From Deltaproteobacteria bacterium (lineage in GTDB: Bacteria; Myxococcota_A; Polyangia; Fen-1088), in assembly GCA_033763315.1 (NCBI GenBank), contig JANRKS010000022.1:96001-160000 (forward strand): a stretch of DNA of 64,000 nucleotides, read 5' to 3'. The position numbers and the translations under genes are program-made. The notes below the pieces were generated by a model. It searched no databases and was not told the origin of the DNA. It worked only from the letters and a program-made list of their open reading frames with translations. Each line of letters begins with the position of its first letter. The stretch's first letter is position 1. Below, one piece after another: positions 1 to 64,000 of this stretch.

Positions 1-548
1 GCGATGCCGGGGCCCAACTTCGATGGATCCGAAAGGTTTTCCATAACGTGAATCAAACCCAACACAGCGCCCAAAATGCCGACCGTGGGGGCGAAACCAC
101 CCGCTGACTCCCACACCTTGGCACCCGTTTGGTTTTCTTCGAACTCATGAAAGATCTGGCCTTCGAGGGATTCGCGCGCCACAGCGGCGTCAACGCCATC
201 CACCAAGAAGCTGACCGCACGCTTGAGGAAGGGGTCTGGGATGTTCTGCACTTGTTGTTCAAGCGCGAGCACGCCATCGCGACGCGCGATGGTGGCCAGT
301 TCCACAATCTGTTTGATGATCTCGCCGGTGTCGTCTTTTTTGCTGCCGAAGATCAGGCCCAACATCTTCACGCCGCGCATGAAGTCGGCCATCGGAAACG
401 CCACCGCGACGGCGCCAATGGTGCCGCCCACAACGATGATTGCGGCCGTCGCTTGCACAAGCGAGCCGGCGTGACCACCTTCGAGCGCCTGACCGCCGAG
501 GATACACGCGATGGCGAAAACAATGCCGCCTATTGATAAAATATCCAT
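1..548 (-). CDS. motA: Flagellar stator protein MotA (3' end runs off the window; absent from the ORF track)
   Basis: Manual translation from ATG 548: [47 protein letters not shown]...[10 protein letters not shown]...[38 protein letters not shown]. These are hallmark MotA motifs. Confidence 0.95.
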   Translation of the reverse strand, partial: [182 protein letters not shown]

Positions 549-560
549 GCCAGTGTCCTG

Positions 561-902
561 CTACGTGTGCGGCCCGGCCACAGCTTTGGGATTGGGGGGA
601 GCCGCTGCTTTTGTATCGGCAGGTTCGTCACAAACTTGTCCTGCCGTGGGCACCACGGAAGGCACGCGGGTGCGTTCGTGCACAGGGTATGGGCCGTCCC
701 CAAGTCGGGGTGTTCCAGGGCCCTGCATTGTGCGGTAGCGAAACGCCACCGCTCGCTCCACCACGTCCTGAACGGGCTCGCGAACCAGCAAGCGATCACC
801 CGTGGTGAGGGTCACCATCGTGTCTGGCGTGGCCTCCACAGTGACGATGAGATCGCTGTTCACAACGAGTTCGCGTCCATCCAAGCGCGTTAACATGATC
901 AT
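561..902 (-). CDS. flbD: Flagellar FlbD/SwrD family protein with a low-complexity C-terminal extension
   Basis: MIMLTRLDGRELVVNSDLIVTVEATPDTMVTLTTGDRLLVRE matches the FlbD family. Canonical flgE-flbD-motA order. Alternative start at 917. Confidence 0.9.
   Translation of the reverse strand: MIMLTRLDGRELVVNSDLIVTVEATPDTMVTLTTGDRLLVREPVQDVVERAVAFRYRTMQGPGTPRLGDGPYPVHERTRVPSVVPTAGQVCDEPADTKAAAPPNPKAVAGPHT
613..639 (-). promoter_or_regulatory. Putative sigma28 (FliA) promoter for motA
   Basis: Minus strand ACAAGTTT-N11-GCCGATAC versus consensus TAAAGTTT-N11-GCCGATAA, about 65 nt upstream of the motA ATG and inside the flbD tail. Confidence 0.7.
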
Positions 903-934
903 GCGTCTATCCACCATGGAAGTGTCTTTGTTAA

Positions 935-1001
935 CCGTGGACGTGTGCCACGGCTCCCTAGGGTCATCGGAGCAGCCCTCACCCTCCGATAAGCCCTAGG
1001 G
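935..1001 (-). terminator. Two stem-loops after flgE (mRNA-stabilising element or partial terminator)
   Basis: CCCTAGGG..ATCGGAG/CTCCGAT..CCCTAGGG (956-1001) and CCGTGG/CCACGG (935-953). No clear U-tract. Confidence 0.45.
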
Positions 1002-1016
1002 TCCCGTTATTGCGGA

Positions 1017-2309
1017 TTACCGCTTGAGGGTCATCAGCTCGGCCAGCAACTGGTCGGCCGTGGTGATGGTTTTCGAGTTTGCTTGAAAGCCACGCTGTGC
1101 AGCGATCATGCGGATGAACTCTTGGCCCATGTCGACGTTCGACTGTTCCAGCACGCCTGAAGAGATGGATGCGTGTCCACCCGTGCCAGGTTGGCCGATG
1201 ACAGCCGTACCTGACGTTTGGGTTTCTTGGAATAGATTGCCTCCCAAGCGCGAAAGCCCCTCTTCCGCGGTGAAGTTCGCCACCGCCACTTGGCCGATGA
1301 CACGTGAGCGACCATTGCTAAAAGCGCCGGTCAATTGCCCTTGTGAATCCACCGTCATGCTGGTGAGCGAGCCCGCGGGATACCCATCTTGGCTTAAGAA
1401 GGTGGCCACCGTGGGGCTGGCAAACTGCGTGATGCCGTCGACGCCCGAGCCGCCTGTGCCCGTGGGCGAGCCGAAGTTGAACGTGAGCGGTTGCACCGCT
1501 GCGTTGATCGGCGTGAAATTTTGCGCCGTGACCGCGAAGGTCGTTAGCTCGCCTCCGGTGCCGAACGTCATGGTGCCGTTCGCCACATCCACAGCGGTGC
1601 CTGCGGTGCCACCCGTGAGGCCGCCACCATCAGTCAGCGCGTGCCATTCCCAGCTGCCAGGAACGGCGGGATCTTGGCGGAAATAGATGTCAATCTGATG
1701 CGATTCGCCCAAGCTGTCATACACGACCATGCTGGTTTGGCCATTGCTGGTTGTGCCAGGCGTGGCAGGGTTAAAGGCGGGCACGGCGGGTGAGCCAGCC
1801 ATCAGGTTTGCACGCACCGTGAGGTTGGTGGTGGCCAAGGGCGGGCTTGTCACAGCGCCCACCTTCAAGTCGCCAAGCGTGGCGCCAAGCGTTCCCGTGG
1901 CGTCAGCGGTATAGCCTTGCAGCTTGAGCCCTGAAAGGTTTGTCATGAAGCCATCGGTGTCAACGGTGAATTGGCCAGCGCGGGTGTAGAACTGCCCGTC
2001 CATGCCGTTGAAATTGCCTTTGACGGCGAAGTAGCCCTGGCCTTGCAACGCAAGATCCGTGGGGCGGCTTGTGGTGGAAAGCGTGCCTTGCTCAACCATG
2101 CGTTGCACGGTTTGCAATCGGGTGCCGAGGCCAATCTGCGTTGTGTTCGCACCGATCACGGTGCGTGCCAACGTATCTTGGAATACGGCGCGGCTTGCTT
2201 TGAATCCGACGGTGCCTGCGTTGGCAATGTTATCGCCAACAACGGACAGCTCAAGGCCATTGGCCTCAAGACCGCCGGCACCTGTATTGAGGGCTGACAG
2301 GATGCTCAT
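1017..2309 (-). CDS. flgE: Flagellar hook protein FlgE
   Basis: N-terminal LSVVGDNIANAGTVGFK, TDLALQGQGYF, YTRAGQF, VYDSLGESH; C-terminal LEQSNVD...QRGFQANSKTITTAD. Confidence 0.97.
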   Translation of the reverse strand: MSILSALNTGAGGLEANGLELSVVGDNIANAGTVGFKASRAVFQDTLARTVIGANTTQIGLGTRLQTVQRMVEQGTLSTTSRPTDLALQGQGYFAVKGNFNGMDGQFYTRAGQFTVDTDGFMTNLSGLKLQGYTADATGTLGATLGDLKVGAVTSPPLATTNLTVRANLMAGSPAVPAFNPATPGTTSNGQTSMVVYDSLGESHQIDIYFRQDPAVPGSWEWHALTDGGGLTGGTAGTAVDVANGTMTFGTGGELTTFAVTAQNFTPINAAVQPLTFNFGSPTGTGGSGVDGITQFASPTVATFLSQDGYPAGSLTSMTVDSQGQLTGAFSNGRSRVIGQVAVANFTAEEGLSRLGGNLFQETQTSGTAVIGQPGTGGHASISSGVLEQSNVDMGQEFIRMIAAQRGFQANSKTITTADQLLAELMTLKR

Positions 2310-2983
2310 GGGTTACTCCTTTGGTTGATCTCGATCACTTGTGACATTGAAACTTTTTGTGAACCGATGCGCAGCGCGGGGGCGCCGCTCTCGAATGAAA
2401 CGCCTTCAACAATTCCGTGCGAGCGCATGTCAACGGCCACATCTTTGCCGTTGGCATCCTTGGCTTTGATCTCCACCTTGTAGGAGCCATCTGGCGCAAA
2501 GCTGCCGTCGTCGCGTTTGCCATCCCAGGGCACCTCGATGGCGCCCGCGTTGTGGCCGCCGAGCTTCAAGGTGCGAATCACGCGTGTGCCATCAGAGATG
2601 GTGGCGGTGATTTCGCTGGCGGTGGCACCAAGATAAGCGCCGGCCGAGGTGCTTGTGCCGGCTTTCCAATCAATGGCGTCGGTGTGGAACATGGCATCGC
2701 GGCCAACGAAGTTCGTGGCTGCCATCTGCGAGTTGGTGGCTTGCGCCAGCAGGATGTCATCCAAACTTGTGTTGGCCTTTTGCAGCTGTTCGACTGAAGT
2801 GAACTGCGCCAACTGTGTGGCCAGCTCTTGGCTGTCCTGCGGCTTGGTTGGATCTTGGTTCTGCATCTGCGCCAACATCAGTTTCAAAAACTGATCTTTG
2901 CCAAGCTCGCTCGAACCCTTGCGATCGGTGGCCTTGGGCGGCGTGGCCGTCGCGGTGGCGTTTAAGATTTGTTGAACATCCAT
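2306..2983 (-). CDS. flgD: Flagellar hook capping protein FlgD
   Basis: LGKDQFLKLMLAQMQNQDPTKP..QLAQFTSVEQL and WDGKRDDG..PDGSY (FlgD Ig domain). Confidence 0.97.
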   Translation of the reverse strand: MDVQQILNATATATPPKATDRKGSSELGKDQFLKLMLAQMQNQDPTKPQDSQELATQLAQFTSVEQLQKANTSLDDILLAQATNSQMAATNFVGRDAMFHTDAIDWKAGTSTSAGAYLGATASEITATISDGTRVIRTLKLGGHNAGAIEVPWDGKRDDGSFAPDGSYKVEIKAKDANGKDVAVDMRSHGIVEGVSFESGAPALRIGSQKVSMSQVIEINQRSNP

Positions 2984-2994
2984 GACGTTTGTTC

Positions 2995-5900
2995 CTACGC
3001 TTTGATGTGAACGCGGCCTGCACGGCGAATGCGTGATGTATCGCCAGAAACCGGACGCTCACCCGGTGACTCTGCATGCCCCGTGCCGGCGTTCTCGTCA
3101 GCGTCCTGACGCGCGTTCGGATCGCTTGAGCGCTGGCGGTCAGACGTTTCGCTGAAAGTGCCACGCCGATCCTCGACGTGAAAGCGTCCAAGCGTGAGGC
3201 CTTCTTTGGAAAGATAGGCCTCAAGGTCACGGCCATGAGCGCCGAGCTGCGCGGCCGCTTGGCCATCTGCAGAAACGTCAGCGACGCCTTGCCGTACACG
3301 CACGTGCAAAGACAAAGCGCCACCGTCGGTTTGCACAGACACGCGCGCTTCGTTGTTGTTGAAGTCCACCTTCGCTTGCGAAAGTTCGATCATGTCGGCG
3401 GCGGCGAACGCCGTCTGCTTTGGCTCAGTGACCTTTGCGGGTGCGGCCAATGATGGTGATGGTGGCGCCGATGGTTGTGCATTCGCGGCGACAGGGGGAA
3501 CGACCGTCGGGTTGGTGACGGGGGCAGCGCCCGGCAAGGGTGCGCTCGTTGCGGGGAGGGATGGGTTGGGGTCAACGTTGTGACGGGCGCGAGGTTCGTC
3601 TGCGTTTGGCCCGGCAGCTTGTGCCGGCTTTGCGGGCGCGCTGGGCACAATGTGCCCCGCGGGCGTGGTGGGGTCAGAGGCCTGCGGCAATGCCGTTGTT
3701 GGCTGCGATGCTTCAACAGTCTTTGCGGCCTCGATAGATCGTTCAGTGCGCCGCGGCTGAGCAAGGGTCGCGCGAGGCGGCTGAAGCGCTTGCAGATCAA
3801 CGGGCCAAGCACGTACAGGTGCGGCACCGGCGGGCACCGGCGCTTGAGCTTGAACGAGCACGGGGCTAACTGGGGCCGGCGCCGGATGCGGCGCGACGGT
3901 CGTTGGCTTAAGATCGGCAGCGGTCGCGCTGGGTTCGCTCGCTTGTGCACGAACGGCCTTCACATCCGCAGGCGCTGTGCGCGCGACCTGCTCGACAGGC
4001 GCTGTGCGATCCGCGTTTTGAACCGCCGCCGCGATGACAGCTACGTTATGATTTTCAGCAGGGCCGGCGCCCCGTAGATTGCGAGCCGCAGGTTGTTGCC
4101 CCGTGCGAACCGTGTTGTGATCCGCGGGCGCAGCGCGAAACACTTTCTGTTCTGCAGCCCCTCGACGAAGGGCGCTTTGCGCCGCGGGCTCGGTGCGAGG
4201 CGTGATCTGTGCTTGTGGCTCAACCACAAAGGGTGCTCCCGCGTTGATAACGGCTGGGGTATTGGGCGCGCGTGCTATGGCCAGCGGTGCTGGCTCTGAG
4301 GCTTTGCCCACCTTTGGTGAAGGTCGCAGCGACGCGGCTTCGCTCGCACCCGAGGGCGTGGCGGGCAACGACACGCGCGCTGCGACCGTAGGGGTCAACT
4401 CGGGCGACGTGACAACGAACGTTCGTGACTGTGAAGACGGCGTGGTCGCTGCATTAGGCGCAGGCGTCACCGCGGGTTTTGCAATCACGGGAGGCGCGGC
4501 AGTCGCTGTGTTGATCACTGGCACAACATGGACCGCGGGCGATTCAGAGGGAGCCATGGCCTTCGCAGGCACGGGCGCATCGGGTGCGGCAACCACGACT
4601 GCAGGGGTTGCATGTTTGGCCACCGTCGCAGGGGTTTGGATGGGGGCCGACGGCACGCGTGGCGTGATGAAGGCCGGCGGAGACGTCACAGGCCCCACGG
4701 CACGCGCGGTGGATGGCCTGGCAACCGTTGGCGCAACGTCGGTAAATGCATTCGTCTGCGGTGATGGCGCCACAGAGTTGGGCGTGATCGCACCTTTTTC
4801 ACGAACCCGGGCTTGCGATGCCGGCGCTGGCGAGGATCCAACCGCAAGGCTTGTGACAGCCGGCGGAACCGGAGCAGGAAACAGCGGCGCAGGCGCCACC
4901 ACAGGCTGCGTGAACCATGACGTAGGCGATGAGTTCGCAGGCGGTGCAAGGTCGTCAGTGTCTGACGGTGTCCTCACGCGTTCACCCTCGGGCTCGGGCG
5001 CCAGGGGACGCGGGTTGGGCTTCGGCACGACGTTGTGGGCGGCCGGGGGCGACGTGGGCAAGAGCGAAGTCACGTCGAGATTGCTCTGCTGTGGCTCCAC
5101 TTGGGGCTCTCGCGCAGGCGGTGAGCTGTTGACCGCGCCCAGCACAGCGGGCGTCAAGGTCGCGGCCACCGGGGGAGGTAGGGGCGTAGGTGTTCGGCGC
5201 GAACGCGGCATCACGAAGCGTGGCTCGGGCAGCGCAGGCGCGCGCTCGACGCCGAGTGCGTGATCGCTTGATGTTGTGACTACGGACGAACCGGACTGCA
5301 AAGTCGACATCGTTGACTCCTGCTCGGCCATGAAACGTGCGGTTGTAAGCTGGGCGAAGGCTTCTACGTTCGTGTGTGAAGGATCCAATAGAGGTGGCTT
5401 ATCCGTCATAGGGGCAAGCACGTACGGTGCTGCAAAAACGGGTTCGGTTGGAACCGCAGGCTTCGTCTGCACGCTGGTGGCGCGGGCAGGTTGCGAAACG
5501 GGCGGCGGAACAGCCCAGCCCACCGCCGCAAGCGGGGCTTCCTTGCGCTCAGGAAGTGAATCGCGGGGCGGCAAAGGTTGCGCAAACGGCGCGTGTTCAG
5601 CGCGCGGGCGTGAAGGTGCCGGCATCGATCGAACGAGCACCGTTGCAGGTTGGTTGTGAAGCTCAAGGGGCACCATGGCCGCATTGGCGACAACGGGCGC
5701 CGTGGGCAGCGGGTCGCTCCTCATCAATGAAAACGGTCGAGACGCAACCTTGCGCAAAGGTTGTTCTTGCGCAGCTGGTGTCACGGGCGGCTGCGAAACC
5801 GTGGGCGGCGGGATCGGTTGATGTTCAGCGGCAGGCACAGACACAGGTTCGCTCTTGGCCCCTTCGAATGCCTCCGGCGGCAAGAGCGTTTCGGGAGGCG

Positions 5901-6402
5901 GGTTGATCCAACCTGGCAAGGCCGTTGAGGGCGTCGCATCGGGCGTTGAAGGCGGCGGTGCAGAAACTTGGGGGTGAAACGCCGCTACGTCGCTCGGAAG
6001 CGCAGCGTGATCGGACACCCGCGCGCGGGACGGCGTTGCGCTCGCCTCGGGCACTGAATGACCGTGGTCGCGCGCTTCGTGCCCTTGCACCTGCAGCGAT
6101 GCCAAATGCTTTTCCGACTCCGGCGACTCGGGCAACGCCTGGTGCTTGTGTACCTGCGGCAATGCCGAATGCTTTTCCGACTCCGGCGACGCCTGATGGT
6201 TTTGCGATTCCGGCAACGCTTGATGCTGAACCCACGCGGCGCGGTTGTCCTTTTGAGGGGCATCGCCGTGCTGGGCAATGGCCAACGCGAGCTTCGCCAC
6301 AAACGCTGTATCCGCCGTCTCAACCGGAGCCTTGACGTCGGCTTGCCGACCAACGTCGAGCATCGCGTTGCGGAAGGCCGCAGGCAAAACCTGCGGTTTC
6401 AC
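2995..6402 (-). CDS. fliK: Very long (1135 aa) flagellar hook-length control protein FliK
   Basis: Pro/Ala-rich disordered body with a C-terminal T3S4-like domain (EARVSVQTDGGALSLHVRVRQGVADV...LEAYLSKEGLTLGRFHV). Lies immediately upstream of flgD. Confidence 0.75.
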   Translation of the reverse strand: MKPQVLPAAFRNAMLDVGRQADVKAPVETADTAFVAKLALAIAQHGDAPQKDNRAAWVQHQALPESQNHQASPESEKHSALPQVHKHQALPESPESEKHLASLQVQGHEARDHGHSVPEASATPSRARVSDHAALPSDVAAFHPQVSAPPPSTPDATPSTALPGWINPPPETLLPPEAFEGAKSEPVSVPAAEHQPIPPPTVSQPPVTPAAQEQPLRKVASRPFSLMRSDPLPTAPVVANAAMVPLELHNQPATVLVRSMPAPSRPRAEHAPFAQPLPPRDSLPERKEAPLAAVGWAVPPPVSQPARATSVQTKPAVPTEPVFAAPYVLAPMTDKPPLLDPSHTNVEAFAQLTTARFMAEQESTMSTLQSGSSVVTTSSDHALGVERAPALPEPRFVMPRSRRTPTPLPPPVAATLTPAVLGAVNSSPPAREPQVEPQQSNLDVTSLLPTSPPAAHNVVPKPNPRPLAPEPEGERVRTPSDTDDLAPPANSSPTSWFTQPVVAPAPLFPAPVPPAVTSLAVGSSPAPASQARVREKGAITPNSVAPSPQTNAFTDVAPTVARPSTARAVGPVTSPPAFITPRVPSAPIQTPATVAKHATPAVVVAAPDAPVPAKAMAPSESPAVHVVPVINTATAAPPVIAKPAVTPAPNAATTPSSQSRTFVVTSPELTPTVAARVSLPATPSGASEAASLRPSPKVGKASEPAPLAIARAPNTPAVINAGAPFVVEPQAQITPRTEPAAQSALRRGAAEQKVFRAAPADHNTVRTGQQPAARNLRGAGPAENHNVAVIAAAVQNADRTAPVEQVARTAPADVKAVRAQASEPSATAADLKPTTVAPHPAPAPVSPVLVQAQAPVPAGAAPVRAWPVDLQALQPPRATLAQPRRTERSIEAAKTVEASQPTTALPQASDPTTPAGHIVPSAPAKPAQAAGPNADEPRARHNVDPNPSLPATSAPLPGAAPVTNPTVVPPVAANAQPSAPPSPSLAAPAKVTEPKQTAFAAADMIELSQAKVDFNNNEARVSVQTDGGALSLHVRVRQGVADVSADGQAAAQLGAHGRDLEAYLSKEGLTLGRFHVEDRRGTFSETSDRQRSSDPNARQDADENAGTGHAESPGERPVSGDTSRIRRAGRVHIKA
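3073..3088 (-). promoter_or_regulatory. Putative sigma54 promoter for flgD-flgE inside the fliK 3' end
   Basis: Minus strand CGGCACGGGGCATGCA, correct GG-N10-GC spacing, about 90 nt upstream of the flgD ATG. Confidence 0.55.
6091..6190. repeat. In-frame 63-bp-period tandem duplication within fliK
   Basis: AATGCTTTTCCGACTCCGGCGAC at 6105-6127 and 6168-6190; similarity extends to 6091-6127 / 6154-6190. Peptide SPESEKH occurs twice and HQALPES twice. Confidence 0.85.
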
Positions 6403-7457
6403 TTTGTGGCCTTCTTCCGTCGATCCTCGCGCGCCGCGATCTCTGATGCCAAAGCGGCAGCACGCTCGGGATTCATCAGGCCCATCACCTTGCCCGCGTC
6501 ACGCGAAGGCATCCGCTCCATCAGATCGCCGGCCAAGGTCAGCGGCAACCTTTCAGTGATCGCTGCCGCCTGCGCGGGCTTCATGCCGCGCATCGCTTTT
6601 GACAAGACCTCAAGCGGCGTGGGTGGCGTTGGGCCTTTGGGTGCGAGGGCCGACTTTGCCTCCAACGCTTTCGCCTCTTCAGTGGCCTTCGCCTCAGCCT
6701 CGACCTTCTTCGCTTGTTCCTTTTCGGCCTGCTTCTTGTTCTTGATCTCGATGGTTTGCGCGCGCACCTCGTCTAGGTAAGCCGCAAGCTTCTCGGTGTC
6801 CTGCCGCAGTTGCTTTTGTGCGATGTCCAAAGCGCCGGCCAGTTCGCCGATGCGCTCGCGCTCGCGCAACAGGTTGTTGCGTTCGATCTCGGCGGGTGAA
6901 TTCGCGATCTCCGCGTGCAAAGCTTCCAACGTCAACGAAGGCGGCGCTGTGTCCTTGCGAGTGACCGCGTGTTCATTCTTTTGCGGTACGGGGGGCGGCG
7001 GACGTTCCGCGGGCGTTTTGGGCGGCGCCGGCTCTTTGGCGTGTTCAGCCTCTGGCGCAGCGGCAGCGGCTTCGCCTGATGCCTCTGCCGCTTCAGTCTT
7101 GCCAGCCTTGTGTGCCTTTGCCTCTTTGGGGGCCTCAACCTTACCCCGTGGTGGCACCGCAGCTTTCGCCTCAACAGGGGCCTTCACTTCAGATGCGGGT
7201 GCCTTCGCGGCCGTCGCGTCAGTTTTGCTTGGCGGGGTTGCCGGCGCAGGCGCGGCCTTGGCCTCGGGCGTTTTTCCGGGCGCAGCGGGGGCCGCGGCCA
7301 CGGGCGGCGCGGGGGCCGCGGCCTCAGGTACCTTGGGCGATGCAGGTGCTTTGGCAGACGGGGCCGCGGGCGCGTCGGCGCCAAACGCCGCGCCATGCAA
7401 GTTGAGCATTGCCACCACAAACAACGCCGCGCGGGCGCTCCACGCAAAGCTACGCAT
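6399..7457 (-). CDS. MotE/YlxF-like (MgtE-N domain) exported flagellar protein
   Basis: Signal peptide (..GAAFGA), Pro/Ala linker, coiled coil, then C-terminal MKPAQAAAI...MPSRDAGKVMGLMNPERAAAL. Sits at the ylxF position between fliI and fliK. Confidence 0.75.
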   Translation of the reverse strand: MRSFAWSARAALFVVAMLNLHGAAFGADAPAAPSAKAPASPKVPEAAAPAPPVAAAPAAPGKTPEAKAAPAPATPPSKTDATAAKAPASEVKAPVEAKAAVPPRGKVEAPKEAKAHKAGKTEAAEASGEAAAAAPEAEHAKEPAPPKTPAERPPPPVPQKNEHAVTRKDTAPPSLTLEALHAEIANSPAEIERNNLLRERERIGELAGALDIAQKQLRQDTEKLAAYLDEVRAQTIEIKNKKQAEKEQAKKVEAEAKATEEAKALEAKSALAPKGPTPPTPLEVLSKAMRGMKPAQAAAITERLPLTLAGDLMERMPSRDAGKVMGLMNPERAAALASEIAAREDRRKKATK

Positions 7458-8787
7458 AGTTGTCTTCTCCCTGTCCTTCCAACGCCCGGCGGATCTGCGA
7501 CAAGGTGTCCACCAAGTTGTAACGCTCGCTCATGCTTTGCCGAAACAGCGCTAACAGCTTTGGCACAACCTTCAATGCGCGATCGAGCCGCGGGTTCGAT
7601 CCCGCCACGTACGCGCCCACCTCCACAAGATCTGATGATTCGGCGTAAACGCCGAGCATCTCGCGCACACGTCCCGCCAGTTGCCTGTGGTCCGCCGAAA
7701 CCACGTCGTTCATCACGCGACTAACGCTGGCCAAAATATCGATGGCTGGATAGTGCCCACCGTTGGCCAACTTGCGCGACAACACCACGTGCCCATCCAG
7801 TGCCGCGCGCGCCGCATCGGCCACGGGCTCTGACATGTCATCGCCCTCCACGAGCACTGTGTACATGGCCGTGATGCTGCCCTTGCCCGCGCCGTTGCCC
7901 GCGCGTTCAACCAAGCGAGGCAGCAGCGCAAAGACAGACGGCGGGTAACCGCGCGACGTCGGTGGCTCGCCCGCCGCCAAACCAATCTCACGTTGAGCCA
8001 TCGCCACGCGGGTCAGCGAATCCAACATCAGCAACACGCGCATGCCTTGCGAGCGAAAGTATTCTGCCGCGGAAGTCGCGGCCATCGCAGCCCGCACACG
8101 CACCAAAGGCGGCTCATCCGCGGTGGCCACCACAACAACCGAACGCGATAAACCCGGGCCCAAATCACGTTCAACGAATTCACGCACCTCGCGGCCGCGC
8201 TCGCCCACCAGACCCACAACGATGATGTCGGCGCTTGCGCTGCGGGCCAACATGCCCAACAAGCTGCTTTTGCCCACGCCCGGGCCGGCCATGATGCCCA
8301 CGCGTTGACCTTCGCCGCACGTCAACACGCCGTCCATCGCACGCACGCCCGTGATCATGGGGTGTGCAATGCGTTCACGCGCCATCGGTGACGGCGGCGG
8401 CGCATTCAACGACGCCCGGCCTGGCAACACCAGCGGGGGCCCGCCGTCCATCGGCTCCATCGCTGCATTCACCACGCGCCCCAAAAGCGCCGAGCCCACC
8501 GGGATCTCGCCTGCCCGTCGACGCGGGATCACAGGGCAACCTTCGCCAATGCCGCTGATGTCGCCAAAGGGCATCAACAGCGCTTTTTGCCCAGAAAAAC
8601 CCACAACTTCGGCCACGATGGTCTTGCCACCTTTGGCACGAAGCTCACACGCTGTGCCCAACGCCACCTGCGGCAGTGTGGCTTCAATCGTGATGCCCGA
8701 CGCATGAATCACGCGCCCTGCGCGCACAACCGTTTCAGCGTCCGCCACAACCGCACGCATGCGCTTGAGATCCAACAAGCGTGTCAC
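7450..8787 (-). CDS. fliI: Flagellar export ATPase FliI
   Basis: GQRVGIMAGPGVGKS Walker A, GERGREVREF, DSLTRVAMAQREIGL, GYPPS, YPAIDILASVSR. Confidence 0.97.
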   Translation of the reverse strand: MTRLLDLKRMRAVVADAETVVRAGRVIHASGITIEATLPQVALGTACELRAKGGKTIVAEVVGFSGQKALLMPFGDISGIGEGCPVIPRRRAGEIPVGSALLGRVVNAAMEPMDGGPPLVLPGRASLNAPPPSPMARERIAHPMITGVRAMDGVLTCGEGQRVGIMAGPGVGKSSLLGMLARSASADIIVVGLVGERGREVREFVERDLGPGLSRSVVVVATADEPPLVRVRAAMAATSAAEYFRSQGMRVLLMLDSLTRVAMAQREIGLAAGEPPTSRGYPPSVFALLPRLVERAGNGAGKGSITAMYTVLVEGDDMSEPVADAARAALDGHVVLSRKLANGGHYPAIDILASVSRVMNDVVSADHRQLAGRVREMLGVYAESSDLVEVGAYVAGSNPRLDRALKVVPKLLALFRQSMSERYNLVDTLSQIRRALEGQGEDNYA

Positions 8788-9686
8788 GTGTCGTCTCCCG
8801 CCATCGCCTCTTGCAGCAAGCGGCGCATCTCATCTAAGCGCGTGGTGAGGCGACCGTCGACAATGCCAAAGTCCGCGTCCACCATGCAATCACCCAAAGC
8901 CAGCTCCGCGTCGGGGCTGATCTCCACCTGCACGATCGCCATCGTTGATACCGCCCTGCCTCCGCCGGCCGCTTCCACCCGTTTGGCGTCGTCAGGATGC
9001 AAGCGAACGACGATCCGCCGGCTTTCACCGGCGCGGCGAATCACCGAGCGAATGACTGAAAAAAAGCGTTCCACATTTGTGGAGAGCTCCGCTTCCAGGA
9101 TCCGGCGCGACACCAGCAACGCCAATTCCAAGGCATCCGATCGCGCTTGTTCGGCCAAACGTTCGGAGGTTAACCGCATCGCAGAAACGGCCGCTGCCAC
9201 ACGTTCAGCGAACTCAGCGGATCCAGGCGCAGGCAGTTGAACTTGAGGCACCATCGGCTCCGGTGGCGGCGCAACAACCGTCGCGGGTGGTGGGGCGTGG
9301 TCAATCGGCGCGACCTGTGACGGCACCTGTGCGGCCACCAACGCTTCAGGATCGACATCCAGAGCTTCGCCGTATCCTTCGGGCAACCCGCCTTCGCCTT
9401 CGCCGTAGCCATCATCAACAGGCTCAGCGCGCGGCGGTGCGGGTGGCGCTTGCTCGAATTGCATTGTGTGTGAAGCAGGGTTGCGCTTCGGCCCCGTGCC
9501 GCGCGTCACCAGCGAGACTTTCGGCATCGATCGATGCGGCTTCACGTCACTGCGGGGCAGTTCGGCAAACACCGCGGTTTTCGCGCGGCGTTTTGCATCG
9601 TCGCCGCGCAGAAAGTTCGGCAGCAGCGCGTCCTGCGCTTCTTCCAAGGGTTCTTGGGCAGACGTGTCGGGTCCCTCGGGTTCCAA
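8784..9686 (-). CDS. fliH: Flagellar assembly protein FliH
   Basis: C-terminal IVVRLHPDD...PDAELALGDCMVDADFGIVDG. Lies between fliG and fliI. Confidence 0.88.
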   Translation of the reverse strand: MEPEGPDTSAQEPLEEAQDALLPNFLRGDDAKRRAKTAVFAELPRSDVKPHRSMPKVSLVTRGTGPKRNPASHTMQFEQAPPAPPRAEPVDDGYGEGEGGLPEGYGEALDVDPEALVAAQVPSQVAPIDHAPPPATVVAPPPEPMVPQVQLPAPGSAEFAERVAAAVSAMRLTSERLAEQARSDALELALLVSRRILEAELSTNVERFFSVIRSVIRRAGESRRIVVRLHPDDAKRVEAAGGGRAVSTMAIVQVEISPDAELALGDCMVDADFGIVDGRLTTRLDEMRRLLQEAMAGDDT

Positions 9687-9698
9687 ACGCAGCCTCCG

Positions 9699-10730
9699 TT
9701 AAACCATCTTGTCTGCGGGGCCCACCATCGTGATGCGCCCTTGCTCCGCCAATGTGAAGGCAATCTTCACCAGCTCGGCCTGCGCTTCGTCGACGGCCGA
9801 AAGCTTCATCGCGCCCATGCTCGCCACTTCGTCGCGCAACATCTCGGCGCCACGTGTGGACATGTTCTTGAGGATCTTGTCGCGCACCGCCTCGGCCGAG
9901 CCTTTGAGAGCCACACCCAAGCGACCCGTATCCACTTCGCGCAAGAACGTTTGCACGTCGCGGTCGGATAGGTTCACCAAGTCCTCGAACGTGAACAAAC
10001 GCGAGCGCAACTCGGCCGCCAACTCTGGATCGTTCTCCTCGATCGCTTGCACGACCTCGGTTTGTTGCGCCACAGGCGCGCGACGCAACAGATCCACGGC
10101 AGCGCCGCGGCCATCGAACTGGCGCATGCCACCCGCGGCGGACGCGCGCAATTCCAACGCCAAAGCGGCCGCCACTTCCCGCAGAATTTCAGGGGAAACG
10201 GATTCAAGCGTCGCCAAGCGCGCCAAAATGGGGCCACGGTTGGACTCTGGCAAGCGGCGCATCACTTGCCCCGCCCGCTCCCGCTCCATCGCGCCTAACA
10301 CCAACGCCACGGTCTGCGGCTGTTCACGCGAAAGCACCATCGCAAGGGCTTCCGGATCCGCATTCGCGATCGGGCCCAACGCTTCGTCAACGGCTGGAGG
10401 CGCCGCCAAGCCGTCGAAGGCCCGGCTGGCGCGTTCGGCGCCCAACACCTGCATGGCCACGGCGCGCAGCATGTTGTCGCCAGCGGCGGCGTCACCACCC
10501 ACGGCTTCAAGCGCGCTTACAAATTCCTTAAGCGCCTCAGGGATGGCGTTCTTATCCTTGCGCAGCTCCTTGGCGCCCAACGCGATCTTTCGCACGGTGC
10601 CTTCTTCCAGGAAGCGGAACACTTGCGCGGCGAATTCGGGGCCGAGCCCCACCAACACCGCCGCCGCACGACACGTGCCCGGACCAGCCACTTCACGCGG
10701 GAGCTCTTCTTCGTCATCAGCTGGCAGCAC
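9699..10730 (-). CDS. fliG: Flagellar motor switch protein FliG
   Basis: RAAAVLVGLG, REQPQTVALVL (EHPQ-like), LFTFEDL, NMSTRGAEMLRDE. Confidence 0.95.
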   Translation of the reverse strand: MLPADDEEELPREVAGPGTCRAAAVLVGLGPEFAAQVFRFLEEGTVRKIALGAKELRKDKNAIPEALKEFVSALEAVGGDAAAGDNMLRAVAMQVLGAERASRAFDGLAAPPAVDEALGPIANADPEALAMVLSREQPQTVALVLGAMERERAGQVMRRLPESNRGPILARLATLESVSPEILREVAAALALELRASAAGGMRQFDGRGAAVDLLRRAPVAQQTEVVQAIEENDPELAAELRSRLFTFEDLVNLSDRDVQTFLREVDTGRLGVALKGSAEAVRDKILKNMSTRGAEMLRDEVASMGAMKLSAVDEAQAELVKIAFTLAEQGRITMVGPADKMV

Positions 10731-12330
10731 GTCGCGCCTCCTGTTGTTCGGCTTGTTCCTCGAGATCGGCTTGGATCCAGGCCTTCAGCATCAAAGCGGC
10801 GCGTTCTGGATCCTGCATTGCCAACTCGCGTGCACGGTCGCGGATGACGACGTTCGGATCGGCCAGCGCAGGACGCTCGGGAATCGTGCTTGCAACCAAG
10901 GGCTGCGCGTCTTCGATGGCACGCTCAAGTTCAGCCACAGACGTACCTGGCTTGAGCATGGCCACTTCTTTTTGCACCTCTTGCTTGGCTTTCTTGCGGC
11001 GCATTGCAAACACAATGAGTGTGCCCGCCACCAGCAAGGCCGCCAAAGCGCCCGCGCTGATCTTTGCCACAGGCGTGGTGAAGAAGTTGACGGGCTTGTT
11101 CGCGGCCGCCCCTGCAGACGACGCGAACACTTCGCTGGTGATTTGAAATTGATCGCCGCGTGCCGCGTCGAAACCGACCGCGCTTTTTGCGAGCTCGCCA
11201 AGCCGCGCCACTTCTTGCGCCGTGCGGGGCTTGCCATTGACGCCATCCAACAACACCGCAACGCTTAAGCGCTGCACGCGCGGCGTCTTCGTCACTGTGT
11301 GCGTGGACGTCTTTGAGATCTCGAAGTTGCGAACTTCGTCTTCGCGCTTGCTGGCGCCGTTTTGCAAGGCGCCGGCCGCACCAGCCACTGTGGTAAGTGG
11401 TTGGTTGGCTGCGGCACCGGCCACGCCACCGGCTGAGGGTCCGCCTTGGCCTGTTTGTTCGTTGACCACGCGCTCGCTCCGTACCGCGCTGGCCTCGGGA
11501 TCGAACTTCTCTGAGTTGCTCTCCACTTGTGACGAGTCCAACGTCACTGAGATCTTCGCCTCAACCGCTTCGGTGCCCACCGCACGCGAAAGCAGCTGCA
11601 CCACGCGGCGTTCAAGCGCTTTTTCCATCGTGCGTTGTTCATCCGAAGCTTTGGCGCCCGGGCTTTCCTCGCCCGCAAGCACAGCCCCCTGCCCGTCCAT
11701 CACTGTGACGCTTTCGGCGCGCAGGCCCGGAACGGCAGACGCCACCAAATGACGAATGCCCTGCAACTCGCGATCGCCCAACTGACGGCCTGGTTGCAGA
11801 TTCACCACCACGGCCGCCGTGGCTTCTTTGTCTTCATCGCGGTAAAGGCCGTGTTGGCCAAACGTGATGTGAACGCGTGCCGAACGCACAGAGGAAAGGC
11901 GGCCGACGGTCCGTCCCAGTTCGCCTTCAGTGGCGCGCCGCAAATTGATCTTCTGCGTGAATTCGGAGACGCCCAGATCGCCCTTGTCGAAGATCTCAAA
12001 GCCCACCCCGCCACCGCGTGGGATGCCGGAGCTGGCCAGCAACAGCCGTGCGTCGTAAACCTTGGACGCAGGCACAGCCAGCGCGGTTCCATTGGCTTCC
12101 AAGCGGAACGGCACGCCCGTGGCCTTCATCTGTGCCGCCGCTTCAGCCGCGTCTTCTGGTGTCAGGTTTGTGAAGACGTATTGGTACGTGCCACCTGACG
12201 AAAGGATCGACGCCACAATGATGGCGGTGATAAGAACGCCCACCGCCCCGACGACCGCAAGCTTCATCAGGTTCGTGAGCGCCCAAAAGCGCTTCGGCAG
12301 ATCTTTGAGCTGGTTCAGCAGCGGTTCCAC
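10717..12330 (-). CDS. fliF: Flagellar M-ring protein FliF
   Basis: GVGFEIFD..GVSEFTQKIN.RRATEGELGRT, SARVHI, HLVASAVPGL, AVGFDAARGD; two transmembrane segments. Confidence 0.97.
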   Translation of the reverse strand: MEPLLNQLKDLPKRFWALTNLMKLAVVGAVGVLITAIIVASILSSGGTYQYVFTNLTPEDAAEAAAQMKATGVPFRLEANGTALAVPASKVYDARLLLASSGIPRGGGVGFEIFDKGDLGVSEFTQKINLRRATEGELGRTVGRLSSVRSARVHITFGQHGLYRDEDKEATAAVVVNLQPGRQLGDRELQGIRHLVASAVPGLRAESVTVMDGQGAVLAGEESPGAKASDEQRTMEKALERRVVQLLSRAVGTEAVEAKISVTLDSSQVESNSEKFDPEASAVRSERVVNEQTGQGGPSAGGVAGAAANQPLTTVAGAAGALQNGASKREDEVRNFEISKTSTHTVTKTPRVQRLSVAVLLDGVNGKPRTAQEVARLGELAKSAVGFDAARGDQFQITSEVFASSAGAAANKPVNFFTTPVAKISAGALAALLVAGTLIVFAMRRKKAKQEVQKEVAMLKPGTSVAELERAIEDAQPLVASTIPERPALADPNVVIRDRARELAMQDPERAALMLKAWIQADLEEQAEQQEARRAAS

Positions 12331-12333
12331 AGA

Positions 12334-12654
12334 TTAACCACCCATCCTCATGACGCTTTGATACGCCTCAAGCACCTTCGACTTGACCTTGAGCGCCAGG
12401 CGCATCGAGATGTTCGCCTTCTCAAGCGCAATCGACATCTCGTGCAGATTGCCATCGCCCATCGCGACCTTCTTCACTTCGCTGTCGGCATCCAACTGCA
12501 AGCGATCCAACTCGCCCACGGCCTTGGTCAAAACGTTGCCGAAGTTCTCGCCGCCCGGCTTGGACGCGGCTTGCACGTCGCGCAGCGATTCGGAGCGTGA
12601 GCTGCCCGAAAGGTTTTCGACGGCCAGCGATTGAATGCGGTCTTCGATGTTCAT
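12334..12654 (-). CDS. fliE: Flagellar hook-basal body protein FliE
   Basis: NLHEMSIALEKANISMRLALKVKSKVLEAYQSVMRM. Confidence 0.95.
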   Translation of the reverse strand: MNIEDRIQSLAVENLSGSSRSESLRDVQAASKPGGENFGNVLTKAVGELDRLQLDADSEVKKVAMGDGNLHEMSIALEKANISMRLALKVKSKVLEAYQSVMRMGG

Positions 12655-12662
12655 GCTTTACC

Positions 12663-13079
12663 TCAGCGCGCGATGTCCAAGGCACGCATCGCCATGCCTT
12701 TGACGGTTTCCACCGCCGTGGCATTGGCTTCATAACCGCGCGAGGCCGACATCAAGTTCACAACCTCATGGATGGGGTTGACGTTGGGAAACGTCACAAA
12801 GCCTTCGGGGTCGGCGTCGGGGTGGCCCGGGCTGTACACGCGGCGGCCTTGCGTTTGATCTTGCACCACCTGCGACACGCGCACCGCTGAAGGCCCGTCG
12901 CCATTGAGATAGGCATCAAATGGCACCGACTCAACCACAGGATCAAGCCGCTTGTAGGGCCCCCCTTGTGCCGTACGCGTGACCTCTGCGTTCGCCAGAT
13001 TGGACGAAGCCAAATTTACGCGGGCACGTTCCACTGAAAGACCCGAGCCACTGATTCGAAGAGCTGTGAAAAAGTCCAT
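12663..13079 (-). CDS. flgC: Flagellar basal-body rod protein FlgC
   Basis: ISGSGLSVERARVNLASSNLANAEVTRT, PGHPDADPEGFV..PNVN, ASRGYEAN. AGGAG RBS precedes ATG 13079. Confidence 0.97.
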   Translation of the reverse strand: MDFFTALRISGSGLSVERARVNLASSNLANAEVTRTAQGGPYKRLDPVVESVPFDAYLNGDGPSAVRVSQVVQDQTQGRRVYSPGHPDADPEGFVTFPNVNPIHEVVNLMSASRGYEANATAVETVKGMAMRALDIAR

Positions 13080-13113
13080 CGTCGCACTCCTTGCGCAAAA
13101 CTTCACGCGCGGC

Positions 13114-13524
13114 TTACGAGCCCTCGCTCACCACATATTTCAAAATCGCAAGCTTGGCGTTGGCCGCGCGTGCGTTGGCGCCGTATTGAATGGCGTTTTC
13201 GGCCATCGCCGACATCGTCGTGTCGAGATCCACTTCGTTGCCATCGAACGAGGGCGTGCCGCCGGCCACGCGATGAACAAACGAATCGACATCGGCGCCC
13301 GTTCCATTGGTTTCGCCGCTGGTGTCCATGTGCATAGGCTGCGTGTGCGCCAACGGCTGCACGTCCTGCATCGCTTGGCTCATGGCTGCCATGAAGTCGA
13401 TGTCTTTGGGCTTAAATCCCGGCGTGTCTGAGTTTGCGATGTTTCCCGACAACACACCCTGACGCGCCAGCCGCACGTCCAGCGAGCGCTCTACCTGGGT
13501 CAAAGTTGTGTCGAAAATCTTCAT
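13114..13524 (-). CDS. flgB: Flagellar basal-body rod protein FlgB
   Basis: RQGVLSGNIANSDTPGFKPKDIDF, DGNEVDLD..M..N. Confidence 0.97.
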   Translation of the reverse strand: MKIFDTTLTQVERSLDVRLARQGVLSGNIANSDTPGFKPKDIDFMAAMSQAMQDVQPLAHTQPMHMDTSGETNGTGADVDSFVHRVAGGTPSFDGNEVDLDTTMSAMAENAIQYGANARAANAKLAILKYVVSEGS

Positions 13525-13531
13525 GGAAACC

Positions 13532-14656
13532 TCACGCAGCTTGTTCTGCAGCCTTATCCTGCGAAGACCGTGCCACCTTCACGTCACGTTCTTGGCGGGT
13601 CACAGAGGCGCTATCGACCTCCTGTGCCACCTCCATAACCACACCCGCCTGCCGCCAGGCCTTCAGCTTGTTCCGCAGCGTGCGCAAGCTGATCCCCAGC
13701 AGGCGTGCGGCGTGCGTGCGGTTGCCAGACACCCGTCGCAACGCCTCTTGAATCGCCATGCGTTCAAGTTCGCCCAAATCGACCGGCAAAGCCCAGGTGC
13801 TGGGTGGCTTGGCGGGCGGCGCTTCAGCTTTGGCGCGTTCACTGCTGGCCGGCATACGCGGATCAAAAAAGAAGTCGCTTGACTCAAGCACCGGCTGCCG
13901 GCAACGAATGAGAGCGCGCTCAATCAGATTTCGCAGCTCGCGCACGTTACCGTCAAAGCCATAGCCGTCGAGCGTGCTGAGCGCTGACGCTGACAACACC
14001 GGCGGGGTGCGCCCCAAATCTTGCGACAAGCGATCCACGAAGTGACGCGCCAGGGCCTCGATGTCTTCCCGACGTTCACGCAAAGGCGGTATCACGATCG
14101 GAAACACACACAGCCGGTAATAAAGATCAGCGCGGAACCGTCCTGCCACGACTTCGGCGCGCAGATCCCGGTTCGAGGTTGCGACGATGCGCACATCCAC
14201 GGCCACGGGCGCGCGCCCACCCACGCGATCCACTTGCCGCTCTTGCAACACGCGCAGCAGTTTGGCTTGTAAGCCGAGCGGCAACTCCGACACTTCGTCG
14301 AGCAGAAGGGTGCCGCCGTTGGCTTGCTCAATGCGCCCGGGCCGCATTGCCGTGGCGCCCGAAAAAGCGCCCGCTTCATGGCCAAACAGCTCGCTTTCCA
14401 GCATATCTGCCGGCAAGGCCGCGCAGTTCAACGCCACCCACGGCCCGGCCACGCGCGCCGACAACTCGTGGATGAACCTCGCCACCACCTCTTTGCCCGT
14501 GCCGCTTTCACCTAACAGCAGCACCGTGGCATCCGTTTCGGCCACATCCGCCGCACAGGCCACGACGTTGCGCATGGCACCGCTGACCATCACTGGAAAG
14601 GACACGCCATTGGGTTGGCTTAAGCCCAACCCGTTTACGATCGCAACCATGCTCAA
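13532..14656 (-). CDS. sigma54-dependent activator, FleR/FlrC/FlbD(Caulobacter)-like, without receiver domain
   Basis: [55 protein letters not shown]. The AAA+ domain starts about 20 aa from the N-terminus, and the start overlaps the stop of the upstream gene. Confidence 0.9.
13560..13575 (-). promoter_or_regulatory. sigma54 promoter for the flgB operon
   Basis: Minus strand TGGCACGGTCTTCGCA, near-consensus -24/-12, about 35 nt upstream of the flgB ATG and inside the 3' tail of the upstream activator gene. Confidence 0.8.
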
Positions 14657-16086
14657 TCTCCCTTGTTCTCGCCCGCAAGCGGGCCCTTCGTTTTCGCATC
14701 TGCCGTCGCGGGTTTCGCGGGCGCTGACTCGTCTTTTCCGCTCAAGAACGAGTTGATCCGGGCAGATAAACCCAAAGCGGTGGCCAGCGTTTCAGCCGCA
14801 CTATCTGCCAGCGGTGGTGGTTTATCTTCTTCATTAACCTTCGGTTTGGGCGGCTCCCCACGGCGCATGAGCTTGCGCACGGCCTGCCAGCGCGCCGATC
14901 CCATTTGTTTGCGTAACCCACGCGCGTCGGCGAAATCGTAGATAACGCGCGCACGCACAGGGTCGTTGGCCATCAGGTACAGCTCTGCCGCGCGCACCAA
15001 GTGGTCTGACAGCGCGACGTCAGGCACCTCCCCTGACACGGCAGACAACAGGTTGGCGCCAAACGCAGGCGCGCTGAGTTTTGCGGCAACCTCGGCGCCT
15101 TCACGTGCCAAATCAACGGCCACAGGGCCCTTCGTGCGATCTGGCAGCAGCATGTAGACCTCCATCACCTTGCGCGCCTCATCGACGGTGACGTGACGAA
15201 GCGCGGTTAACACCAAACGCCGGCACAAAACGCCTGTGGGCAGTTGGCAAAACTTCTCGTCGTCGACGCTTTCAAAACGGCGCCGCATGGTTTCAACGGA
15301 ACGCACGAACATTCCTGCAAACGACAACGCCCGGGCGGAACGCAAAACCAGATCGTCGCGCAAAGGGCCGGGCAACGAATACGGATCAGGATCCAGCGAC
15401 GGCATATACACAATGCATTCGGGATCGAACTCGCACAGCCGCGCCGCGGAAAGGCGCCCATAAACACCCACGCGGCTGCCGAGCTCGTACCAACCTAACG
15501 CCGTTTGTGGATCGCCCGCGATGAGCGCCAGATCCCCCAAACGAACTTGCGCCAACAACAACGCATGTGAATTCAATGCCGAGCGAAACAGATTGGCAGC
15601 CTCGAGAAAACGCCCCTCGTGCAGCGCCTGCTCGGCACGCACCACCGCTCTTTCGCCGGCCCAACCATCGCCCATGTTCAGCACCTGCGGATCGAAATAG
15701 GTCACGGGTGGCCCATCGATGCCAAGCCGCCAAGGCAGCCCACGCAGTTCGTTGATGTCCAAGAACGTGTCGCGTCCCTCTTTCGTCAACACGGCGTCAA
15801 GCTGGGGCGTTTTGCAGCGCAGCTCCACATATGACTTTTCAACATGGATGTCGCTGCAGATTTGCCCGGCGGCCGCGCCGATTCGCGCGCCCAATTGAGC
15901 CACGTTTCCTGCGGTGTGCAGCCGTATCACTTGATCGAGCGGCACCACTTCCACCCTGATCGCTGAGCCAAACGGTGAAAGCTTGATGCGCTCAGCGGTG
16001 GCGGCGGTGGCCAAGCGAAGCGCGGGCGCGGGGGCACGCGATTCAGCCGGTTCCGTAAGCGCCAAGATTGTGACTAACCACCACAC
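14653..16086 (-). CDS. Exported TPR-like protein of the flagellar cluster
   Basis: Short hydrophobic N-terminus, a beta-rich region, then TPR-like helices ([36 protein letters not shown]). Stop overlaps the next start. Confidence 0.6.
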
Positions 16087-16099
16087 GCATGCTGTTCAA

Positions 16100-16115
16100 T
16101 GCACCCCGCGTGCCG
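16100..16115 (-). promoter_or_regulatory. Putative sigma54 promoter for the TPR-activator operon
   Basis: Minus strand CGGCACGCGGGGTGCA, GG-N10-GC spacing, just downstream of the fleQ terminator. Confidence 0.6.
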
Positions 16116-16190
16116 AATTGACCGAGTGGGCGGCAATTCCTTCCACGCGCCACATGCGAGCCGCGCCCTGCCTGGTGTGGCACGGCGCCA

Positions 16191-16225
16191 AAAGCAAAAC
16201 CCGCTTCAACTCGAAGCGGGTTTGC
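16191..16225 (-). terminator. Rho-independent terminator after the fleQ-like gene
   Basis: 11-bp stem AAACCCGCTTC/GAAGCGGGTTT with a 5-nt loop; on the minus strand the stem runs into TTTTGCTTTT. Confidence 0.75.
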
Positions 16226-16246
16226 CATGGAACAGCGAAATTGGCG

Positions 16247-17497
16247 CTAAATCTTCGATGATTCGCGACGACGCAGCTTCTCGACCAGCGTTGTGCGGCC
16301 CATACCCAACAAGCGCGCGGCTTCTTTCTTGTTGCCGCCCGTCTGCCCTAGCGCTGCATCTAAGTAGGCATTTTCCAGCTCGCGCAGCATCGTGGGCAGA
16401 TCCAACGGCAGCATCAACCGCACTGTGGGGAACGGCGGCCGATCGAAAACGCCCAGATCCAACACTTGCCCTGGCAACGTGAGCGGCGGCGGCGTCAACT
16501 CGTCGTCCACCACCGCAGGAGGCGTGCGTGAAGGCGGAATGAACGAAACCGGCGCTGGCGTGATTTCCGCGGGTGCACTCACAAGTTGTGGAGGTGCCAC
16601 GGGCGCGGCGAGCGGACGCTCATAACTTGTGAGCGTGGGAACGTAGATCTCACGGGAAACGCCGTCGTCCAGATCAAGCTGTGGCAGCGCTGCGTGACCT
16701 TCGGCGTGCCCCCCGAACTCCGGTGGCAGATCGTTGACCCGCACAACGGGGCCCTCGGTGCAAACAGAAAGCCGCTCCACGAGATTCTCAAGTTCACGCA
16801 CGTTGCCCGGCCAAGGGTAAGCCGAAAGCAGGCGCAAGACTTCTGGATCCACGGGGCGGGTCTCCCCCCGCGAGCGCCAAAAGTGAGCGAACAAAACCGC
16901 CACGTCGCCCGTGCGTTCACGCAAGGCGGGTAGTCGGATGGGACACACGAACAAACGGTAGTAAAGATCGCTGCGGAACCGCCCGGCTTTGACCTCCAAC
17001 GCGAGATCGCGGTTTGTTGCAGCAATCAACCGAAAGGTGGCGGTGACAGAATCAGAGCTTCCGACGGGCTCGTAGGTCCGCTCTTGCAGCAAGCGCAACA
17101 ACTTGACTTGCAGGCCCAGCGGCAACTCGCCGATTTCGTCCAAGAACAAAGTGCCACCCTCGGCCATGGCGACGCGGCCTTTGCGCGGGGTGGCGGCACC
17201 GGTGAAGGCCCCCTTGACGTAACCGAACAGTTCGCTCTCAAGCAGGTTCTCAGGAATGGCGCCGCAATTGACGGGAACGAACGGACGCGTCGCCCGGGGG
17301 CTGCTGGCGTGAATGAAGCGTGCGAACACCTCTTTGCCCGTGCCTGTTTCGCCCGTCAAAAGCACCGTGGCGTCGCTGACCGCGATCCGCCCACAGGCGC
17401 GGCGCGTCTCAGCCAAAGGCGAGCCAGCACCGTGGACCAAGCCAGAGCCAGCCTTCGCCACCTGCAAACCCTCTACAGATACCGCATGAACTGCCAT
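16247..17497 (-). CDS. fleQ: FleQ/FlrA-like flagellar master sigma54 activator lacking the N-terminal domain
   Basis: [48 protein letters not shown] and HTH recognition helix RTTLVEKL (FleQ/FlrA signature). ATG 17497 preferred; the ORF track starts at 17542. Confidence 0.8.
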
Positions 17498-17510
17498 CTT
17501 GATGGTTTCT

Positions 17511-17537
17511 GCATCGGCGGCCCTGAAGCACCCTTGA
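17511..17537 (-). promoter_or_regulatory. Putative sigma28-type promoter upstream of fleQ
   Basis: Minus strand TCAAG-N14-GCCGATGC. Confidence 0.5.
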
Positions 17538-17564
17538 GCCAAAAACGTGTCGTTTCGCTTTTTC

Positions 17565-17603
17565 GTCAGAACACGGACACAGCGACCGCGTCAAAAGTGC
17601 GGC
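17565..17603. promoter_or_regulatory. Two candidate FleQ-type boxes
   Basis: GTC-AGAACACG-GAC (17565-17578) and GTC-AAAAGTGC-GGC (17590-17603) fit the GTC-N8-GAC frame of Pseudomonas FleQ boxes. Confidence 0.4.
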
Positions 17604-17693
17604 GGCCTGCCGCATCATAGAAGACATCTCCTCTATCAAGAGGGTCACAACTTCAGGCGATACACCCATGGGGACGGGCTCCACAGCATCGAA

Positions 17694-18965
17694 ATGGCGG
17701 CAACAGGCAAAAGCGCACGTGTGATCTCCATTGGCGGGGGCAAAGGTGGCGTGGGCAAGAGCATCGTCGCTGGCAACCTCGCGGTGGCCTTTGCGCAAAT
17801 GGGGTTACGCGTGGTCTTGGTGGATGCCGATTTGGGCGCCGCCAACCAGCACACCTTGCTGGGCGTGGATCGAGCGTCCACAGGGCTCTTGGATTTCCTT
17901 GAACGGAAGGTGGAAACGCTATCCGAGGCCACTTCGCCCACCAACGTAGAGAACTTGCGTTTGGTGGTGGGCACGGGCGCGGTGCCAAACGCCGCCAACA
18001 TCAGTCACGCACAAAAGCAGAAGCTGATGCGACACATCCGTTCGGCAGACGCCGACGTGGTGGTGATCGATGTCGGCGCAGGATCGTCTCACAACACGGT
18101 CGACTTTTTCGACCTGGGCGACGCACGCGTGTTGGTGGTCACCGCACAATTGACGTCCATTCAAAACGCTTACGGCTTCCTCAAGGCCGCCGTGCTACGT
18201 CTGCTAAAGCACGCGTGCGTTGGCAAAGAACAGATCGATGTGTTCGATGCGTCGGTGGGTCTGCGTGAGACCGAGCGCATCGACGACATTCTAAGCCGCG
18301 TGGCACACGCAGATGCGGCGCTCGAAGGCCATCTGCGCGACGTGCTGGCCAGCTTCGACGTGCGCTTGGTGGGCAACCAAGTGGCGGAGAGCCAGGATAT
18401 GGGCATCTTCCGCGGCGTGGGCCGCATGGTGCGCGACTTTTTGGCGGTTCCGCTGCCCTTGGCGGGATTCTTGTCGCAAACGCGCGACGTACATGAATCT
18501 GTAAACCGGCGCACACCTGTGTTGCTGACCAACCCTCACGATGAAAACGCGCGGGCCTTGCGCGCCATTGCAGAGTCGCTGCTTATCCCGTTGCCCAGCC
18601 CCGAGCCAAGGCGCCCCCCCCACGCCGGACGCTTGCTCAACGGCGACGAAGACGTGGCGCAGGTGTTGCGACGCCACCCACGCCTGACTGTGGATTGGGT
18701 GGCGGCCATTGAACAAGCGGGGCGCATCACTTCGGTGCGCGTGATTGACGTCTCCGCGGGAGGCGTGGGCATCGTGACGCGCCTCAAGCTCACCGACGGA
18801 GATAAGTTCAACCTCATATTGAACCAGCCTCAGCTTAAACTGACGGTCCCAACCGTGGTGCGTAACGTGGAAGCCGACGGCACACGGGTGGGCTTGTCCT
18901 ACGTGGCCGAGGATGAAACGCCACTGAGGATTTTGAAGGTCGCGCGCGCCGATCTCACCCGGTAA
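17694..18965 (+). CDS. fleN: FleN/FlhG (MinD-family ATPase) fused to a C-terminal PilZ domain
   Basis: GGGKGGVGKS deviant Walker A, DADLGAAN, DVGAG, TSIQNAY. C-terminal RRHPR and DVSAGG are the PilZ RxxxR / DxSxxG motifs. Divergent from fleQ. Confidence 0.85.
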   Translation: MAATGKSARVISIGGGKGGVGKSIVAGNLAVAFAQMGLRVVLVDADLGAANQHTLLGVDRASTGLLDFLERKVETLSEATSPTNVENLRLVVGTGAVPNAANISHAQKQKLMRHIRSADADVVVIDVGAGSSHNTVDFFDLGDARVLVVTAQLTSIQNAYGFLKAAVLRLLKHACVGKEQIDVFDASVGLRETERIDDILSRVAHADAALEGHLRDVLASFDVRLVGNQVAESQDMGIFRGVGRMVRDFLAVPLPLAGFLSQTRDVHESVNRRTPVLLTNPHDENARALRAIAESLLIPLPSPEPRRPPHAGRLLNGDEDVAQVLRRHPRLTVDWVAAIEQAGRITSVRVIDVSAGGVGIVTRLKLTDGDKFNLILNQPQLKLTVPTVVRNVEADGTRVGLSYVAEDETPLRILKVARADLTR

Positions 18966-19026
18966 GCAAAACCAGGGCTTGGCGTGTGCAAGCCTGCACT
19001 GATAGGCTGCTCATTCTGTGTCCAAA

Positions 19027-19581
19027 ATGGAAAAGCCCAAGCGCGTCCCCTCCCCTGACAATCTGGTGTGGATCGATCTCGAGATGACCGGGCTTGACCT
19101 GGATCAGCACGTGATCATCCAGGCCGCCGTGATCATCACCGATGCGGAACTGCGTCCGCTGGAAGAGTTCGCCTGTGACGTGTGGCAGCCCGAAGCCGAC
19201 CTGGCGCGCATGTCCCCGTTCGTGCGTGAAATGCACGAGACCAACGGTTTAATAGAGCGCGTGCGTGCAAGCCGGTTTGATACGGGCGACGCGGAAAAGC
19301 GGCTGTTGGAACGCGTGGCAGGTTGGTGCACGTATCCCGCCACGGTGTGTGGCAACACGATCTGGCAAGATCGTAAGTTCATCGATAAATACATGCCGGG
19401 CCTCGGCCGCTATTTGCACTACCGGCTGATCGACGTCAGCTCACTTAAATCTTTGGCACAGCGGTGGTATCCCGATGCGGCGCCGTTTGCGAAGTCAAAG
19501 CAAGGCGAACATGACGCCTTGGTCGACATTCGCAATTCCATCGCTGAACTGGCCCATTACCGCAAAACAATCTTGCGCTAA
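19027..19581 (+). CDS. orn: Oligoribonuclease
   Basis: LVWIDLEMTGL, MHETNGL, GNTIWQDRKF..YMP, HYRLIDVSSLK.LA.RW, HDALVDIRNSIAEL.HYR. Confidence 0.95.
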   Translation: MEKPKRVPSPDNLVWIDLEMTGLDLDQHVIIQAAVIITDAELRPLEEFACDVWQPEADLARMSPFVREMHETNGLIERVRASRFDTGDAEKRLLERVAGWCTYPATVCGNTIWQDRKFIDKYMPGLGRYLHYRLIDVSSLKSLAQRWYPDAAPFAKSKQGEHDALVDIRNSIAELAHYRKTILR

Positions 19582-19583
19582 CG

Positions 19584-20723
19584 ATGAGTTCGCCACGCCA
19601 GCCGTCAGCCGCCACGATCACGACCTTGCTTGGCGGCTTGGTTGGCTTAGCCGCTTTGCTGTGTGTGACCGGCTGCGAACAGCGGAACAGCAATACCGAT
19701 GGCGGCGCCACCGATGCGTTCAATGACGATAGCCTTGGCGGCCCTGATGTCTTGAGCATCGGCCTTTCCGTTGACTTCACCATCAATTGCCCTGTGGCCA
19801 CCGATGCCGACGCCGGCCTCCCAACCGGCTGCTGTCGTGCGCCCGCGCCCGCGGTCTTGACGTTCGTGCCGATCACGGGTGGCCCCGTGGACCGCTATTT
19901 CTGGCAATTCGGCGACGAGCAGAAATCCTTCGTCGTGACGCCCACGCATACCTATGCCTTACCCAACCAATACGACGTAACGTTGGTGGTGGGCGGCAGC
20001 GCCGGCACATTGTCGGAAACCAAACGCGCATGCGTCGACGTGCAGCCAAACCCCACGGGTGCGGCGTGCGAGGTGGATGTGCAATGCCAAACGGGCAACA
20101 CATGTTTGTGCGGCGCCCAAAGCCAATGCGGTTCGCCGTTTTTCCGCGGGCTCTGCGTGAAAAGCTGCCGCGATGCCGATTGCGCGGCGCCGTCGGTGTG
20201 CGCGGACCTCAGTTTGGGGGGCGGGGCCACAACCGAATCACCTTGGCGGCGCCCGTGGTGCCTGGGCGCGTGTGCAACCAGTGCGGATTGCCCCGTGGGC
20301 AACCAATGCCGTGAGCTTCCGGGCCGCTATCCCGCGGGCAAATGGGTCAAAGCCTGCTTTCCCAGTTTTCCTTTGCCGTCGGGCAGCCCCTGCCGAAACG
20401 CCAAAGGCGTGCTCGATTCACCCAGTTGTGTGACTGGTTTATGTGCCGACATCGGCGCGCTCGGTATGTGTACCAACCGTTGTGAAAACAGCGATTGCCC
20501 CGCCAACTTCACTTGCAGCGCCTTGGCGAATGGGGAAAAGGCTTGCCTGCCCAACTGCAAACCAGGCGACACGTGCAATGACGATTTATGGCTTGCCTGT
20601 CGACCCACGGCGGGCGGTTTGACGGGATCAGTGTGTGGACCTCGGCCGTGCACCGCCGACGCTGATTGCGTGAACGGCCGCTGCGCCCTATCGGGATCCT
20701 CCGGGGTTTGTTCGAGCCGTTAG
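19584..20723 (+). CDS. Cys-rich PKD-domain lipoprotein
   Basis: Lipobox VTGC, PKD motif WQFGD...PTHTY..P..YDVTL, multiple CxxDxDC repeats. Confidence 0.75.
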   Translation: MSSPRQPSAATITTLLGGLVGLAALLCVTGCEQRNSNTDGGATDAFNDDSLGGPDVLSIGLSVDFTINCPVATDADAGLPTGCCRAPAPAVLTFVPITGGPVDRYFWQFGDEQKSFVVTPTHTYALPNQYDVTLVVGGSAGTLSETKRACVDVQPNPTGAACEVDVQCQTGNTCLCGAQSQCGSPFFRGLCVKSCRDADCAAPSVCADLSLGGGATTESPWRRPWCLGACATSADCPVGNQCRELPGRYPAGKWVKACFPSFPLPSGSPCRNAKGVLDSPSCVTGLCADIGALGMCTNRCENSDCPANFTCSALANGEKACLPNCKPGDTCNDDLWLACRPTAGGLTGSVCGPRPCTADADCVNGRCALSGSSGVCSSR

Positions 20724-20805
20724 ACCCACCCTCCGTGAGATACCGCACCTTAAAGGCTTTGGGCGTGGTGTCCCCTCTTGCGTCGGGTGGCCTTGGCAGC
20801 GCAGC

Positions 20806-22146
20806 ATGCGGCCTATGGGAAACGCAAGTAGTCTGTCTCGTCGCACCCTCATGCAAGTTGCAGCGGCCGGAGCCGTCGCACCTCTGTTAACCCGATCTAA
20901 CCGCGTGTGGGGTGCCAACGAGCGCATCTCGTTGGGGTTCATTGGTTGTGGTGGCATCACCAAAGCGCACTTTGAGGCGCTGGGCGATATGAAGGACGCC
21001 GAAGTGATCGCGGCCTGCGACATCGACGAGAAGCGCGCCGGCGATATGGCCGCCCAATGCAACAAGCGCTACGGCCGCACGCCAGAGCTTTACGCTGATT
21101 TTCGCAAACTTCTTGAACGCAAAGACATCGACGCCGTGTTCGTGGCGTCACCTGATCACTGGCACGGACTGCACCTCATCCACGCCTGTGAGGCAGGCAA
21201 AGACGTTTATGTTGAAAAGCCCTTGAGCTTCACCGTGGGCGAAGGCCGCGCGATGGTCAAAGCCGCCGAAAAGCACAAACGTGTGGTGCAGGTGGGCACG
21301 CAACAGCGTTCAAACAAGATCTACCAAGACACGATCGACTACATTCGTTCGGGCAAGCTCGGCCGTGTAAGCGAAGTGCAAACGTGGAACGTCTATAACG
21401 GTGCTGGCATGGGCGCGCCCGCTGACGGCGATCCACCCGCGGGCGTTGATTATGATTTTTGGCTGGGCCCCGCACCCAAGCGCGCGTTCAACGCAAAACG
21501 TTTCCACGGCAGCTGGCGGTACTTCCGCGACTATGGCGGCGGGTACGTCACCGATTGGAACACGCACCACCAAGACATCGTACATCTGGCCATGGATAGC
21601 TGGTCGCCGAAATCCGTGGCGATGGACGGCTTCGTGGTGAACACCGACGACAACCGCGATATGCCCGATACAGCGAAGGTGACGTTCACCTACGATGCGC
21701 CCCAAGGCGAATTCATCTCAACGTACACCGTTCGGCGCGGTAACCAGCGGCCGCCTGACATGGATCTGACGCATTCGGATCACGGCATCGCCTTTTACGG
21801 CAAAAACGGCACGCTCGTGATCACACGTTCCGGCTGGACGGTCTATGGCGAAAGCCGCAAGGACACACCCGTGAAGAACGAAGGCGATACCAAGATGCAA
21901 CCACACGTGCGCAACTTCTTGGACTGCATTCGAAGCCGCAACAAGACCACAAGCGACATCGCCAGCATGCATATGTCAACGCTGGTCAACCACATCGCCA
22001 ACATTTCGTGGCGCGTGGGCCGCAAGGTCTACTGGAACGCAAAAACGGAAACGCTGTTTGCCGACGCCGCGCTCAAACAAAGCGACAAGGAAGCCAACAA
22101 ACTGTTGTTCCGCGATCCGCGCAAGCCCTGGAAGTTCCCGGCCTAA
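20806..22146 (+). CDS. Tat-exported Gfo/Idh/MocA oxidoreductase
   Basis: SRRTLM Tat motif, IGCGG, DAVFVASPDHWH, DVYVEKP, QVGTQQRS, WLGPAP. Confidence 0.92.
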   Translation: MRPMGNASSLSRRTLMQVAAAGAVAPLLTRSNRVWGANERISLGFIGCGGITKAHFEALGDMKDAEVIAACDIDEKRAGDMAAQCNKRYGRTPELYADFRKLLERKDIDAVFVASPDHWHGLHLIHACEAGKDVYVEKPLSFTVGEGRAMVKAAEKHKRVVQVGTQQRSNKIYQDTIDYIRSGKLGRVSEVQTWNVYNGAGMGAPADGDPPAGVDYDFWLGPAPKRAFNAKRFHGSWRYFRDYGGGYVTDWNTHHQDIVHLAMDSWSPKSVAMDGFVVNTDDNRDMPDTAKVTFTYDAPQGEFISTYTVRRGNQRPPDMDLTHSDHGIAFYGKNGTLVITRSGWTVYGESRKDTPVKNEGDTKMQPHVRNFLDCIRSRNKTTSDIASMHMSTLVNHIANISWRVGRKVYWNAKTETLFADAALKQSDKEANKLLFRDPRKPWKFPA

Positions 22147-22160
22147 GCGCCGGCAAGCGC

Positions 22161-22192
22161 GCACGGAGGGGGCGCCAGGCCTCCTTCCGTGC
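22161..22192. terminator. Hairpin between convergent genes (likely bidirectional terminator)
   Basis: GCACGGAGGGGG...CTCCTTCCGTGC. Confidence 0.55.
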
Positions 22193-22205
22193 GGCCGCTG
22201 CGGTG

Positions 22206-22640
22206 CTATTCAACTTCTTGGCGAATCACGATCTTGTTCGAGGGGCTGCCCACCTCGGCGGACTCTTCAGCCGTCACAAGCACCGTGAATTCATCATAAG
22301 CGCACGTGGCTTCAGCCTTGCCCACGCGTTCATCTTTGTCGTACTGCAAGTGACCCGCCTTTTGAGTGGGCTGCCCCTTGGCGGTGAACCAAACCACAAA
22401 CGCTTCGGCGTCTTCGGCCACGCGATCGGGCGGTGGCAAGTTTTGAATGTCGATGGTCACAAGCTTGTTGCCCGTTTCACGCTTTTCAACCTTGATGTTG
22501 GCGTCAGCGCTGGCCGATGTGCCTGTGCCCGTAACGTAGTATTTGTTCGGCCCACCACAGGCCACCAAGCCACCTGCACCGATAAGTGCCGCACCCAACA
22601 ACACACGTTGGGACAAAGTCGAAGCAAAGCGAAAGTTCAT
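22206..22640 (-). CDS. Small lipoprotein, C-terminus weakly RskA-like
   Basis: GAAAGGA RBS, lipobox LVAC, FVVW...VLVTAEE...SPS. Confidence 0.7.
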   Translation of the reverse strand: MNFRFASTLSQRVLLGAALIGAGGLVACGGPNKYYVTGTGTSASADANIKVEKRETGNKLVTIDIQNLPPPDRVAEDAEAFVVWFTAKGQPTQKAGHLQYDKDERVGKAEATCAYDEFTVLVTAEESAEVGSPSNKIVIRQEVE

Positions 22641-22728
22641 TGATCGGTTCCTTTCGTAAATAGGTGTGGCGAAGCCACGGGCGCAGAGTTTACACCCTTT
22701 CCGCGCCCATACACACCATGGCCCGCCG

Positions 22729-23718
22729 TCACGGCTTGGCGGGCACCGCCGACGCCAAAAGTGGCGCGAGCACGGCGGCCAACGCAACGTCATCTTCGGG
22801 CACATTCACTCCCTTGTACAAGAACCACGTTTCTGTGTGTTCCGCGCTGCCGCCCGCGGCAATGGGTCGCAAGGGAGCCAATGATTCGACCTCGATGAAA
22901 TCGCCCGCGGTGTAGACCTCGGTGTTGCTGCCGAAATCCGTGTAGATAGCCCCCTCGAAAAAAGGCATGCGCTTGACGAACAGGGTGCCGGCATTGGCAT
23001 AAGCCACCCAACCTAGGTGGTTGCCAAAGCCTACTTTTTGTGGCGCTTTGGCGGCGCTGTCGGTGCGCAGGCGCGTGAACTTCGGTCCAAACGAAAACCG
23101 CTTGTCGGCCAAATTCGTATACGCCCACAGCGCCATGGGCCGCACGGGCAACAGAGCCTCGGGGTGAGGGCGCACGGGCTCGTTGGGCACAAGCGCCACG
23201 CCACCGCCACGCAACACCGAGATCGCCCACGGCGCCGCTTCGATGGCCCACGGCCCCACGTTCTTGAGGCGGTGAATCACAGTGACCCGTGTGCCGGTGG
23301 GATCAAGACGCACTTCGATTTCCTTTTGCAAATGCGTGGGCGCTTCGGGAGCCGCGGTGAACCTGACGTGCCCTGGTGCCAGCACCGTGATCTGTGGCGG
23401 CGCGTTGTCTGGCACATAAGAACGCCCCGCTTGCTCAGGCGCGTGCCACAAACGATGGCCGCCCCACAAGGTGAATTTCGTCAGGTCAATGGATTCGCCC
23501 TGCGGAGGCATCTCGGCAAACACATTCGCGGCGCCTGCGAAACCATAGCTCAACACCCGCGGCCCCACGTCACGTGTCACCACCACATCCACGGTTCCGT
23601 TCGACAGCTTCGTGCAGCGTTGATTCCTCAAGCACGTGACATCGGTGCTGGTGACTTTCGCAGACACCGAAGAGCCCCAACTCAAAACCCCAAGAAGCAC
23701 AACCCAGGCAATACGCAT
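22729..23718 (-). CDS. Exported protein, DUF4380/galactose-mutarotase-like
   Basis: Signal peptide, GPRVLSY, GGHRLWHAPE, IEVESLAPL...HTETW. Confidence 0.65.
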   Translation of the reverse strand: MRIAWVVLLGVLSWGSSVSAKVTSTDVTCLRNQRCTKLSNGTVDVVVTRDVGPRVLSYGFAGAANVFAEMPPQGESIDLTKFTLWGGHRLWHAPEQAGRSYVPDNAPPQITVLAPGHVRFTAAPEAPTHLQKEIEVRLDPTGTRVTVIHRLKNVGPWAIEAAPWAISVLRGGGVALVPNEPVRPHPEALLPVRPMALWAYTNLADKRFSFGPKFTRLRTDSAAKAPQKVGFGNHLGWVAYANAGTLFVKRMPFFEGAIYTDFGSNTEVYTAGDFIEVESLAPLRPIAAGGSAEHTETWFLYKGVNVPEDDVALAAVLAPLLASAVPAKP

Positions 23719-23772
23719 ATCCGCGTTTTCGCACAAACCACAGGCCGCCGGAAACGCAAAACGCGCGGCGGC

Positions 23773-25884
23773 TCAAACAACGAACATCAACATGCGCCCG
23801 ATCACGGCGGGCAGCACCGATCGCGAGGCGGCAAAGGCAAGCACGGACACGAACTGCACCGCCATCACAGGCCACGACAACGCCGATGTGTTGGCCACCA
23901 CCGACACGAACGTCGCGACCGCCACCGTGCGCCAGCTCCACCCAAAACGCTGTTGCAGCGAACGCGCAAGCAAGGCGCGCAAAATCAGCTCTTCACTGCA
24001 CACCATCACCAACGGCGCAGGCGCGGCGCCGCCATACACGCGCAAGCCGGCACACGCGGCGCCCGCAAACACCAGCGCGCCGAACGATCGCAACAACGCT
24101 TGGCCACGCCAATTCGCCAACAGCGCGGGCACCGCCTCGCCACGCCGTCGCAAGCCACGCCGTATCGAGACCAAGAACAACCAAACGCCCAGGCCCACCA
24201 ACGCCGCCCACACAGCGGCACCCATTTGAGATTCCTGCACCGACAGGCCCGCGGGCGCGGCCACCAACAGCTGCACGCCGCAAAACAACAGCACGCACGC
24301 CAACGCACCATCGCCCGTCGTCAAGGGACGCGGCCGCCCTGGATCAAGGGCCGATTCCGCGCGGTGCACGCCGGTGGACCACACCAAACCAACAGCGGTG
24401 GCGTAAAGCACCAACGTGCGCGCCGCCAGCACACCATCGCGCAGCAACGCCACATTGAAAAGCCCCGCCACCATCAAGAACACATAGACGGTGCCGGGCC
24501 CCAAAGCGTTGCGGCCATCATCGGAAAGATCGGCCGCGTTGCAACCCACCCCCACGGCCAACACACACAGAAGCCCGCTGCCGAACACGACGAGCGCCAG
24601 CGTGCGCCACAGCTCCACGTCGCGCAGAGAGTCGCCGCCCAACACGGTCATGGCGGCGTAAGCCAAAAGCCCCACGCCCACGATGATCCACAACCACGCG
24701 CGCGCCTTGCCCCACATCAAGCGCCACAACGGCACCGGCACCGATCGCAAGATCCAAAACGCGCGGCGTTCACCCTGCATGTGCGGCAACGGCCCGAGCG
24801 TCGCCAAATACGCCGCCAACGAATAAGCCACCAAGCCTGCACGGCGCGGACCTGTGCCTAAGGCGTCCATGCCCACGGCACCAAACAGTTGCACACCCAC
24901 AAACAGAAACGGCATCGCCAACAGCGACACGAAACGCGCCCGATCGCGCACCAGCATGCGCCACTCTTTGCCCGCGATCGAAAGCGCCGCGCCCGTCCGC
25001 GGTGACAAGGACTCGGTGTCGTAAGGCAGCCCGGCATCCTGCCACCCGCGTCGGGAGGACCACGCGGCCACGCCCGCGGCCCCCACCACGCTCGCCAGCG
25101 CAAAACCAACCAGCGCCAGCAGCCACACCGTGGCTTGTGCACCACCGGCGCGTAACGCGAGCAACGGGTTGCACAAGATCATCAGCGAGGTGTGATTCAG
25201 AAAACCTGCGTAGGGCGAAACCACCTGCACAAATTGTTGCGGCTGCCGCAACACAAATGAAGCCAACGCCCACAACATCGCAACCGCCAACGCAGACACA
25301 AGGCCAAACGCCGTTGCCAGGGCGCGCCGGCGGCGCAGTGGCACGCGCCCCAACAAGCCCAAACTCACACATTGCCCGCAACCGGTCAGGCTGATCTGCA
25401 CGATCACGGAGATCGCCAACGCCATCACGAAGCCCCGGGCCCCCAACCTCCACACATAGGCCGCCGCCGCCAGTACGGGCAGCAAAAACAACGAGCCCCA
25501 AAAATCCAAGATGGCCGACGCGAACGCACGCGCGGCCACCAACGCTGGCAAGCTCACAGGGCGCGCCAAAAAGAACTCGTTCTCACCCGTCCCCGCCACC
25601 ACCGCATCGCCGCCCGTGATCTTCGACATCAAGCTGGCCAGCGTTAAACCCCACACCACAACAGATAACGTTGCCGCTTGCACAGGCCAAGGCGCCACCT
25701 GCGCCACCACGCCGAACGCGGAAATGAACAAGCCCACGTAGGTGAGGGGTAACAGCAAGGCCACCACGCCCAACCAGCGGCTACCAGAATGGCCACCGCG
25801 ACGAAAGCTGTGCCACGTGTGGCGCAAACGAAAGCGCACCAACACGCGCACCAAACGCCACACGCTCGCGAGGCCGGTGGTCAT
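23773..25884 (-). CDS. ABC exporter permease with degenerate CPBP-like C-terminus
   Basis: Many transmembrane segments; two permease-like halves (FFLARPVS, WILRSVPV); SEELILRA near the C-terminus. ATGA overlap with the ATPase gene. Confidence 0.7.
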   Translation of the reverse strand: MTTGLASVWRLVRVLVRFRLRHTWHSFRRGGHSGSRWLGVVALLLPLTYVGLFISAFGVVAQVAPWPVQAATLSVVVWGLTLASLMSKITGGDAVVAGTGENEFFLARPVSLPALVAARAFASAILDFWGSLFLLPVLAAAAYVWRLGARGFVMALAISVIVQISLTGCGQCVSLGLLGRVPLRRRRALATAFGLVSALAVAMLWALASFVLRQPQQFVQVVSPYAGFLNHTSLMILCNPLLALRAGGAQATVWLLALVGFALASVVGAAGVAAWSSRRGWQDAGLPYDTESLSPRTGAALSIAGKEWRMLVRDRARFVSLLAMPFLFVGVQLFGAVGMDALGTGPRRAGLVAYSLAAYLATLGPLPHMQGERRAFWILRSVPVPLWRLMWGKARAWLWIIVGVGLLAYAAMTVLGGDSLRDVELWRTLALVVFGSGLLCVLAVGVGCNAADLSDDGRNALGPGTVYVFLMVAGLFNVALLRDGVLAARTLVLYATAVGLVWSTGVHRAESALDPGRPRPLTTGDGALACVLLFCGVQLLVAAPAGLSVQESQMGAAVWAALVGLGVWLFLVSIRRGLRRRGEAVPALLANWRGQALLRSFGALVFAGAACAGLRVYGGAAPAPLVMVCSEELILRALLARSLQQRFGWSWRTVAVATFVSVVANTSALSWPVMAVQFVSVLAFAASRSVLPAVIGRMLMFVV

Positions 25885-26612
25885 GGGGCGGGCGGCGCCA
25901 GCAATTTTATGAACACGTCTTCCAACGACGCCGCGCCATCGTTGCCATGCAGCTTCTGCAAGGTCGCGGGTTCGTCCACGGCCAGCAAGCGACCCGCGGA
26001 AATGATCGCCACGCGGTGGCACAGGCGTTCGGCGGTCTCCAAAAGGTGCGTTGAAAGAAAAACGGTTTTCCCTTCACGCGCCAGTTGCGCGACCAAATCT
26101 TTCATCTGCTTGGCGGCCATCGGATCCAAGCCGTTGGTGGGCTCATCCAAGATGAGCACTTGCGGATCGTGTAGCAACGCCGCCGCCAAGGCGACGCGCT
26201 TCTTCGTGCCGTGTGAATACGTCATGCAAAACCGCGGCGCCTCTGCCCCCACATAACGTTCCGCCAAGGCGCCGGCTTTGCGACGCGCCTCTGCCCCGGT
26301 AAAACCATGCAGCCCCGCCACCATCTCTAAGAACTCCAGCCCAGAAAGATACGGATACAAAAACGGCTCGTCGGGCAGGTACCCAACCACACGCTTGAGC
26401 GCCACGCTGTCGCTGTGACAGTCCTTGCCCAAGATCTGCGCCGTGCCGCTGGTCGGGCGCAATAGGCCCATCAACAACCGAATCGTGGTGGTCTTGCCCG
26501 AGCCGTTCGGCCCCAAAAAGCCCATCACTTCGCCCGCGTTCACCTGCAAGGTCAGGCTGTCTAAAGCCACCTTGTCCCCGTAACGTTTGCCAAGCGCGCG
26601 CGTTTCGATCAT
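25881..26612 (-). CDS. ABC transporter ATP-binding protein
   Basis: GPNGSGKTT, YSHGTKKR signature, LILDEPTNGLD, STH. Confidence 0.95.
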   Translation of the reverse strand: MIETRALGKRYGDKVALDSLTLQVNAGEVMGFLGPNGSGKTTTIRLLMGLLRPTSGTAQILGKDCHSDSVALKRVVGYLPDEPFLYPYLSGLEFLEMVAGLHGFTGAEARRKAGALAERYVGAEAPRFCMTYSHGTKKRVALAAALLHDPQVLILDEPTNGLDPMAAKQMKDLVAQLAREGKTVFLSTHLLETAERLCHRVAIISAGRLLAVDEPATLQKLHGNDGAASLEDVFIKLLAPPAP

Positions 26613-26635
26613 CGAGTCGCGCCCGGGCTTCGCTC

Positions 26636-28312
26636 CTACGAGCCCGACAACACCAGCGTAAAGCCGGTCTCGTAATCTTCGCCGCCAGCGGGGAAGTGCC
26701 AGCGATTCACGGCTTGCTTCAAGCAATCATGGACGGCATTTAGTGCAGGAGGTGAGCTTAACGCCACCGACTTGACTTTGCCCGAGATGCCGATGTTGAC
26801 CGTAACTTCGATGCGGCCGCCGGCCTGGCTGCCTGTGCGGCGCAAAACGCGGTTGTAGCAGAGCTTCACAGCGTCTTGGTTCTCTTTGCGTCGAACCACG
26901 TTGCCAATCGCCGCTTGATCCACAGGTGCAGAAGCGGCCACAGGTTTGCGCGTAGGTAAGGCGCGGCGTTCGGCCAAGCCAAGGTCCACCTTGCGCTCGC
27001 CATTGTCGAGCTTGATGTTCTCTGCACCTGCCGGGGCCGGTGCCAAAGGCGGCGGCGCCAACGGATCTACGGTTGGTTTCGCACCGGCCACCGGCTTCTT
27101 GCCGCCGGCGGCGGGACGCGGATCACCACCCACGTGCGCCACTTTGTTGCCGCCCGGCTGATCCGGGAACCACTTGTTCGCCTCTTCGGCGGCCGCGCGC
27201 TCCACCTCTTCAGGCGTCTTGCCACCCGGCTCATTTGCCGCCGGTTTGTTCTGCACGGCCGAACCTTTCGGCGTGTTGCTGCCATAGCCGGTCACGGCTG
27301 CGGTCACGGCCGCGCCCAACAGAAGCACCACGAAGGCGATGGCGCCGATCTTCAGGGCCGGCTTGCGCGAAACCCGCCCGCCCAAGCTCATGACCTGCGA
27401 CAGGCCAGATTCGCCTCCCATGCTCATGTTCGGCGCCAAAGGCGCAGGGGCCACGTGGTTGGCCGGCCCCGGGTTGGCGGCGGGCGGCGGGAAGAACGGG
27501 GTTGATGGCGCGTCGCTGAAAAGATCCAACGGAGGCCTCGCCGCGGCGGCATGTCCGTTGTTGCCGTTGACATGCGAACCGTTGGCGTGCCCACCTTGCA
27601 TGCCCACCAGGTTGGCAACGGGCGTCTTCTGATCGTCGTCCTCGGGGCCCACCAATGTCGACGAACTGCCCATCATGTCGGCCGCGAGCGCCGCCGACAG
27701 GGGTTGGATCTGCGTGGCCTCGCCTTCGTCGAACGCGCCCAAGTGGTCGGCGGCGCGCACGGACGAGGCCACGGCCATGGCAGCCCCGCCGCCTGGTGAC
27801 CGCCCCGCTGACTGAGCCAAAGCCGCCAAGGGCTTCGCGGCCGGCAAACCTGGAGACGTAGGCGGTCGCGGTGGGGGTGCCACGCGTCCCCCCGGCGCCG
27901 ACTTCGCTTGCGCAAGCGCACGTTCGATTTCCGGAACCTTCGCGGGCTCCTTCCAGCCGTCGAGGCCCTCTTTCCAAACGAAGATCTCGGCGCCCGGCTT
28001 TTGCGCCAGCACCTGCGCGGCGAGTTGCGCTTTCGTGAACGGTCCCTTCTGCTGGCCATCCACGGCCAAATGCCATTCGGGTCGATCCGTCACAACCGCC
28101 GGCGGTGCGGGGCGCGGGGGCGGCGGCAAAGACGCTGTGGCCGGGCGCGGAGCCGCGGGCTTCGCTGCCTCGGGCGAGGCCTCGGAAACCGCACTGTCAC
28201 GCAACGTGATGACGTTGTCGCATGACTTGCAGCGAATCTTCAGAATCTTCTGCCGGACCTTTTCGTCAGCGATCGAATAACGGGTCCCGCAGCGCTCACA
28301 GAGGAACTTCAT
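26636..28312 (-). CDS. gltJ: GltJ/AgmX-family gliding motility protein (zinc ribbon, GYF, TM, TonB-C-like)
   Basis: CERC..YSIADEKV..IRCKSC zinc ribbon; WHLAVDGQQKGPF...VWKEGLDGW GYF_2 domain; one TM; C-terminal AgmX/PglI domain (CY...GRIEVTVNI...CL....RWHFP). Confidence 0.8.
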   Translation of the reverse strand: MKFLCERCGTRYSIADEKVRQKILKIRCKSCDNVITLRDSAVSEASPEAAKPAAPRPATASLPPPPRPAPPAVVTDRPEWHLAVDGQQKGPFTKAQLAAQVLAQKPGAEIFVWKEGLDGWKEPAKVPEIERALAQAKSAPGGRVAPPPRPPTSPGLPAAKPLAALAQSAGRSPGGGAAMAVASSVRAADHLGAFDEGEATQIQPLSAALAADMMGSSSTLVGPEDDDQKTPVANLVGMQGGHANGSHVNGNNGHAAAARPPLDLFSDAPSTPFFPPPAANPGPANHVAPAPLAPNMSMGGESGLSQVMSLGGRVSRKPALKIGAIAFVVLLLGAAVTAAVTGYGSNTPKGSAVQNKPAANEPGGKTPEEVERAAAEEANKWFPDQPGGNKVAHVGGDPRPAAGGKKPVAGAKPTVDPLAPPPLAPAPAGAENIKLDNGERKVDLGLAERRALPTRKPVAASAPVDQAAIGNVVRRKENQDAVKLCYNRVLRRTGSQAGGRIEVTVNIGISGKVKSVALSSPPALNAVHDCLKQAVNRWHFPAGGEDYETGFTLVLSGS

Positions 28313-28525
28313 CCAGAATCTCGGGGGATTTCCCTAGGGTTTCCAAGCTTTGGTGTCGGCCAGAAAAGCTAATATATGCGTAGAGTCGTGAAATGGAAAG
28401 CAGGAGTCTGGCATCAAGGCATGCTCTTTCTCGCGGGTGCAAGTACATCGGCGCTTCCCCACCGAACGTGAGCCACTACCTTCGAGTTTTTGTGCCTGCA
28501 ACGCATGTGTAACCTGGCGGCAAAA

Positions 28526-29809
28526 TCACGCGTCTGCTCCGCCAAATAAGCGTTTCCAGAACGACGCCCGCGTCTTCTTCTCCGCCGCCGCTGCGACTGT
28601 CGGTAACGAAGGCATAGTGTGGGGCTTTGACGCAGAACTGACAGCGAAAGTTTTGGGTGCGGACACTTGCTTGGGGACAGGCCCTGCAACAGTGGGAGGT
28701 TCAGCGCTGGCCACCCGCCATCCGCCGGCGGCGCCTCGATCAAAGTCGAGCTCCTCGTCCTCGAAGTCATCGTCTTCACCACTGAACGCGGCAGCCCGGC
28801 GGCGGCCTGAATCGAGGACCGCCACGTCCGGGTTTTCGATCGCGCTTACGTAGGCGGCCACCTGGCGGTCGCCGATGCGTTCCGGCAACGAGGCGATGAA
28901 CGCGTCCAGCTCACGGCCAAATTCCTCGGCCGAGGGGTAGCGGTCCTCGGGCCGCTTGGCCAAGGCCTTCATCACGATTTTCTCAAGCGCCGGCGGGTAA
29001 TCCCTATCAATAAAGGTGGGGGGCCGGATTTGCTCCTCCACGATGCGCTTCATGATCACCTGGGGCTTGCCGCGGTAAAGCCGCTTACCCAGCGTGATCT
29101 CGTAAAGGATGATGCCCAGCGAGAACACGTCCGACCGGCCATCGAGCGGCTGCCCCTGCACCTGCTCGGGCGACATATATGAGTACTTGCCCGCGCGGCT
29201 TTCTGAATCTTCCTTCTTGTGACCCGCGTCCGTGGCAATCCCGAAATCGATGATCTTCGTGTGGCCGCGGTCGCTGATGATGATGTTGGTGGGCGAGATG
29301 TCTCGGTGGATCACGTGGAGCGGCTTGCCGCTGCGATCCTTGCTGCCGTACATGTAGGCCAACCCTTCGGCCACCTGTTCACAAATGAACGCCGCCACCC
29401 CCAAAGGCAGCGGCTGCCCCACCTCCAAGCCGCGCCCGATGAGCTGCGTGAGGATGCGGCCCTCAATGTATTCCATCGCGATGAAGTGCTCGCCGTCTTG
29501 TTCGCCGGCGTCATAGACGTCGACGATCGAAGGGTGGTTCAGGCGCGAGCCGATGCGCGCCTCATCTCGAAACATGGCCACCACCTGGTCGTTGTTTTGG
29601 TAGCGCCCCTGCAGCAGCTTTACGACCAACTCTTTGTGAAAACCACCAACCGCGTCGTTGGTGGCCAAGAAGATCTCCGCCATGCCGCCCGAATCCAGGT
29701 GCTCGACGATGGTGTAACGGCCCAGCTTTCGCCCGCGGTAAGCGGAGAACGCAGGTTTATCCGCATCGTCTTGCCGGCCACCCATCATCTTTGCTTTGGC
29801 TTGCTGCAC
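28526..29809 (-). CDS. Hanks-type Ser/Thr protein kinase (no TM)
   Basis: GGMAEIF, LVVK, HRDISPTN, DFGIA, YMSPEQ, DVFSLG. Confidence 0.95.
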   Translation of the reverse strand: MQQAKAKMMGGRQDDADKPAFSAYRGRKLGRYTIVEHLDSGGMAEIFLATNDAVGGFHKELVVKLLQGRYQNNDQVVAMFRDEARIGSRLNHPSIVDVYDAGEQDGEHFIAMEYIEGRILTQLIGRGLEVGQPLPLGVAAFICEQVAEGLAYMYGSKDRSGKPLHVIHRDISPTNIIISDRGHTKIIDFGIATDAGHKKEDSESRAGKYSYMSPEQVQGQPLDGRSDVFSLGIILYEITLGKRLYRGKPQVIMKRIVEEQIRPPTFIDRDYPPALEKIVMKALAKRPEDRYPSAEEFGRELDAFIASLPERIGDRQVAAYVSAIENPDVAVLDSGRRRAAAFSGEDDDFEDEELDFDRGAAGGWRVASAEPPTVAGPVPKQVSAPKTFAVSSASKPHTMPSLPTVAAAAEKKTRASFWKRLFGGADA

Positions 29810-29863
29810 GTACTGCTCTTTTCTCAGTAGACCCGAAAGTCACCCATACCCACAAGCTCTTGT

Positions 29864-30616
29864 TTAGTTTCCGCGGTTCAAAAGCATCGTTGCGTCGGAC
29901 AGCAGTCGATCCACCACATCCGCATCCGTCGGATCGTAATAACCCCGAATTTTTAACTGTGCGTCTACCAGCACCAGATGCGTGCCGTGGAACAAACTCG
30001 CAAAGTCCTGTTCGCCCTGAGGAGCCTGGTCACCCATCGCCATTTTCAAGCCGCCCTCCACCGTGGCGCGAATGTCATCCAAAGGCCCCGTAAGAAGGTG
30101 CCACATGCGGGGGCTAACCTTGTGTTTCTGTGCATACGCGTTTAAAACAGCCGGCGTGTCGTAAGTGGGATCAACGCTGAACGATACGATTTTGAAGCCG
30201 GGCACCAAATTGCGCGCCCGGCGTTGCACCTGCGAGAGCTTCGCCGTGATGGCGGGGCAAATGGTGGGGCAACGGGTGAAGATAAAACTGGCCACCCAAA
30301 CGTTTCCCGTAAGCTCGGCGCTGCCCACGGTGTGCCCCTCTTGATCCGTAAAGGAAAAGGCACCCAATTGCCCGAGCACAGGCAAAGGCGGGCGCGGCGG
30401 CCGCAGCACCTGATTCATCACGGGAACAAGCAACCCCAGCAGAATGACCAACGCCCAAAAGTGTGGCTTGGCCACCAGCCGTGACACAGACGCCTGCAGG
30501 CGCGCGCCCGCCGGCCGAGCGGCAACAACCGGGGCAACCGGGGTGACAGACATGACCGCGGTAGATACCACAAAGCCGAGGCGCACGGCAGCCGTTGCGA
30601 CACGCACGCGCCCCAT
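29864..30616 (-). CDS. SCO1/SenC copper chaperone
   Basis: FTRCPTICP (CxxxC), SFSVDP.YDTP, conserved His in FHGT. Divergent from the cox operon; start uncertain. Confidence 0.93.
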   Translation of the reverse strand: MGRVRVATAAVRLGFVVSTAVMSVTPVAPVVAARPAGARLQASVSRLVAKPHFWALVILLGLLVPVMNQVLRPPRPPLPVLGQLGAFSFTDQEGHTVGSAELTGNVWVASFIFTRCPTICPAITAKLSQVQRRARNLVPGFKIVSFSVDPTYDTPAVLNAYAQKHKVSPRMWHLLTGPLDDIRATVEGGLKMAMGDQAPQGEQDFASLFHGTHLVLVDAQLKIRGYYDPTDADVVDRLLSDATMLLNRGN

Positions 30617-30707
30617 GTGCGGAAGGTCCGCTCGCGCGGCGCAAAGCTTTGATTGCCGCCACGCATCGGTTGCCAGGGGATGTCATTCTTGATATCAGGC
30701 TCAGGCA

Positions 30708-31382
30708 ATGTCAGCCGCCCCTGCCCCCCCGCACGCAGCCCTTGGGCACGGCCACCACGAAGGCCCTGTCTCGTGGCCCACCGACGCTTTCATGGGCAAG
30801 GCCAGCGCCTTGAAGCTGGGCATGTGGATCTTCTTGTTGTCCGATGCGTTCTCGTTCGCGGGATTGCTGCTCACGTACGGCATCTTGCGTGCGGCATCGA
30901 GCGTGTGGCATCAGCCTGGTGAACCCGCGTTCGGCATCAACTTCACCGCCGGCCTCACCTTCTTATTGATCTGTTCCAGCCTCACCATGGTGATGGCGGT
31001 GGCCGCCTGCCGCGCGGGCAAGCGTGGCAAGACGATGGCCTTCTTGGCGCTCACCATCTTGGGCGGGGCGTTGTTCTTGTGCGGCCAGTTTCACGAATAT
31101 TTCGGCATTGGCACCCACGGTCTCATCGCCGAAGGGCTGCACCTTGGCGGCTCCCACCGCGCCACCACGTTCTTCGTCATCACGAGCTTTCACGGCTTTC
31201 ACGTGTTCTCGGGCGTCGTGATCATGAGCGTCATGTTCGTCAAAACAGCGCGCGGCCGCTATGACCACGGCAACGTGGACGCGATTGAGGCCACGGGCCT
31301 GTTTTGGCACTTCGTGGATCTCGTCTGGATCTTGGTGTTCACGTTTGTGTATCTGATTCCCGAGCCAGGGGTGTTGCCGTGA
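30708..31382 (+). CDS. ctaE: Cytochrome c oxidase subunit III (first copy)
   Basis: KLGMWIFLLSD, FHGFHV, LFWHFVDLVW. Confidence 0.92.
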   Translation: MSAAPAPPHAALGHGHHEGPVSWPTDAFMGKASALKLGMWIFLLSDAFSFAGLLLTYGILRAASSVWHQPGEPAFGINFTAGLTFLLICSSLTMVMAVAACRAGKRGKTMAFLALTILGGALFLCGQFHEYFGIGTHGLIAEGLHLGGSHRATTFFVITSFHGFHVFSGVVIMSVMFVKTARGRYDHGNVDAIEATGLFWHFVDLVWILVFTFVYLIPEPGVLP

Positions 31383-31675
31383 AGGCTGAGTCACACGTCA
31401 CGTCCACACGCAGCTATCTGTGGGTGTTTGCGCTGCTCACCGTGCTCACCATCGCCGAAGTGGGCGTGGTGAAGGTGACAAGCATGGGCCGCGCGTTGTT
31501 GATCTCGGCGCTGGTGCTGTTGGCCTTGGCCAAAGCCGGGCTTGTGTTGATGTCGTTCATGCACCTCAACCATGAAACGCGTTCGTTGAAGCTGACGGTC
31601 ATCTTGCCGTTCGTGCTTCCCGCCCTTTATGCCTTTGTGTTGATCGCGGAAGCGTCGTGGAGGTTGTTGCCATGA
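31379..31675 (+). CDS. ctaF: Cytochrome c oxidase subunit IV family
   Basis: YLWVFALL..LT..EV, KA.LV..FMHL..E. GTGA overlap with the upstream gene. Confidence 0.88.
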   Translation: MKAESHVTSTRSYLWVFALLTVLTIAEVGVVKVTSMGRALLISALVLLALAKAGLVLMSFMHLNHETRSLKLTVILPFVLPALYAFVLIAEASWRLLP

Positions 31676-31905
31676 AGCGCGCTTTGTTGCTGGCCGCCCT
31701 GGTCATGGCGCCCAAGCTGGCGTGGGCGTGCCCCGTCTGTGCCGGCCGCGAAACCAACACCACGATGATCGCCACATTGCTGGGGCTGATGATCGCCGTG
31801 CCTTACGCGGTGGCCGTGGTGGTGATTCGTGTGATTCGCAAGGCCGATAAGGAAAGCGCTTGGCCTGCGCCCCCGCTGCCCGAGGCCGAAGGCTCGCGAC
31901 CATGA
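31672..31905 (+). CDS. Small membrane protein with CxxC in the cox operon
   Basis: Signal peptide, ACPVC, one TM. ATGA overlaps on both sides. Confidence 0.75.
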   Translation: MKRALLLAALVMAPKLAWACPVCAGRETNTTMIATLLGLMIAVPYAVAVVVIRVIRKADKESAWPAPPLPEAEGSRP

Positions 31906-32729
31906 AGCGTCTTGAACTTACACTCGCATTGGGCCTGGGGCTTTGTCCCAGTGTGGCCTTGGCCGCGCCTGCCCCCGAACATGGTTGGGGCCTGCCCCGC
32001 AATGTGTCGCTGCATGGCGGCCGCATCGATTGGTTGATCAACGTGACCACGGTGTTCGTGGTGGCGATGTTCGCAGCCACCGTGATCTGGTTGCTGTGGT
32101 CATCTGTGTTTCACGGCCGCAAGCACAAGGCCGAGTATGATCACGGCAGCGCCAAGAAGCAGATCATCAAGGCCGTGTTGCTTTCACTGCTCATCTTCGG
32201 TGTGGTCGACGGCAACCTGTTTTTCTCGGGTATGGCCGATTTGAACGACGCCTTCTGGGCCTTCGACAAAGCCGAAGCCGCGCCGAACGCGGTGCGTGTG
32301 CAGGTAAACGCGCACCAGTGGGCATGGGACATCCGGCACCCCGGCGCCGATGGCAAGTTCAACACCGCCGACGACATCGTCACCTTCAATGAACTGCACG
32401 TACCCACGGGCGCGCCGGTGATTCTGCAGTTGGCCAGCACCGATGTGATTCACAGCTTTTCTTTGCCCAATTTCCGCACCAAGCAAGACGCGATTCCGGG
32501 CAACGTGACACGGCTATGGTTTCAGGGCACGGAGGCTGGTGAGTTCGAGATTGCGTGCGCTCAACACTGCGGTGTCAATCACTACAAGATGCGCGGCGTG
32601 CTCGTCGTGCAAACACCACAAGACTATCAGGCGTGGATGGAAGAAGCCTCGAAGCTCGCCAGCCGCGCCTACGATCCCGAAGACAAGTCCGCCCATTGGG
32701 GCTGGGACTGGGATCGCAAGAACAAGTAA
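31902..32729 (+). CDS. ctaC: Cytochrome c oxidase subunit II
   Basis: QWAW, DVIHSF, CuA motif CAQHCGVNHYKM. Confidence 0.95.
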   Translation: MKRLELTLALGLGLCPSVALAAPAPEHGWGLPRNVSLHGGRIDWLINVTTVFVVAMFAATVIWLLWSSVFHGRKHKAEYDHGSAKKQIIKAVLLSLLIFGVVDGNLFFSGMADLNDAFWAFDKAEAAPNAVRVQVNAHQWAWDIRHPGADGKFNTADDIVTFNELHVPTGAPVILQLASTDVIHSFSLPNFRTKQDAIPGNVTRLWFQGTEAGEFEIACAQHCGVNHYKMRGVLVVQTPQDYQAWMEEASKLASRAYDPEDKSAHWGWDWDRKNK

Positions 32730-32744
32730 CGGCGAAAAATCACG

Positions 32745-34526
32745 ATGGAATTGCAACCAATACACCCGGCGCCGAAATCGTTCTTAGGCCGCTACGTCTT
32801 TTCTACCGACCACAAAGTCATTGCCAAGCAGTTCTTGTGGTCCGGCTTGTTGTTCCTGCTGTTCGGCGGGCTGTTGGCCATGCTGATCCGCTGGCAATGG
32901 GCGTACCCCGGGCGATCGGTTCCCGTGGTGGGGCAAGCGTTGTTCGCCAAGTCAAACGGCATCATCACGCCCGCCAGTTACAACGCCGTGTTCACCATGC
33001 ACGGCTTGATCATGATCTTCTTTGCCATCACGCCGATCCTGATTGGCTGCCTGGGCAATTTCACCATACCGCTGATGATCGGCGCACGCGACATGGCGTT
33101 CCCGCGCCTGAACATGGCCTCGTTCTGGACGTTCGTCGCGTCGATGTGTTTCATCGTCCTATCGTTCTTCGTGCAGCTGGGCTCAGCCGCCGCCGGGTGG
33201 ACCACTTATCCGCCGTTATCAACGAAAATTGGTACGCCTGGCTTGGGGCAAACCTTCGTGGTGGTGGCCATCTTCTTAACGGGCGCAGCCACGATCATGG
33301 GCGCCGTCAATTACGTGACCACCGTGATTCGCTTCCGCGCGCCGGGCATGGGTTACATGCGGATGCCATTAACGGTGTGGGGCCTGTGGCTCACCTCGAT
33401 TCTGAATGTGTTGTTCGTGCCGGTGTTGGGCGCGGCCGCGTTGCTGCTGTTTTTGGACCGTGTGTTTGGCACTCAGTTTTTCATCTCGGGCGCAGCGGCC
33501 GTGCGCGGCGGCGGCGATCCCATTTTGTTTCAGCACCTGTTTTGGATCTTCGGGCACCCCGAGGTTTACATTCTGATTCTGCCCGCCTGGGGCGTGGTGG
33601 CCGATTTCGTTTCGTTCTTCTCGCGCAAGCCCGCCTATTGGTACAAGGGCTCCGTCATCGCGATGATCGCCATCACCGTGCTGTCAGCGATTGTCTACGG
33701 GCACCACATGTTCACGACCGGCATGAACCCGATGTTGGGCAAGGCCTTCATGATCTTGACGTTGATCATCAGCGCGCCGGCAGAGCTGCTTTTCTTGAAC
33801 TGGCTGCACACCATTTGGAAGGGCTCCGTTCGGCTCACGGCAACGATGTTGTTCACGTTAGGCGTGATCTTCGTATTCGCTCTGGGTGGCCTCACGGGCA
33901 TCTACCTGGCCACGATTTCCACCGATCTTTACCTGCACGACACGATGTTCGTGGTGGGTCACTTTCACCTCACGATGGCGGCGGCGTCGTTTTTGGCGAG
34001 CTTTGCCGCGATTCACTTTTGGTTTCCCAAGATGTTTGGCCGCAAGCTAAACGAAACATTGGGCAAGGCACACTTTTGGACCTCGCTGGTGTTCATCACC
34101 TTGCTGTTCGTGGGCCAGTTGGCCGTGGGTTACGCTGGCCAGCCCCGGCGTTTGTGGGATCCGCACCAATACACGTTCGTGCAACATCTGGCGCCGCTGA
34201 ACCGCTGGACTTCTTACTTCGGCTTTGCGCTGGGTCTGTCGCAGCTGTTGTTCATCTTCAACTTCTTCCGCAATGTGTTCGCGCCTGCCAACGCAGAGGC
34301 CAACCCGTGGGGCGTGGGCACGTTGGAGTGGACGATTCCGTCGCCGCCGCCCCCACACAACTTCGATGTGATTCCCACCGTTTTGCGCGGGCCGCACGAA
34401 TTCGCAAACCCCGAAGTGCAAACCATGTTGGGCCGCGACTGGGTGGCACAAAATGAAGTGTTGCCGCGCGACGCGGAAACACCCGGTCCGTCGGTGGCCC
34501 TTGCCCGCGGTGTGAAATCCACATGA
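32745..34526 (+). CDS. ctaD: Cytochrome c oxidase subunit I (A-family, CoxN-like)
   Basis: TDHK, TMHG, DMAFPRLN, GWTTYPPL, GHPEVY, HH, HDT..VVGHFH, PRR. Confidence 0.97.
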   Translation: MELQPIHPAPKSFLGRYVFSTDHKVIAKQFLWSGLLFLLFGGLLAMLIRWQWAYPGRSVPVVGQALFAKSNGIITPASYNAVFTMHGLIMIFFAITPILIGCLGNFTIPLMIGARDMAFPRLNMASFWTFVASMCFIVLSFFVQLGSAAAGWTTYPPLSTKIGTPGLGQTFVVVAIFLTGAATIMGAVNYVTTVIRFRAPGMGYMRMPLTVWGLWLTSILNVLFVPVLGAAALLLFLDRVFGTQFFISGAAAVRGGGDPILFQHLFWIFGHPEVYILILPAWGVVADFVSFFSRKPAYWYKGSVIAMIAITVLSAIVYGHHMFTTGMNPMLGKAFMILTLIISAPAELLFLNWLHTIWKGSVRLTATMLFTLGVIFVFALGGLTGIYLATISTDLYLHDTMFVVGHFHLTMAAASFLASFAAIHFWFPKMFGRKLNETLGKAHFWTSLVFITLLFVGQLAVGYAGQPRRLWDPHQYTFVQHLAPLNRWTSYFGFALGLSQLLFIFNFFRNVFAPANAEANPWGVGTLEWTIPSPPPPHNFDVIPTVLRGPHEFANPEVQTMLGRDWVAQNEVLPRDAETPGPSVALARGVKST

Positions 34527-35116
34527 GCACCACCGCCAATACCTTCGGCGATCCACGGCTGGCGGCCCATCGTTCAGGAACGGCGTTCTTGGGCATGGTG
34601 ATCTTCATGGGCTCGTGGGCCATGCTGTTCGCGGGCTTGTTCTTCGCCTACGGCATTGTTCGCGCGGGCACCCACGCTTGGCCCCCCACGGATTTGCCAA
34701 CCTTGCCCATCGGTTGGCCGGGCGTCGCCACCGCGGCCCTGGCGCTGTCGAGCGTGGCGTTGCAGGGCGCCTTATCGCAGGCGCGCAAAAATGGCAAGCG
34801 CGTGGGGACGTTGACGCTGGTGGCTTTGGCGGCCGGCGTGGTGTTCCTGAATCTGCAAATCTCGGTGTGGCGAAACTTGTGGACGCTGGGGTTGCGGCCC
34901 GAGACCGGCACTTACGCTTCCGTGTTTTATGGGCTCACGGTGTTCCACGCTTTGCACGTAGCTGTGGGCTTGGTGGCTTTGCTGTTCCTGAGCACGCAGA
35001 GCTTGCGCCACCGCTACACCGCCACCGCCCACATTCCTTTGCGTCTGTGGACGCTGTATTGGCACATGGTGGGCGCGGTGTGGTTGCTGATGTACGTGCT
35101 GCTTTACTTGGTTTAA
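34523..35116 (+). CDS. Cytochrome c oxidase subunit III (second copy)
   Basis: LGMVIFMGS, FHALHV, LYWHMVGAVW. Confidence 0.88.
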   Translation: MSTTANTFGDPRLAAHRSGTAFLGMVIFMGSWAMLFAGLFFAYGIVRAGTHAWPPTDLPTLPIGWPGVATAALALSSVALQGALSQARKNGKRVGTLTLVALAAGVVFLNLQISVWRNLWTLGLRPETGTYASVFYGLTVFHALHVAVGLVALLFLSTQSLRHRYTATAHIPLRLWTLYWHMVGAVWLLMYVLLYLV

Positions 35117-36205
35117 ATGATGGCCACGCGCTCTTCTTCACAATGGTTGTTCGCTTTGCGTTCGCTCGCCTGCACGTTGCCGTTGGCAGGTCTGTTTGCC
35201 AGCGCGGGCTGCGACAAGAACCTGTTCGCCAAACCAACATTCACTGAAGGCTTGTCGCTCACGCGGACCGAAACGGCGGCGGAGGAATCGGGCGATGAAG
35301 AGACTGCTGCCAACCCGCCGGCCGAACCTGGGATGGCCACGGCGCGCACCATTTCCGCCGACGTGCTTAACCAAGGCAAAGACGTTTACACGCTCAATTG
35401 CCAACCTTGCCATGGCGAAAAGGGCGATGGTCAAGGCCCTTCGGCGGCAGGCATGCGCCCACCACCGCGCGACTTTCGCACCGGCATGATCAAGTTCGGC
35501 GGCGTGGCGGCGGGCAAGCTGCCGCAAGACGAAGCGTTGGAACGCATCGTGTGGCATGGCTTGGCCGGCACGCCGATGATGCCGTGGGATCTGCCGGCGC
35601 AAGAGCGTTTTGCCGTCATTCAATACATCAAAACGTTTTCGCCGCGTTGGAAGGAAGAGAAACTGGGCCGCCCCGTGGTGGTGCCGGCCGATCCTTGGCA
35701 AGGGCGTGAAGCCGAAGCCATCGACGTGGGCAAACGCATCTATCACCTCACGGGTGTACAGAACGACGAACAAGGCAACATGAAATACATGATGGCCGGT
35801 TGTTCGGGTTGCCACCCAAGCTACATCACGCGTGATGAACGGGTGGCGTTGTCGAAGAAATACACCGGCGCAGCGCCCGCCGCGATGGCCGAACTCGAAG
35901 AGATGTATCGCCCGGCGCTGAAAGCCAGCGAGTACACGATCAACGATCGGCAACTGCAGATCCTGCCGATCGACTTTTTGTTCCACCAGGTGAAAAACGG
36001 CACCAAGCTTGAGGAGCTCTACAAGACGATCGCTTCGGGCGTGGCTGGCGCCGCGATGCCCGCTTGGAAGGGCATCTTGAGCGACGAAGGCCTGTGGGCC
36101 CTCACTCACTACGTGAAGTCGCTTGTCGATATGCGCGGCAGCCGCGAGGCTGTGGCATTGCGACAAGCGTTGATGGCCCAACCACCGTTACCCAAAGAAA
36201 ATTAA
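35117..36205 (+). CDS. Diheme cytochrome c lipoprotein
   Basis: Lipobox SAGC, CQPCH and CSGCH, Met ligands in GTPMMPW and GAAMPAW. Confidence 0.9.
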   Translation: MMATRSSSQWLFALRSLACTLPLAGLFASAGCDKNLFAKPTFTEGLSLTRTETAAEESGDEETAANPPAEPGMATARTISADVLNQGKDVYTLNCQPCHGEKGDGQGPSAAGMRPPPRDFRTGMIKFGGVAAGKLPQDEALERIVWHGLAGTPMMPWDLPAQERFAVIQYIKTFSPRWKEEKLGRPVVVPADPWQGREAEAIDVGKRIYHLTGVQNDEQGNMKYMMAGCSGCHPSYITRDERVALSKKYTGAAPAAMAELEEMYRPALKASEYTINDRQLQILPIDFLFHQVKNGTKLEELYKTIASGVAGAAMPAWKGILSDEGLWALTHYVKSLVDMRGSREAVALRQALMAQPPLPKEN

Positions 36206-36360
36206 GCCTCGCGCGGCGCGTCCCCGGCCTACGTGGGCCGGCGACCTACGTGGTTCCACTTAGTTTGGGTTAGGACATGCCCACGTGGGCGGCAACCATC
36301 GCTCACAGTACCTTTGAATTCACACTCCGACCTTCAGGAGTGAGTTCAAAGGACAGGTGC

Positions 36361-36441
36361 ATGAAGTTCAAGCTTGTTTCGGCTGTGATTGCATTTGTTG
36401 CGACCAGCCTGTGTGTTGCCGACATCGAGGCGCACCGATGA
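36361..36441 (+). other. 26-aa upstream ORF resembling a bare signal peptide
   Basis: MKFKLVSAVIAFVATSLCVADIEAHR*. Purine-rich RBS-like sequence upstream; the stop overlaps the next ATG (ATGA). Confidence 0.45.
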
Positions 36442-37982
36442 AACGCACACTGGATGCCTCTCGGAGGCAATGGCTCAAGGGCGCGGCCGGGTATTCGCTG
36501 GCCCTGCCGTTCTTGCAGTCTCTCGCCACGAAGACAGCGTTCGGCCAAACCACTGTTGCCGCGCCGAAACGCTTTGTGGCGATGCTCAACGAGCACGGCG
36601 GTTTGGCGGAAAGCAGCATGTTTCCCGCGATGGGAACGCTCACCGACAAGGCGAACCTATTTCCCGATCACGAAATTGGTTGGGGCGCGCTTAAAGCCAC
36701 CCGCAGCGGCGCCGACGCGGTGGTGGCCCCTGTGCTGCGCGCGCCAGCCGACCTTTTCTCCGATCGCTTGATCGGCAAGATGAACGTGCTGCATGGGTTG
36801 GACGTGCCGGTGTACATGGGGCACCGCCGCGGCCACTACCTTGGCAACTATGCCGCCGTGCTTGAGCTCAAAGAGCCTTACACAAGCAACCTGCGCCCCA
36901 CCATCGATCAGGTGATGGCCTACTCACCGGGCTTTTACCCCCAGCTCGATGGCATTCGCGAACGCGTGATGATTGCGCCCGGCGCACAAGCTTCGTGGAA
37001 TTACAGCAACCCCACCGCGCGCACGGGCAGCGTGATGAACGTTCGCGGCCCGGACGATTCGCTGCAGATGTTCGATAGGATCTTCGTTCCAGCGGGCGCG
37101 CCGCCGCCCATGCAACGCCGCCACGTTGTGGATTACGTCCTGGAAAGCTACAACAACCTCAAGAACGCGAACCGACGTTTGTCTGCGGGCGACAAGCAGC
37201 GCCTCGATGATCACATGGAGCGCATGTCGGAGCTTGAACGCAAACTGACGTCAAAGCCCGTGGCCTCGTGCATGGCGCGGCCCAGGCCACCGCGCGCCGC
37301 GGGCTATGCTTACGTTGACGAGTCCGAGTTCACCACCTTGGTGAATCTGTGGCTCGACGTTTTCATTGCGGCGTTTACTTGCGACACGAGCCGCATCGGA
37401 ATCTTGCCGTTGGTGGATCTACGCCAGCTGCTCTCCTACGCGGGCGATTGGCATCAACAGGTGGCGCATCAATACAACACCGACGCCGCGCAAGAAAAAA
37501 TTCTAATGGCCTACCAACGCGCCTTTAGCCGCGTCATCGTGCCGTTCGCGCAGAAGCTAGACGCCATAGAGGAGCATCCGGGCTCAAGCTACTTGGACAA
37601 CACGTTGATCATGTGGACACAAGAGGCTGGCTGGGAGACGCATACGTCTGTCAGCGTGCCCGTGGTCACCTTTGGAAGCGCCGGTGGCTTCCTAAAAACG
37701 GGCCGGTTTGTGGACTACCGCCGCAAAAACTCGCCGCTGTCCGCCTACAAAGGCACAGGCACCAACCAAGCCTTGGGGCTGCTCTATTCACAGTGGATGG
37801 CCACGGCTCTGCAAGCGATGAATGTGCCGCCCAGCGATTTCGAGCGCTGGGGGCACAAGGGCTATGGCTGGCCGGAGTTCGGCACCGAAGGGTGGTTGCC
37901 GCCGTTTAGCAAACACTACCAGAGCACAAGTTCCCGATACTTCCAGATGGCGAGCGACGTCTTGCCGCAACTTAAGGCCTGA
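36438..37982 (+). CDS. Tat-exported DUF1552 family protein
   Basis: SRRQWLKG..LALPFL, PKRFV, TIDQVMA, DKQRLDDH...ELE, AFTCD.SR, LDNTL. Confidence 0.85.
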   Translation: MKRTLDASRRQWLKGAAGYSLALPFLQSLATKTAFGQTTVAAPKRFVAMLNEHGGLAESSMFPAMGTLTDKANLFPDHEIGWGALKATRSGADAVVAPVLRAPADLFSDRLIGKMNVLHGLDVPVYMGHRRGHYLGNYAAVLELKEPYTSNLRPTIDQVMAYSPGFYPQLDGIRERVMIAPGAQASWNYSNPTARTGSVMNVRGPDDSLQMFDRIFVPAGAPPPMQRRHVVDYVLESYNNLKNANRRLSAGDKQRLDDHMERMSELERKLTSKPVASCMARPRPPRAAGYAYVDESEFTTLVNLWLDVFIAAFTCDTSRIGILPLVDLRQLLSYAGDWHQQVAHQYNTDAAQEKILMAYQRAFSRVIVPFAQKLDAIEEHPGSSYLDNTLIMWTQEAGWETHTSVSVPVVTFGSAGGFLKTGRFVDYRRKNSPLSAYKGTGTNQALGLLYSQWMATALQAMNVPPSDFERWGHKGYGWPEFGTEGWLPPFSKHYQSTSSRYFQMASDVLPQLKA

Positions 37983-38041
37983 ACATGGCACGACCAAACA
38001 AATCAGGCCCACACACGTTGATTTTCAGAGGGAGTGCACGC

Positions 38042-39859
38042 ATGAAGCGTCCTAGTGCGAGGGTGTTTCAACTTGCGTGCTTGGGACTGATCTTTGGCAG
38101 TTGCACCGGTGCGGTGACCTCACGGGACATGCAATCTGAAGACGACGGCTCCGGTGGCACAGGCGGTGCTGGTGGCGACAACAGCGGCGGCAACTTGATG
38201 CCAGACCACGAAGAGCCCCGCTTTGCGTGCGAACAAGGCGCTGCACCTGCCGTCACAAGCCTGCACCGGCTCACGCGACGCCAATACACCAACACGCTTG
38301 CCGATCTGTCGGCATGGGCCCTGGGCAACCGCACAGAAGCGAACGCAGTGCTCAAAGACATTGATCCAACCCTGTCGATGCTGCCGCTCGACGTGCGCGC
38401 TGTGACGGCTGAAGATCCGCACGGCGGCTATAGGCGTCTGGATCAGAACGTCCAGCAGGCGCACGCCGAAGGCTATTACGAAACAGGGGTCGCGCTTGGG
38501 CGCGCCTTGACCAATGGCGCCCGCCTCACCAAGATCGCTGGCGCCTGCGCCACTGACAGCGATGCTGGCAACGACGCCGCATGCTTGCAGGCATTTCTCA
38601 ATGGCTTTGCGGCCCGCGCCGTGCGAGGTCCCTTGCCGTCAGATGTGCAATCCCTGCTCAAAAAGGTTTTTGCGACGGGTACAGGAACGGACGCGTGGGC
38701 CGACGTGATCGCCGTCCTGCTTAACCTGCCGCAGTTTCTTTATTCGGTGGAACATGGCGACAAGCAAGTGGCTGGCAAGGTTTATCAACTCACCGACCAC
38801 GAGCTGGCCGCGCGCCTCTCATATCACTTCACTGACACGATGCCGGACGATGAGCTGTGGGCCGCAGCCAAGGCCGGCAAACTGGCCGATAAAGCCGAAC
38901 TCGCCGCCCAAGTGCACCGCCTGGCCAGTGACACACGCTTTCGCGGCGTGATGAACGACTTTTTCGCCGAATGGCTCAAGGTGGAAGACCTGCAGTCTCT
39001 GGATCGCAATGCAAGCGATCCTGCCTTCAAGTCGTTCGCCGGAAATGATCTGCCGAAAGCGTCGCTGCGCCAATCGATGGTCGACGATGTGCTGGGATTG
39101 GCATCGCACTACACGTTTGACGAGCCGGGCAAGGTGGCTGATCTTTTGACGTCGCGACTTTCGTTTGCGAAAGCCTCAGATCTCGCTGCGATCTATGGCG
39201 TCTCGCCATGGAACGGGCAAAGCCCACCGCCCACCCTCTCCGAGGATCGGCCAGGGCTTCTGACGCGCGCTTTGTTTCTCTCCACAGGCACAGCCACCAC
39301 ACGGCCGATCATGAAGGGCGTCTTCATTCGCAAGACGCTGCTATGTGACTCCATCCCGCCACCACCCGCCAACGCCAACGCCAACCTGCCAAACTTGCGC
39401 GCCGGCATGACCACGAGAGAGGTGGTTGAAGAATTGACGGAAAAACAGGGCACCACGTGCGCCGGTTGCCACGCCAGCCTCATCAACCCGTTGGGCTTTG
39501 TGACTGAGAACTTCGACTCATTGGGGCGCAAACGCACCGAGGAGGTTTCCTTCGATGCCGCTGGCAAAGAGGTGCAACGCAAACACGTGAACACTCAAGT
39601 GGTTCCTCGGATCACGGATGAGGATGAGCGGTCGGCAAGCGGCGTCAACGATGTGGTGCAATTCATGGTGGAGAGCGGCAAGGTGCAAGCGTGCCTCGCT
39701 CGCAACTACACGCGCTTTTCTTTGGGGCGAACCGAAGACACCTCACAAGACGGGTGTTTGCTGGAGCGGCTGCGCGGCAAGCTGGCGGGGGGCGGCTCTT
39801 TGGCAGACTTCGCGGCAGAGGTGGCGCTGTCCCCCGAGTTTGGCCAGCACGCGTTTTGA
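38042..39859 (+). CDS. DUF1592/DUF1588/DUF1595 lipoprotein with CxxCH
   Basis: Lipobox FGSC, Gly linker, RLTRRQYTNT, ELAARLSY...PDDEL, LLC..IPPPP, CAGCH...NPLGF..ENFD.LG. Confidence 0.85.
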   Translation: MKRPSARVFQLACLGLIFGSCTGAVTSRDMQSEDDGSGGTGGAGGDNSGGNLMPDHEEPRFACEQGAAPAVTSLHRLTRRQYTNTLADLSAWALGNRTEANAVLKDIDPTLSMLPLDVRAVTAEDPHGGYRRLDQNVQQAHAEGYYETGVALGRALTNGARLTKIAGACATDSDAGNDAACLQAFLNGFAARAVRGPLPSDVQSLLKKVFATGTGTDAWADVIAVLLNLPQFLYSVEHGDKQVAGKVYQLTDHELAARLSYHFTDTMPDDELWAAAKAGKLADKAELAAQVHRLASDTRFRGVMNDFFAEWLKVEDLQSLDRNASDPAFKSFAGNDLPKASLRQSMVDDVLGLASHYTFDEPGKVADLLTSRLSFAKASDLAAIYGVSPWNGQSPPPTLSEDRPGLLTRALFLSTGTATTRPIMKGVFIRKTLLCDSIPPPPANANANLPNLRAGMTTREVVEELTEKQGTTCAGCHASLINPLGFVTENFDSLGRKRTEEVSFDAAGKEVQRKHVNTQVVPRITDEDERSASGVNDVVQFMVESGKVQACLARNYTRFSLGRTEDTSQDGCLLERLRGKLAGGGSLADFAAEVALSPEFGQHAF

Positions 39860-40504
39860 TCAGTCGCGCCGCACGAAGCCTCGCCGCAGCGCCGAGGCGA
39901 TGGCTTCGGTGCGGCTTTTGACTTCGAGCTTGGTGAGGATGCCCGACACATACACGCCCACCGTGCGTTCGGCGACTTGCAATTCTTCAGCGATGCCTCG
40001 GTTCGACAAGCCCTTGCACAACAACTCAAGCACTTGCGACTCGCGCGGCGTAAGTTGTGAATTCGGATTTCGCTCCGCCAAGCGCGACGCGATCTCAATC
40101 GGCACGTAACGCTGCCCATTCGCCACCTTGCGAATGGCGTCCAGCACCTGCGCTCCAGGCGTTTCCTTCGTCACATAGCCCAACGCGCCCGCCACGATCG
40201 CGCCGCGAATGCTTTCATCGCCTTCGTATTGGGTCAGCACCAACACGCGCGCGGGCGGATTTTCCTTCTTAAGCACGTTCAAAAGCGCGATGCCGTCGAA
40301 GTGTGGCATTTTGAGATCGGCCACCACCACACGCGGTTGATGTGTGCGGTAAAGCTCGATCGCTTGCAAGCCGTCGCTGGCCTCTGCCACCACCTTCAAA
40401 TCAGATGATTGCGCAATGAGCGCAGCCACGCCCATGCGCACGAGATAGCTGTCTTCCACAAGCATCACACTTATGGTGGCGTCGGCAAACGGCTGTGGTT
40501 TCAT
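39860..40504 (-). CDS. NarL/LuxR-family response regulator
   Basis: LVED...DLKMP...GYVTK receiver domain; LTPRESQVL...GLSNRGIA HTH. Confidence 0.95.
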   Translation of the reverse strand: MKPQPFADATISVMLVEDSYLVRMGVAALIAQSSDLKVVAEASDGLQAIELYRTHQPRVVVADLKMPHFDGIALLNVLKKENPPARVLVLTQYEGDESIRGAIVAGALGYVTKETPGAQVLDAIRKVANGQRYVPIEIASRLAERNPNSQLTPRESQVLELLCKGLSNRGIAEELQVAERTVGVYVSGILTKLEVKSRTEAIASALRRGFVRRD

Positions 40505-40515
40505 CACTGTTTTCC

Positions 40516-43500
40516 TCAATTTCCCGGGCGGTTTTCAGGAACGATCAGCACCACTTCGGTTCCTAAGCCTGGACTTGAATCAACCCGAACAGTGCCTCCT
40601 GCACGAATGGCACGCTCCTGCATTCCAATCAAGCCAAAATGCCCTTGCACGATGGTATCGTTTGAACGATCAAAACCTTTTCCATCGTCGGTGACTTTCA
40701 GGCGAACGCCGTTGGCGGTGCGGTCAACATCAATGACCATGTGACGCGCGTTCGCATGCGTAAAGCAATTGATAAGAGCTTCGCGGGCGATCTGGGTGGC
40801 TTCGTCAACCACATGCGGCGGCAGGAAAAACGGTTGCCCCGTGATTCGCAACGCGACCTGTGGCGCAGCGCCGCCAAACTGCGTCTTCAGTTCGCGGACC
40901 AAGGCTTTGATGGCTTCGTCCAGTCGCGGCGGCTCAAGCGTTTGTGTTCGCAACCGCCAAATCGACTTGCGTGTCTCTGCCCGCGTTTGCTGAAGAATGT
41001 TTTCAAAGCCAGCCATGGCTTCGGCCGCTGTTTTGTCCGCGTTCTTCAGATCACCCTTTAAGACCTCTAGGTGGATCGCAAGCGACGCAAAGGCTTGCCC
41101 CAGATGATCGTGCAAGTCTCGCGCGATGCGCGCCCGCTCGTCTTGTATGGCTTGGTAGCGCGCATGCAACCGGCGGGATCGCCACACCAGCAAAGCCGCC
41201 ACCAAGGTGCACAATACTGCCACTGCCAACAGCTGCACCCACAGGCGCTTGTAGAACGCCCGCTGCAGACACAGCGCCTGCGTCGCCGCGGCCGCGGTCC
41301 ATTGCCCCAGGCCATCGAACGTCCGCAGAACAAAGGTGTAGGCACCCGGCGGCAGCCCTGCGTACGAGACTTGTCGCAAGGGACCATACGATAGGTGCCA
41401 ATTTTCATCGTGGCCCTGCAGCTTGTAGGCGAAGGCCACGCGGTTTTCCGGCCGAAACGTGGGCGCACTGAATTCGATCGTTAGATCCATGTTGTCACCC
41501 AAGGCGTGCAACTCGCTGCGTGAGGGGCTCAACACTTTGCCGTTGATCGTCACCGCGGTGACAGCCGCTTCGCTTTGGCGGTGCAGCCTTGGATTGGGTG
41601 GTTCGATGATTGTCAGGCCCAATGGCGTCGCGGCCAGAAGTTGCCCGGCGGGGTTAACTGTGGCGGCCGGGAAGAAGCCACGGCTCGTGGTTTGCGCAGG
41701 CATGCCCTCCGCCACGCCATAAAGCACGCCGGCCGATGGCACGGGGTCTGTGGTCATCGCCCGACGCAGCTCACTCAACGCCACCCGTTCGATGCCACCG
41801 GCACACGTGGCCCACATAAAGCCATCGTGCTCAACCAATGTGTGAATTGAATCGCATGGTAACCCCTGCGATGAAGACACGGATGTGAAACTGGTGCCGT
41901 TCCAAAGATGAATGCCACCATCTTGATTCACGCCAACCCACACGCCGTTGTCCTTTGTTTGCACCACCGATGTGGCGGCAAGACCTTTGAGCCCCTGTTG
42001 CCTGCCTAAACAAACAGGCGCATGGCCGTGCTTAATGTGCACAACGCCACCTCCATCCGCAGCAAACCAGTGCCCCCCTTGGCGATCGTGAATGCCAGCG
42101 CGAATGGGAGCCCCGCAGGTATCCGCGGCAGCGTAGAGGCTAAGGTCACCCGCAGCCACGGCGCCAGCGGTGAGCACATTGGGCGACAAACGCGCGAGGC
42201 CACCGTGATCAAAGCCGATCCAAAGCTCATGCGCGCGGTCGACTAAGATGAACGACACATCATCCGAAGGTAAGCCCTGCGCCTTTGTGAGCGGCCGCCA
42301 TTGCCCTTGCGTGTACATCAACAAACCAGCGGCCACCGTTTGGGGCGCGGGTTCAAAAGGCCCCGCCGTTGCAATCAACAATGTGCCGTCCGGCGCTTCC
42401 GCCAAAGACCCAAGCGCCAGTGCCCCCCACGCGGCAGGTGGTGGCTCCACAAGCCCAAGCCGAGGTTCGCCCGACGTATCCAAGCGCGCCAAGCCTGCGC
42501 TCGTCGTGGCCCACGTGGATCCATCCTTTTTTTGCAGCACCGCGCGCACGTGATTCTCAGCGGCCGCGCCTGCCAGCGATACGTTCATCACCGCGCGGCT
42601 CGACAGGCGAGCCAAGCCCATCGTGCGCGTCCCGATCCACAGGGCTCCCTCCACATCTTCCTGTAACGCCAAAATTGCCGTGTTCCTCAACGCCGGCGCC
42701 ACCGCCTCGATCGCAAAGTCTTCACCATGAACCCGCGATAAGCCTTGCGACGTGCCCACCCACAACGATCCATCGTGGCTCCGTGCCAGCGCCGTAACCG
42801 CGTTTGCCGCCAAACCATCGGCCTGGGTCAAGCGCCGCACGACGCCTCGCCGATCGAACAAGATCAGTCCCGTGGGCGTGGCAGCCCACATCCGCCCGTG
42901 GCCCGCCAACGCCAACGCCACAACGGGCATCTGGAGCGGGACAGACTCCAGGCGATCGCCTTCGCGGTAAAACGCACCGAACGGCGTGCCCCCCCACAGG
43001 CGCCCTTCCTCATCGGTGGCCAGCGTATAAACGAACGCGCCCTGCAGGCCTTGGGCTTCACAAAATGATTTCACTTGTGGCCCCTGCGCCTGTCGTAAGC
43101 AGCGGCTGTCGCCCACCCACATCGAGCCGCTTGCGTCGCCCAACAGCGACCAGATCCAGCGGTTGACGGCTTCGGGGCCAGTGTGATCTTCCCATGCACC
43201 TCGCTGCCATCGGTAAAGGCCTTGGTTGTTGGGGCTTTCATCAAGCACGAGTTGACCGTCGACCACCCTCATCAAACTGCCGCCGAGCCCCACCCAGATG
43301 GATCCGTCTTTGGCGCCCGCCACGCGAAACACGCGGGTGGACCCCGTGAGCAAGCCTGGACCGCGAAGCATCGATTCGAAATTGTGCCCATCGGTGCGAA
43401 GAAGTTCGGATTCGGTACCCGCCCACAGGTATCCGTCCTTATCAAGCGCGAGGCTGTAAACGGTGCGCGCCGGGTGAAGGAACCGCAGCTCTCGGGCGGG

Positions 43501-43584
43501 TGTGATGTCAGCGGCGCAAAGGCGTGCCGCGAGAAAGACGAACGCCGCCAAGGTTATGCGCACCGAAAGCCACACCGCTTGCAT
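40516..43584 (-). CDS. Sensor histidine kinase (beta-propeller repeats, Y_Y_Y, HisKA_3)
   Basis: Repeated D..G.LW.GT motifs, YKLQGHDENW...Y..LPPGAYTF, TM, RIARDLHD, DDGKGF, GLIGMQER. Confidence 0.93.
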   Translation of the reverse strand: MQAVWLSVRITLAAFVFLAARLCAADITPARELRFLHPARTVYSLALDKDGYLWAGTESELLRTDGHNFESMLRGPGLLTGSTRVFRVAGAKDGSIWVGLGGSLMRVVDGQLVLDESPNNQGLYRWQRGAWEDHTGPEAVNRWIWSLLGDASGSMWVGDSRCLRQAQGPQVKSFCEAQGLQGAFVYTLATDEEGRLWGGTPFGAFYREGDRLESVPLQMPVVALALAGHGRMWAATPTGLILFDRRGVVRRLTQADGLAANAVTALARSHDGSLWVGTSQGLSRVHGEDFAIEAVAPALRNTAILALQEDVEGALWIGTRTMGLARLSSRAVMNVSLAGAAAENHVRAVLQKKDGSTWATTSAGLARLDTSGEPRLGLVEPPPAAWGALALGSLAEAPDGTLLIATAGPFEPAPQTVAAGLLMYTQGQWRPLTKAQGLPSDDVSFILVDRAHELWIGFDHGGLARLSPNVLTAGAVAAGDLSLYAAADTCGAPIRAGIHDRQGGHWFAADGGGVVHIKHGHAPVCLGRQQGLKGLAATSVVQTKDNGVWVGVNQDGGIHLWNGTSFTSVSSSQGLPCDSIHTLVEHDGFMWATCAGGIERVALSELRRAMTTDPVPSAGVLYGVAEGMPAQTTSRGFFPAATVNPAGQLLAATPLGLTIIEPPNPRLHRQSEAAVTAVTINGKVLSPSRSELHALGDNMDLTIEFSAPTFRPENRVAFAYKLQGHDENWHLSYGPLRQVSYAGLPPGAYTFVLRTFDGLGQWTAAAATQALCLQRAFYKRLWVQLLAVAVLCTLVAALLVWRSRRLHARYQAIQDERARIARDLHDHLGQAFASLAIHLEVLKGDLKNADKTAAEAMAGFENILQQTRAETRKSIWRLRTQTLEPPRLDEAIKALVRELKTQFGGAAPQVALRITGQPFFLPPHVVDEATQIAREALINCFTHANARHMVIDVDRTANGVRLKVTDDGKGFDRSNDTIVQGHFGLIGMQERAIRAGGTVRVDSSPGLGTEVVLIVPENRPGN

Positions 43585-43655
43585 TGTAGCCCAGGCAGAG
43601 AGCCCGTCGGCCCAAATGACTCAACGCGTTCAAATGTCGAAAGCCGCCGCTTGCG

Positions 43656-43684
43656 TTGACTCAGGGTCCCGCGCCGATTAGTTT
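43656..43684 (+). promoter_or_regulatory. Putative sigma70 promoter
   Basis: TTGACT-N17-TAGTTT. Confidence 0.55.
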
Positions 43685-43847
43685 GCCGGTCACCATGTCC
43701 GCGCTGGATCCTCCGCTCGCCGTCGCCGTCCCCGCAGAAATTGTGACGAACGCGGGCGGCCGCGTGCGTGGGCTCACGCTGGCCCCCCTTGGCCTTGAGG
43801 TTTCGCCCGTCTAAACAGCGAGCTGGTTACCGGTACCCAACACCTTT

Positions 43848-44453
43848 GTGGGCACGGACTCGTTAATGAACTTAAGGAAGACAATGACTTTTCAAGGATC
43901 TCGCGTGATGGCTTTGACTGTGGCCGCCACCGTCAGCGTGATGGCCGCGGTTGTGGCGTTCCCCGCCACCGCTGGTGCCGAAGAAGTGATCGAAATGCTC
44001 GACAAGACCAAGGTCGCTGGCGAGATCATTCATTACTACGATGGCGTGTTCACGGTGAAAGCCGGCGGCAACACGTTGAAGCTCCCCAAAGACAAGATCC
44101 GGTCCATCTCCTACAAGCTTCCGCCAGCGCGCCCCGCGTTGGGCACGCCCACCAAAACGTTTCAACGTTGGCAAAAAGCGCTTGAGGCGGGTGACCTGGA
44201 AACCGTGATCGACTGTTACGCGCTGATGTATCAAGGGCTGCTTGCCTCCCAGGTGGGCGGTTCGGGCGACGAGATCAAGAAGATGAAAGAAGAGCTCAAG
44301 GGTTCTTCATTTAATCTCAAGGGCGAAGCGATCAAAGGCGACACGGCAACCTTGAAAGTTGAGCTGAAAAAAGAAGGCGCTGCCAATACGGCTGACATTG
44401 GTTTCGTTCGCGAAAATGGCGAATGGAAAATGCTGCCCATGCCCATGCAGTAA
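43848..44453 (+). CDS. Exported hypothetical protein (small beta domain plus NTF2/DUF4878-like domain)
   Basis: Signal peptide ending ATAGA, C-terminal GDTATLKV...FVRENGEWK. True start is probably between 43866 and 43908. Confidence 0.7.
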   Translation: MGTDSLMNLRKTMTFQGSRVMALTVAATVSVMAAVVAFPATAGAEEVIEMLDKTKVAGEIIHYYDGVFTVKAGGNTLKLPKDKIRSISYKLPPARPALGTPTKTFQRWQKALEAGDLETVIDCYALMYQGLLASQVGGSGDEIKKMKEELKGSSFNLKGEAIKGDTATLKVELKKEGAANTADIGFVRENGEWKMLPMPMQ

Positions 44454-44489
44454 GCCTCAGTGAACTTCGGCACGCCCCCCAGTTTGTAT

Positions 44490-47400
44490 ATGAAGCGCCA
44501 CCTTTCGCGATTGTTTGCCGCCACCGTCTTGCTGCTGTCGCTTGCCGGGCCTTCCGTCGCGCACGCGTCCGCCAATCCGTTCGCCTTACGGCCAGCCAAA
44601 GCGTTGAATCCGTTTGGTGGCATCAGCGCGCAAGTGGCGCAAAACACCAACCCGCCGCGCACCGCTGCGTCCACGCCCGTGGCCTGCGTATCAGATGAGC
44701 AGTGCCCCGATCAAACCATCTGCACCGATGGCTTCTGCCGTGTGCTTGAACGCCCGGTGCACGTGTTGTTGTTCCGCAAGGACGGGCCCATTACGGCGTT
44801 TTGGCCGTTCTATTTTTCTCGCACCGGAACGCCTGGCTACCGGGTTGTGGCGCCGCTCTATTGGCACTTTTGGTCGTCGGAGGAAAAAGATCAGATCTTC
44901 GCGCCGTTTTATTTTCACTTTCGCAATTACCTGAAGCAAAGCCGCACCACTGCCTTGTGGGTGGGCCCTGTGATCACGTGGTCGCGGCAACCCGGTGCCT
45001 CGTCGTGGGGCGTGTGGCCCATCGTTTACAGCTCCACAAAGTTTGGTTGGGCCGCGCCCTTGTTGGGATCTTTTAACCTCAAGGATCCCGAGGCCGGCCG
45101 CGAAAAGGGCCTGGCCGCGTTTGTTTACTATTGGAGCCGTGATCAAAAAGCGGGACGCGCCACGGATGTGTTGTTCCCCTTGGTGTGGAGCTTCCGCTCA
45201 AAAGAAAAGTCCTTCACGGTTGGCTTCCCGGTGCTGTGGTCATGGCGCAAAGGCCGTGACGAAACCACCTTGCTGTTGCCGCTCGGCTTTCAAACCGCAG
45301 ACGCACGCAGCAAATTGACAGTTAGCTGGTTCGGTTATTCATCGTGGGCTGGCAACAACCAGCGCGGTTCGCACTTGTGGGTTTACTGGTATGGCCGCAA
45401 CAAGGGCAAAGATGATTACGACGTCTTGTTTCCTCTACTGTGGAGCTTCCGGAAGGATCAGGACAACGCCACAGTGTTGTTCCCGTTGCTGTGGCATTTC
45501 GCAGACGCGCAAAGCCGCGCCACGGTGGTGGCCACATACATCGCCTACCGCAACGCCGAAGGCGGGTTCCGTTGTTTGCTGCCGGTGTTTTTCCAGGGCT
45601 GGAACAACAAAGAGAAATCATCGTGGTCGCTGCTGTTTCCGCTCGCGTTCTGGAGCAAGAAGGACAATGGCAACAAGCTGTCGGTGTACACGCCCGTAGG
45701 CGGATACGAACGCGACAAAAAAGCCAACACCAGCGGCCTCACCTTGCTGCTGCCGCCCATCTTCACGCGCCACTCGGCCCAGCGTGACTTCCAGATGGCC
45801 TTCCCGTTTTATTACCGCAGTGACGATCGGGTGGCACAAAGCCACGCCTTGTTGGCCGGGCTTTATTACCAATCGAAGGATCCCGAGGGCACCACCGCCA
45901 CACTGTTCCCGTTTTTCTGGCGCTTCAAAGACACGCAAAACGGCGCCACCGCCACCGCGCTGTTGCCGTTCTTCTTCAACCGCTCGGCACCGGATGATCA
46001 CTTAACGGCGCTTGGCTTCGGCTTGTGGGGTTACTACCGCAACCGCGGCACCCATGGTGGTTCCGCTGGCTTGGCACCACTGCTGTTCTTCGGCCGCCAC
46101 GATGACGATCGCCACGCCGTGGTGTTCCCGCTGCTGTGGCACTTCTCATCGCCCAACAAGTCGTCGACGTTGGCGCTGCCTTTGTTCGGCCATTGGCGCG
46201 ACAAAGATCAGCGCCACACAGCGGTGTTTCCCTTGTTGTATTTCGCAGGCGGCAACAAACAAACCAGCTACGCCTTCCAGGTGCCGCTGTTCTGGCGCTT
46301 CACGAACCACGAAGCCAACACGGCCACCACGGTTGTGGGTCCGGCCTTTTACCGCAGCCGCCCGCAAGGTTGGTCGGCGGGGCTCTTCCCGCTCGTATTT
46401 GCAGGCAACGGAAGCGATCGATCGCACGTTGTGGTGGCGCCGTTGTTGTGGCACTTCCGCGACAAATTAAAGGAAACCAGCAGCACATTGGTGGGCCCCT
46501 ATTTTCACGCCACCAACGGCGGCGAAACCACGGATGCGTTGTTCCCGCTGGTTTATTACCGCCGCGGCGCAAAGCCCGGTGGCCGCGCGGAAACCAGCTT
46601 CACCTTGTTCCCGCTGCTTCACTATAAGCGCACGGCCGACACCAAGCTCTTTGTCTCGCCCCTGGCGATGTCGAAGACCACGCCCACGCGCCAAGCGGGG
46701 TTCATCGGTCCTTACTTTTGGTACAACTCAGCCACCACATCGGTTCGAGGCGCACTGCCCGTTTGGTTTGACGTCACGAACAAGCAAACCCAAGAGCACA
46801 CGCGGCTGCTCGGGCCTTGGGTCGCCATCGATCGCCGGGATGCGAAGGCACGCTATTTGTTCCCATTCTGGGGCCACTACGAAAGCCAAACGCCCACCGG
46901 AAAAGAGACGGGCACGTACATCTTTCCCACGTTCTTTCATCAACGAAACCAAGATGGGTATGCGATTGATACCTTCTTCCCGTTGTTCTGGAAGTCGAGC
47001 GGCTCGTTCGGGCGCAGCTTGCAGATCGGGCCGTTCTTCACGCGGAAAACCCAGCAGAGCTACACGCAGGGTTTGGTGCCCGCCTATTTTTACACGCAGA
47101 ACGCAGAGCGCAGCCTGCTTCTGACGCCGCTTGGATATTCCCACCACAACTTCAAAGAGCAAACGGCCAGCACTTGGATGGCGCTGTTGTTCTATCGTGG
47201 CAGCACAGCCACCACCCACCGCTCTGTGTTGTTCCCGCTGTGGTATGCGGGGCACGACAAGGAAAAGTCGCACCAGGTTTTGTTCCCGCTTTATTGGCGG
47301 TTTAAAGACGACGTTGAAAAAACCAGCACGACGTTCGCGGGGCCGTTCTTTCACCGGACCAACCACACAGCGTCGACCTGGGGCTTAGCGCCGCTTGTGT

Positions 47401-48302
47401 GGCACACGAGCGATACGCAGAACAAAGCCAGCCGTACGGCGTTGGTGCCGCTGTTTTATCGCTCGAAGTCGACCGATCACGCTTCGCTGTTCACGCCGCT
47501 GTTCGGCTTCGGCGAATCCCCCAAATCGTCGTGGTGGTACGCGCTGCCGGTGGTCCGGCGCACCTCGCCCGAAAGCAGCTTCACCGCATTCGCCCCCCTT
47601 GGCTTTTGGCATTACAACCGCAGCACCGAGACCAGCACCCGGTTGATTTTGCCGCTGTTGCACTTCGCGCGGTCCAGCCCCGAAAAATCGCTTTCGTCAT
47701 GGTTGGGCGTGTTCTGGCGCCACAAGGGCATTGCCTCTTCCACAACGGTGCTGTTTCCCTTGTTCTTTGATCACAACAGCTACCACGACACGCGCACCAC
47801 AGCGCTGTTCCCGTTGTTTGTTCGCCACTACCGCGACACTGACCAAACAGCCTACACCCTGGGCCCCTTGTTCTATCGTCGCTCTTCGCCCACTGAATCG
47901 TCCACGGTCCTGTTCCCGCTTTATTGGGACTACGCCAGCCCCGGACACCGCACGCAGTTTCTATTTCCGCTGTTTGCCAACATCGAGCGGTCCACGTGGA
48001 AGGGAACGTATGTGTTCCCGAACGTCTGGTACCGCACAGGCAAAGGCTCCTCCGCAGGCACGTCCCGCTTGATTGTGTTCCCGTTGTGGGAATCCGAGGT
48101 CAAGCGCCCCGGCGATTACATGTGGGAAGCGCTCTTGGGTTTGGTGGGCTACGAACGCGCCGGCCGCAACCGCTTCTTGAAGGTCCTATTCATCCCGTTT
48201 GAAATGCAGGCTGTGCCGCGCACGCAAACCGCCTCGTGGTATGGGCGGCCACCCAAGCAAAAGCCTTCGCGCGCCTACGGCTTCTCTGGTCACATCTGGT
48301 AA
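44490..48302 (+). CDS. Giant exported repeat protein built from dozens of ~17-aa (L/F)FP(L/F)(F/Y/W) units
   Basis: Signal peptide ..SVAHA, CVSDEQC..C...C motif, then continuous repeats such as TVLFPLLWHF and TLFPFFWRF. Confidence 0.85.
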   Translation: MKRHLSRLFAATVLLLSLAGPSVAHASANPFALRPAKALNPFGGISAQVAQNTNPPRTAASTPVACVSDEQCPDQTICTDGFCRVLERPVHVLLFRKDGPITAFWPFYFSRTGTPGYRVVAPLYWHFWSSEEKDQIFAPFYFHFRNYLKQSRTTALWVGPVITWSRQPGASSWGVWPIVYSSTKFGWAAPLLGSFNLKDPEAGREKGLAAFVYYWSRDQKAGRATDVLFPLVWSFRSKEKSFTVGFPVLWSWRKGRDETTLLLPLGFQTADARSKLTVSWFGYSSWAGNNQRGSHLWVYWYGRNKGKDDYDVLFPLLWSFRKDQDNATVLFPLLWHFADAQSRATVVATYIAYRNAEGGFRCLLPVFFQGWNNKEKSSWSLLFPLAFWSKKDNGNKLSVYTPVGGYERDKKANTSGLTLLLPPIFTRHSAQRDFQMAFPFYYRSDDRVAQSHALLAGLYYQSKDPEGTTATLFPFFWRFKDTQNGATATALLPFFFNRSAPDDHLTALGFGLWGYYRNRGTHGGSAGLAPLLFFGRHDDDRHAVVFPLLWHFSSPNKSSTLALPLFGHWRDKDQRHTAVFPLLYFAGGNKQTSYAFQVPLFWRFTNHEANTATTVVGPAFYRSRPQGWSAGLFPLVFAGNGSDRSHVVVAPLLWHFRDKLKETSSTLVGPYFHATNGGETTDALFPLVYYRRGAKPGGRAETSFTLFPLLHYKRTADTKLFVSPLAMSKTTPTRQAGFIGPYFWYNSATTSVRGALPVWFDVTNKQTQEHTRLLGPWVAIDRRDAKARYLFPFWGHYESQTPTGKETGTYIFPTFFHQRNQDGYAIDTFFPLFWKSSGSFGRSLQIGPFFTRKTQQSYTQGLVPAYFYTQNAERSLLLTPLGYSHHNFKEQTASTWMALLFYRGSTATTHRSVLFPLWYAGHDKEKSHQVLFPLYWRFKDDVEKTSTTFAGPFFHRTNHTASTWGLAPLVWHTSDTQNKASRTALVPLFYRSKSTDHASLFTPLFGFGESPKSSWWYALPVVRRTSPESSFTAFAPLGFWHYNRSTETSTRLILPLLHFARSSPEKSLSSWLGVFWRHKGIASSTTVLFPLFFDHNSYHDTRTTALFPLFVRHYRDTDQTAYTLGPLFYRRSSPTESSTVLFPLYWDYASPGHRTQFLFPLFANIERSTWKGTYVFPNVWYRTGKGSSAGTSRLIVFPLWESEVKRPGDYMWEALLGLVGYERAGRNRFLKVLFIPFEMQAVPRTQTASWYGRPPKQKPSRAYGFSGHIW

Positions 48303-48315
48303 GCGCCGTCTCGCG

Positions 48316-49977
48316 CTATGGGTTGTCGGCCGCTTCGGCAGCCAGGGCCACCTTATCAACACAGGCGAGCAGATCGTCTGCGCGCACAGGCTTTTCAAGC
48401 ACGTCCAGGCCCGTGGAGAGCACGAACGCCTTCGCTGAATCGTCCACCAGGCCTCCCGTGCATAGGATCAGCCGCTTCAGCATCTGCTTGCGGTGAGCCT
48501 GCACGTGCTGAAAGAATCCCACACCGCCGATGCCCGGCATGATGAGATCGCACAGCACCACATCGAACACGGCGCCATCGTCCAAGATCTGCAACGCCTC
48601 TTCTGCAGAGGCGGCCACAGTTGTGTCGTGAGCCGCAAGCACGCGCGACCACGATGACGCGACCGATGTGTCATCGTCCACCAAAAGCACACGCCAGCGC
48701 CGCCCCGAAAGCGCCACGTGCTCACTCGTCGCGCGGGCCTTTTCAGTTTCGGCTGCAGGCAACAACAACTCAAAACGGCTTCCCGCGCCGCTCGTGCGAG
48801 CCAACCGCAGCTGGCCGCCCATGCGTTGCGCGGCCTCCACCGAGATGGCCAAACCCAACCCGGTACCCTGCCCGCGCGCTTTGGTGGTGAAGAACGGATC
48901 GAAGATGCGATCCGCAGACGACGGCGGCACCCCGGGGCCCTCATCGTCCACAGCGAACACCACGTGTGGCCCTTCAGACACAGCCTCCAGATGGATGCTA
49001 CCCGTGCGGCCCATCATCGCGTCGCAGGCGTTGGAAAATAGGTTCACCAATATCTGCTCCACTTTGCCAATGTCACCCACCGCCATCAGCGTCTCTGGCG
49101 CCGATTTCGTGACGGCCACCCCGCGCGGCACCCGATGCGACACCAGGGCTACCACGCGGTCCAGCACGTTCGCGGGCCAAAAAGTTTCGGTCTTGTCGTT
49201 CTCCATCCGCGAAAAACCCGACAGCTCTTTGACGATGCGTGCGATCCGTTCCGTCGCAAGCTTCGCGTCTTGGGTCATCGCGCGCAGTTCAAGCAACTTA
49301 TCGTTCAGCGATTCGCCTTCACCTTTCGGTGAGCACAATAAAGATCCCAGGACCTGAGTCACAAGCTCAAGGTTGACCAAAATCGACGTCGCCGGATTGT
49401 TGATCTCGTGCGCCACGCCCGCAGCCAAACGTCCCAGCGTCGCCAGGCGCTCTGCGGCCTGCAGCCGCGTCTGGAGGCCTCGCGCGCGCCCACGTGCCAC
49501 CGCAAAAGCCACCGCCCGCCGCAGCACCTCGGTGGATAGTTGGTTCTTCTCGATGTAATCGTCGGCGCCAAGCTCAAGGCAACGTCGCGCCACTTCGCCA
49601 TCCTCAACGCCGGTTAACACCACCATCGGTGTGTCAGGAAGCACGAGCCGCGTTCTGCGCACCACCTCCTCATCGCGCGCGTCGGGCAGGCGCAGATCGA
49701 GCAGCACAACGTCGGGAGGCGTTCCCCGCAACGTCAACTCGGCCATGCTGGCGAAGGGGACCACTGTGTGTTTGCCCTCAGACGCAAGATACGCCTCGAT
49801 CAAGACCTGATCGCCTGGGTTGTCCTCTAGCAGGTACACACACAACGGCCGGTTGGTGGTTTCCTCGCCGGGGGGAGGGGGATGCAAAGGCATGCCGCCC
49901 CAGGGTGTGTTTCTCACGGCAACACCAGCACTGTGTGGGTGCTGCCTGCGCGGATCTTGTTCGGTGCTGAAGAACAT
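48316..49977 (-). CDS. Hybrid histidine kinase (REC-HisKA-HATPase-REC)
   Basis: LLED...LLDLRLP; AGVAHEINNP; DPFFTTK..GTGLGL; C-terminal VDDD...CDLIMP...EKP. Confidence 0.93.
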   Translation of the reverse strand: MFFSTEQDPRRQHPHSAGVAVRNTPWGGMPLHPPPPGEETTNRPLCVYLLEDNPGDQVLIEAYLASEGKHTVVPFASMAELTLRGTPPDVVLLDLRLPDARDEEVVRRTRLVLPDTPMVVLTGVEDGEVARRCLELGADDYIEKNQLSTEVLRRAVAFAVARGRARGLQTRLQAAERLATLGRLAAGVAHEINNPATSILVNLELVTQVLGSLLCSPKGEGESLNDKLLELRAMTQDAKLATERIARIVKELSGFSRMENDKTETFWPANVLDRVVALVSHRVPRGVAVTKSAPETLMAVGDIGKVEQILVNLFSNACDAMMGRTGSIHLEAVSEGPHVVFAVDDEGPGVPPSSADRIFDPFFTTKARGQGTGLGLAISVEAAQRMGGQLRLARTSGAGSRFELLLPAAETEKARATSEHVALSGRRWRVLLVDDDTSVASSWSRVLAAHDTTVAASAEEALQILDDGAVFDVVLCDLIMPGIGGVGFFQHVQAHRKQMLKRLILCTGGLVDDSAKAFVLSTGLDVLEKPVRADDLLACVDKVALAAEAADNP

Positions 49978-49979
49978 CG

Positions 49980-51944
49980 TTATCCCTTCGGGAGCTCCAC
50001 GAAAAATGTGGTCCCCTGATCCACCTGCGATTCAAACCAAATGCGCCCGCCATGGCGCTTCACGATTCTTTGGCACACGGCCAAGCCAACGCCACTGCCA
50101 GGAAATTTATCGACCGGATGCAAGCGCGAGAAAACTTCAAACACCCGCTGTGCGTTGCCTTCGGAGATCCCAATGCCGTTGTCAGCCACCAGGACTCTCC
50201 ACGTATCGGCCTGCTCTTGCGCGCTGACGTGAACCAAAGGAGCCGTATCGGCGCGCCGAAACCGCAATGCATTGCTGATGATGTTCTGGAACAACTGCAT
50301 CATTTGCGACTCATCCGCTTTTAGCCGCGGCAGCTTGTCGCACACAATCGTCGCACCATTGTCTGCGATGCTCTGTCGCAGGTTGGCAAGCACCTGTTGG
50401 ATAACGCCGTCAAGTTCGATGCTCGTTCGCTGCAGCGAGCCGCGGTCCACTTGGCTGTATTCCAGAACGCTTCGAATTAAGCCCCGCAATCGATGAGCGC
50501 CACTGACCGCAAACTCGATGTATCGTTGAGCTTCTTCGTTCAGTTGTGGCCCATACTTGCGGCTCAACAAATCCAAAAACGCTGTGATCATGCGCAACGG
50601 CTCCTGCAAATCGTGCGAAGCCACGTGTGCAAACAGCGCAAGCTCTTCGTTGCTACGCTGTAAGTTTGTGGCTCGCAACGTTTGAGCCGTGGCCTTCTCG
50701 CGCTCGACCACACGACCTAATTGCACGCCGATTTGATGAAACGTCGCTAGCAGCGTGTTCATCACCGCCGGCGTGCGGCGACACCAGAATTTCAGAACGA
50801 AAGGAACGTCGGTTCCCGAGACAACTGGAAACGCAAAGCCCACCGTCATCCCCGCATCGGCCAGCAGCGAACGATGAGGCTCTGGCTCTTCCGTCGCCGA
50901 CCGCAACACGGCCTTCTTCGATTCAAACGCCCAATACGTCAGCGAGCCCGGCTCCGGCTCCACTTTCCACTGTTCACTCATCTGGGGCGCGTCGGGATCG
51001 TCCTTGAGCAACGGATAAAGCACCAAACGGCCACGCACCTGATCATGGCGATACACGCGCGCGAACGTGGCGCCCGATAGCTCGCACACAAGCTCCATCG
51101 CCGACCGCAGCGCAAATTCAATGCTGGGAGACTCGTTGGCGGCCGTCGTTACGTTGCGAATCAGATCCAACGTTTGCTCGATGAGACGTCGTTCGGTGAC
51201 GTCACGGACGGTGGCGAGGACGAATGATCCTTGCGATGATTCAATCGGGCTTAAGCTCACGTCCACCGGAAACTCTTCGCCATTCTTACGGCGTGCGGAC
51301 AACACAAGGCCAAGGCCCATCGACCGCACCTGCTTGTTCGAGCTGAAGGCTTGACGATGCTTCTCATGTTGGGCTCTGTGACGCAGGGGCAGAAGCGTTT
51401 CCACAGTCGCTCCGATTAACTCGTCACGTTCGTAGCCGAAGCACTCCTGCAGCCTGCGATTTACGAAAACGATCTTACCCGCCGCGTCCACCACCACCAC
51501 GGAGTCCGGCGTGGCCTCCAAGAATTCTTGCGCGCGCTCTGCGGGCGTGGGCGTTCGCCCCGAGGTGGCTTGCAATGGCAGCGGTCGGTTCACAGCCACC
51601 AAAGACGCCGCCTCGCCCTCCAGCTTCGTCACATGTGACCACACCGGCACATCGAAACCGGCCTTGTGTCGTTGCAGGACCTCGCCTTCCCAGACACCGC
51701 CTTTGCCCAACGCGGCCAACGAAGACTCGCGGCTGTCATCGCGAAAGCGTGTGTGCAATCGTGACAGCGGCTGCCCCAACATTTCGTTCGCGGACCAGCC
51801 GTAAAGCGCGGTGGCCGCCGTGTTCCAAAACACAACGTGCCCGCGCGCGTTCACGGCCACAATTGGCACAGCAATTGACCGAAGCAACAGGCGATCGAGG
51901 TTACCTCCCTCCGTCGCGCCCCCCGCGCATGCATCCGCATCCAC
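49980..51944 (-). CDS. Cytoplasmic PAS-PAS-GAF histidine kinase
   Basis: Two PAS domains, a GAF-like segment, FAHVASHDLQEPLR, DNGIGI, GSGVGLA. Confidence 0.93.
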   Translation of the reverse strand: MDADACAGGATEGGNLDRLLLRSIAVPIVAVNARGHVVFWNTAATALYGWSANEMLGQPLSRLHTRFRDDSRESSLAALGKGGVWEGEVLQRHKAGFDVPVWSHVTKLEGEAASLVAVNRPLPLQATSGRTPTPAERAQEFLEATPDSVVVVDAAGKIVFVNRRLQECFGYERDELIGATVETLLPLRHRAQHEKHRQAFSSNKQVRSMGLGLVLSARRKNGEEFPVDVSLSPIESSQGSFVLATVRDVTERRLIEQTLDLIRNVTTAANESPSIEFALRSAMELVCELSGATFARVYRHDQVRGRLVLYPLLKDDPDAPQMSEQWKVEPEPGSLTYWAFESKKAVLRSATEEPEPHRSLLADAGMTVGFAFPVVSGTDVPFVLKFWCRRTPAVMNTLLATFHQIGVQLGRVVEREKATAQTLRATNLQRSNEELALFAHVASHDLQEPLRMITAFLDLLSRKYGPQLNEEAQRYIEFAVSGAHRLRGLIRSVLEYSQVDRGSLQRTSIELDGVIQQVLANLRQSIADNGATIVCDKLPRLKADESQMMQLFQNIISNALRFRRADTAPLVHVSAQEQADTWRVLVADNGIGISEGNAQRVFEVFSRLHPVDKFPGSGVGLAVCQRIVKRHGGRIWFESQVDQGTTFFVELPKG

Positions 51945-52082
51945 CCGATTATTGTAACTGAATTAAAGCGGCAGGTAACCTACTTTGCCTATGAGGAAAA
52001 AAACGCGGCGTTACGAATTATACCCAGAACAGGCACGCTGGCGCCGGACGGGGTGACCCGCGCTACGTCCCTCGCTCAGATG

Positions 52083-52106
52083 GCCCCTTGGCAGGGGTTT
52101 TTCTTT
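52083..52106 (+). terminator. Terminator-like hairpin in the divergent intergenic region
   Basis: GCCCCT-TGGC-AGGGGT followed by TTTTCTTT. Confidence 0.45.
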
Positions 52107-52142
52107 GGCTGTGGTCGGCCTGTTGCGGCCTATAGTTGCAAC

Positions 52143-53054
52143 GTGATTCGACGCCAAATCTTGAAAGTTTCCGCCACCGCCTTGGGCGCCGCCGCTTACG
52201 GGTGGAGCCGCCTTAGCCCCGCCGCCCCCGCCCAACCCGGCCCGCCGCGAGGCAAAGCCAAAGGTAAACCGATGCAAAAGGTTGTGAAGAACGGGCGTCT
52301 TAAGCAGTCCGTTTCGCAATGGTGTTACGGCAAGCTGCCGCTTGATGAGTTGTGCCGCGCGGCCGCGGACATGGGCCTCAAAGCCATCGATCTTCTGGAG
52401 GAGAAGGACTGGGAAACGCCAGCCAAGTTCGGCCTGGTGTGCTCGATGGCTTACGCCGATGGCGGATCGATCCCCGAGGGCTTGAACAACAAGGCCAACC
52501 ACGACGCTATCGTTAAGGGACTCACGGCGAAGATTCCCAAGGCGGCGAAACTGGGCTTACCGAACGTGATTACGTTCTTCGGCAACCGACGCGGTATGAA
52601 CGACGCACAAGCCATCGACAACTGCGTGCTGGGCCTCAACCGCATCAAAGGCATCGCCGAAAGCGAAGGCGTGACTGTGTGTGTGGAGTTGCTGAACAGC
52701 AAAGTGGATCACCACGATTACCACGGTGATCGAACAGCGTTTGGTGTCGAAGTGTGTAAGCGCGTGAACTCGCCACGCATCAAACTACTTTACGACATCT
52801 ACCACATGCAGATCATGGAGGGCGATCTCATCCGAACCATCCGCGATAACCAGCAGTGGATCGGGCATTACCACACCGGGGGCGTTCCGGGACGCCACGA
52901 GCTGGACGACACGCAGGAAGTAAATTGGGCCACCGTGTGCAAAGCGATCGTGGACACGGGATACCAGGGCTACGTTGCGCATGAGTTTGTACCTAAAAAC
53001 AAAGAGAATCCGTTGCAATCGCTGCGTGAAGCCGCGGCTTTGTGCGACGTCTAA
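52143..53054 (+). CDS. Tat-exported hydroxypyruvate isomerase / AP-endonuclease-2 TIM barrel protein
   Basis: IRRQILK Tat motif, VELLNSKVDH, LYDIYHMQIMEG, HYHTGGVPGR.E, GYVAHEF. Confidence 0.88.
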   Translation: MIRRQILKVSATALGAAAYGWSRLSPAAPAQPGPPRGKAKGKPMQKVVKNGRLKQSVSQWCYGKLPLDELCRAAADMGLKAIDLLEEKDWETPAKFGLVCSMAYADGGSIPEGLNNKANHDAIVKGLTAKIPKAAKLGLPNVITFFGNRRGMNDAQAIDNCVLGLNRIKGIAESEGVTVCVELLNSKVDHHDYHGDRTAFGVEVCKRVNSPRIKLLYDIYHMQIMEGDLIRTIRDNQQWIGHYHTGGVPGRHELDDTQEVNWATVCKAIVDTGYQGYVAHEFVPKNKENPLQSLREAAALCDV

Positions 53055-53060
53055 GCGGGC

Positions 53061-53618
53061 TTAATTCGCCGCGGTTTTGGGCGCGTTGGGAAAATCCACA
53101 ACCAGGAATTTGGTTCCGTCGGGGCCATCTTCCACGCGCGGCGTGGCGGCCACGGCCGATTTGAGCGAGATGACGATCTCAACGTCGCGCTTATGTTGAC
53201 GCGTTTTGATCCCCGCCACAGGTGTGTCGAAGAAGCGCGTGTTCAGATCGCGCTCGTTGTTGCGTAGATGCACGCGGCAGTTGCGTAAGGTCAAAGCCAT
53301 TGATGTGCCGCCGTCCTTGACGTCGAAAGTGACAGGCACCGTTGTTTGCAAGAACACGCGGCCGCCGGCTTCGGAGGGCTGAAAGCCTGTCCACACGAGT
53401 TTGGGTGGATTCGTGTCAGCCTTCGGCAAGGGATTCTTGTTTGCAGAGCCCGGCGCCACGCCCACGTAAGCGTCCGGCGACGCCGCGGGTTCGGGCGCCT
53501 TCACGGGTTCACCTTCTGCACGCGCGTCCGCAGCCAACCAGCTGCACACCACCAAGGCTGCCGCGCTACAGGCACGAACAAAAACAGCACCCTGCGTAGA
53601 CCGACGTTGCATCTTCAT
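53061..53618 (-). CDS. Exported AMIN-like domain protein
   Basis: Signal peptide ..DARA, GRVFLQT, NNERDLNTRFFDTPV; predicted beta-sandwich. Confidence 0.6.
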   Translation of the reverse strand: MKMQRRSTQGAVFVRACSAAALVVCSWLAADARAEGEPVKAPEPAASPDAYVGVAPGSANKNPLPKADTNPPKLVWTGFQPSEAGGRVFLQTTVPVTFDVKDGGTSMALTLRNCRVHLRNNERDLNTRFFDTPVAGIKTRQHKRDVEIVISLKSAVAATPRVEDGPDGTKFLVVDFPNAPKTAAN

Positions 53619-53702
53619 AGCCGTCCTTCAGGCCTTACATCGGCAGCTTAACGATAGAACTTGCGGCAGGAGGCTCTTGCGACGCGATGTAGGGCAGCCG
53701 CC

Positions 53703-54620
53703 TTACATGGCGGCTTTTTCCAGGGCCGCGTAATGTTTGCCAATTGTCTGCGCCACCTCTTTGTTGCCTTGCGCTGAGAGGTGCGGCTGTCCGGAGTACA
53801 TCGAGCACGAAGACACCTCGAACCGGGGCGACACAGTGATAAAGCCGTTTGAGGCATCAGCCAGCGCCTGCTGGGCTTTGTCGAGGTTCGGCGACACGGT
53901 GGTTTCGTTTCCACAATCCTTGTTGCCGGGCCCGCGAACGAACGTCATCAGTTCGATGTTTTTCACGTTGGGGTATTTGGCCTTGATGGTGGGAATCGCA
54001 GAAGCGATCAACGTCTGCCACGCTTGTTGGCTCGTGCCCAAGTGGTTCCCCGTTTGAGTCACAAAGATCACGCGATCAGGCGCCTTGCCGCCCGCGCATT
54101 TGGATTTTGTTTGGCAATCGTAATATTGGCCTTCGCACGTTTCTTTCCACACAGCGTGCCCGGGATTGGCCCAATCTTCCACGAACGAATGGTGCGGCGC
54201 TTTGACTTGCCACTTGTCGCCGCTGACCAAAGCTTCAAAGCCGGCCGCAAACCATTCACCCGTGACGTTGGGGCCGATGAACGTTGTGCATTCATAACTC
54301 GCCTTGGTTTGTGAGCCGCCTGCGGCGTCTGCTCCGGCATCTGGGTTCGCGCTCCCGCCCACGCCTGCAGTGTTGCTGCCGGCCTTGCCGCCGATGGCCA
54401 CGCCGCCCGCCCCGCCGCCCGCCGTACCTCCCATCACCATCGCTTGCCCGCCTTTGCCTGCGGCCTCACCCGCACCACCCGATTCACCACCACCCCCTTG
54501 CTCGTCACCGCCTGCGCCGCCCCCGCCCGCTTGATCCGTGCTTTCATTCGAGCTGCTGCAAGCGGCCGCCAAAGCAGCCAACGTCAATGGCAAAGTGATG
54601 AGCATGAGGTTCGTCTTCAT
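53703..54620 (-). CDS. Lipoprotein with Gly linker and SGNH-like domain
   Basis: Lipobox AAAC, Gly-rich linker, C-terminal QPHLSAQG..VA..I. Confidence 0.65.
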   Translation of the reverse strand: MKTNLMLITLPLTLAALAAACSSSNESTDQAGGGGAGGDEQGGGGESGGAGEAAGKGGQAMVMGGTAGGGAGGVAIGGKAGSNTAGVGGSANPDAGADAAGGSQTKASYECTTFIGPNVTGEWFAAGFEALVSGDKWQVKAPHHSFVEDWANPGHAVWKETCEGQYYDCQTKSKCAGGKAPDRVIFVTQTGNHLGTSQQAWQTLIASAIPTIKAKYPNVKNIELMTFVRGPGNKDCGNETTVSPNLDKAQQALADASNGFITVSPRFEVSSCSMYSGQPHLSAQGNKEVAQTIGKHYAALEKAAM

Positions 54621-54636
54621 TTCTTTCCTCGATTGA

Positions 54637-55986
54637 CTAGAGCGTAAACAGGCCGGGGATCGGGCCCTTTGACTTTGTAGGAAAGCCCGTAAGCGTTGTG
54701 CCGAACGAAGGTGCAAGCGAAGTCCACACATCATTCGAAGTGAAATCTTGGCCACTCACATCTAGAACGCGGCCACGCGTTTTCAGGCCCACACCATCAC
54801 CGCCAAACAACACGAACGGATAGTTGTTGAACGAATGGTTCCAGCCCTCGGAGATTTCGTTGAGGTACCAAACCAACGTGTTGTCCAAAAGCTTTCCGCC
54901 GCCCAAATCCGCGGAGGCCGCCAATTCTTTGATGAATATGGCGGTTTGTTCGGAGTACCACTTGTCAACCGCACTTAAAGGCCCGCGCGAATTGGCATGT
55001 GAGGTTGAGTGATGGTTGTTCGAGCCCAGGGGTCCGAACGACAAACGGCTTGCGCCCGTGGCCCATTGAAACGTAGCGACGCGCGTGAGATCGCAGCGAA
55101 ACGCCGCCGCGAGCAGCTTCAGATGTTGCCCGCCCACCTTGGCGGTATTCGTGTAGTCGCCACCGGCTTTCGCGGCCATATCGATCGCTGGCTTTGCACA
55201 CACGGTGCCTTGGGTCTCTGCGGCTTTGAGATCTGCGTCTAGGTTGCGCTCCACTTCACGCACCGCTGTGGTGTGGGCGTCGAGATCATCTTTGACGGCG
55301 CTTGGAAACGCAGACTTGGCGCGATCAAGATCCCACGTGATGAAATCAAGGACGCTTTGCTTGCGTGCACGCTTGCGCCGCAACTCATCCAAGTTTGTGG
55401 CTGTGCCACCCCCGGGCATGATCTCGCTGCCGAACAAACGCTTGTAAACGTCGTAAGGTGTAAGCGTTGGATAGATCGGTTGCGCGGCCGCAGAATACGA
55501 CATCGTGACATTCGGGGTTTCGTTGCCCCCGTCTTGATCGCCGTGCGCCCCCAGCTGCACAGAAGGCACGCGCGCGCCTTTAAGCTCAGCTGAGCGCTTG
55601 ACGAGCGTTTGGTCCAAAGACTCGGCCGAGCTTTTGTAATCATCATTCGTGCGATCGGTGGGCCCCAATTTGGCGCCTGTCATGATCGTCACCAGACCGG
55701 CTTCGTGGCTGCCGCCGGTGCTACCGTTTGAAGGCCGAACGTTCACGCCCTTCAGAGCCACGGCGTACGACCACACGTCCGCAAAGGGGCTGAGGATGGG
55801 CCCGGGCGCCGAACCTTTGAGCCAATCCTCCGCGATGGTGCCGTTGGGGCGGTGGATCATCACGAAACGCTTTGGTGCGGTGGCGCCTTCCGCACGCTTG
55901 ACAGCGGATGCCAGCCAATGCGCCAGCGCCGCGGAGCCGCCGGCCACTTTCAAGAATGAACGCCGAGACGCACGTGTGGAATTCAT
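54637..55986 (-). CDS. Tat-exported DUF1552 family protein
   Basis: SRRSFLK, PKRFV, SLDQ, KQSVLD, AFRCDLTRVAT, HHSTSH, LLDNTL. Confidence 0.88.
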   Translation of the reverse strand: MNSTRASRRSFLKVAGGSAALAHWLASAVKRAEGATAPKRFVMIHRPNGTIAEDWLKGSAPGPILSPFADVWSYAVALKGVNVRPSNGSTGGSHEAGLVTIMTGAKLGPTDRTNDDYKSSAESLDQTLVKRSAELKGARVPSVQLGAHGDQDGGNETPNVTMSYSAAAQPIYPTLTPYDVYKRLFGSEIMPGGGTATNLDELRRKRARKQSVLDFITWDLDRAKSAFPSAVKDDLDAHTTAVREVERNLDADLKAAETQGTVCAKPAIDMAAKAGGDYTNTAKVGGQHLKLLAAAFRCDLTRVATFQWATGASRLSFGPLGSNNHHSTSHANSRGPLSAVDKWYSEQTAIFIKELAASADLGGGKLLDNTLVWYLNEISEGWNHSFNNYPFVLFGGDGVGLKTRGRVLDVSGQDFTSNDVWTSLAPSFGTTLTGFPTKSKGPIPGLFTL

Positions 55987-57704
55987 GGTTGCACTCCTTG
56001 GCGATCCCCGAGCGCGGGCCACGTGGCCACGGCGCGCACCAGTTCATTGAAGCTACCGTTGGCCTTGGTGAAGGCGTCGTTCACAGCCGCAACGGTGCAC
56101 ACATCTTCATCTGCCAAACGCCGCCCCAACGCATAGGACGCAAACTGGCGCGACAAGCATTCACGCACGGCCCCACTTTCTGCGAGCCTCGCTGACAAAT
56201 CAACGGCGTCGGTGATCTTCCCGCGCACATCGAAAATACCGGCTTCCCAAACCGAATCGACGGGGACATCGCCTTGCGGTGTTTTGATGGTTTCGCGGTA
56301 CCTGCCGAGCGTGTCGTAGTGCTCGAAGTTCACACCGAACGGATCGAAGTAGGCGTGGCACCCTGCACAACGTGGCACCATGCTCCGCTTCTCCGCGCGT
56401 TCGCGTTCAGTGAAGGTCACCTTCTTGAGTTCTTCAGCACGGGCCAAGTCATCAGCCCCGGGCGGCGGTGGGAAGAAGCACAAGAGTTCGCGCACCAAAA
56501 ACACGCCCCTGTGCACAACAGATGATTCATCCGGGGTGGCTTCAAGCGCGTTGAATGCGGCGCGCGTTAAGAATCCGGCGCGTTGTGTGGCAGGCAACTC
56601 CACCTCTTTCCACGTGTCCCCCGCGGGCGCGGGCACGCCATACACAGCCGCCAACTTTGCATCTACAGAGGCTTTCCGCGACGTCAACAAGGACTCAATG
56701 GTTGGCGTGGGCGACGCGAGCACGGCGCCGATGAAGCTGGTGGCTTCGTTGTGCATCGATTTCACAAGCTCGGGTGTGAACTCCTTGAACGATTGATCCT
56801 TGTTGGCGTCAAACAACCGATCGAGGTGAAACATGCGCTGCACGATGCTGGAGATGTTCGCCTTCACGGCGGGCGTGGCCATCAGGCGATCCACCTGCTT
56901 TTTAAGGCCGCTGGCCGTATCCAAGCCGCCATTGAGAGCGGCCTCCCACAGTTCGTCATCGGGCAAGCCATCGCGAAGGAAGAACGAAACCTTCGCTGCC
57001 AATTCAAACGGCGTAAGCTTGCCGGCCTTATCGCCGCTTTGGCCAAGCTCGGTTTGATAAATGAACGAAGGTGATTGCAGCGCAGCTTCGATCACCAAAC
57101 GAATGCCCGCCGCGTAGCCCCCATCCATCGCGCCGGCTTGATAGACGGCCATCAACTTTTCAGTTTCCATGGCGCTCAACGGACGTCGAAACGCACGTGA
57201 GCCGAACTTGCCGATGAACGTCCGAGCACACGTGGCTGAATCGCCTGCGCACGCCACAAGGGGCGCGCCGGTGGCGGTGGCTCTCGCGGCAAGCTCCTCA
57301 ACCACACCCTGCAATTTCAAAAACACAGCGCCGTCCAAGGGCGCCGCTTTGTTAGGAATGAAGCTCTCGCGGCTGCCCGAGGTGGATGCAAACGCGGGCG
57401 CGGCCGGCAACGCCAGCAAATCTCGCAGGGCGTTCGCGAGATGGCGGTCCGACAAACGCGTGGTGCGCTTGGGCAATGTGGGCGAACACGCAGCGGCCGG
57501 CCGCCATGTGTCAGAGAACGGATCCGCAGGGAGGTTCTCCTCGGTCCTCTCCTCGAGCGGCCCCGGCTGGGATTCGCCGCCCGCCCCCGCAGGGCCCGCG
57601 GTTGCGTCTTGTTCAACGCTGCCGCTGCAGCTGGCGCAGAGGCCCCAAAGCCCAGACGCAAGCGCCCACGGCAAAACAACACCCCGACAACTTCTTCCGG
57701 ACAT
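55983..57704 (-). CDS. DUF1592/DUF1588 lipoprotein with CxxCH
   Basis: Lipobox CASC, LQSPSFIY, FELAAKVSF...PDDEL, RG.FL...LLC.PPPP, CAGCH..FDPFG..FE.YD.LG. Confidence 0.88.
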   Translation of the reverse strand: MSGRSCRGVVLPWALASGLWGLCASCSGSVEQDATAGPAGAGGESQPGPLEERTEENLPADPFSDTWRPAAACSPTLPKRTTRLSDRHLANALRDLLALPAAPAFASTSGSRESFIPNKAAPLDGAVFLKLQGVVEELAARATATGAPLVACAGDSATCARTFIGKFGSRAFRRPLSAMETEKLMAVYQAGAMDGGYAAGIRLVIEAALQSPSFIYQTELGQSGDKAGKLTPFELAAKVSFFLRDGLPDDELWEAALNGGLDTASGLKKQVDRLMATPAVKANISSIVQRMFHLDRLFDANKDQSFKEFTPELVKSMHNEATSFIGAVLASPTPTIESLLTSRKASVDAKLAAVYGVPAPAGDTWKEVELPATQRAGFLTRAAFNALEATPDESSVVHRGVFLVRELLCFFPPPPGADDLARAEELKKVTFTERERAEKRSMVPRCAGCHAYFDPFGVNFEHYDTLGRYRETIKTPQGDVPVDSVWEAGIFDVRGKITDAVDLSARLAESGAVRECLSRQFASYALGRRLADEDVCTVAAVNDAFTKANGSFNELVRAVATWPALGDRQGVQP

Positions 57705-57794
57705 GAACTACCTCCGGCAATGCGAGGATCCGAACCCGAAGCTTCGGACTGACCTAAACGACCAGTGGTCGACTAAACCAGAACGTAAGTAGAC

Positions 57795-57830
57795 ATAACA
57801 AAATATAACTTTTCAATAACAAAATGTAAC
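57795..57830. promoter_or_regulatory. Phased direct-repeat operator
   Basis: ATAACAAAATATAAC and ATAACAAAATGTAAC 21 bp apart; (A/G)TAAC at 57795, 57805, 57816 and 57826. Confidence 0.6.
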
Positions 57831-57877
57831 GTCGAGACTGATCTGGCTTGAGCTGGGATTGGGGGTCGAGGTTCAGG

Positions 57878-59293
57878 CTAGCCGGCGTGGCCATCGTTCA
57901 GGAGGCCACCAATGACCCGGCCCGCCACATCGGTAAGGCGATAGTCGCGGCCGGCGAAGCGGTAGGTGAGCCGGGTGTGATCGATGCCGAACAGATGCAA
58001 CAAGGTGGCGTGAAGATCATGAACGTCCATCACGTCCTTCACCGCTTTGAAACCAAACTCGTCGGTGGCACCGTGGGCTTGGCCTCCCTTGATCCCGGCA
58101 CCGGCAAGCAACACCGTAAAGCCGAACGGGTTGTGATCGCGGCCTGACGCCGAGCGGATGCCACCGGGTCCGCCTTGCCCCACTTCCACCACGGGGGTGC
58201 GGCCGAACTCGGAGCCTATCACCACCACGGTTTCGTCAAGCAGCCCGCGGCGTCCTAAGTCCGTGAGTAGCGCTGCGATAGGCTGATCGCTTGTGCGGGC
58301 ATGGCGGCGGTGCAAGAAGATGTCGTCGTGGTGGTCCCAAGGATTGCCCTTGTCGAAATACACCTGCACCGATCTTACGCCACGCTCCACAAGCCGACGC
58401 GCCAGCAAACAACTGCGCGCAAAGGCACCTTCACCGTAAAGCGCAAGAGTACGCGGATCTTCCCGGCTGAGGTCAAATGCCTCGGGTGCTTCGCTTTGCA
58501 TCCGGAAGGCCACCTCCATGCTTTTGATGTGCGCATCGAGCTGTGGATCGCCGCCGCTTGTTGTTGCGCGAGCCTCGTCCAAGGCGCGTGCCAAAGCCAG
58601 TTGTTCGCTTTGGTGCTGCCCGCTGTTGGGGCTCTTCAAATACGCAATGGCATCGCGAGGGTCTTTCGCGTTTGTGCCAATCAATGTGCCCTGGTGGCTG
58701 GAGGGCAAGAACGCGGATCCCCAAAGAGGTGCCCCCACCACAGGTGCGCCCGGTGAAAGCACGATGAAACCAGGCAGGTTTTGATTCTCACTGCCAAGCC
58801 CATAGGTCAGCCACGAGCCCATCGCGGGACGCCCGGTTTGAACGTGCCCGGTGTTCATCATGAGCATGCTGGGCTCATGATTGGGAATAAGGGTGGTCAT
58901 CGAACGCACCACACATATCTGGTCGATGAGCTTGGCCAGGTGGGGAAACAGTTCGCTTACCGGCAAGCCGCTTTGGCCGTGACGTGAAAACGAAAACGGC
59001 GAACGCATCAACGCGCCTGTCTTGCGTTCGGTCTTCAGATCCCCGCCGGGGTACGGCTTACCATCGTACTTGTCGAGCGTGGGCTTGGGATCGAAAGTGT
59101 CCACCTGTGAGATGCCGCCGTTGAGGAAGATGTGGATGACGTGCTTCGCCCGGGCCGGCTTGTGCGCCGCCTGCGCTTGCCCCAACAGTGACGACAACCC
59201 CAGAATGCCGAAGCCGGCCCCGCTGCGCGCCAGCAACTGACGACGTCCGACCGTGCGAAACAAACTGCGATCAATCAACATGGCAAAACTCAC
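57878..59293 (-). CDS. Tat-exported DUF1501 (planctomycete-type) protein
   Basis: GRRQLL, AKHVIHIFLNGG.SQVDTFDPKP, CLLARRLVERGVR, WDHH, EFGRTP, GRDHNP, DLHAT.L. Confidence 0.92.
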   Translation of the reverse strand: MSFAMLIDRSLFRTVGRRQLLARSGAGFGILGLSSLLGQAQAAHKPARAKHVIHIFLNGGISQVDTFDPKPTLDKYDGKPYPGGDLKTERKTGALMRSPFSFSRHGQSGLPVSELFPHLAKLIDQICVVRSMTTLIPNHEPSMLMMNTGHVQTGRPAMGSWLTYGLGSENQNLPGFIVLSPGAPVVGAPLWGSAFLPSSHQGTLIGTNAKDPRDAIAYLKSPNSGQHQSEQLALARALDEARATTSGGDPQLDAHIKSMEVAFRMQSEAPEAFDLSREDPRTLALYGEGAFARSCLLARRLVERGVRSVQVYFDKGNPWDHHDDIFLHRRHARTSDQPIAALLTDLGRRGLLDETVVVIGSEFGRTPVVEVGQGGPGGIRSASGRDHNPFGFTVLLAGAGIKGGQAHGATDEFGFKAVKDVMDVHDLHATLLHLFGIDHTRLTYRFAGRDYRLTDVAGRVIGGLLNDGHAG

Positions 59294-62141
59294 TGGTTGC
59301 GATCAACGCCTGAACGAAGGCACTCCACACATCGTCGGTGCCGCTTGCGACGAAGCTTTCCGCCAGCTGCAGCTCTTTCGGGTTCGGAACGCGCGCGAAG
59401 AGCAAGCGATAGGCCTCAGTGATCCGCAGCGCTGGCTTGCCTTTGGGCAGGCGTGCCGCTACCAGCGCTGACTGTTGCTGCACGAAGGGGCTATTGAGGA
59501 AAAACAGGCCCTGGCTTGGCACCGTGGTGGATTGGCGTTGCTCGGCCGTGAACCCAGGATCGGGAAAATCGAAAAGCGCCAAGAAGGGATCCTGCTGCTG
59601 CCGTGAGATGAAGGCATAAAGCGTGCGCCGATGGCTTTCGTGCAGCGACTGCGCGCTCGTGCCCCCCACCTTCATGTCCAGTTGCCCTGAAGCCGCAAGA
59701 AGGCTGTCGCGCAGCACCTCAACCTCGATGCGTCGGCGCGGATGCCGCCACAAAAGGCGTGCTTGTGGATCTTTGTCAGCGTAGGCAGGCTCCCAACGGC
59801 CCGAGAGTTGATATGTGGAAGACAGTAAGATCGTGCGGTGAAGCCACTTGGTGGATTGCCCGTTGGCAACGAAAGCGTACGCCAACCATTCCAGCAGTTC
59901 GGGATGGCTGGGCCTTTCGCCCAAAGTGCCAAAGTTGCTGGTGGTGGTCACCAGCCCGCGACCAAAGTGCTGCGCCCACACACGGTTGACGTACACGCGC
60001 GTCGCCAAAGGGTGCATCGCCACGTGTTCAGCCAATTCGCGACGTCCGCTGCCTTGTGCGTAGGCCGTGGGCGCTTGTTCCGAGAGCACGGTGAGAAAGC
60101 GTCTTGGCACTTCATCGCCCAATAAAGCAGGATTGCCCCGCACGTGAACACGCATGTTGGGGCTTTCGCGTTCCACGTCTTCCAGCGTGGCTATCGTGGG
60201 CACGGACGGAGGCGCAGCCGCTTGCAACGATTTGACGTCCGCTTGCAAGGTTGCATAAAGCGAAGCGGCAGGCCCATGCAGCCATCGCGTGATCTTGTTG
60301 CCTGCATAAAGCAGCACGCCATCTTGCGCAGGGATGCCCTCACCGGTCTCGTTCTTCCAATCGACGAAAAGGTCAACGAACAGGTTCTTGTGTTCGCGCG
60401 ATACCGCTTTGACTTCCACCTTGTTCGGCGCGACTGTTTCGTGTTCGGCGTAGTTTTGTCGAAAGGCGTCTGCGGGCCTGCGCTTTACGTACTTCGCAAG
60501 CACTGCCTGGTTTTCCGCTTCCGTGTCTTGCACCAACTGCAGGGCTTTAATCACCGTGCTCGCAAACGCCTGCGCCACCGCATGCACGCGAGCGGCCGGC
60601 ACGCGATGGCCCTTGCGCGCGGAGGCGATGGCCTTGTCCCAATCGTTCAAGAAGCCGTGATTGCGTTCTTTTGCTGGCTGAAGATAGGAGATCCACCGCG
60701 ACAGAGTTTCTTCGTCCAGCCCCTGCGGGTGCGCGGCCGCAGGTTGCGCATTCACCAACACTTGCCAAGCCGCTTCCATGTATGCGCCTGTTTGATAGGC
60801 AAGCGCTGTGTAAAGCAGCTTTGCCTGCGTGGTCTCAAACTCTTTGAGACGTTCTTTCGCCTTTCGCACCAGCACGCCGTGGGCTTTTGCGCGCTCGGTT
60901 TCTAAGGTCGTTGCCAGCGAGCGTTCGGCATAGTGTGAACGCCAGAACACCCCCGCGATTCCATAGTAGTCGCGCAGGCTGATGGGATCGTACTTGTGAT
61001 CATGGCAGCGCGCACAGGCAACGGTTAATCCCAGGAAGCCGCGGCTGAGCGTGTCCACGCGATCTTGCAGCTCCTCGGCAACCGATTTCGCCACGCCGCC
61101 CATGCCGTAATAGTAAGGACCAAGCGCCGCCCAACCCGTGGCAACAGCCATGGGCGTGTGGCCCAACTTCGCGCGCGGCTCAAGCAGATCGCCCGCGATA
61201 TGCGCCCGCACGAACGAATCGTAGGGCATGTCGCGATTGAAGGCTTCCACCACGAAATCGCGGTATCGAAACGCGTGATCGTAACGGGCACCACCAACGT
61301 CTTGTTCCGCGTAGCGCATGACATCCAACCAGTGACGCCCCCAGCGCTCGCCGTAGTGGGGCGAAGCGAGCAGCCGGTCCACCACCTTCGCGTAGGCTTG
61401 CGGTGATTTGTCGGCGAGGAAGGCATCGAGTTCGGCCGGTGTTGGCGGTAAACCTATGAGATCGAAAGTCACCCGCCGCAGCAGCGTTTCGCGCGCGGCT
61501 GGTGGCGCAGGTGTCATCCCCTCCGCTTGCAGACGTGCAAGCACGAAGGCATCAATGGGGGACTTCACCGCAGTTTCATTCTTGACCGCCGGAACGGGCA
61601 CGGGCCGCAGCGGCTGGAACGACCAGAACGCTTTGTGTTCAGGCTTAACGAACGCCGCTGTGTCGGCAGGCACAGCCGCCTTGGGCATGGGTGAGCCCGC
61701 CTTCACCCAGCGTTCGAGCAGCGCCACCTTGTGCGGTGCCAGCGGCTCGTCGGGTGGCATGTCCAAGTCATCGACGCGGCGCACGGCCTTGATGAGCAGG
61801 CTTTCGTCGGGGTTGCCCGGCACCATCACTTTGCCTGAATTCGAGCCGCGCAGAATGGCTTCCGGAGAGTCGAGTTTCAAACCACCGCTGGCTTTTTCAC
61901 CGTGGCATTTCCCACACTCGGCGATGAGGAGGGGGCGTATTTGTGCCTCGAAAAAGGCCTCGCCCGCTTCGTCGGCCAACGCCGTGGCGGGGTCGCTGGC
62001 AAAGGCGGCCAACGCCAACGCCTGGGCAGCGCCCGCGAGATGTTTTCGGCTGATCACCACGAAAGGATACACGTCAACCACTATAGAGAACAGCCCCATT
62101 TCGGTCTTCCTCCAAGGAGGCGCCTCACCTCTACGCGGCAT
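59271..62141 (-). CDS. PSD1 / planctomycete cytochrome c protein (PSCyt1, DUF1549, DUF1553)
   Basis: FFEAQIRPLL..CGKCH, RRVTFDLIGLPPT, YGERWGRHWLD, CARCHDHKYDP, HPELL.WLA. True start is probably near 62057. Confidence 0.92.
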   Translation of the reverse strand: MPRRGEAPPWRKTEMGLFSIVVDVYPFVVISRKHLAGAAQALALAAFASDPATALADEAGEAFFEAQIRPLLIAECGKCHGEKASGGLKLDSPEAILRGSNSGKVMVPGNPDESLLIKAVRRVDDLDMPPDEPLAPHKVALLERWVKAGSPMPKAAVPADTAAFVKPEHKAFWSFQPLRPVPVPAVKNETAVKSPIDAFVLARLQAEGMTPAPPAARETLLRRVTFDLIGLPPTPAELDAFLADKSPQAYAKVVDRLLASPHYGERWGRHWLDVMRYAEQDVGGARYDHAFRYRDFVVEAFNRDMPYDSFVRAHIAGDLLEPRAKLGHTPMAVATGWAALGPYYYGMGGVAKSVAEELQDRVDTLSRGFLGLTVACARCHDHKYDPISLRDYYGIAGVFWRSHYAERSLATTLETERAKAHGVLVRKAKERLKEFETTQAKLLYTALAYQTGAYMEAAWQVLVNAQPAAAHPQGLDEETLSRWISYLQPAKERNHGFLNDWDKAIASARKGHRVPAARVHAVAQAFASTVIKALQLVQDTEAENQAVLAKYVKRRPADAFRQNYAEHETVAPNKVEVKAVSREHKNLFVDLFVDWKNETGEGIPAQDGVLLYAGNKITRWLHGPAASLYATLQADVKSLQAAAPPSVPTIATLEDVERESPNMRVHVRGNPALLGDEVPRRFLTVLSEQAPTAYAQGSGRRELAEHVAMHPLATRVYVNRVWAQHFGRGLVTTTSNFGTLGERPSHPELLEWLAYAFVANGQSTKWLHRTILLSSTYQLSGRWEPAYADKDPQARLLWRHPRRRIEVEVLRDSLLAASGQLDMKVGGTSAQSLHESHRRTLYAFISRQQQDPFLALFDFPDPGFTAEQRQSTTVPSQGLFFLNSPFVQQQSALVAARLPKGKPALRITEAYRLLFARVPNPKELQLAESFVASGTDDVWSAFVQALIATSEFCHVD

Positions 62142-62234
62142 CCTTAGCCATTTCTCGTAGACAGAACTGCCCAGGGATTTGTCTGCGACGGTGGCCTATT
62201 CTACGCCCCCACTCGCGAGAACATTACTTTCCGT

Positions 62235-64000
62235 ATGAAGCGCATCATCACTCAGGCAGCATTTGGGGCTATCTCGATCGTCGTATCCGCGTCTTCCGCG
62301 TTCGCAAGCGACGATATGGTGGCCCTGTTGCGCCGCATGACGCTTGAGGAAAAGGTCGGCCAGCTTGTGCAAATGAGCTCGAACGACCTTACGGGCCCGG
62401 ACAAAGGCCAGGGCGGCATCGATGAGAAGCTTGATTTCATCCGTAAAGGCCAAGTGGGGGCCGTGGTCAACATTGCATCACCAGATAAAGTGAATCGCCT
62501 GCAAAACGTTGCGTTGCGAGAATCGCGCCTCGGCATTCCGCTGTTGTTTGGTTTTGACGTCGTTCATGGGCTGCACACCACCTTTCCAATTCCGCTGGCC
62601 GAATCCTGCAGTTGGGATCTGGAACTCATGCAGGCGACGGCGGCCGCTGCTGCGCGTGAGTCATACAACGCAGGCGTGCGATGGGTTTACGCACCCATGG
62701 TGGATGTCTCCCGGGATGCGCGCTGGGGGCGCGTGGCTGAAGGTGCGGGTGAAGATCCCTACTTAGGAAGTCTCATTGCCGCAGCCCGAGTGAAGGGCTT
62801 TCAGACGATCGAAGCAGGCCGCGTAGGGAAGGTTCTTGCGACCGTAAAACACTTTGCCGCTTACGGCGCCCCTGAAGCGGGACGCGACTATGCTGGCGTC
62901 GACATTTCTGAATCAACCCTGCGCAATGTTTACCTGCCGCCGTTTCGAGCAGCCATCGAGGCAGGCGCAGCTTCGCTGATGTCTGCGTTTCATGAAATCT
63001 CTGGCGTGCCCTGCACCGCCAATCCACATCTTCTCGACGAGATCCTGCGCAAGGAATGGGGCTGGAAAGGCTTTGTGGTCAGTGACTGGGGCGCGGTTGA
63101 TGAATTGCGAACGCACGGGTTTGCGTCGTCGGTGGAGGCCGCAACCCAAAAGGCCATGCGTGCTGGCACCGACATCGATATGTGCTCAGGGGCCTATAAC
63201 GCCAGCCTTGCAGCGTTGGTCAAGAACAAGCGATTGGATGTGGCCTCGCTTGATCGCGCCGTTTTGCGCGTGCTTGAGGGCAAGAAGGCCGCCGGGCTTT
63301 TTGCGCAACCCCTCGCGACGCAGAACAACGAAGACTGGCCGCAACACAAGCCTCTGGCGATGAGGGCCGCGCTCGAATCGATTGTGCTTTTGAAGAACGA
63401 GGGGAACCTTCTGCCCTTGGCCAAGACCACGAAACGCATCGCGGTCATTGGCCCTTTTGCGGAGACCAAACTCGAAGCCCTAGGCAGTTGGTGGGCCTTG
63501 GGCCGCAAGGAAGACGTGGTGACGCTGGCCGCCGGCATTCGATCTTTGGTTGCGCCAGGGACCGAAGTTCGTGTGGCGCTTGGAACCGATTTTCGCGGCA
63601 AAACCAAGAACATTGAAGATGCCGCTGCTCTGGCGAAATGGTCAGACATCGTGGTGCTATCCCTGGGCGATCCGGGTTGGAACACGGGCGAGAACAACAG
63701 CAAGGTATCCTTGGATTTGTCGCTGCCGCAGCAAGAGCTGGTGCGGGCGGTCAAGGCCACCAGAAAACCGGTGGTGGTGGTACTGACAAACGGTGGCCCA
63801 CTATCGATCACGTCAGAAGTCGATTCATTTTCCGCCGTTGTTGAGGCTTGGGCGTTAGGACAAGCGGCAGGCACGGCCATCGCGCAGGTCTTGTTCGGCG
63901 AACATAACCCTTCGGGCAAACTCACCATCACTTTCCCTCGTCATGTCGGCCAAGTGCCCATTTACCATGCCCACAAAAACTCCGGCCGCCCACCGACTCA
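62235..64000 (+). CDS. bglX: GH3 beta-glucosidase BglX-like (3' end runs off the window; absent from the ORF track)
   Basis: Manual translation: MKRIITQAAF...MTLEEKVGQL, RLGIPLLFGFDVVHG, RDARWGRVAEGAGEDPYL, KHFAAYG..GRDY, FVVSDWG, SIVLLKNE. Confidence 0.92.
   Translation, partial: MKRIITQAAFGAISIVVSASSAFASDDMVALLRRMTLEEKVGQLVQMSSNDLTGPDKGQGGIDEKLDFIRKGQVGAVVNIASPDKVNRLQNVALRESRLGIPLLFGFDVVHGLHTTFPIPLAESCSWDLELMQATAAAAARESYNAGVRWVYAPMVDVSRDARWGRVAEGAGEDPYLGSLIAAARVKGFQTIEAGRVGKVLATVKHFAAYGAPEAGRDYAGVDISESTLRNVYLPPFRAAIEAGAASLMSAFHEISGVPCTANPHLLDEILRKEWGWKGFVVSDWGAVDELRTHGFASSVEAATQKAMRAGTDIDMCSGAYNASLAALVKNKRLDVASLDRAVLRVLEGKKAAGLFAQPLATQNNEDWPQHKPLAMRAALESIVLLKNEGNLLPLAKTTKRIAVIGPFAETKLEALGSWWALGRKEDVVTLAAGIRSLVAPGTEVRVALGTDFRGKTKNIEDAAALAKWSDIVVLSLGDPGWNTGENNSKVSLDLSLPQQELVRAVKATRKPVVVVLTNGGPLSITSEVDSFSAVVEAWALGQAAGTAIAQVLFGEHNPSGKLTITFPRHVGQVPIYHAHKNSGRPPT

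Follow-up and report, generated by a model that had tools for sequence, protein, structure and literature searches.

How is a sigma-54 activator at the head of a flagellar gene cluster controlled if it carries no sensor of its own, and could c-di-GMP, a second messenger, reach it through the protein encoded next door? This question is raised by two divergent genes in the window, by which we mean the whole stretch of 64,000 nucleotides that was analysed, from an uncultured myxobacterium (Table 1). One encodes EBP2, a sigma-54 enhancer-binding protein, and the other a P-loop ATPase fused to a PilZ domain, hereafter ATPase-PilZ. The original prediction took the two for a FleQ-like activator facing a FleN/FlhG ATPase and proposed that c-di-GMP sensing had moved from the former to the latter. 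Its limits, 16247-18965, are the outer ends of the two ORFs, and these do lie head-to-head.

Table 1. Features of the locus, in window coordinates.
Feature	Position	Strand	Description
Flagellar structural genes	1017..13524	-	flgB, flgC, fliE, fliF, fliG, fliH, fliI, two unassigned ORFs, flgD, flgE
EBP1	13532..14656	-	second sigma-54 activator, likewise without N-terminal domain; directly upstream of flgB
unk477	14653..16086	-	conserved 477-aa protein, between both activators
Terminator-like hairpin	16197..16223	-	12-bp stem then T-run, 24 nt past EBP2 stop codon
EBP2	16247..17497	-	sigma-54 enhancer-binding protein, 416 aa; AAA+ domain with GAFTGA
EBP2 ORF	16247-17542	-	alternative start TTG 17542, giving 431 aa
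Divergent intergenic region	17498..17693	.	~196 bp, between EBP2 and ATPase-PilZ genes
ATPase-PilZ ORF	17547-18965	+	open from GTG 17547; likely start ATG 17694
ATPase-PilZ gene	17694..18965	+	423-aa P-loop ATPase, FlhG/FleN-like, with fused PilZ domain
ATPase domain	17715..18593	+	residues 8-300
RxxxR motif RRHPR	18669-18683	+	residues 326-330
DxSxxG motif DVSAGG	18747-18764	+	residues 352-357
PilZ domain	18657..18965	+	residues 322-423
RNase_T gene	19018..19581	+	oligoribonuclease-type, 53 nt downstream of ATPase-PilZ gene

Pfam assigns Sigma54_activat (223.9 bits), AAA_lid_14 and HTH_8 to EBP2 and finds no domain N-terminal of the AAA+ region, in agreement with the earlier claim that the activator lacks an N-terminal domain. 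Translation likely starts at ATG 17497, the position at which 8/8 orthologues begin. In all eight, only ~20 residues lie ahead of the AAA+ region, the FleQ-type N-domain is absent and a conserved GLVHG motif follows ~20 residues after the start. The linker is proline-rich and variable, and the Fis-type HTH reads RTTLVEK, identical to the recognition stretch of FleQ. EBP2 combines two of the features expected of FleQ/FlrA activators, an AAA+ sigma-54 domain with GAFTGA and a C-terminal HTH_8. Nevertheless, it was not callable as FleQ: besides the missing N-domain, its scores against the solved activators are 259.3 bits for FleQ, 258.4 for ZraR and 251.1 for FlrA, a lead of FleQ over ZraR of 0.9 bit, and no NCBIfam equivalog model reaches its cut-off.

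P. aeruginosa FleQ binds c-di-GMP via R144, R185, R334 and E330, according to the portion of PMC10723142 that we drew on. EBP2 was mapped onto the solved structure of this FleQ, with residue numbers checked against the same portion of that paper. In the alignment R144 becomes G, N186 becomes F and E330 becomes H, R185 is kept, and R334 falls in a 5-residue gap with Arg residues one or two positions off. Thus 4/5 of the mapped FleQ positions differ in EBP2. The motifs read by eye in the original prediction were right and most of the site is gone, but the loss is not complete given that R185 is retained.

Turning to the partner, HMM searches with ATPase-PilZ returned ParA, CbiA and AAA_31 plus PilZ (PF07238), the last with 41.5 bits where 22.5 is the cut-off, substantiating the intact PilZ domain originally read from its two motifs. 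The ATPase part has a deviant Walker A, GGGKGGVGKS, with signature Lys17, together with DADLG and the Walker B Asp126 (IDVGAG). Its best PDB sequence match is FleN (79 bits over residues 8-165). An AF2 model (pLDDT 86.3) gave as best Foldseek matches FleN 5j1j (TM 0.86 on target) and FlhG 4rz3 (0.88), with MinD behind. A helical insert of ~48 residues (~166-225) is absent from FleN, residues 171 and 184 of which align with 165 and 226 of ATPase-PilZ. In the same model the PilZ domain has the fold typical of its kind, a six-stranded beta-barrel (strands at 331-403) that leads into a C-terminal helix (409-422), and block pLDDT is 88-96. The C-terminus of the protein is therefore PilZ and the membrane-targeting amphipathic helix is absent, as had been proposed. 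In an alignment of relatives with 27 rows, conservation is at least 90% at R326, R330, S354 and G357, and RxxxR is present in 12/12 family members compared, the second motif beginning with D, E or N. These sequence features make the PilZ domain a candidate c-di-GMP receptor. Intact motifs do not always go with binding: those of PlpA are intact, yet it is reported not to bind c-di-GMP in the part of PMC8316039 available to us.

Databases label the fusion merely 'P-loop NTPase' or 'FlhG'. The second label, and with it the earlier identification of the ATPase as FleN/FlhG, proved untenable. A canonical FlhG of 290 residues is encoded on contig C27, in the order fliO, fliP, fliR, flhB, flhA, flhF, flhG, fliA, and it is this gene and not ATPase-PilZ that takes the slot from flhF to fliA. 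It matches solved FleN over its full length at 236 bits, compared with 79 bits for ATPase-PilZ. Read by eye, it ends in ...LKFMWQRLL..., a C-terminal amphipathic helix, and MinD ends in ...GILARLFG. In the tree the fusion family stands apart from it (SH-aLRT 95). We therefore ruled out ATPase-PilZ as the FleN/FlhG orthologue of this genome; judged by its sequence, it is a paralogue of FlhG/FleN and a member of an FlhG-like family of its own that is widespread across Myxococcota.

This leaves little room for a transfer of sensing, in which a FleQ ancestor able to bind c-di-GMP would have shed its N-domain and binding site, and the genome's own FleN would have gained a PilZ domain and taken over. 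That FleQ is the best solved match of EBP2, with an identical RTTLVEK, and that most of the mapped c-di-GMP positions have changed would fit such a history. However, we consider it highly improbable: the FlhG/FleN orthologue is another gene, which is intact and still has its amphipathic tail, the lead over ZraR is less than one bit, and related clusters of Nannocystales type carry a REC-type activator. Because of these clusters, the domain lost from EBP2 is more likely to have been a receiver than a FleQ domain. To speak of sensing having 'moved' assumes a c-di-GMP-binding ancestor, and we found no evidence for one.

EBP2 heads an array running EBP2, unk477, EBP1, flgB, flgC, fliE, fliF, fliG ... 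flgE. The best NCBIfam model for EBP1 is FlbD, at 367 bits and below the cut-off of 750. A Pfam search with unk477 gave no match. In a language-model look-up the nearest neighbours were flagellar proteins of a periplasmic, TPR/PflA-like kind, which suggests, as a lead only, a TPR/PflA(DUF7494)-like flagellar protein; on this same lead unk477 was rejected as a trans-regulator. The hairpin behind EBP2 is the strongest of 16 sites in the terminator scan (shuffled mean 7.9) and points to a separate transcript for EBP2. The adjoining RNase_T gene is seen next to ATPase-PilZ in the window's genus only. Comparison of the divergent intergenic region with G002, a genome of the same genus, shows conserved blocks at ~17535-17600. 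The genome has one copy of rpoN. The sigma-54 pattern TGGCAC-N5-TTGC, allowing up to 2 mismatches, occurs 103 times where 120.7 occurrences are expected and hence is not enriched, and the sites just upstream of flgB (13561-13575, minus strand) and unk477 (16101-16115, minus strand) are indistinguishable from chance. A sigma-70 promoter scan of 13400-19700 returned 0 sites, and neither search identified a promoter between EBP2 and ATPase-PilZ. Complex prediction for EBP2 1-270 with full ATPase-PilZ, both given as alignments, yielded a score of 0.00 and a mark of 0.32, and counts neither way.

The genome holds 27 PilZ matches and 52 sigma-54 activators, and therefore chance neighbours are not rare. 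Conservation of the pairing was assessed in 17 flagellated (FliF-positive) genomes of the same family. In 9/17 an ATPase-PilZ gene is divergent from the EBP2 orthologue (G000, G002, G004, G007, G010, G015, G016, G022 and G024). These genomes span at least 7 genera, and the pair heads the flgB-fliF cluster. Since it recurs at the same place in so many of the flagellated genomes, the neighbourhood is not chance. The pairing is absent at the site in a further six (G001, of the same genus, G005, G011, G013, G014 and G018), and therefore EBP2 works without an adjacent fusion; in the remaining two (G008 and G009) the contig ends at the site and the pairing cannot be judged. In the syntenic family genomes the ATPase-PilZ gene is always divergent from the activator and never inside the structural operons. 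The paired genes form two sequence lineages with a mutual identity of ~30%, which a quick tree splits, although the AU test does not reject a single clade (p = 0.30). PilZ motifs are kept in all paired genes; the signature lysine is lost in 6/7 syntenic relatives of clade B, and PilZ scores above the Pfam cut-off in 5/7 of the clade. In a genome of another family (G025) an EBP is followed divergently by a histidine kinase, a response regulator and ATPase-PilZ. A functional link between ATPase-PilZ and EBP2 is supported by these observations.

Beyond this family of genomes the picture is more varied. The protein family counts 1552 members at E<=0.001 among 8000 scored. The closest relatives outside the genus (52-54% identity; G005 and G037) are not in flagellar clusters, and fusion relatives adjoin LysR, sulfatase, DNA ligase, GNAT, flotillin and other genes. 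Comparison of 17 loci of the wider fusion family revealed no common neighbour besides the fusion itself, and some sigma-54 activator lies within the flanks of 14/80 related loci, with mixed architecture (GAF-, REC-). The original prediction asked whether the fusion co-occurs with a truncated activator; the two are adjacent in the nine paired genomes, EBP2 lacks an adjacent fusion in six, and relatives of the fusion elsewhere lie beside unrelated genes. As for flagella, a family match at E<=1e-30 is found in 23/23 FliF-positive relatives and in 6/18 FliF-negative ones, and FliE in 5/5 genomes with distant fusions. FliE was also found in 60/151 Myxococcota genomes sampled across the phylum. Cross-tabulated by hand against matches to the ATPase core, this amounts to 29/47 genomes with a match and 31/104 without, and in this wider sample the ATPase core is not flagellum-specific. 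Where the match runs into the PilZ part (G000, G097 and G103), FliE is present in 3/3.

These distributions bear on whether ATPase-PilZ could be a general P-loop/PilZ effector of Myxococcota with a non-flagellar job, such as positioning of other cargo or control of polysaccharide, its adjacency to EBP2 being a lineage-specific accident. The size of the family, the variety of its neighbours with none conserved over the 17 compared loci, the 18/47 phylum genomes that have the ATPase core and no FliE, and the lack of the gene at this site in a genome as close as G001 all point that way. Even so, we regard this as decidedly unlikely, given that nine family genomes from at least seven genera retain the fusion at the same site, that no FliF-positive relative lacks the family, and that FliE is present in all five genomes with distant fusions and in all three phylum-sample genomes whose match extends into PilZ.

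A flagellar role need not be transcriptional. Instead, ATPase-PilZ may be a c-di-GMP-controlled assembly or placement factor of FlhG/MinD type that acts on flagellar proteins (the C-ring, an FlhF-like landmark or the motor) and sits in the cluster for no other reason than being flagellar. In Bacillus, Shewanella and Vibrio, FlhG has C-ring proteins and FlhF as its targets, and motor-acting PilZ proteins such as YcgR and MotI are the commonest c-di-GMP route to flagella. PilZ action on the motor is touched on in the part of PMC8203827 available to us. Together with the FlhG-type fold, the fixed place within the flagellar cluster and the phyletic link with flagella, these precedents give the placement factor some weight. 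Nevertheless, the genome already encodes canonical FlhF and FlhG as a complete pair, the helix with which FlhG and MinD target the membrane is missing from the fusion, and the fusion gene keeps to the divergent position outside the structural operons. Moreover, MinD-type ATPase cycling needs the signature lysine, which nearly all syntenic members of one lineage have lost. On balance we think a placement role unlikely, though the most credible of these alternatives.

We return to control in trans, and tentatively predict, at a little under even chances, that ATPase-PilZ is a partner of the divergently encoded, sensor-less EBP2, that it responds to c-di-GMP and that it likely serves as an anti-activator. 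Lacking a regulatory domain, EBP2 would need control in trans, as PspA exerts on PspF and FleN on FleQ, and would be constitutively active without it. ATPase-PilZ would bind the AAA+ domain of EBP2 and damp its activity, and c-di-GMP at the linker/PilZ site would alter either the grip on EBP2 or the dimer state of the ATPase. Transcription of flagellar basal-body genes would thereby be coupled to the level of c-di-GMP. Whether repression would be greater or lesser at high c-di-GMP is not predictable from sequence. The canonical FlhG, by far the more FleN-like of the two ATPases, could itself be the anti-activator.

The closest known system is FleQ-FleN of P. aeruginosa (7ejw, 8p53, 8pb9; PMC10723142, consulted in part), in which FleN binds the AAA+ domain of FleQ and inhibits it. 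Both systems pair a sigma-54 flagellar activator with a MinD/FlhG-type ATPase, FleN being closest to ATPase-PilZ in fold, and both would have a c-di-GMP input, there established and here predicted. They differ in that c-di-GMP binds FleQ itself, whereas in EBP2 those residues are mostly gone, the FleQ N-domain is missing and the candidate receptor is the PilZ domain on the ATPase. Moreover, that ATPase is a paralogue: it carries a helical insert of 48 residues and lacks a membrane helix, and the FlhG/FleN orthologue proper is a separate gene. FlhG (YlxH/MotR; 4rz2/4rz3), which with FlhF regulates flagellar number and place, belongs to the same superfamily, has the deviant Walker A and is the second-best structural match, but the fusion lies outside flhF-flhG-fliA and carries PilZ rather than a C-terminal amphipathic helix. 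YcgR, FlgZ, MotI and MotL likewise belong to a flagellar context and have a canonical PilZ domain, with both RxxxR and [D/N]xSxxG, yet their make-up is PilZN-PilZ or PilZ alone, their action is on the motor, and we know of none among them that is fused to a P-loop ATPase. In PspF-PspA and HrpS-HrpV the activator consists, like EBP2, of AAA+ plus HTH only, and therefore control must come from a separate protein, although that partner is no P-loop ATPase and uses no second messenger. Lastly, the MinD-type BcsQ works with BcsE and BcsA-PilZ in cellulose secretion, an instance, in the sources as far as available, of a SIMIBI ATPase working with c-di-GMP receptors; there, the ATPase is one protein and the receptor another, and what they control is secretion and not transcription.

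We found no description of an ATPase-PilZ fusion in the literature searched. A text search of the PilZ survey 10.1101/814665 gave 0 mentions of MinD, ATPase or FlhG, and ParA and MinD are absent from the available text of the M. xanthus PilZ census (PMC8316039). The broader picture that would follow is a speculative one, which we hold to be somewhat unlikely as a whole: flagellated Polyangia would possess a master flagellar activator without any sensor domain, answering in trans to a dedicated protein, FleN-like, whose own PilZ domain reads c-di-GMP. No MinD/ParA-type protein before it would have been directly switched by c-di-GMP, and the lineage with a decayed ATPase site would be left with a pure c-di-GMP-operated clamp on a sigma-54 activator. 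To our knowledge, c-di-GMP is known to control flagellar transcription only by binding the activator directly (FleQ, FlrA). Were the ATPase partner the receptor here, the same regulatory logic would have been wired a second way, and MinD/ParA (SIMIBI) ATPases would join the list of c-di-GMP effectors. Moreover, the locus opens flagellar regulation to testing in uncultured members of Myxococcota, a phylum for the most part known for gliding.

The G000 assembly, from which the window derives (contig C22, 96001-160000), totals 7.6 Mb in 40 contigs, and the named relatives of the window's proteins are Polyangia/Myxococcota MAGs. The minus strand of the window carries a long flagellar array spanning 17.5 to 1 kb (Table). 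The sigma-54 activator at its head, EBP2, and the second such activator, EBP1, each comprise an AAA+ domain, a lid and HTH_8, and nothing else; a strong terminator-like hairpin lies 3′ of EBP2. Judged by position, the two ORFs between fliI and flgD might be FliK/FliJ-like. The original prediction had described 16247..18965 as an activator without N-terminal domain lying head-to-head with an ATPase that carries a PilZ domain, and this description is borne out.

Table. Features of the flagellar array and of the genes divergent from it
Feature	Position in window	Strand	Description
EBP2	16247-17497	-	array gene 1; sigma-54 activator
477-aa protein	14653-16086	-	array gene 2, between EBP2 and EBP1; no Pfam match
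EBP1	13532-14656	-	array gene 3; second domain-less activator, FlbD-like
flgB, flgC, fliE, fliF, fliG, fliH, fliI		-	after EBP1, in this order
352-aa ORF	6399-7457	-	between fliI and flgD; no Pfam match at E<=1e-5
1135-aa ORF	2995-6402	-	between fliI and flgD; no Pfam match at E<=1e-5
flgD, flgE		-	end of array, in this order
ATPase-PilZ	17694-18965	+	423 aa; divergent from EBP2, ~196 bp between
RNase_T (oligoribonuclease-type)	19018-19581	+	53 nt downstream of ATPase-PilZ

All family clusters that were examined keep the 477-aa protein between EBP2 and EBP1, at 32-63% identity. In a language-model look-up it falls close to TPR/DUF7494 'PflA' flagellar proteins from Campylobacterota (score 0.93). 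EBP2 and this TPR-like gene were found in all clusters whose contig extended far enough; for EBP1, tblastn gave no match in the stretch that separates the TPR-like gene from flgB in G010, G013 and G011 (L136, L149, L150). The intergenic region between EBP2 and the ATPase gene shares blocks at 17535-17600 with the same-genus G002 (L118), for example around AAAAACGTGTCGT and ACGTCAGAA..CGGACAC, which could be operator or promoter elements. Downstream of ATPase-PilZ lie the RNase_T gene and a PKD-domain gene. Orn breaks down pGpG, the degradation product of c-di-GMP; adjacency of RNase_T and ATPase-PilZ was seen in the window's genus only (G000, G001, G002).

The 423-aa protein combines MinD/ParA-type P-loop matches with a C-terminal PilZ domain, which scores 41.5 bits where the cut-off is 22.5. 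Both canonical PilZ motifs are present, RRHPR at 326-330 and DVSAGG at 352-357, and over the 27 rows of an alignment of relatives R326, R330, S354 and G357 each reach 90% conservation or more. The AlphaFold2 model (mean pLDDT 86.3, pTM 0.69) predicts a MinD-like alpha/beta domain on the N-terminal side, a four-helix insert at ~153-219, a disordered linker at 301-320 and a PilZ-like beta-barrel with a terminal helix.

The best solved sequence match of the fusion is FleN (79 bits, E = 3.5e-21, residues 8-165), and in Foldseek FleN and FlhG rank on top (TM 0.86-0.88 on target) with MinD behind. G000 also encodes a 290-aa ATPase on contig C27, where the genes run fliO, fliP, fliR, flhB, flhA, flhF, 290-aa gene, fliA. 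This ATPase matches FleN with 236 bits over its full length and, by eye, has an amphipathic LKFMWQRLL stretch at its C-terminal end; minC and minD lie on contig C26. A quick maximum-likelihood tree sets the fusion family (29 rows) apart from this FlhG and from MinD (SH-aLRT 95), and the family has an insert of ~48 residues relative to FleN. Because the C27 FlhG is far closer to FleN, and given the tree separation and the insert, the ATPase-PilZ protein is, on sequence grounds, an FlhG-like paralogue and not a FleN/FlhG orthologue, so that its original naming as FleN/FlhG holds only loosely. A PilZ-less paralogue of the family (440 aa, contig C16, L006 8161-9483, plus strand) has a basic tail and adjoins a Crp/cNMP-binding regulator; most relatives have a comparable second copy. 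On C27, an HDOD-GGDEF protein gene directly follows fliA in the flhA-flhF-flhG-fliA cluster (L007 6380-7894, minus strand), a possible further c-di-GMP link to the flagellar regulon.

Nor could the activator be equated with FleQ. Among solved matches FleQ leads ZraR by less than 1 bit (259.3 versus 258.4), no NCBIfam equivalog scored above its cut-off, and the N-terminal domain is absent in 8/8 orthologues. The HTH stretch RTTLVEK is identical in EBP2 and FleQ, a suggestive match though over a short length. EBP2 was mapped onto FleQ, with numbering verified via Walker A K180 and R185 in the available text of PMC10723142. R144 is replaced by G, N186 by F and E330 by H, and R334 aligns to a gap that has arginines nearby; the FleQ-type c-di-GMP site is therefore mostly absent. 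The predicted loss of this site thus stands for these positions and fails for R185, which is retained. Moreover, the EBP2 line gave no sign of an ancestral FleQ-type site, and the corresponding activator of Nannocystales-type clusters bears an ordinary receiver domain, which speaks against sensing having "moved" from FleQ.

Whether the pairing recurs depends on where one looks. In G005 (54% identity to the window's protein) the relative of the fusion is flanked by LysR/SnoaL genes on one side and a sulfatase gene on the other, and in G016 (46%) it has DNA ligase, receiver, Smr and GAPDH genes around it. In G037 (52%) it is followed on the same strand by an NtrC-type activator that has a receiver domain, and the contig carries no flagellar genes. 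No neighbour gene is common to 17 compared fusion loci. That these closest relatives outside the window's genus lie among unrelated genes, with no common neighbour, argues against a link to EBP2. Recurrence within the family argues for it: walking from fliF in all FliF-positive genomes of the window's family (n=17, including G000), we found a P-loop-PilZ gene divergent from the EBP2 orthologue in 9 (G000, G002, G004, G007, G010, G015, G016, G022, G024), spanning at least 7 genera. The fusion was absent from the slot in six (G001, G005, G011, G013, G014, G018); in the same-genus G001 orn abuts EBP2, and in G005 and G018 receiver-like and kinase-like ORFs stand there instead (by eye). Contig ends made the slot unreadable in G008 and G009. 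G025, of another family, has histidine kinase, response regulator and ATPase-PilZ genes in an operon that faces the activator. A non-flagellar role for ATPase-PilZ is less likely because the slot divergent from EBP2 is conserved.

Compared with the window's protein, the syntenic fusions outside its genus (clade B) reach identities of only 30-37% over the ATPase and 26-33% over PilZ, and they group apart from its lineage in the tree, although a single clade for both was not rejected (AU test, p = 0.30). They may represent either one old gene with fast divergence or two paralogues in one slot; both readings argue for a function at that position. RxxxR and (D/E)xSxxG are kept in 7/7 clade-B proteins, with PilZ above the Pfam cut-off in 5/7, whereas the Walker A signature lysine is lost in 6/7. 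Therefore the predicted c-di-GMP-binding part looks to be the more constrained half. Clade-B proteins (L135, L136, L137, L143, L144, L145, L147) also have an N-terminal extension of 50-80 residues that the window's protein does not share; immediately ahead of the P-loop it contains a conserved G(R/x)RW(H/R)xP motif.

Phyletic counts are descriptive only, kin not being independent. Among 41 relatives, ATPase-family matches (E<=1e-30) occur in 23/23 FliF-positive genomes and, weakly, in 6/18 FliF-negative ones (none in 12/18). The flagellar link is weaker in a sample of 151 genomes of the phylum, where two tables cross-tabulated by hand give FliE in 29/47 genomes with a match (E<=1e-30) and 31/104 without. 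Only three matches there extend into the PilZ part, with FliE in 3/3 of those genomes. With FliE present in 60/151 genomes of this sample, uncultured Myxococcota commonly have flagellar genes. Separately, FliE occurs in 5/5 genomes that contain distant full-length fusions. Three Chlamydiae/Chlamydiales MAGs (L046, L075, L077) encode a MinD/FlhG-like ATPase with 33% identity to the window's protein over residues 26-293, its gene being immediately preceded by that of a sigma-54 activator on the same strand.

To our knowledge, sigma-54 activators without a regulatory domain are controlled in trans, as in PspF-PspA and HrpS-HrpV. The most economical reading, reaching beyond the domain assignment, is that the ATPase-PilZ protein would regulate EBP2 in trans, an action that c-di-GMP bound at its PilZ domain would modulate. 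The strongest alternative would have the protein act post-transcriptionally, in the manner of FlhG, in the assembly of flagella. Public databases label the fusion 'P-loop NTPase' or 'flagellar biosynthesis protein FlhG' (JGI). We found no description of a PilZ fusion with an FlhG/ParA/MinD-type ATPase in the literature searched: the text of a PilZ survey preprint (10.1101/814665) has no mention of MinD, ATPase or FlhG, and that of a M. xanthus PilZ census (PMC8316039) has none of ParA or MinD, although figures or supplements might list it in any of these sources. A c-di-GMP-modulated trans-regulator of EBP2 would resemble FleQ-FleN in pairing an activator with an FlhG-like ATPase; there, according to the available text of PMC10723142, FleN targets the FleQ AAA+ domain. 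We class the proposed ATPase-PilZ/EBP2 pairing as a variant on FleQ-FleN-type control, and not as a categorically new system.
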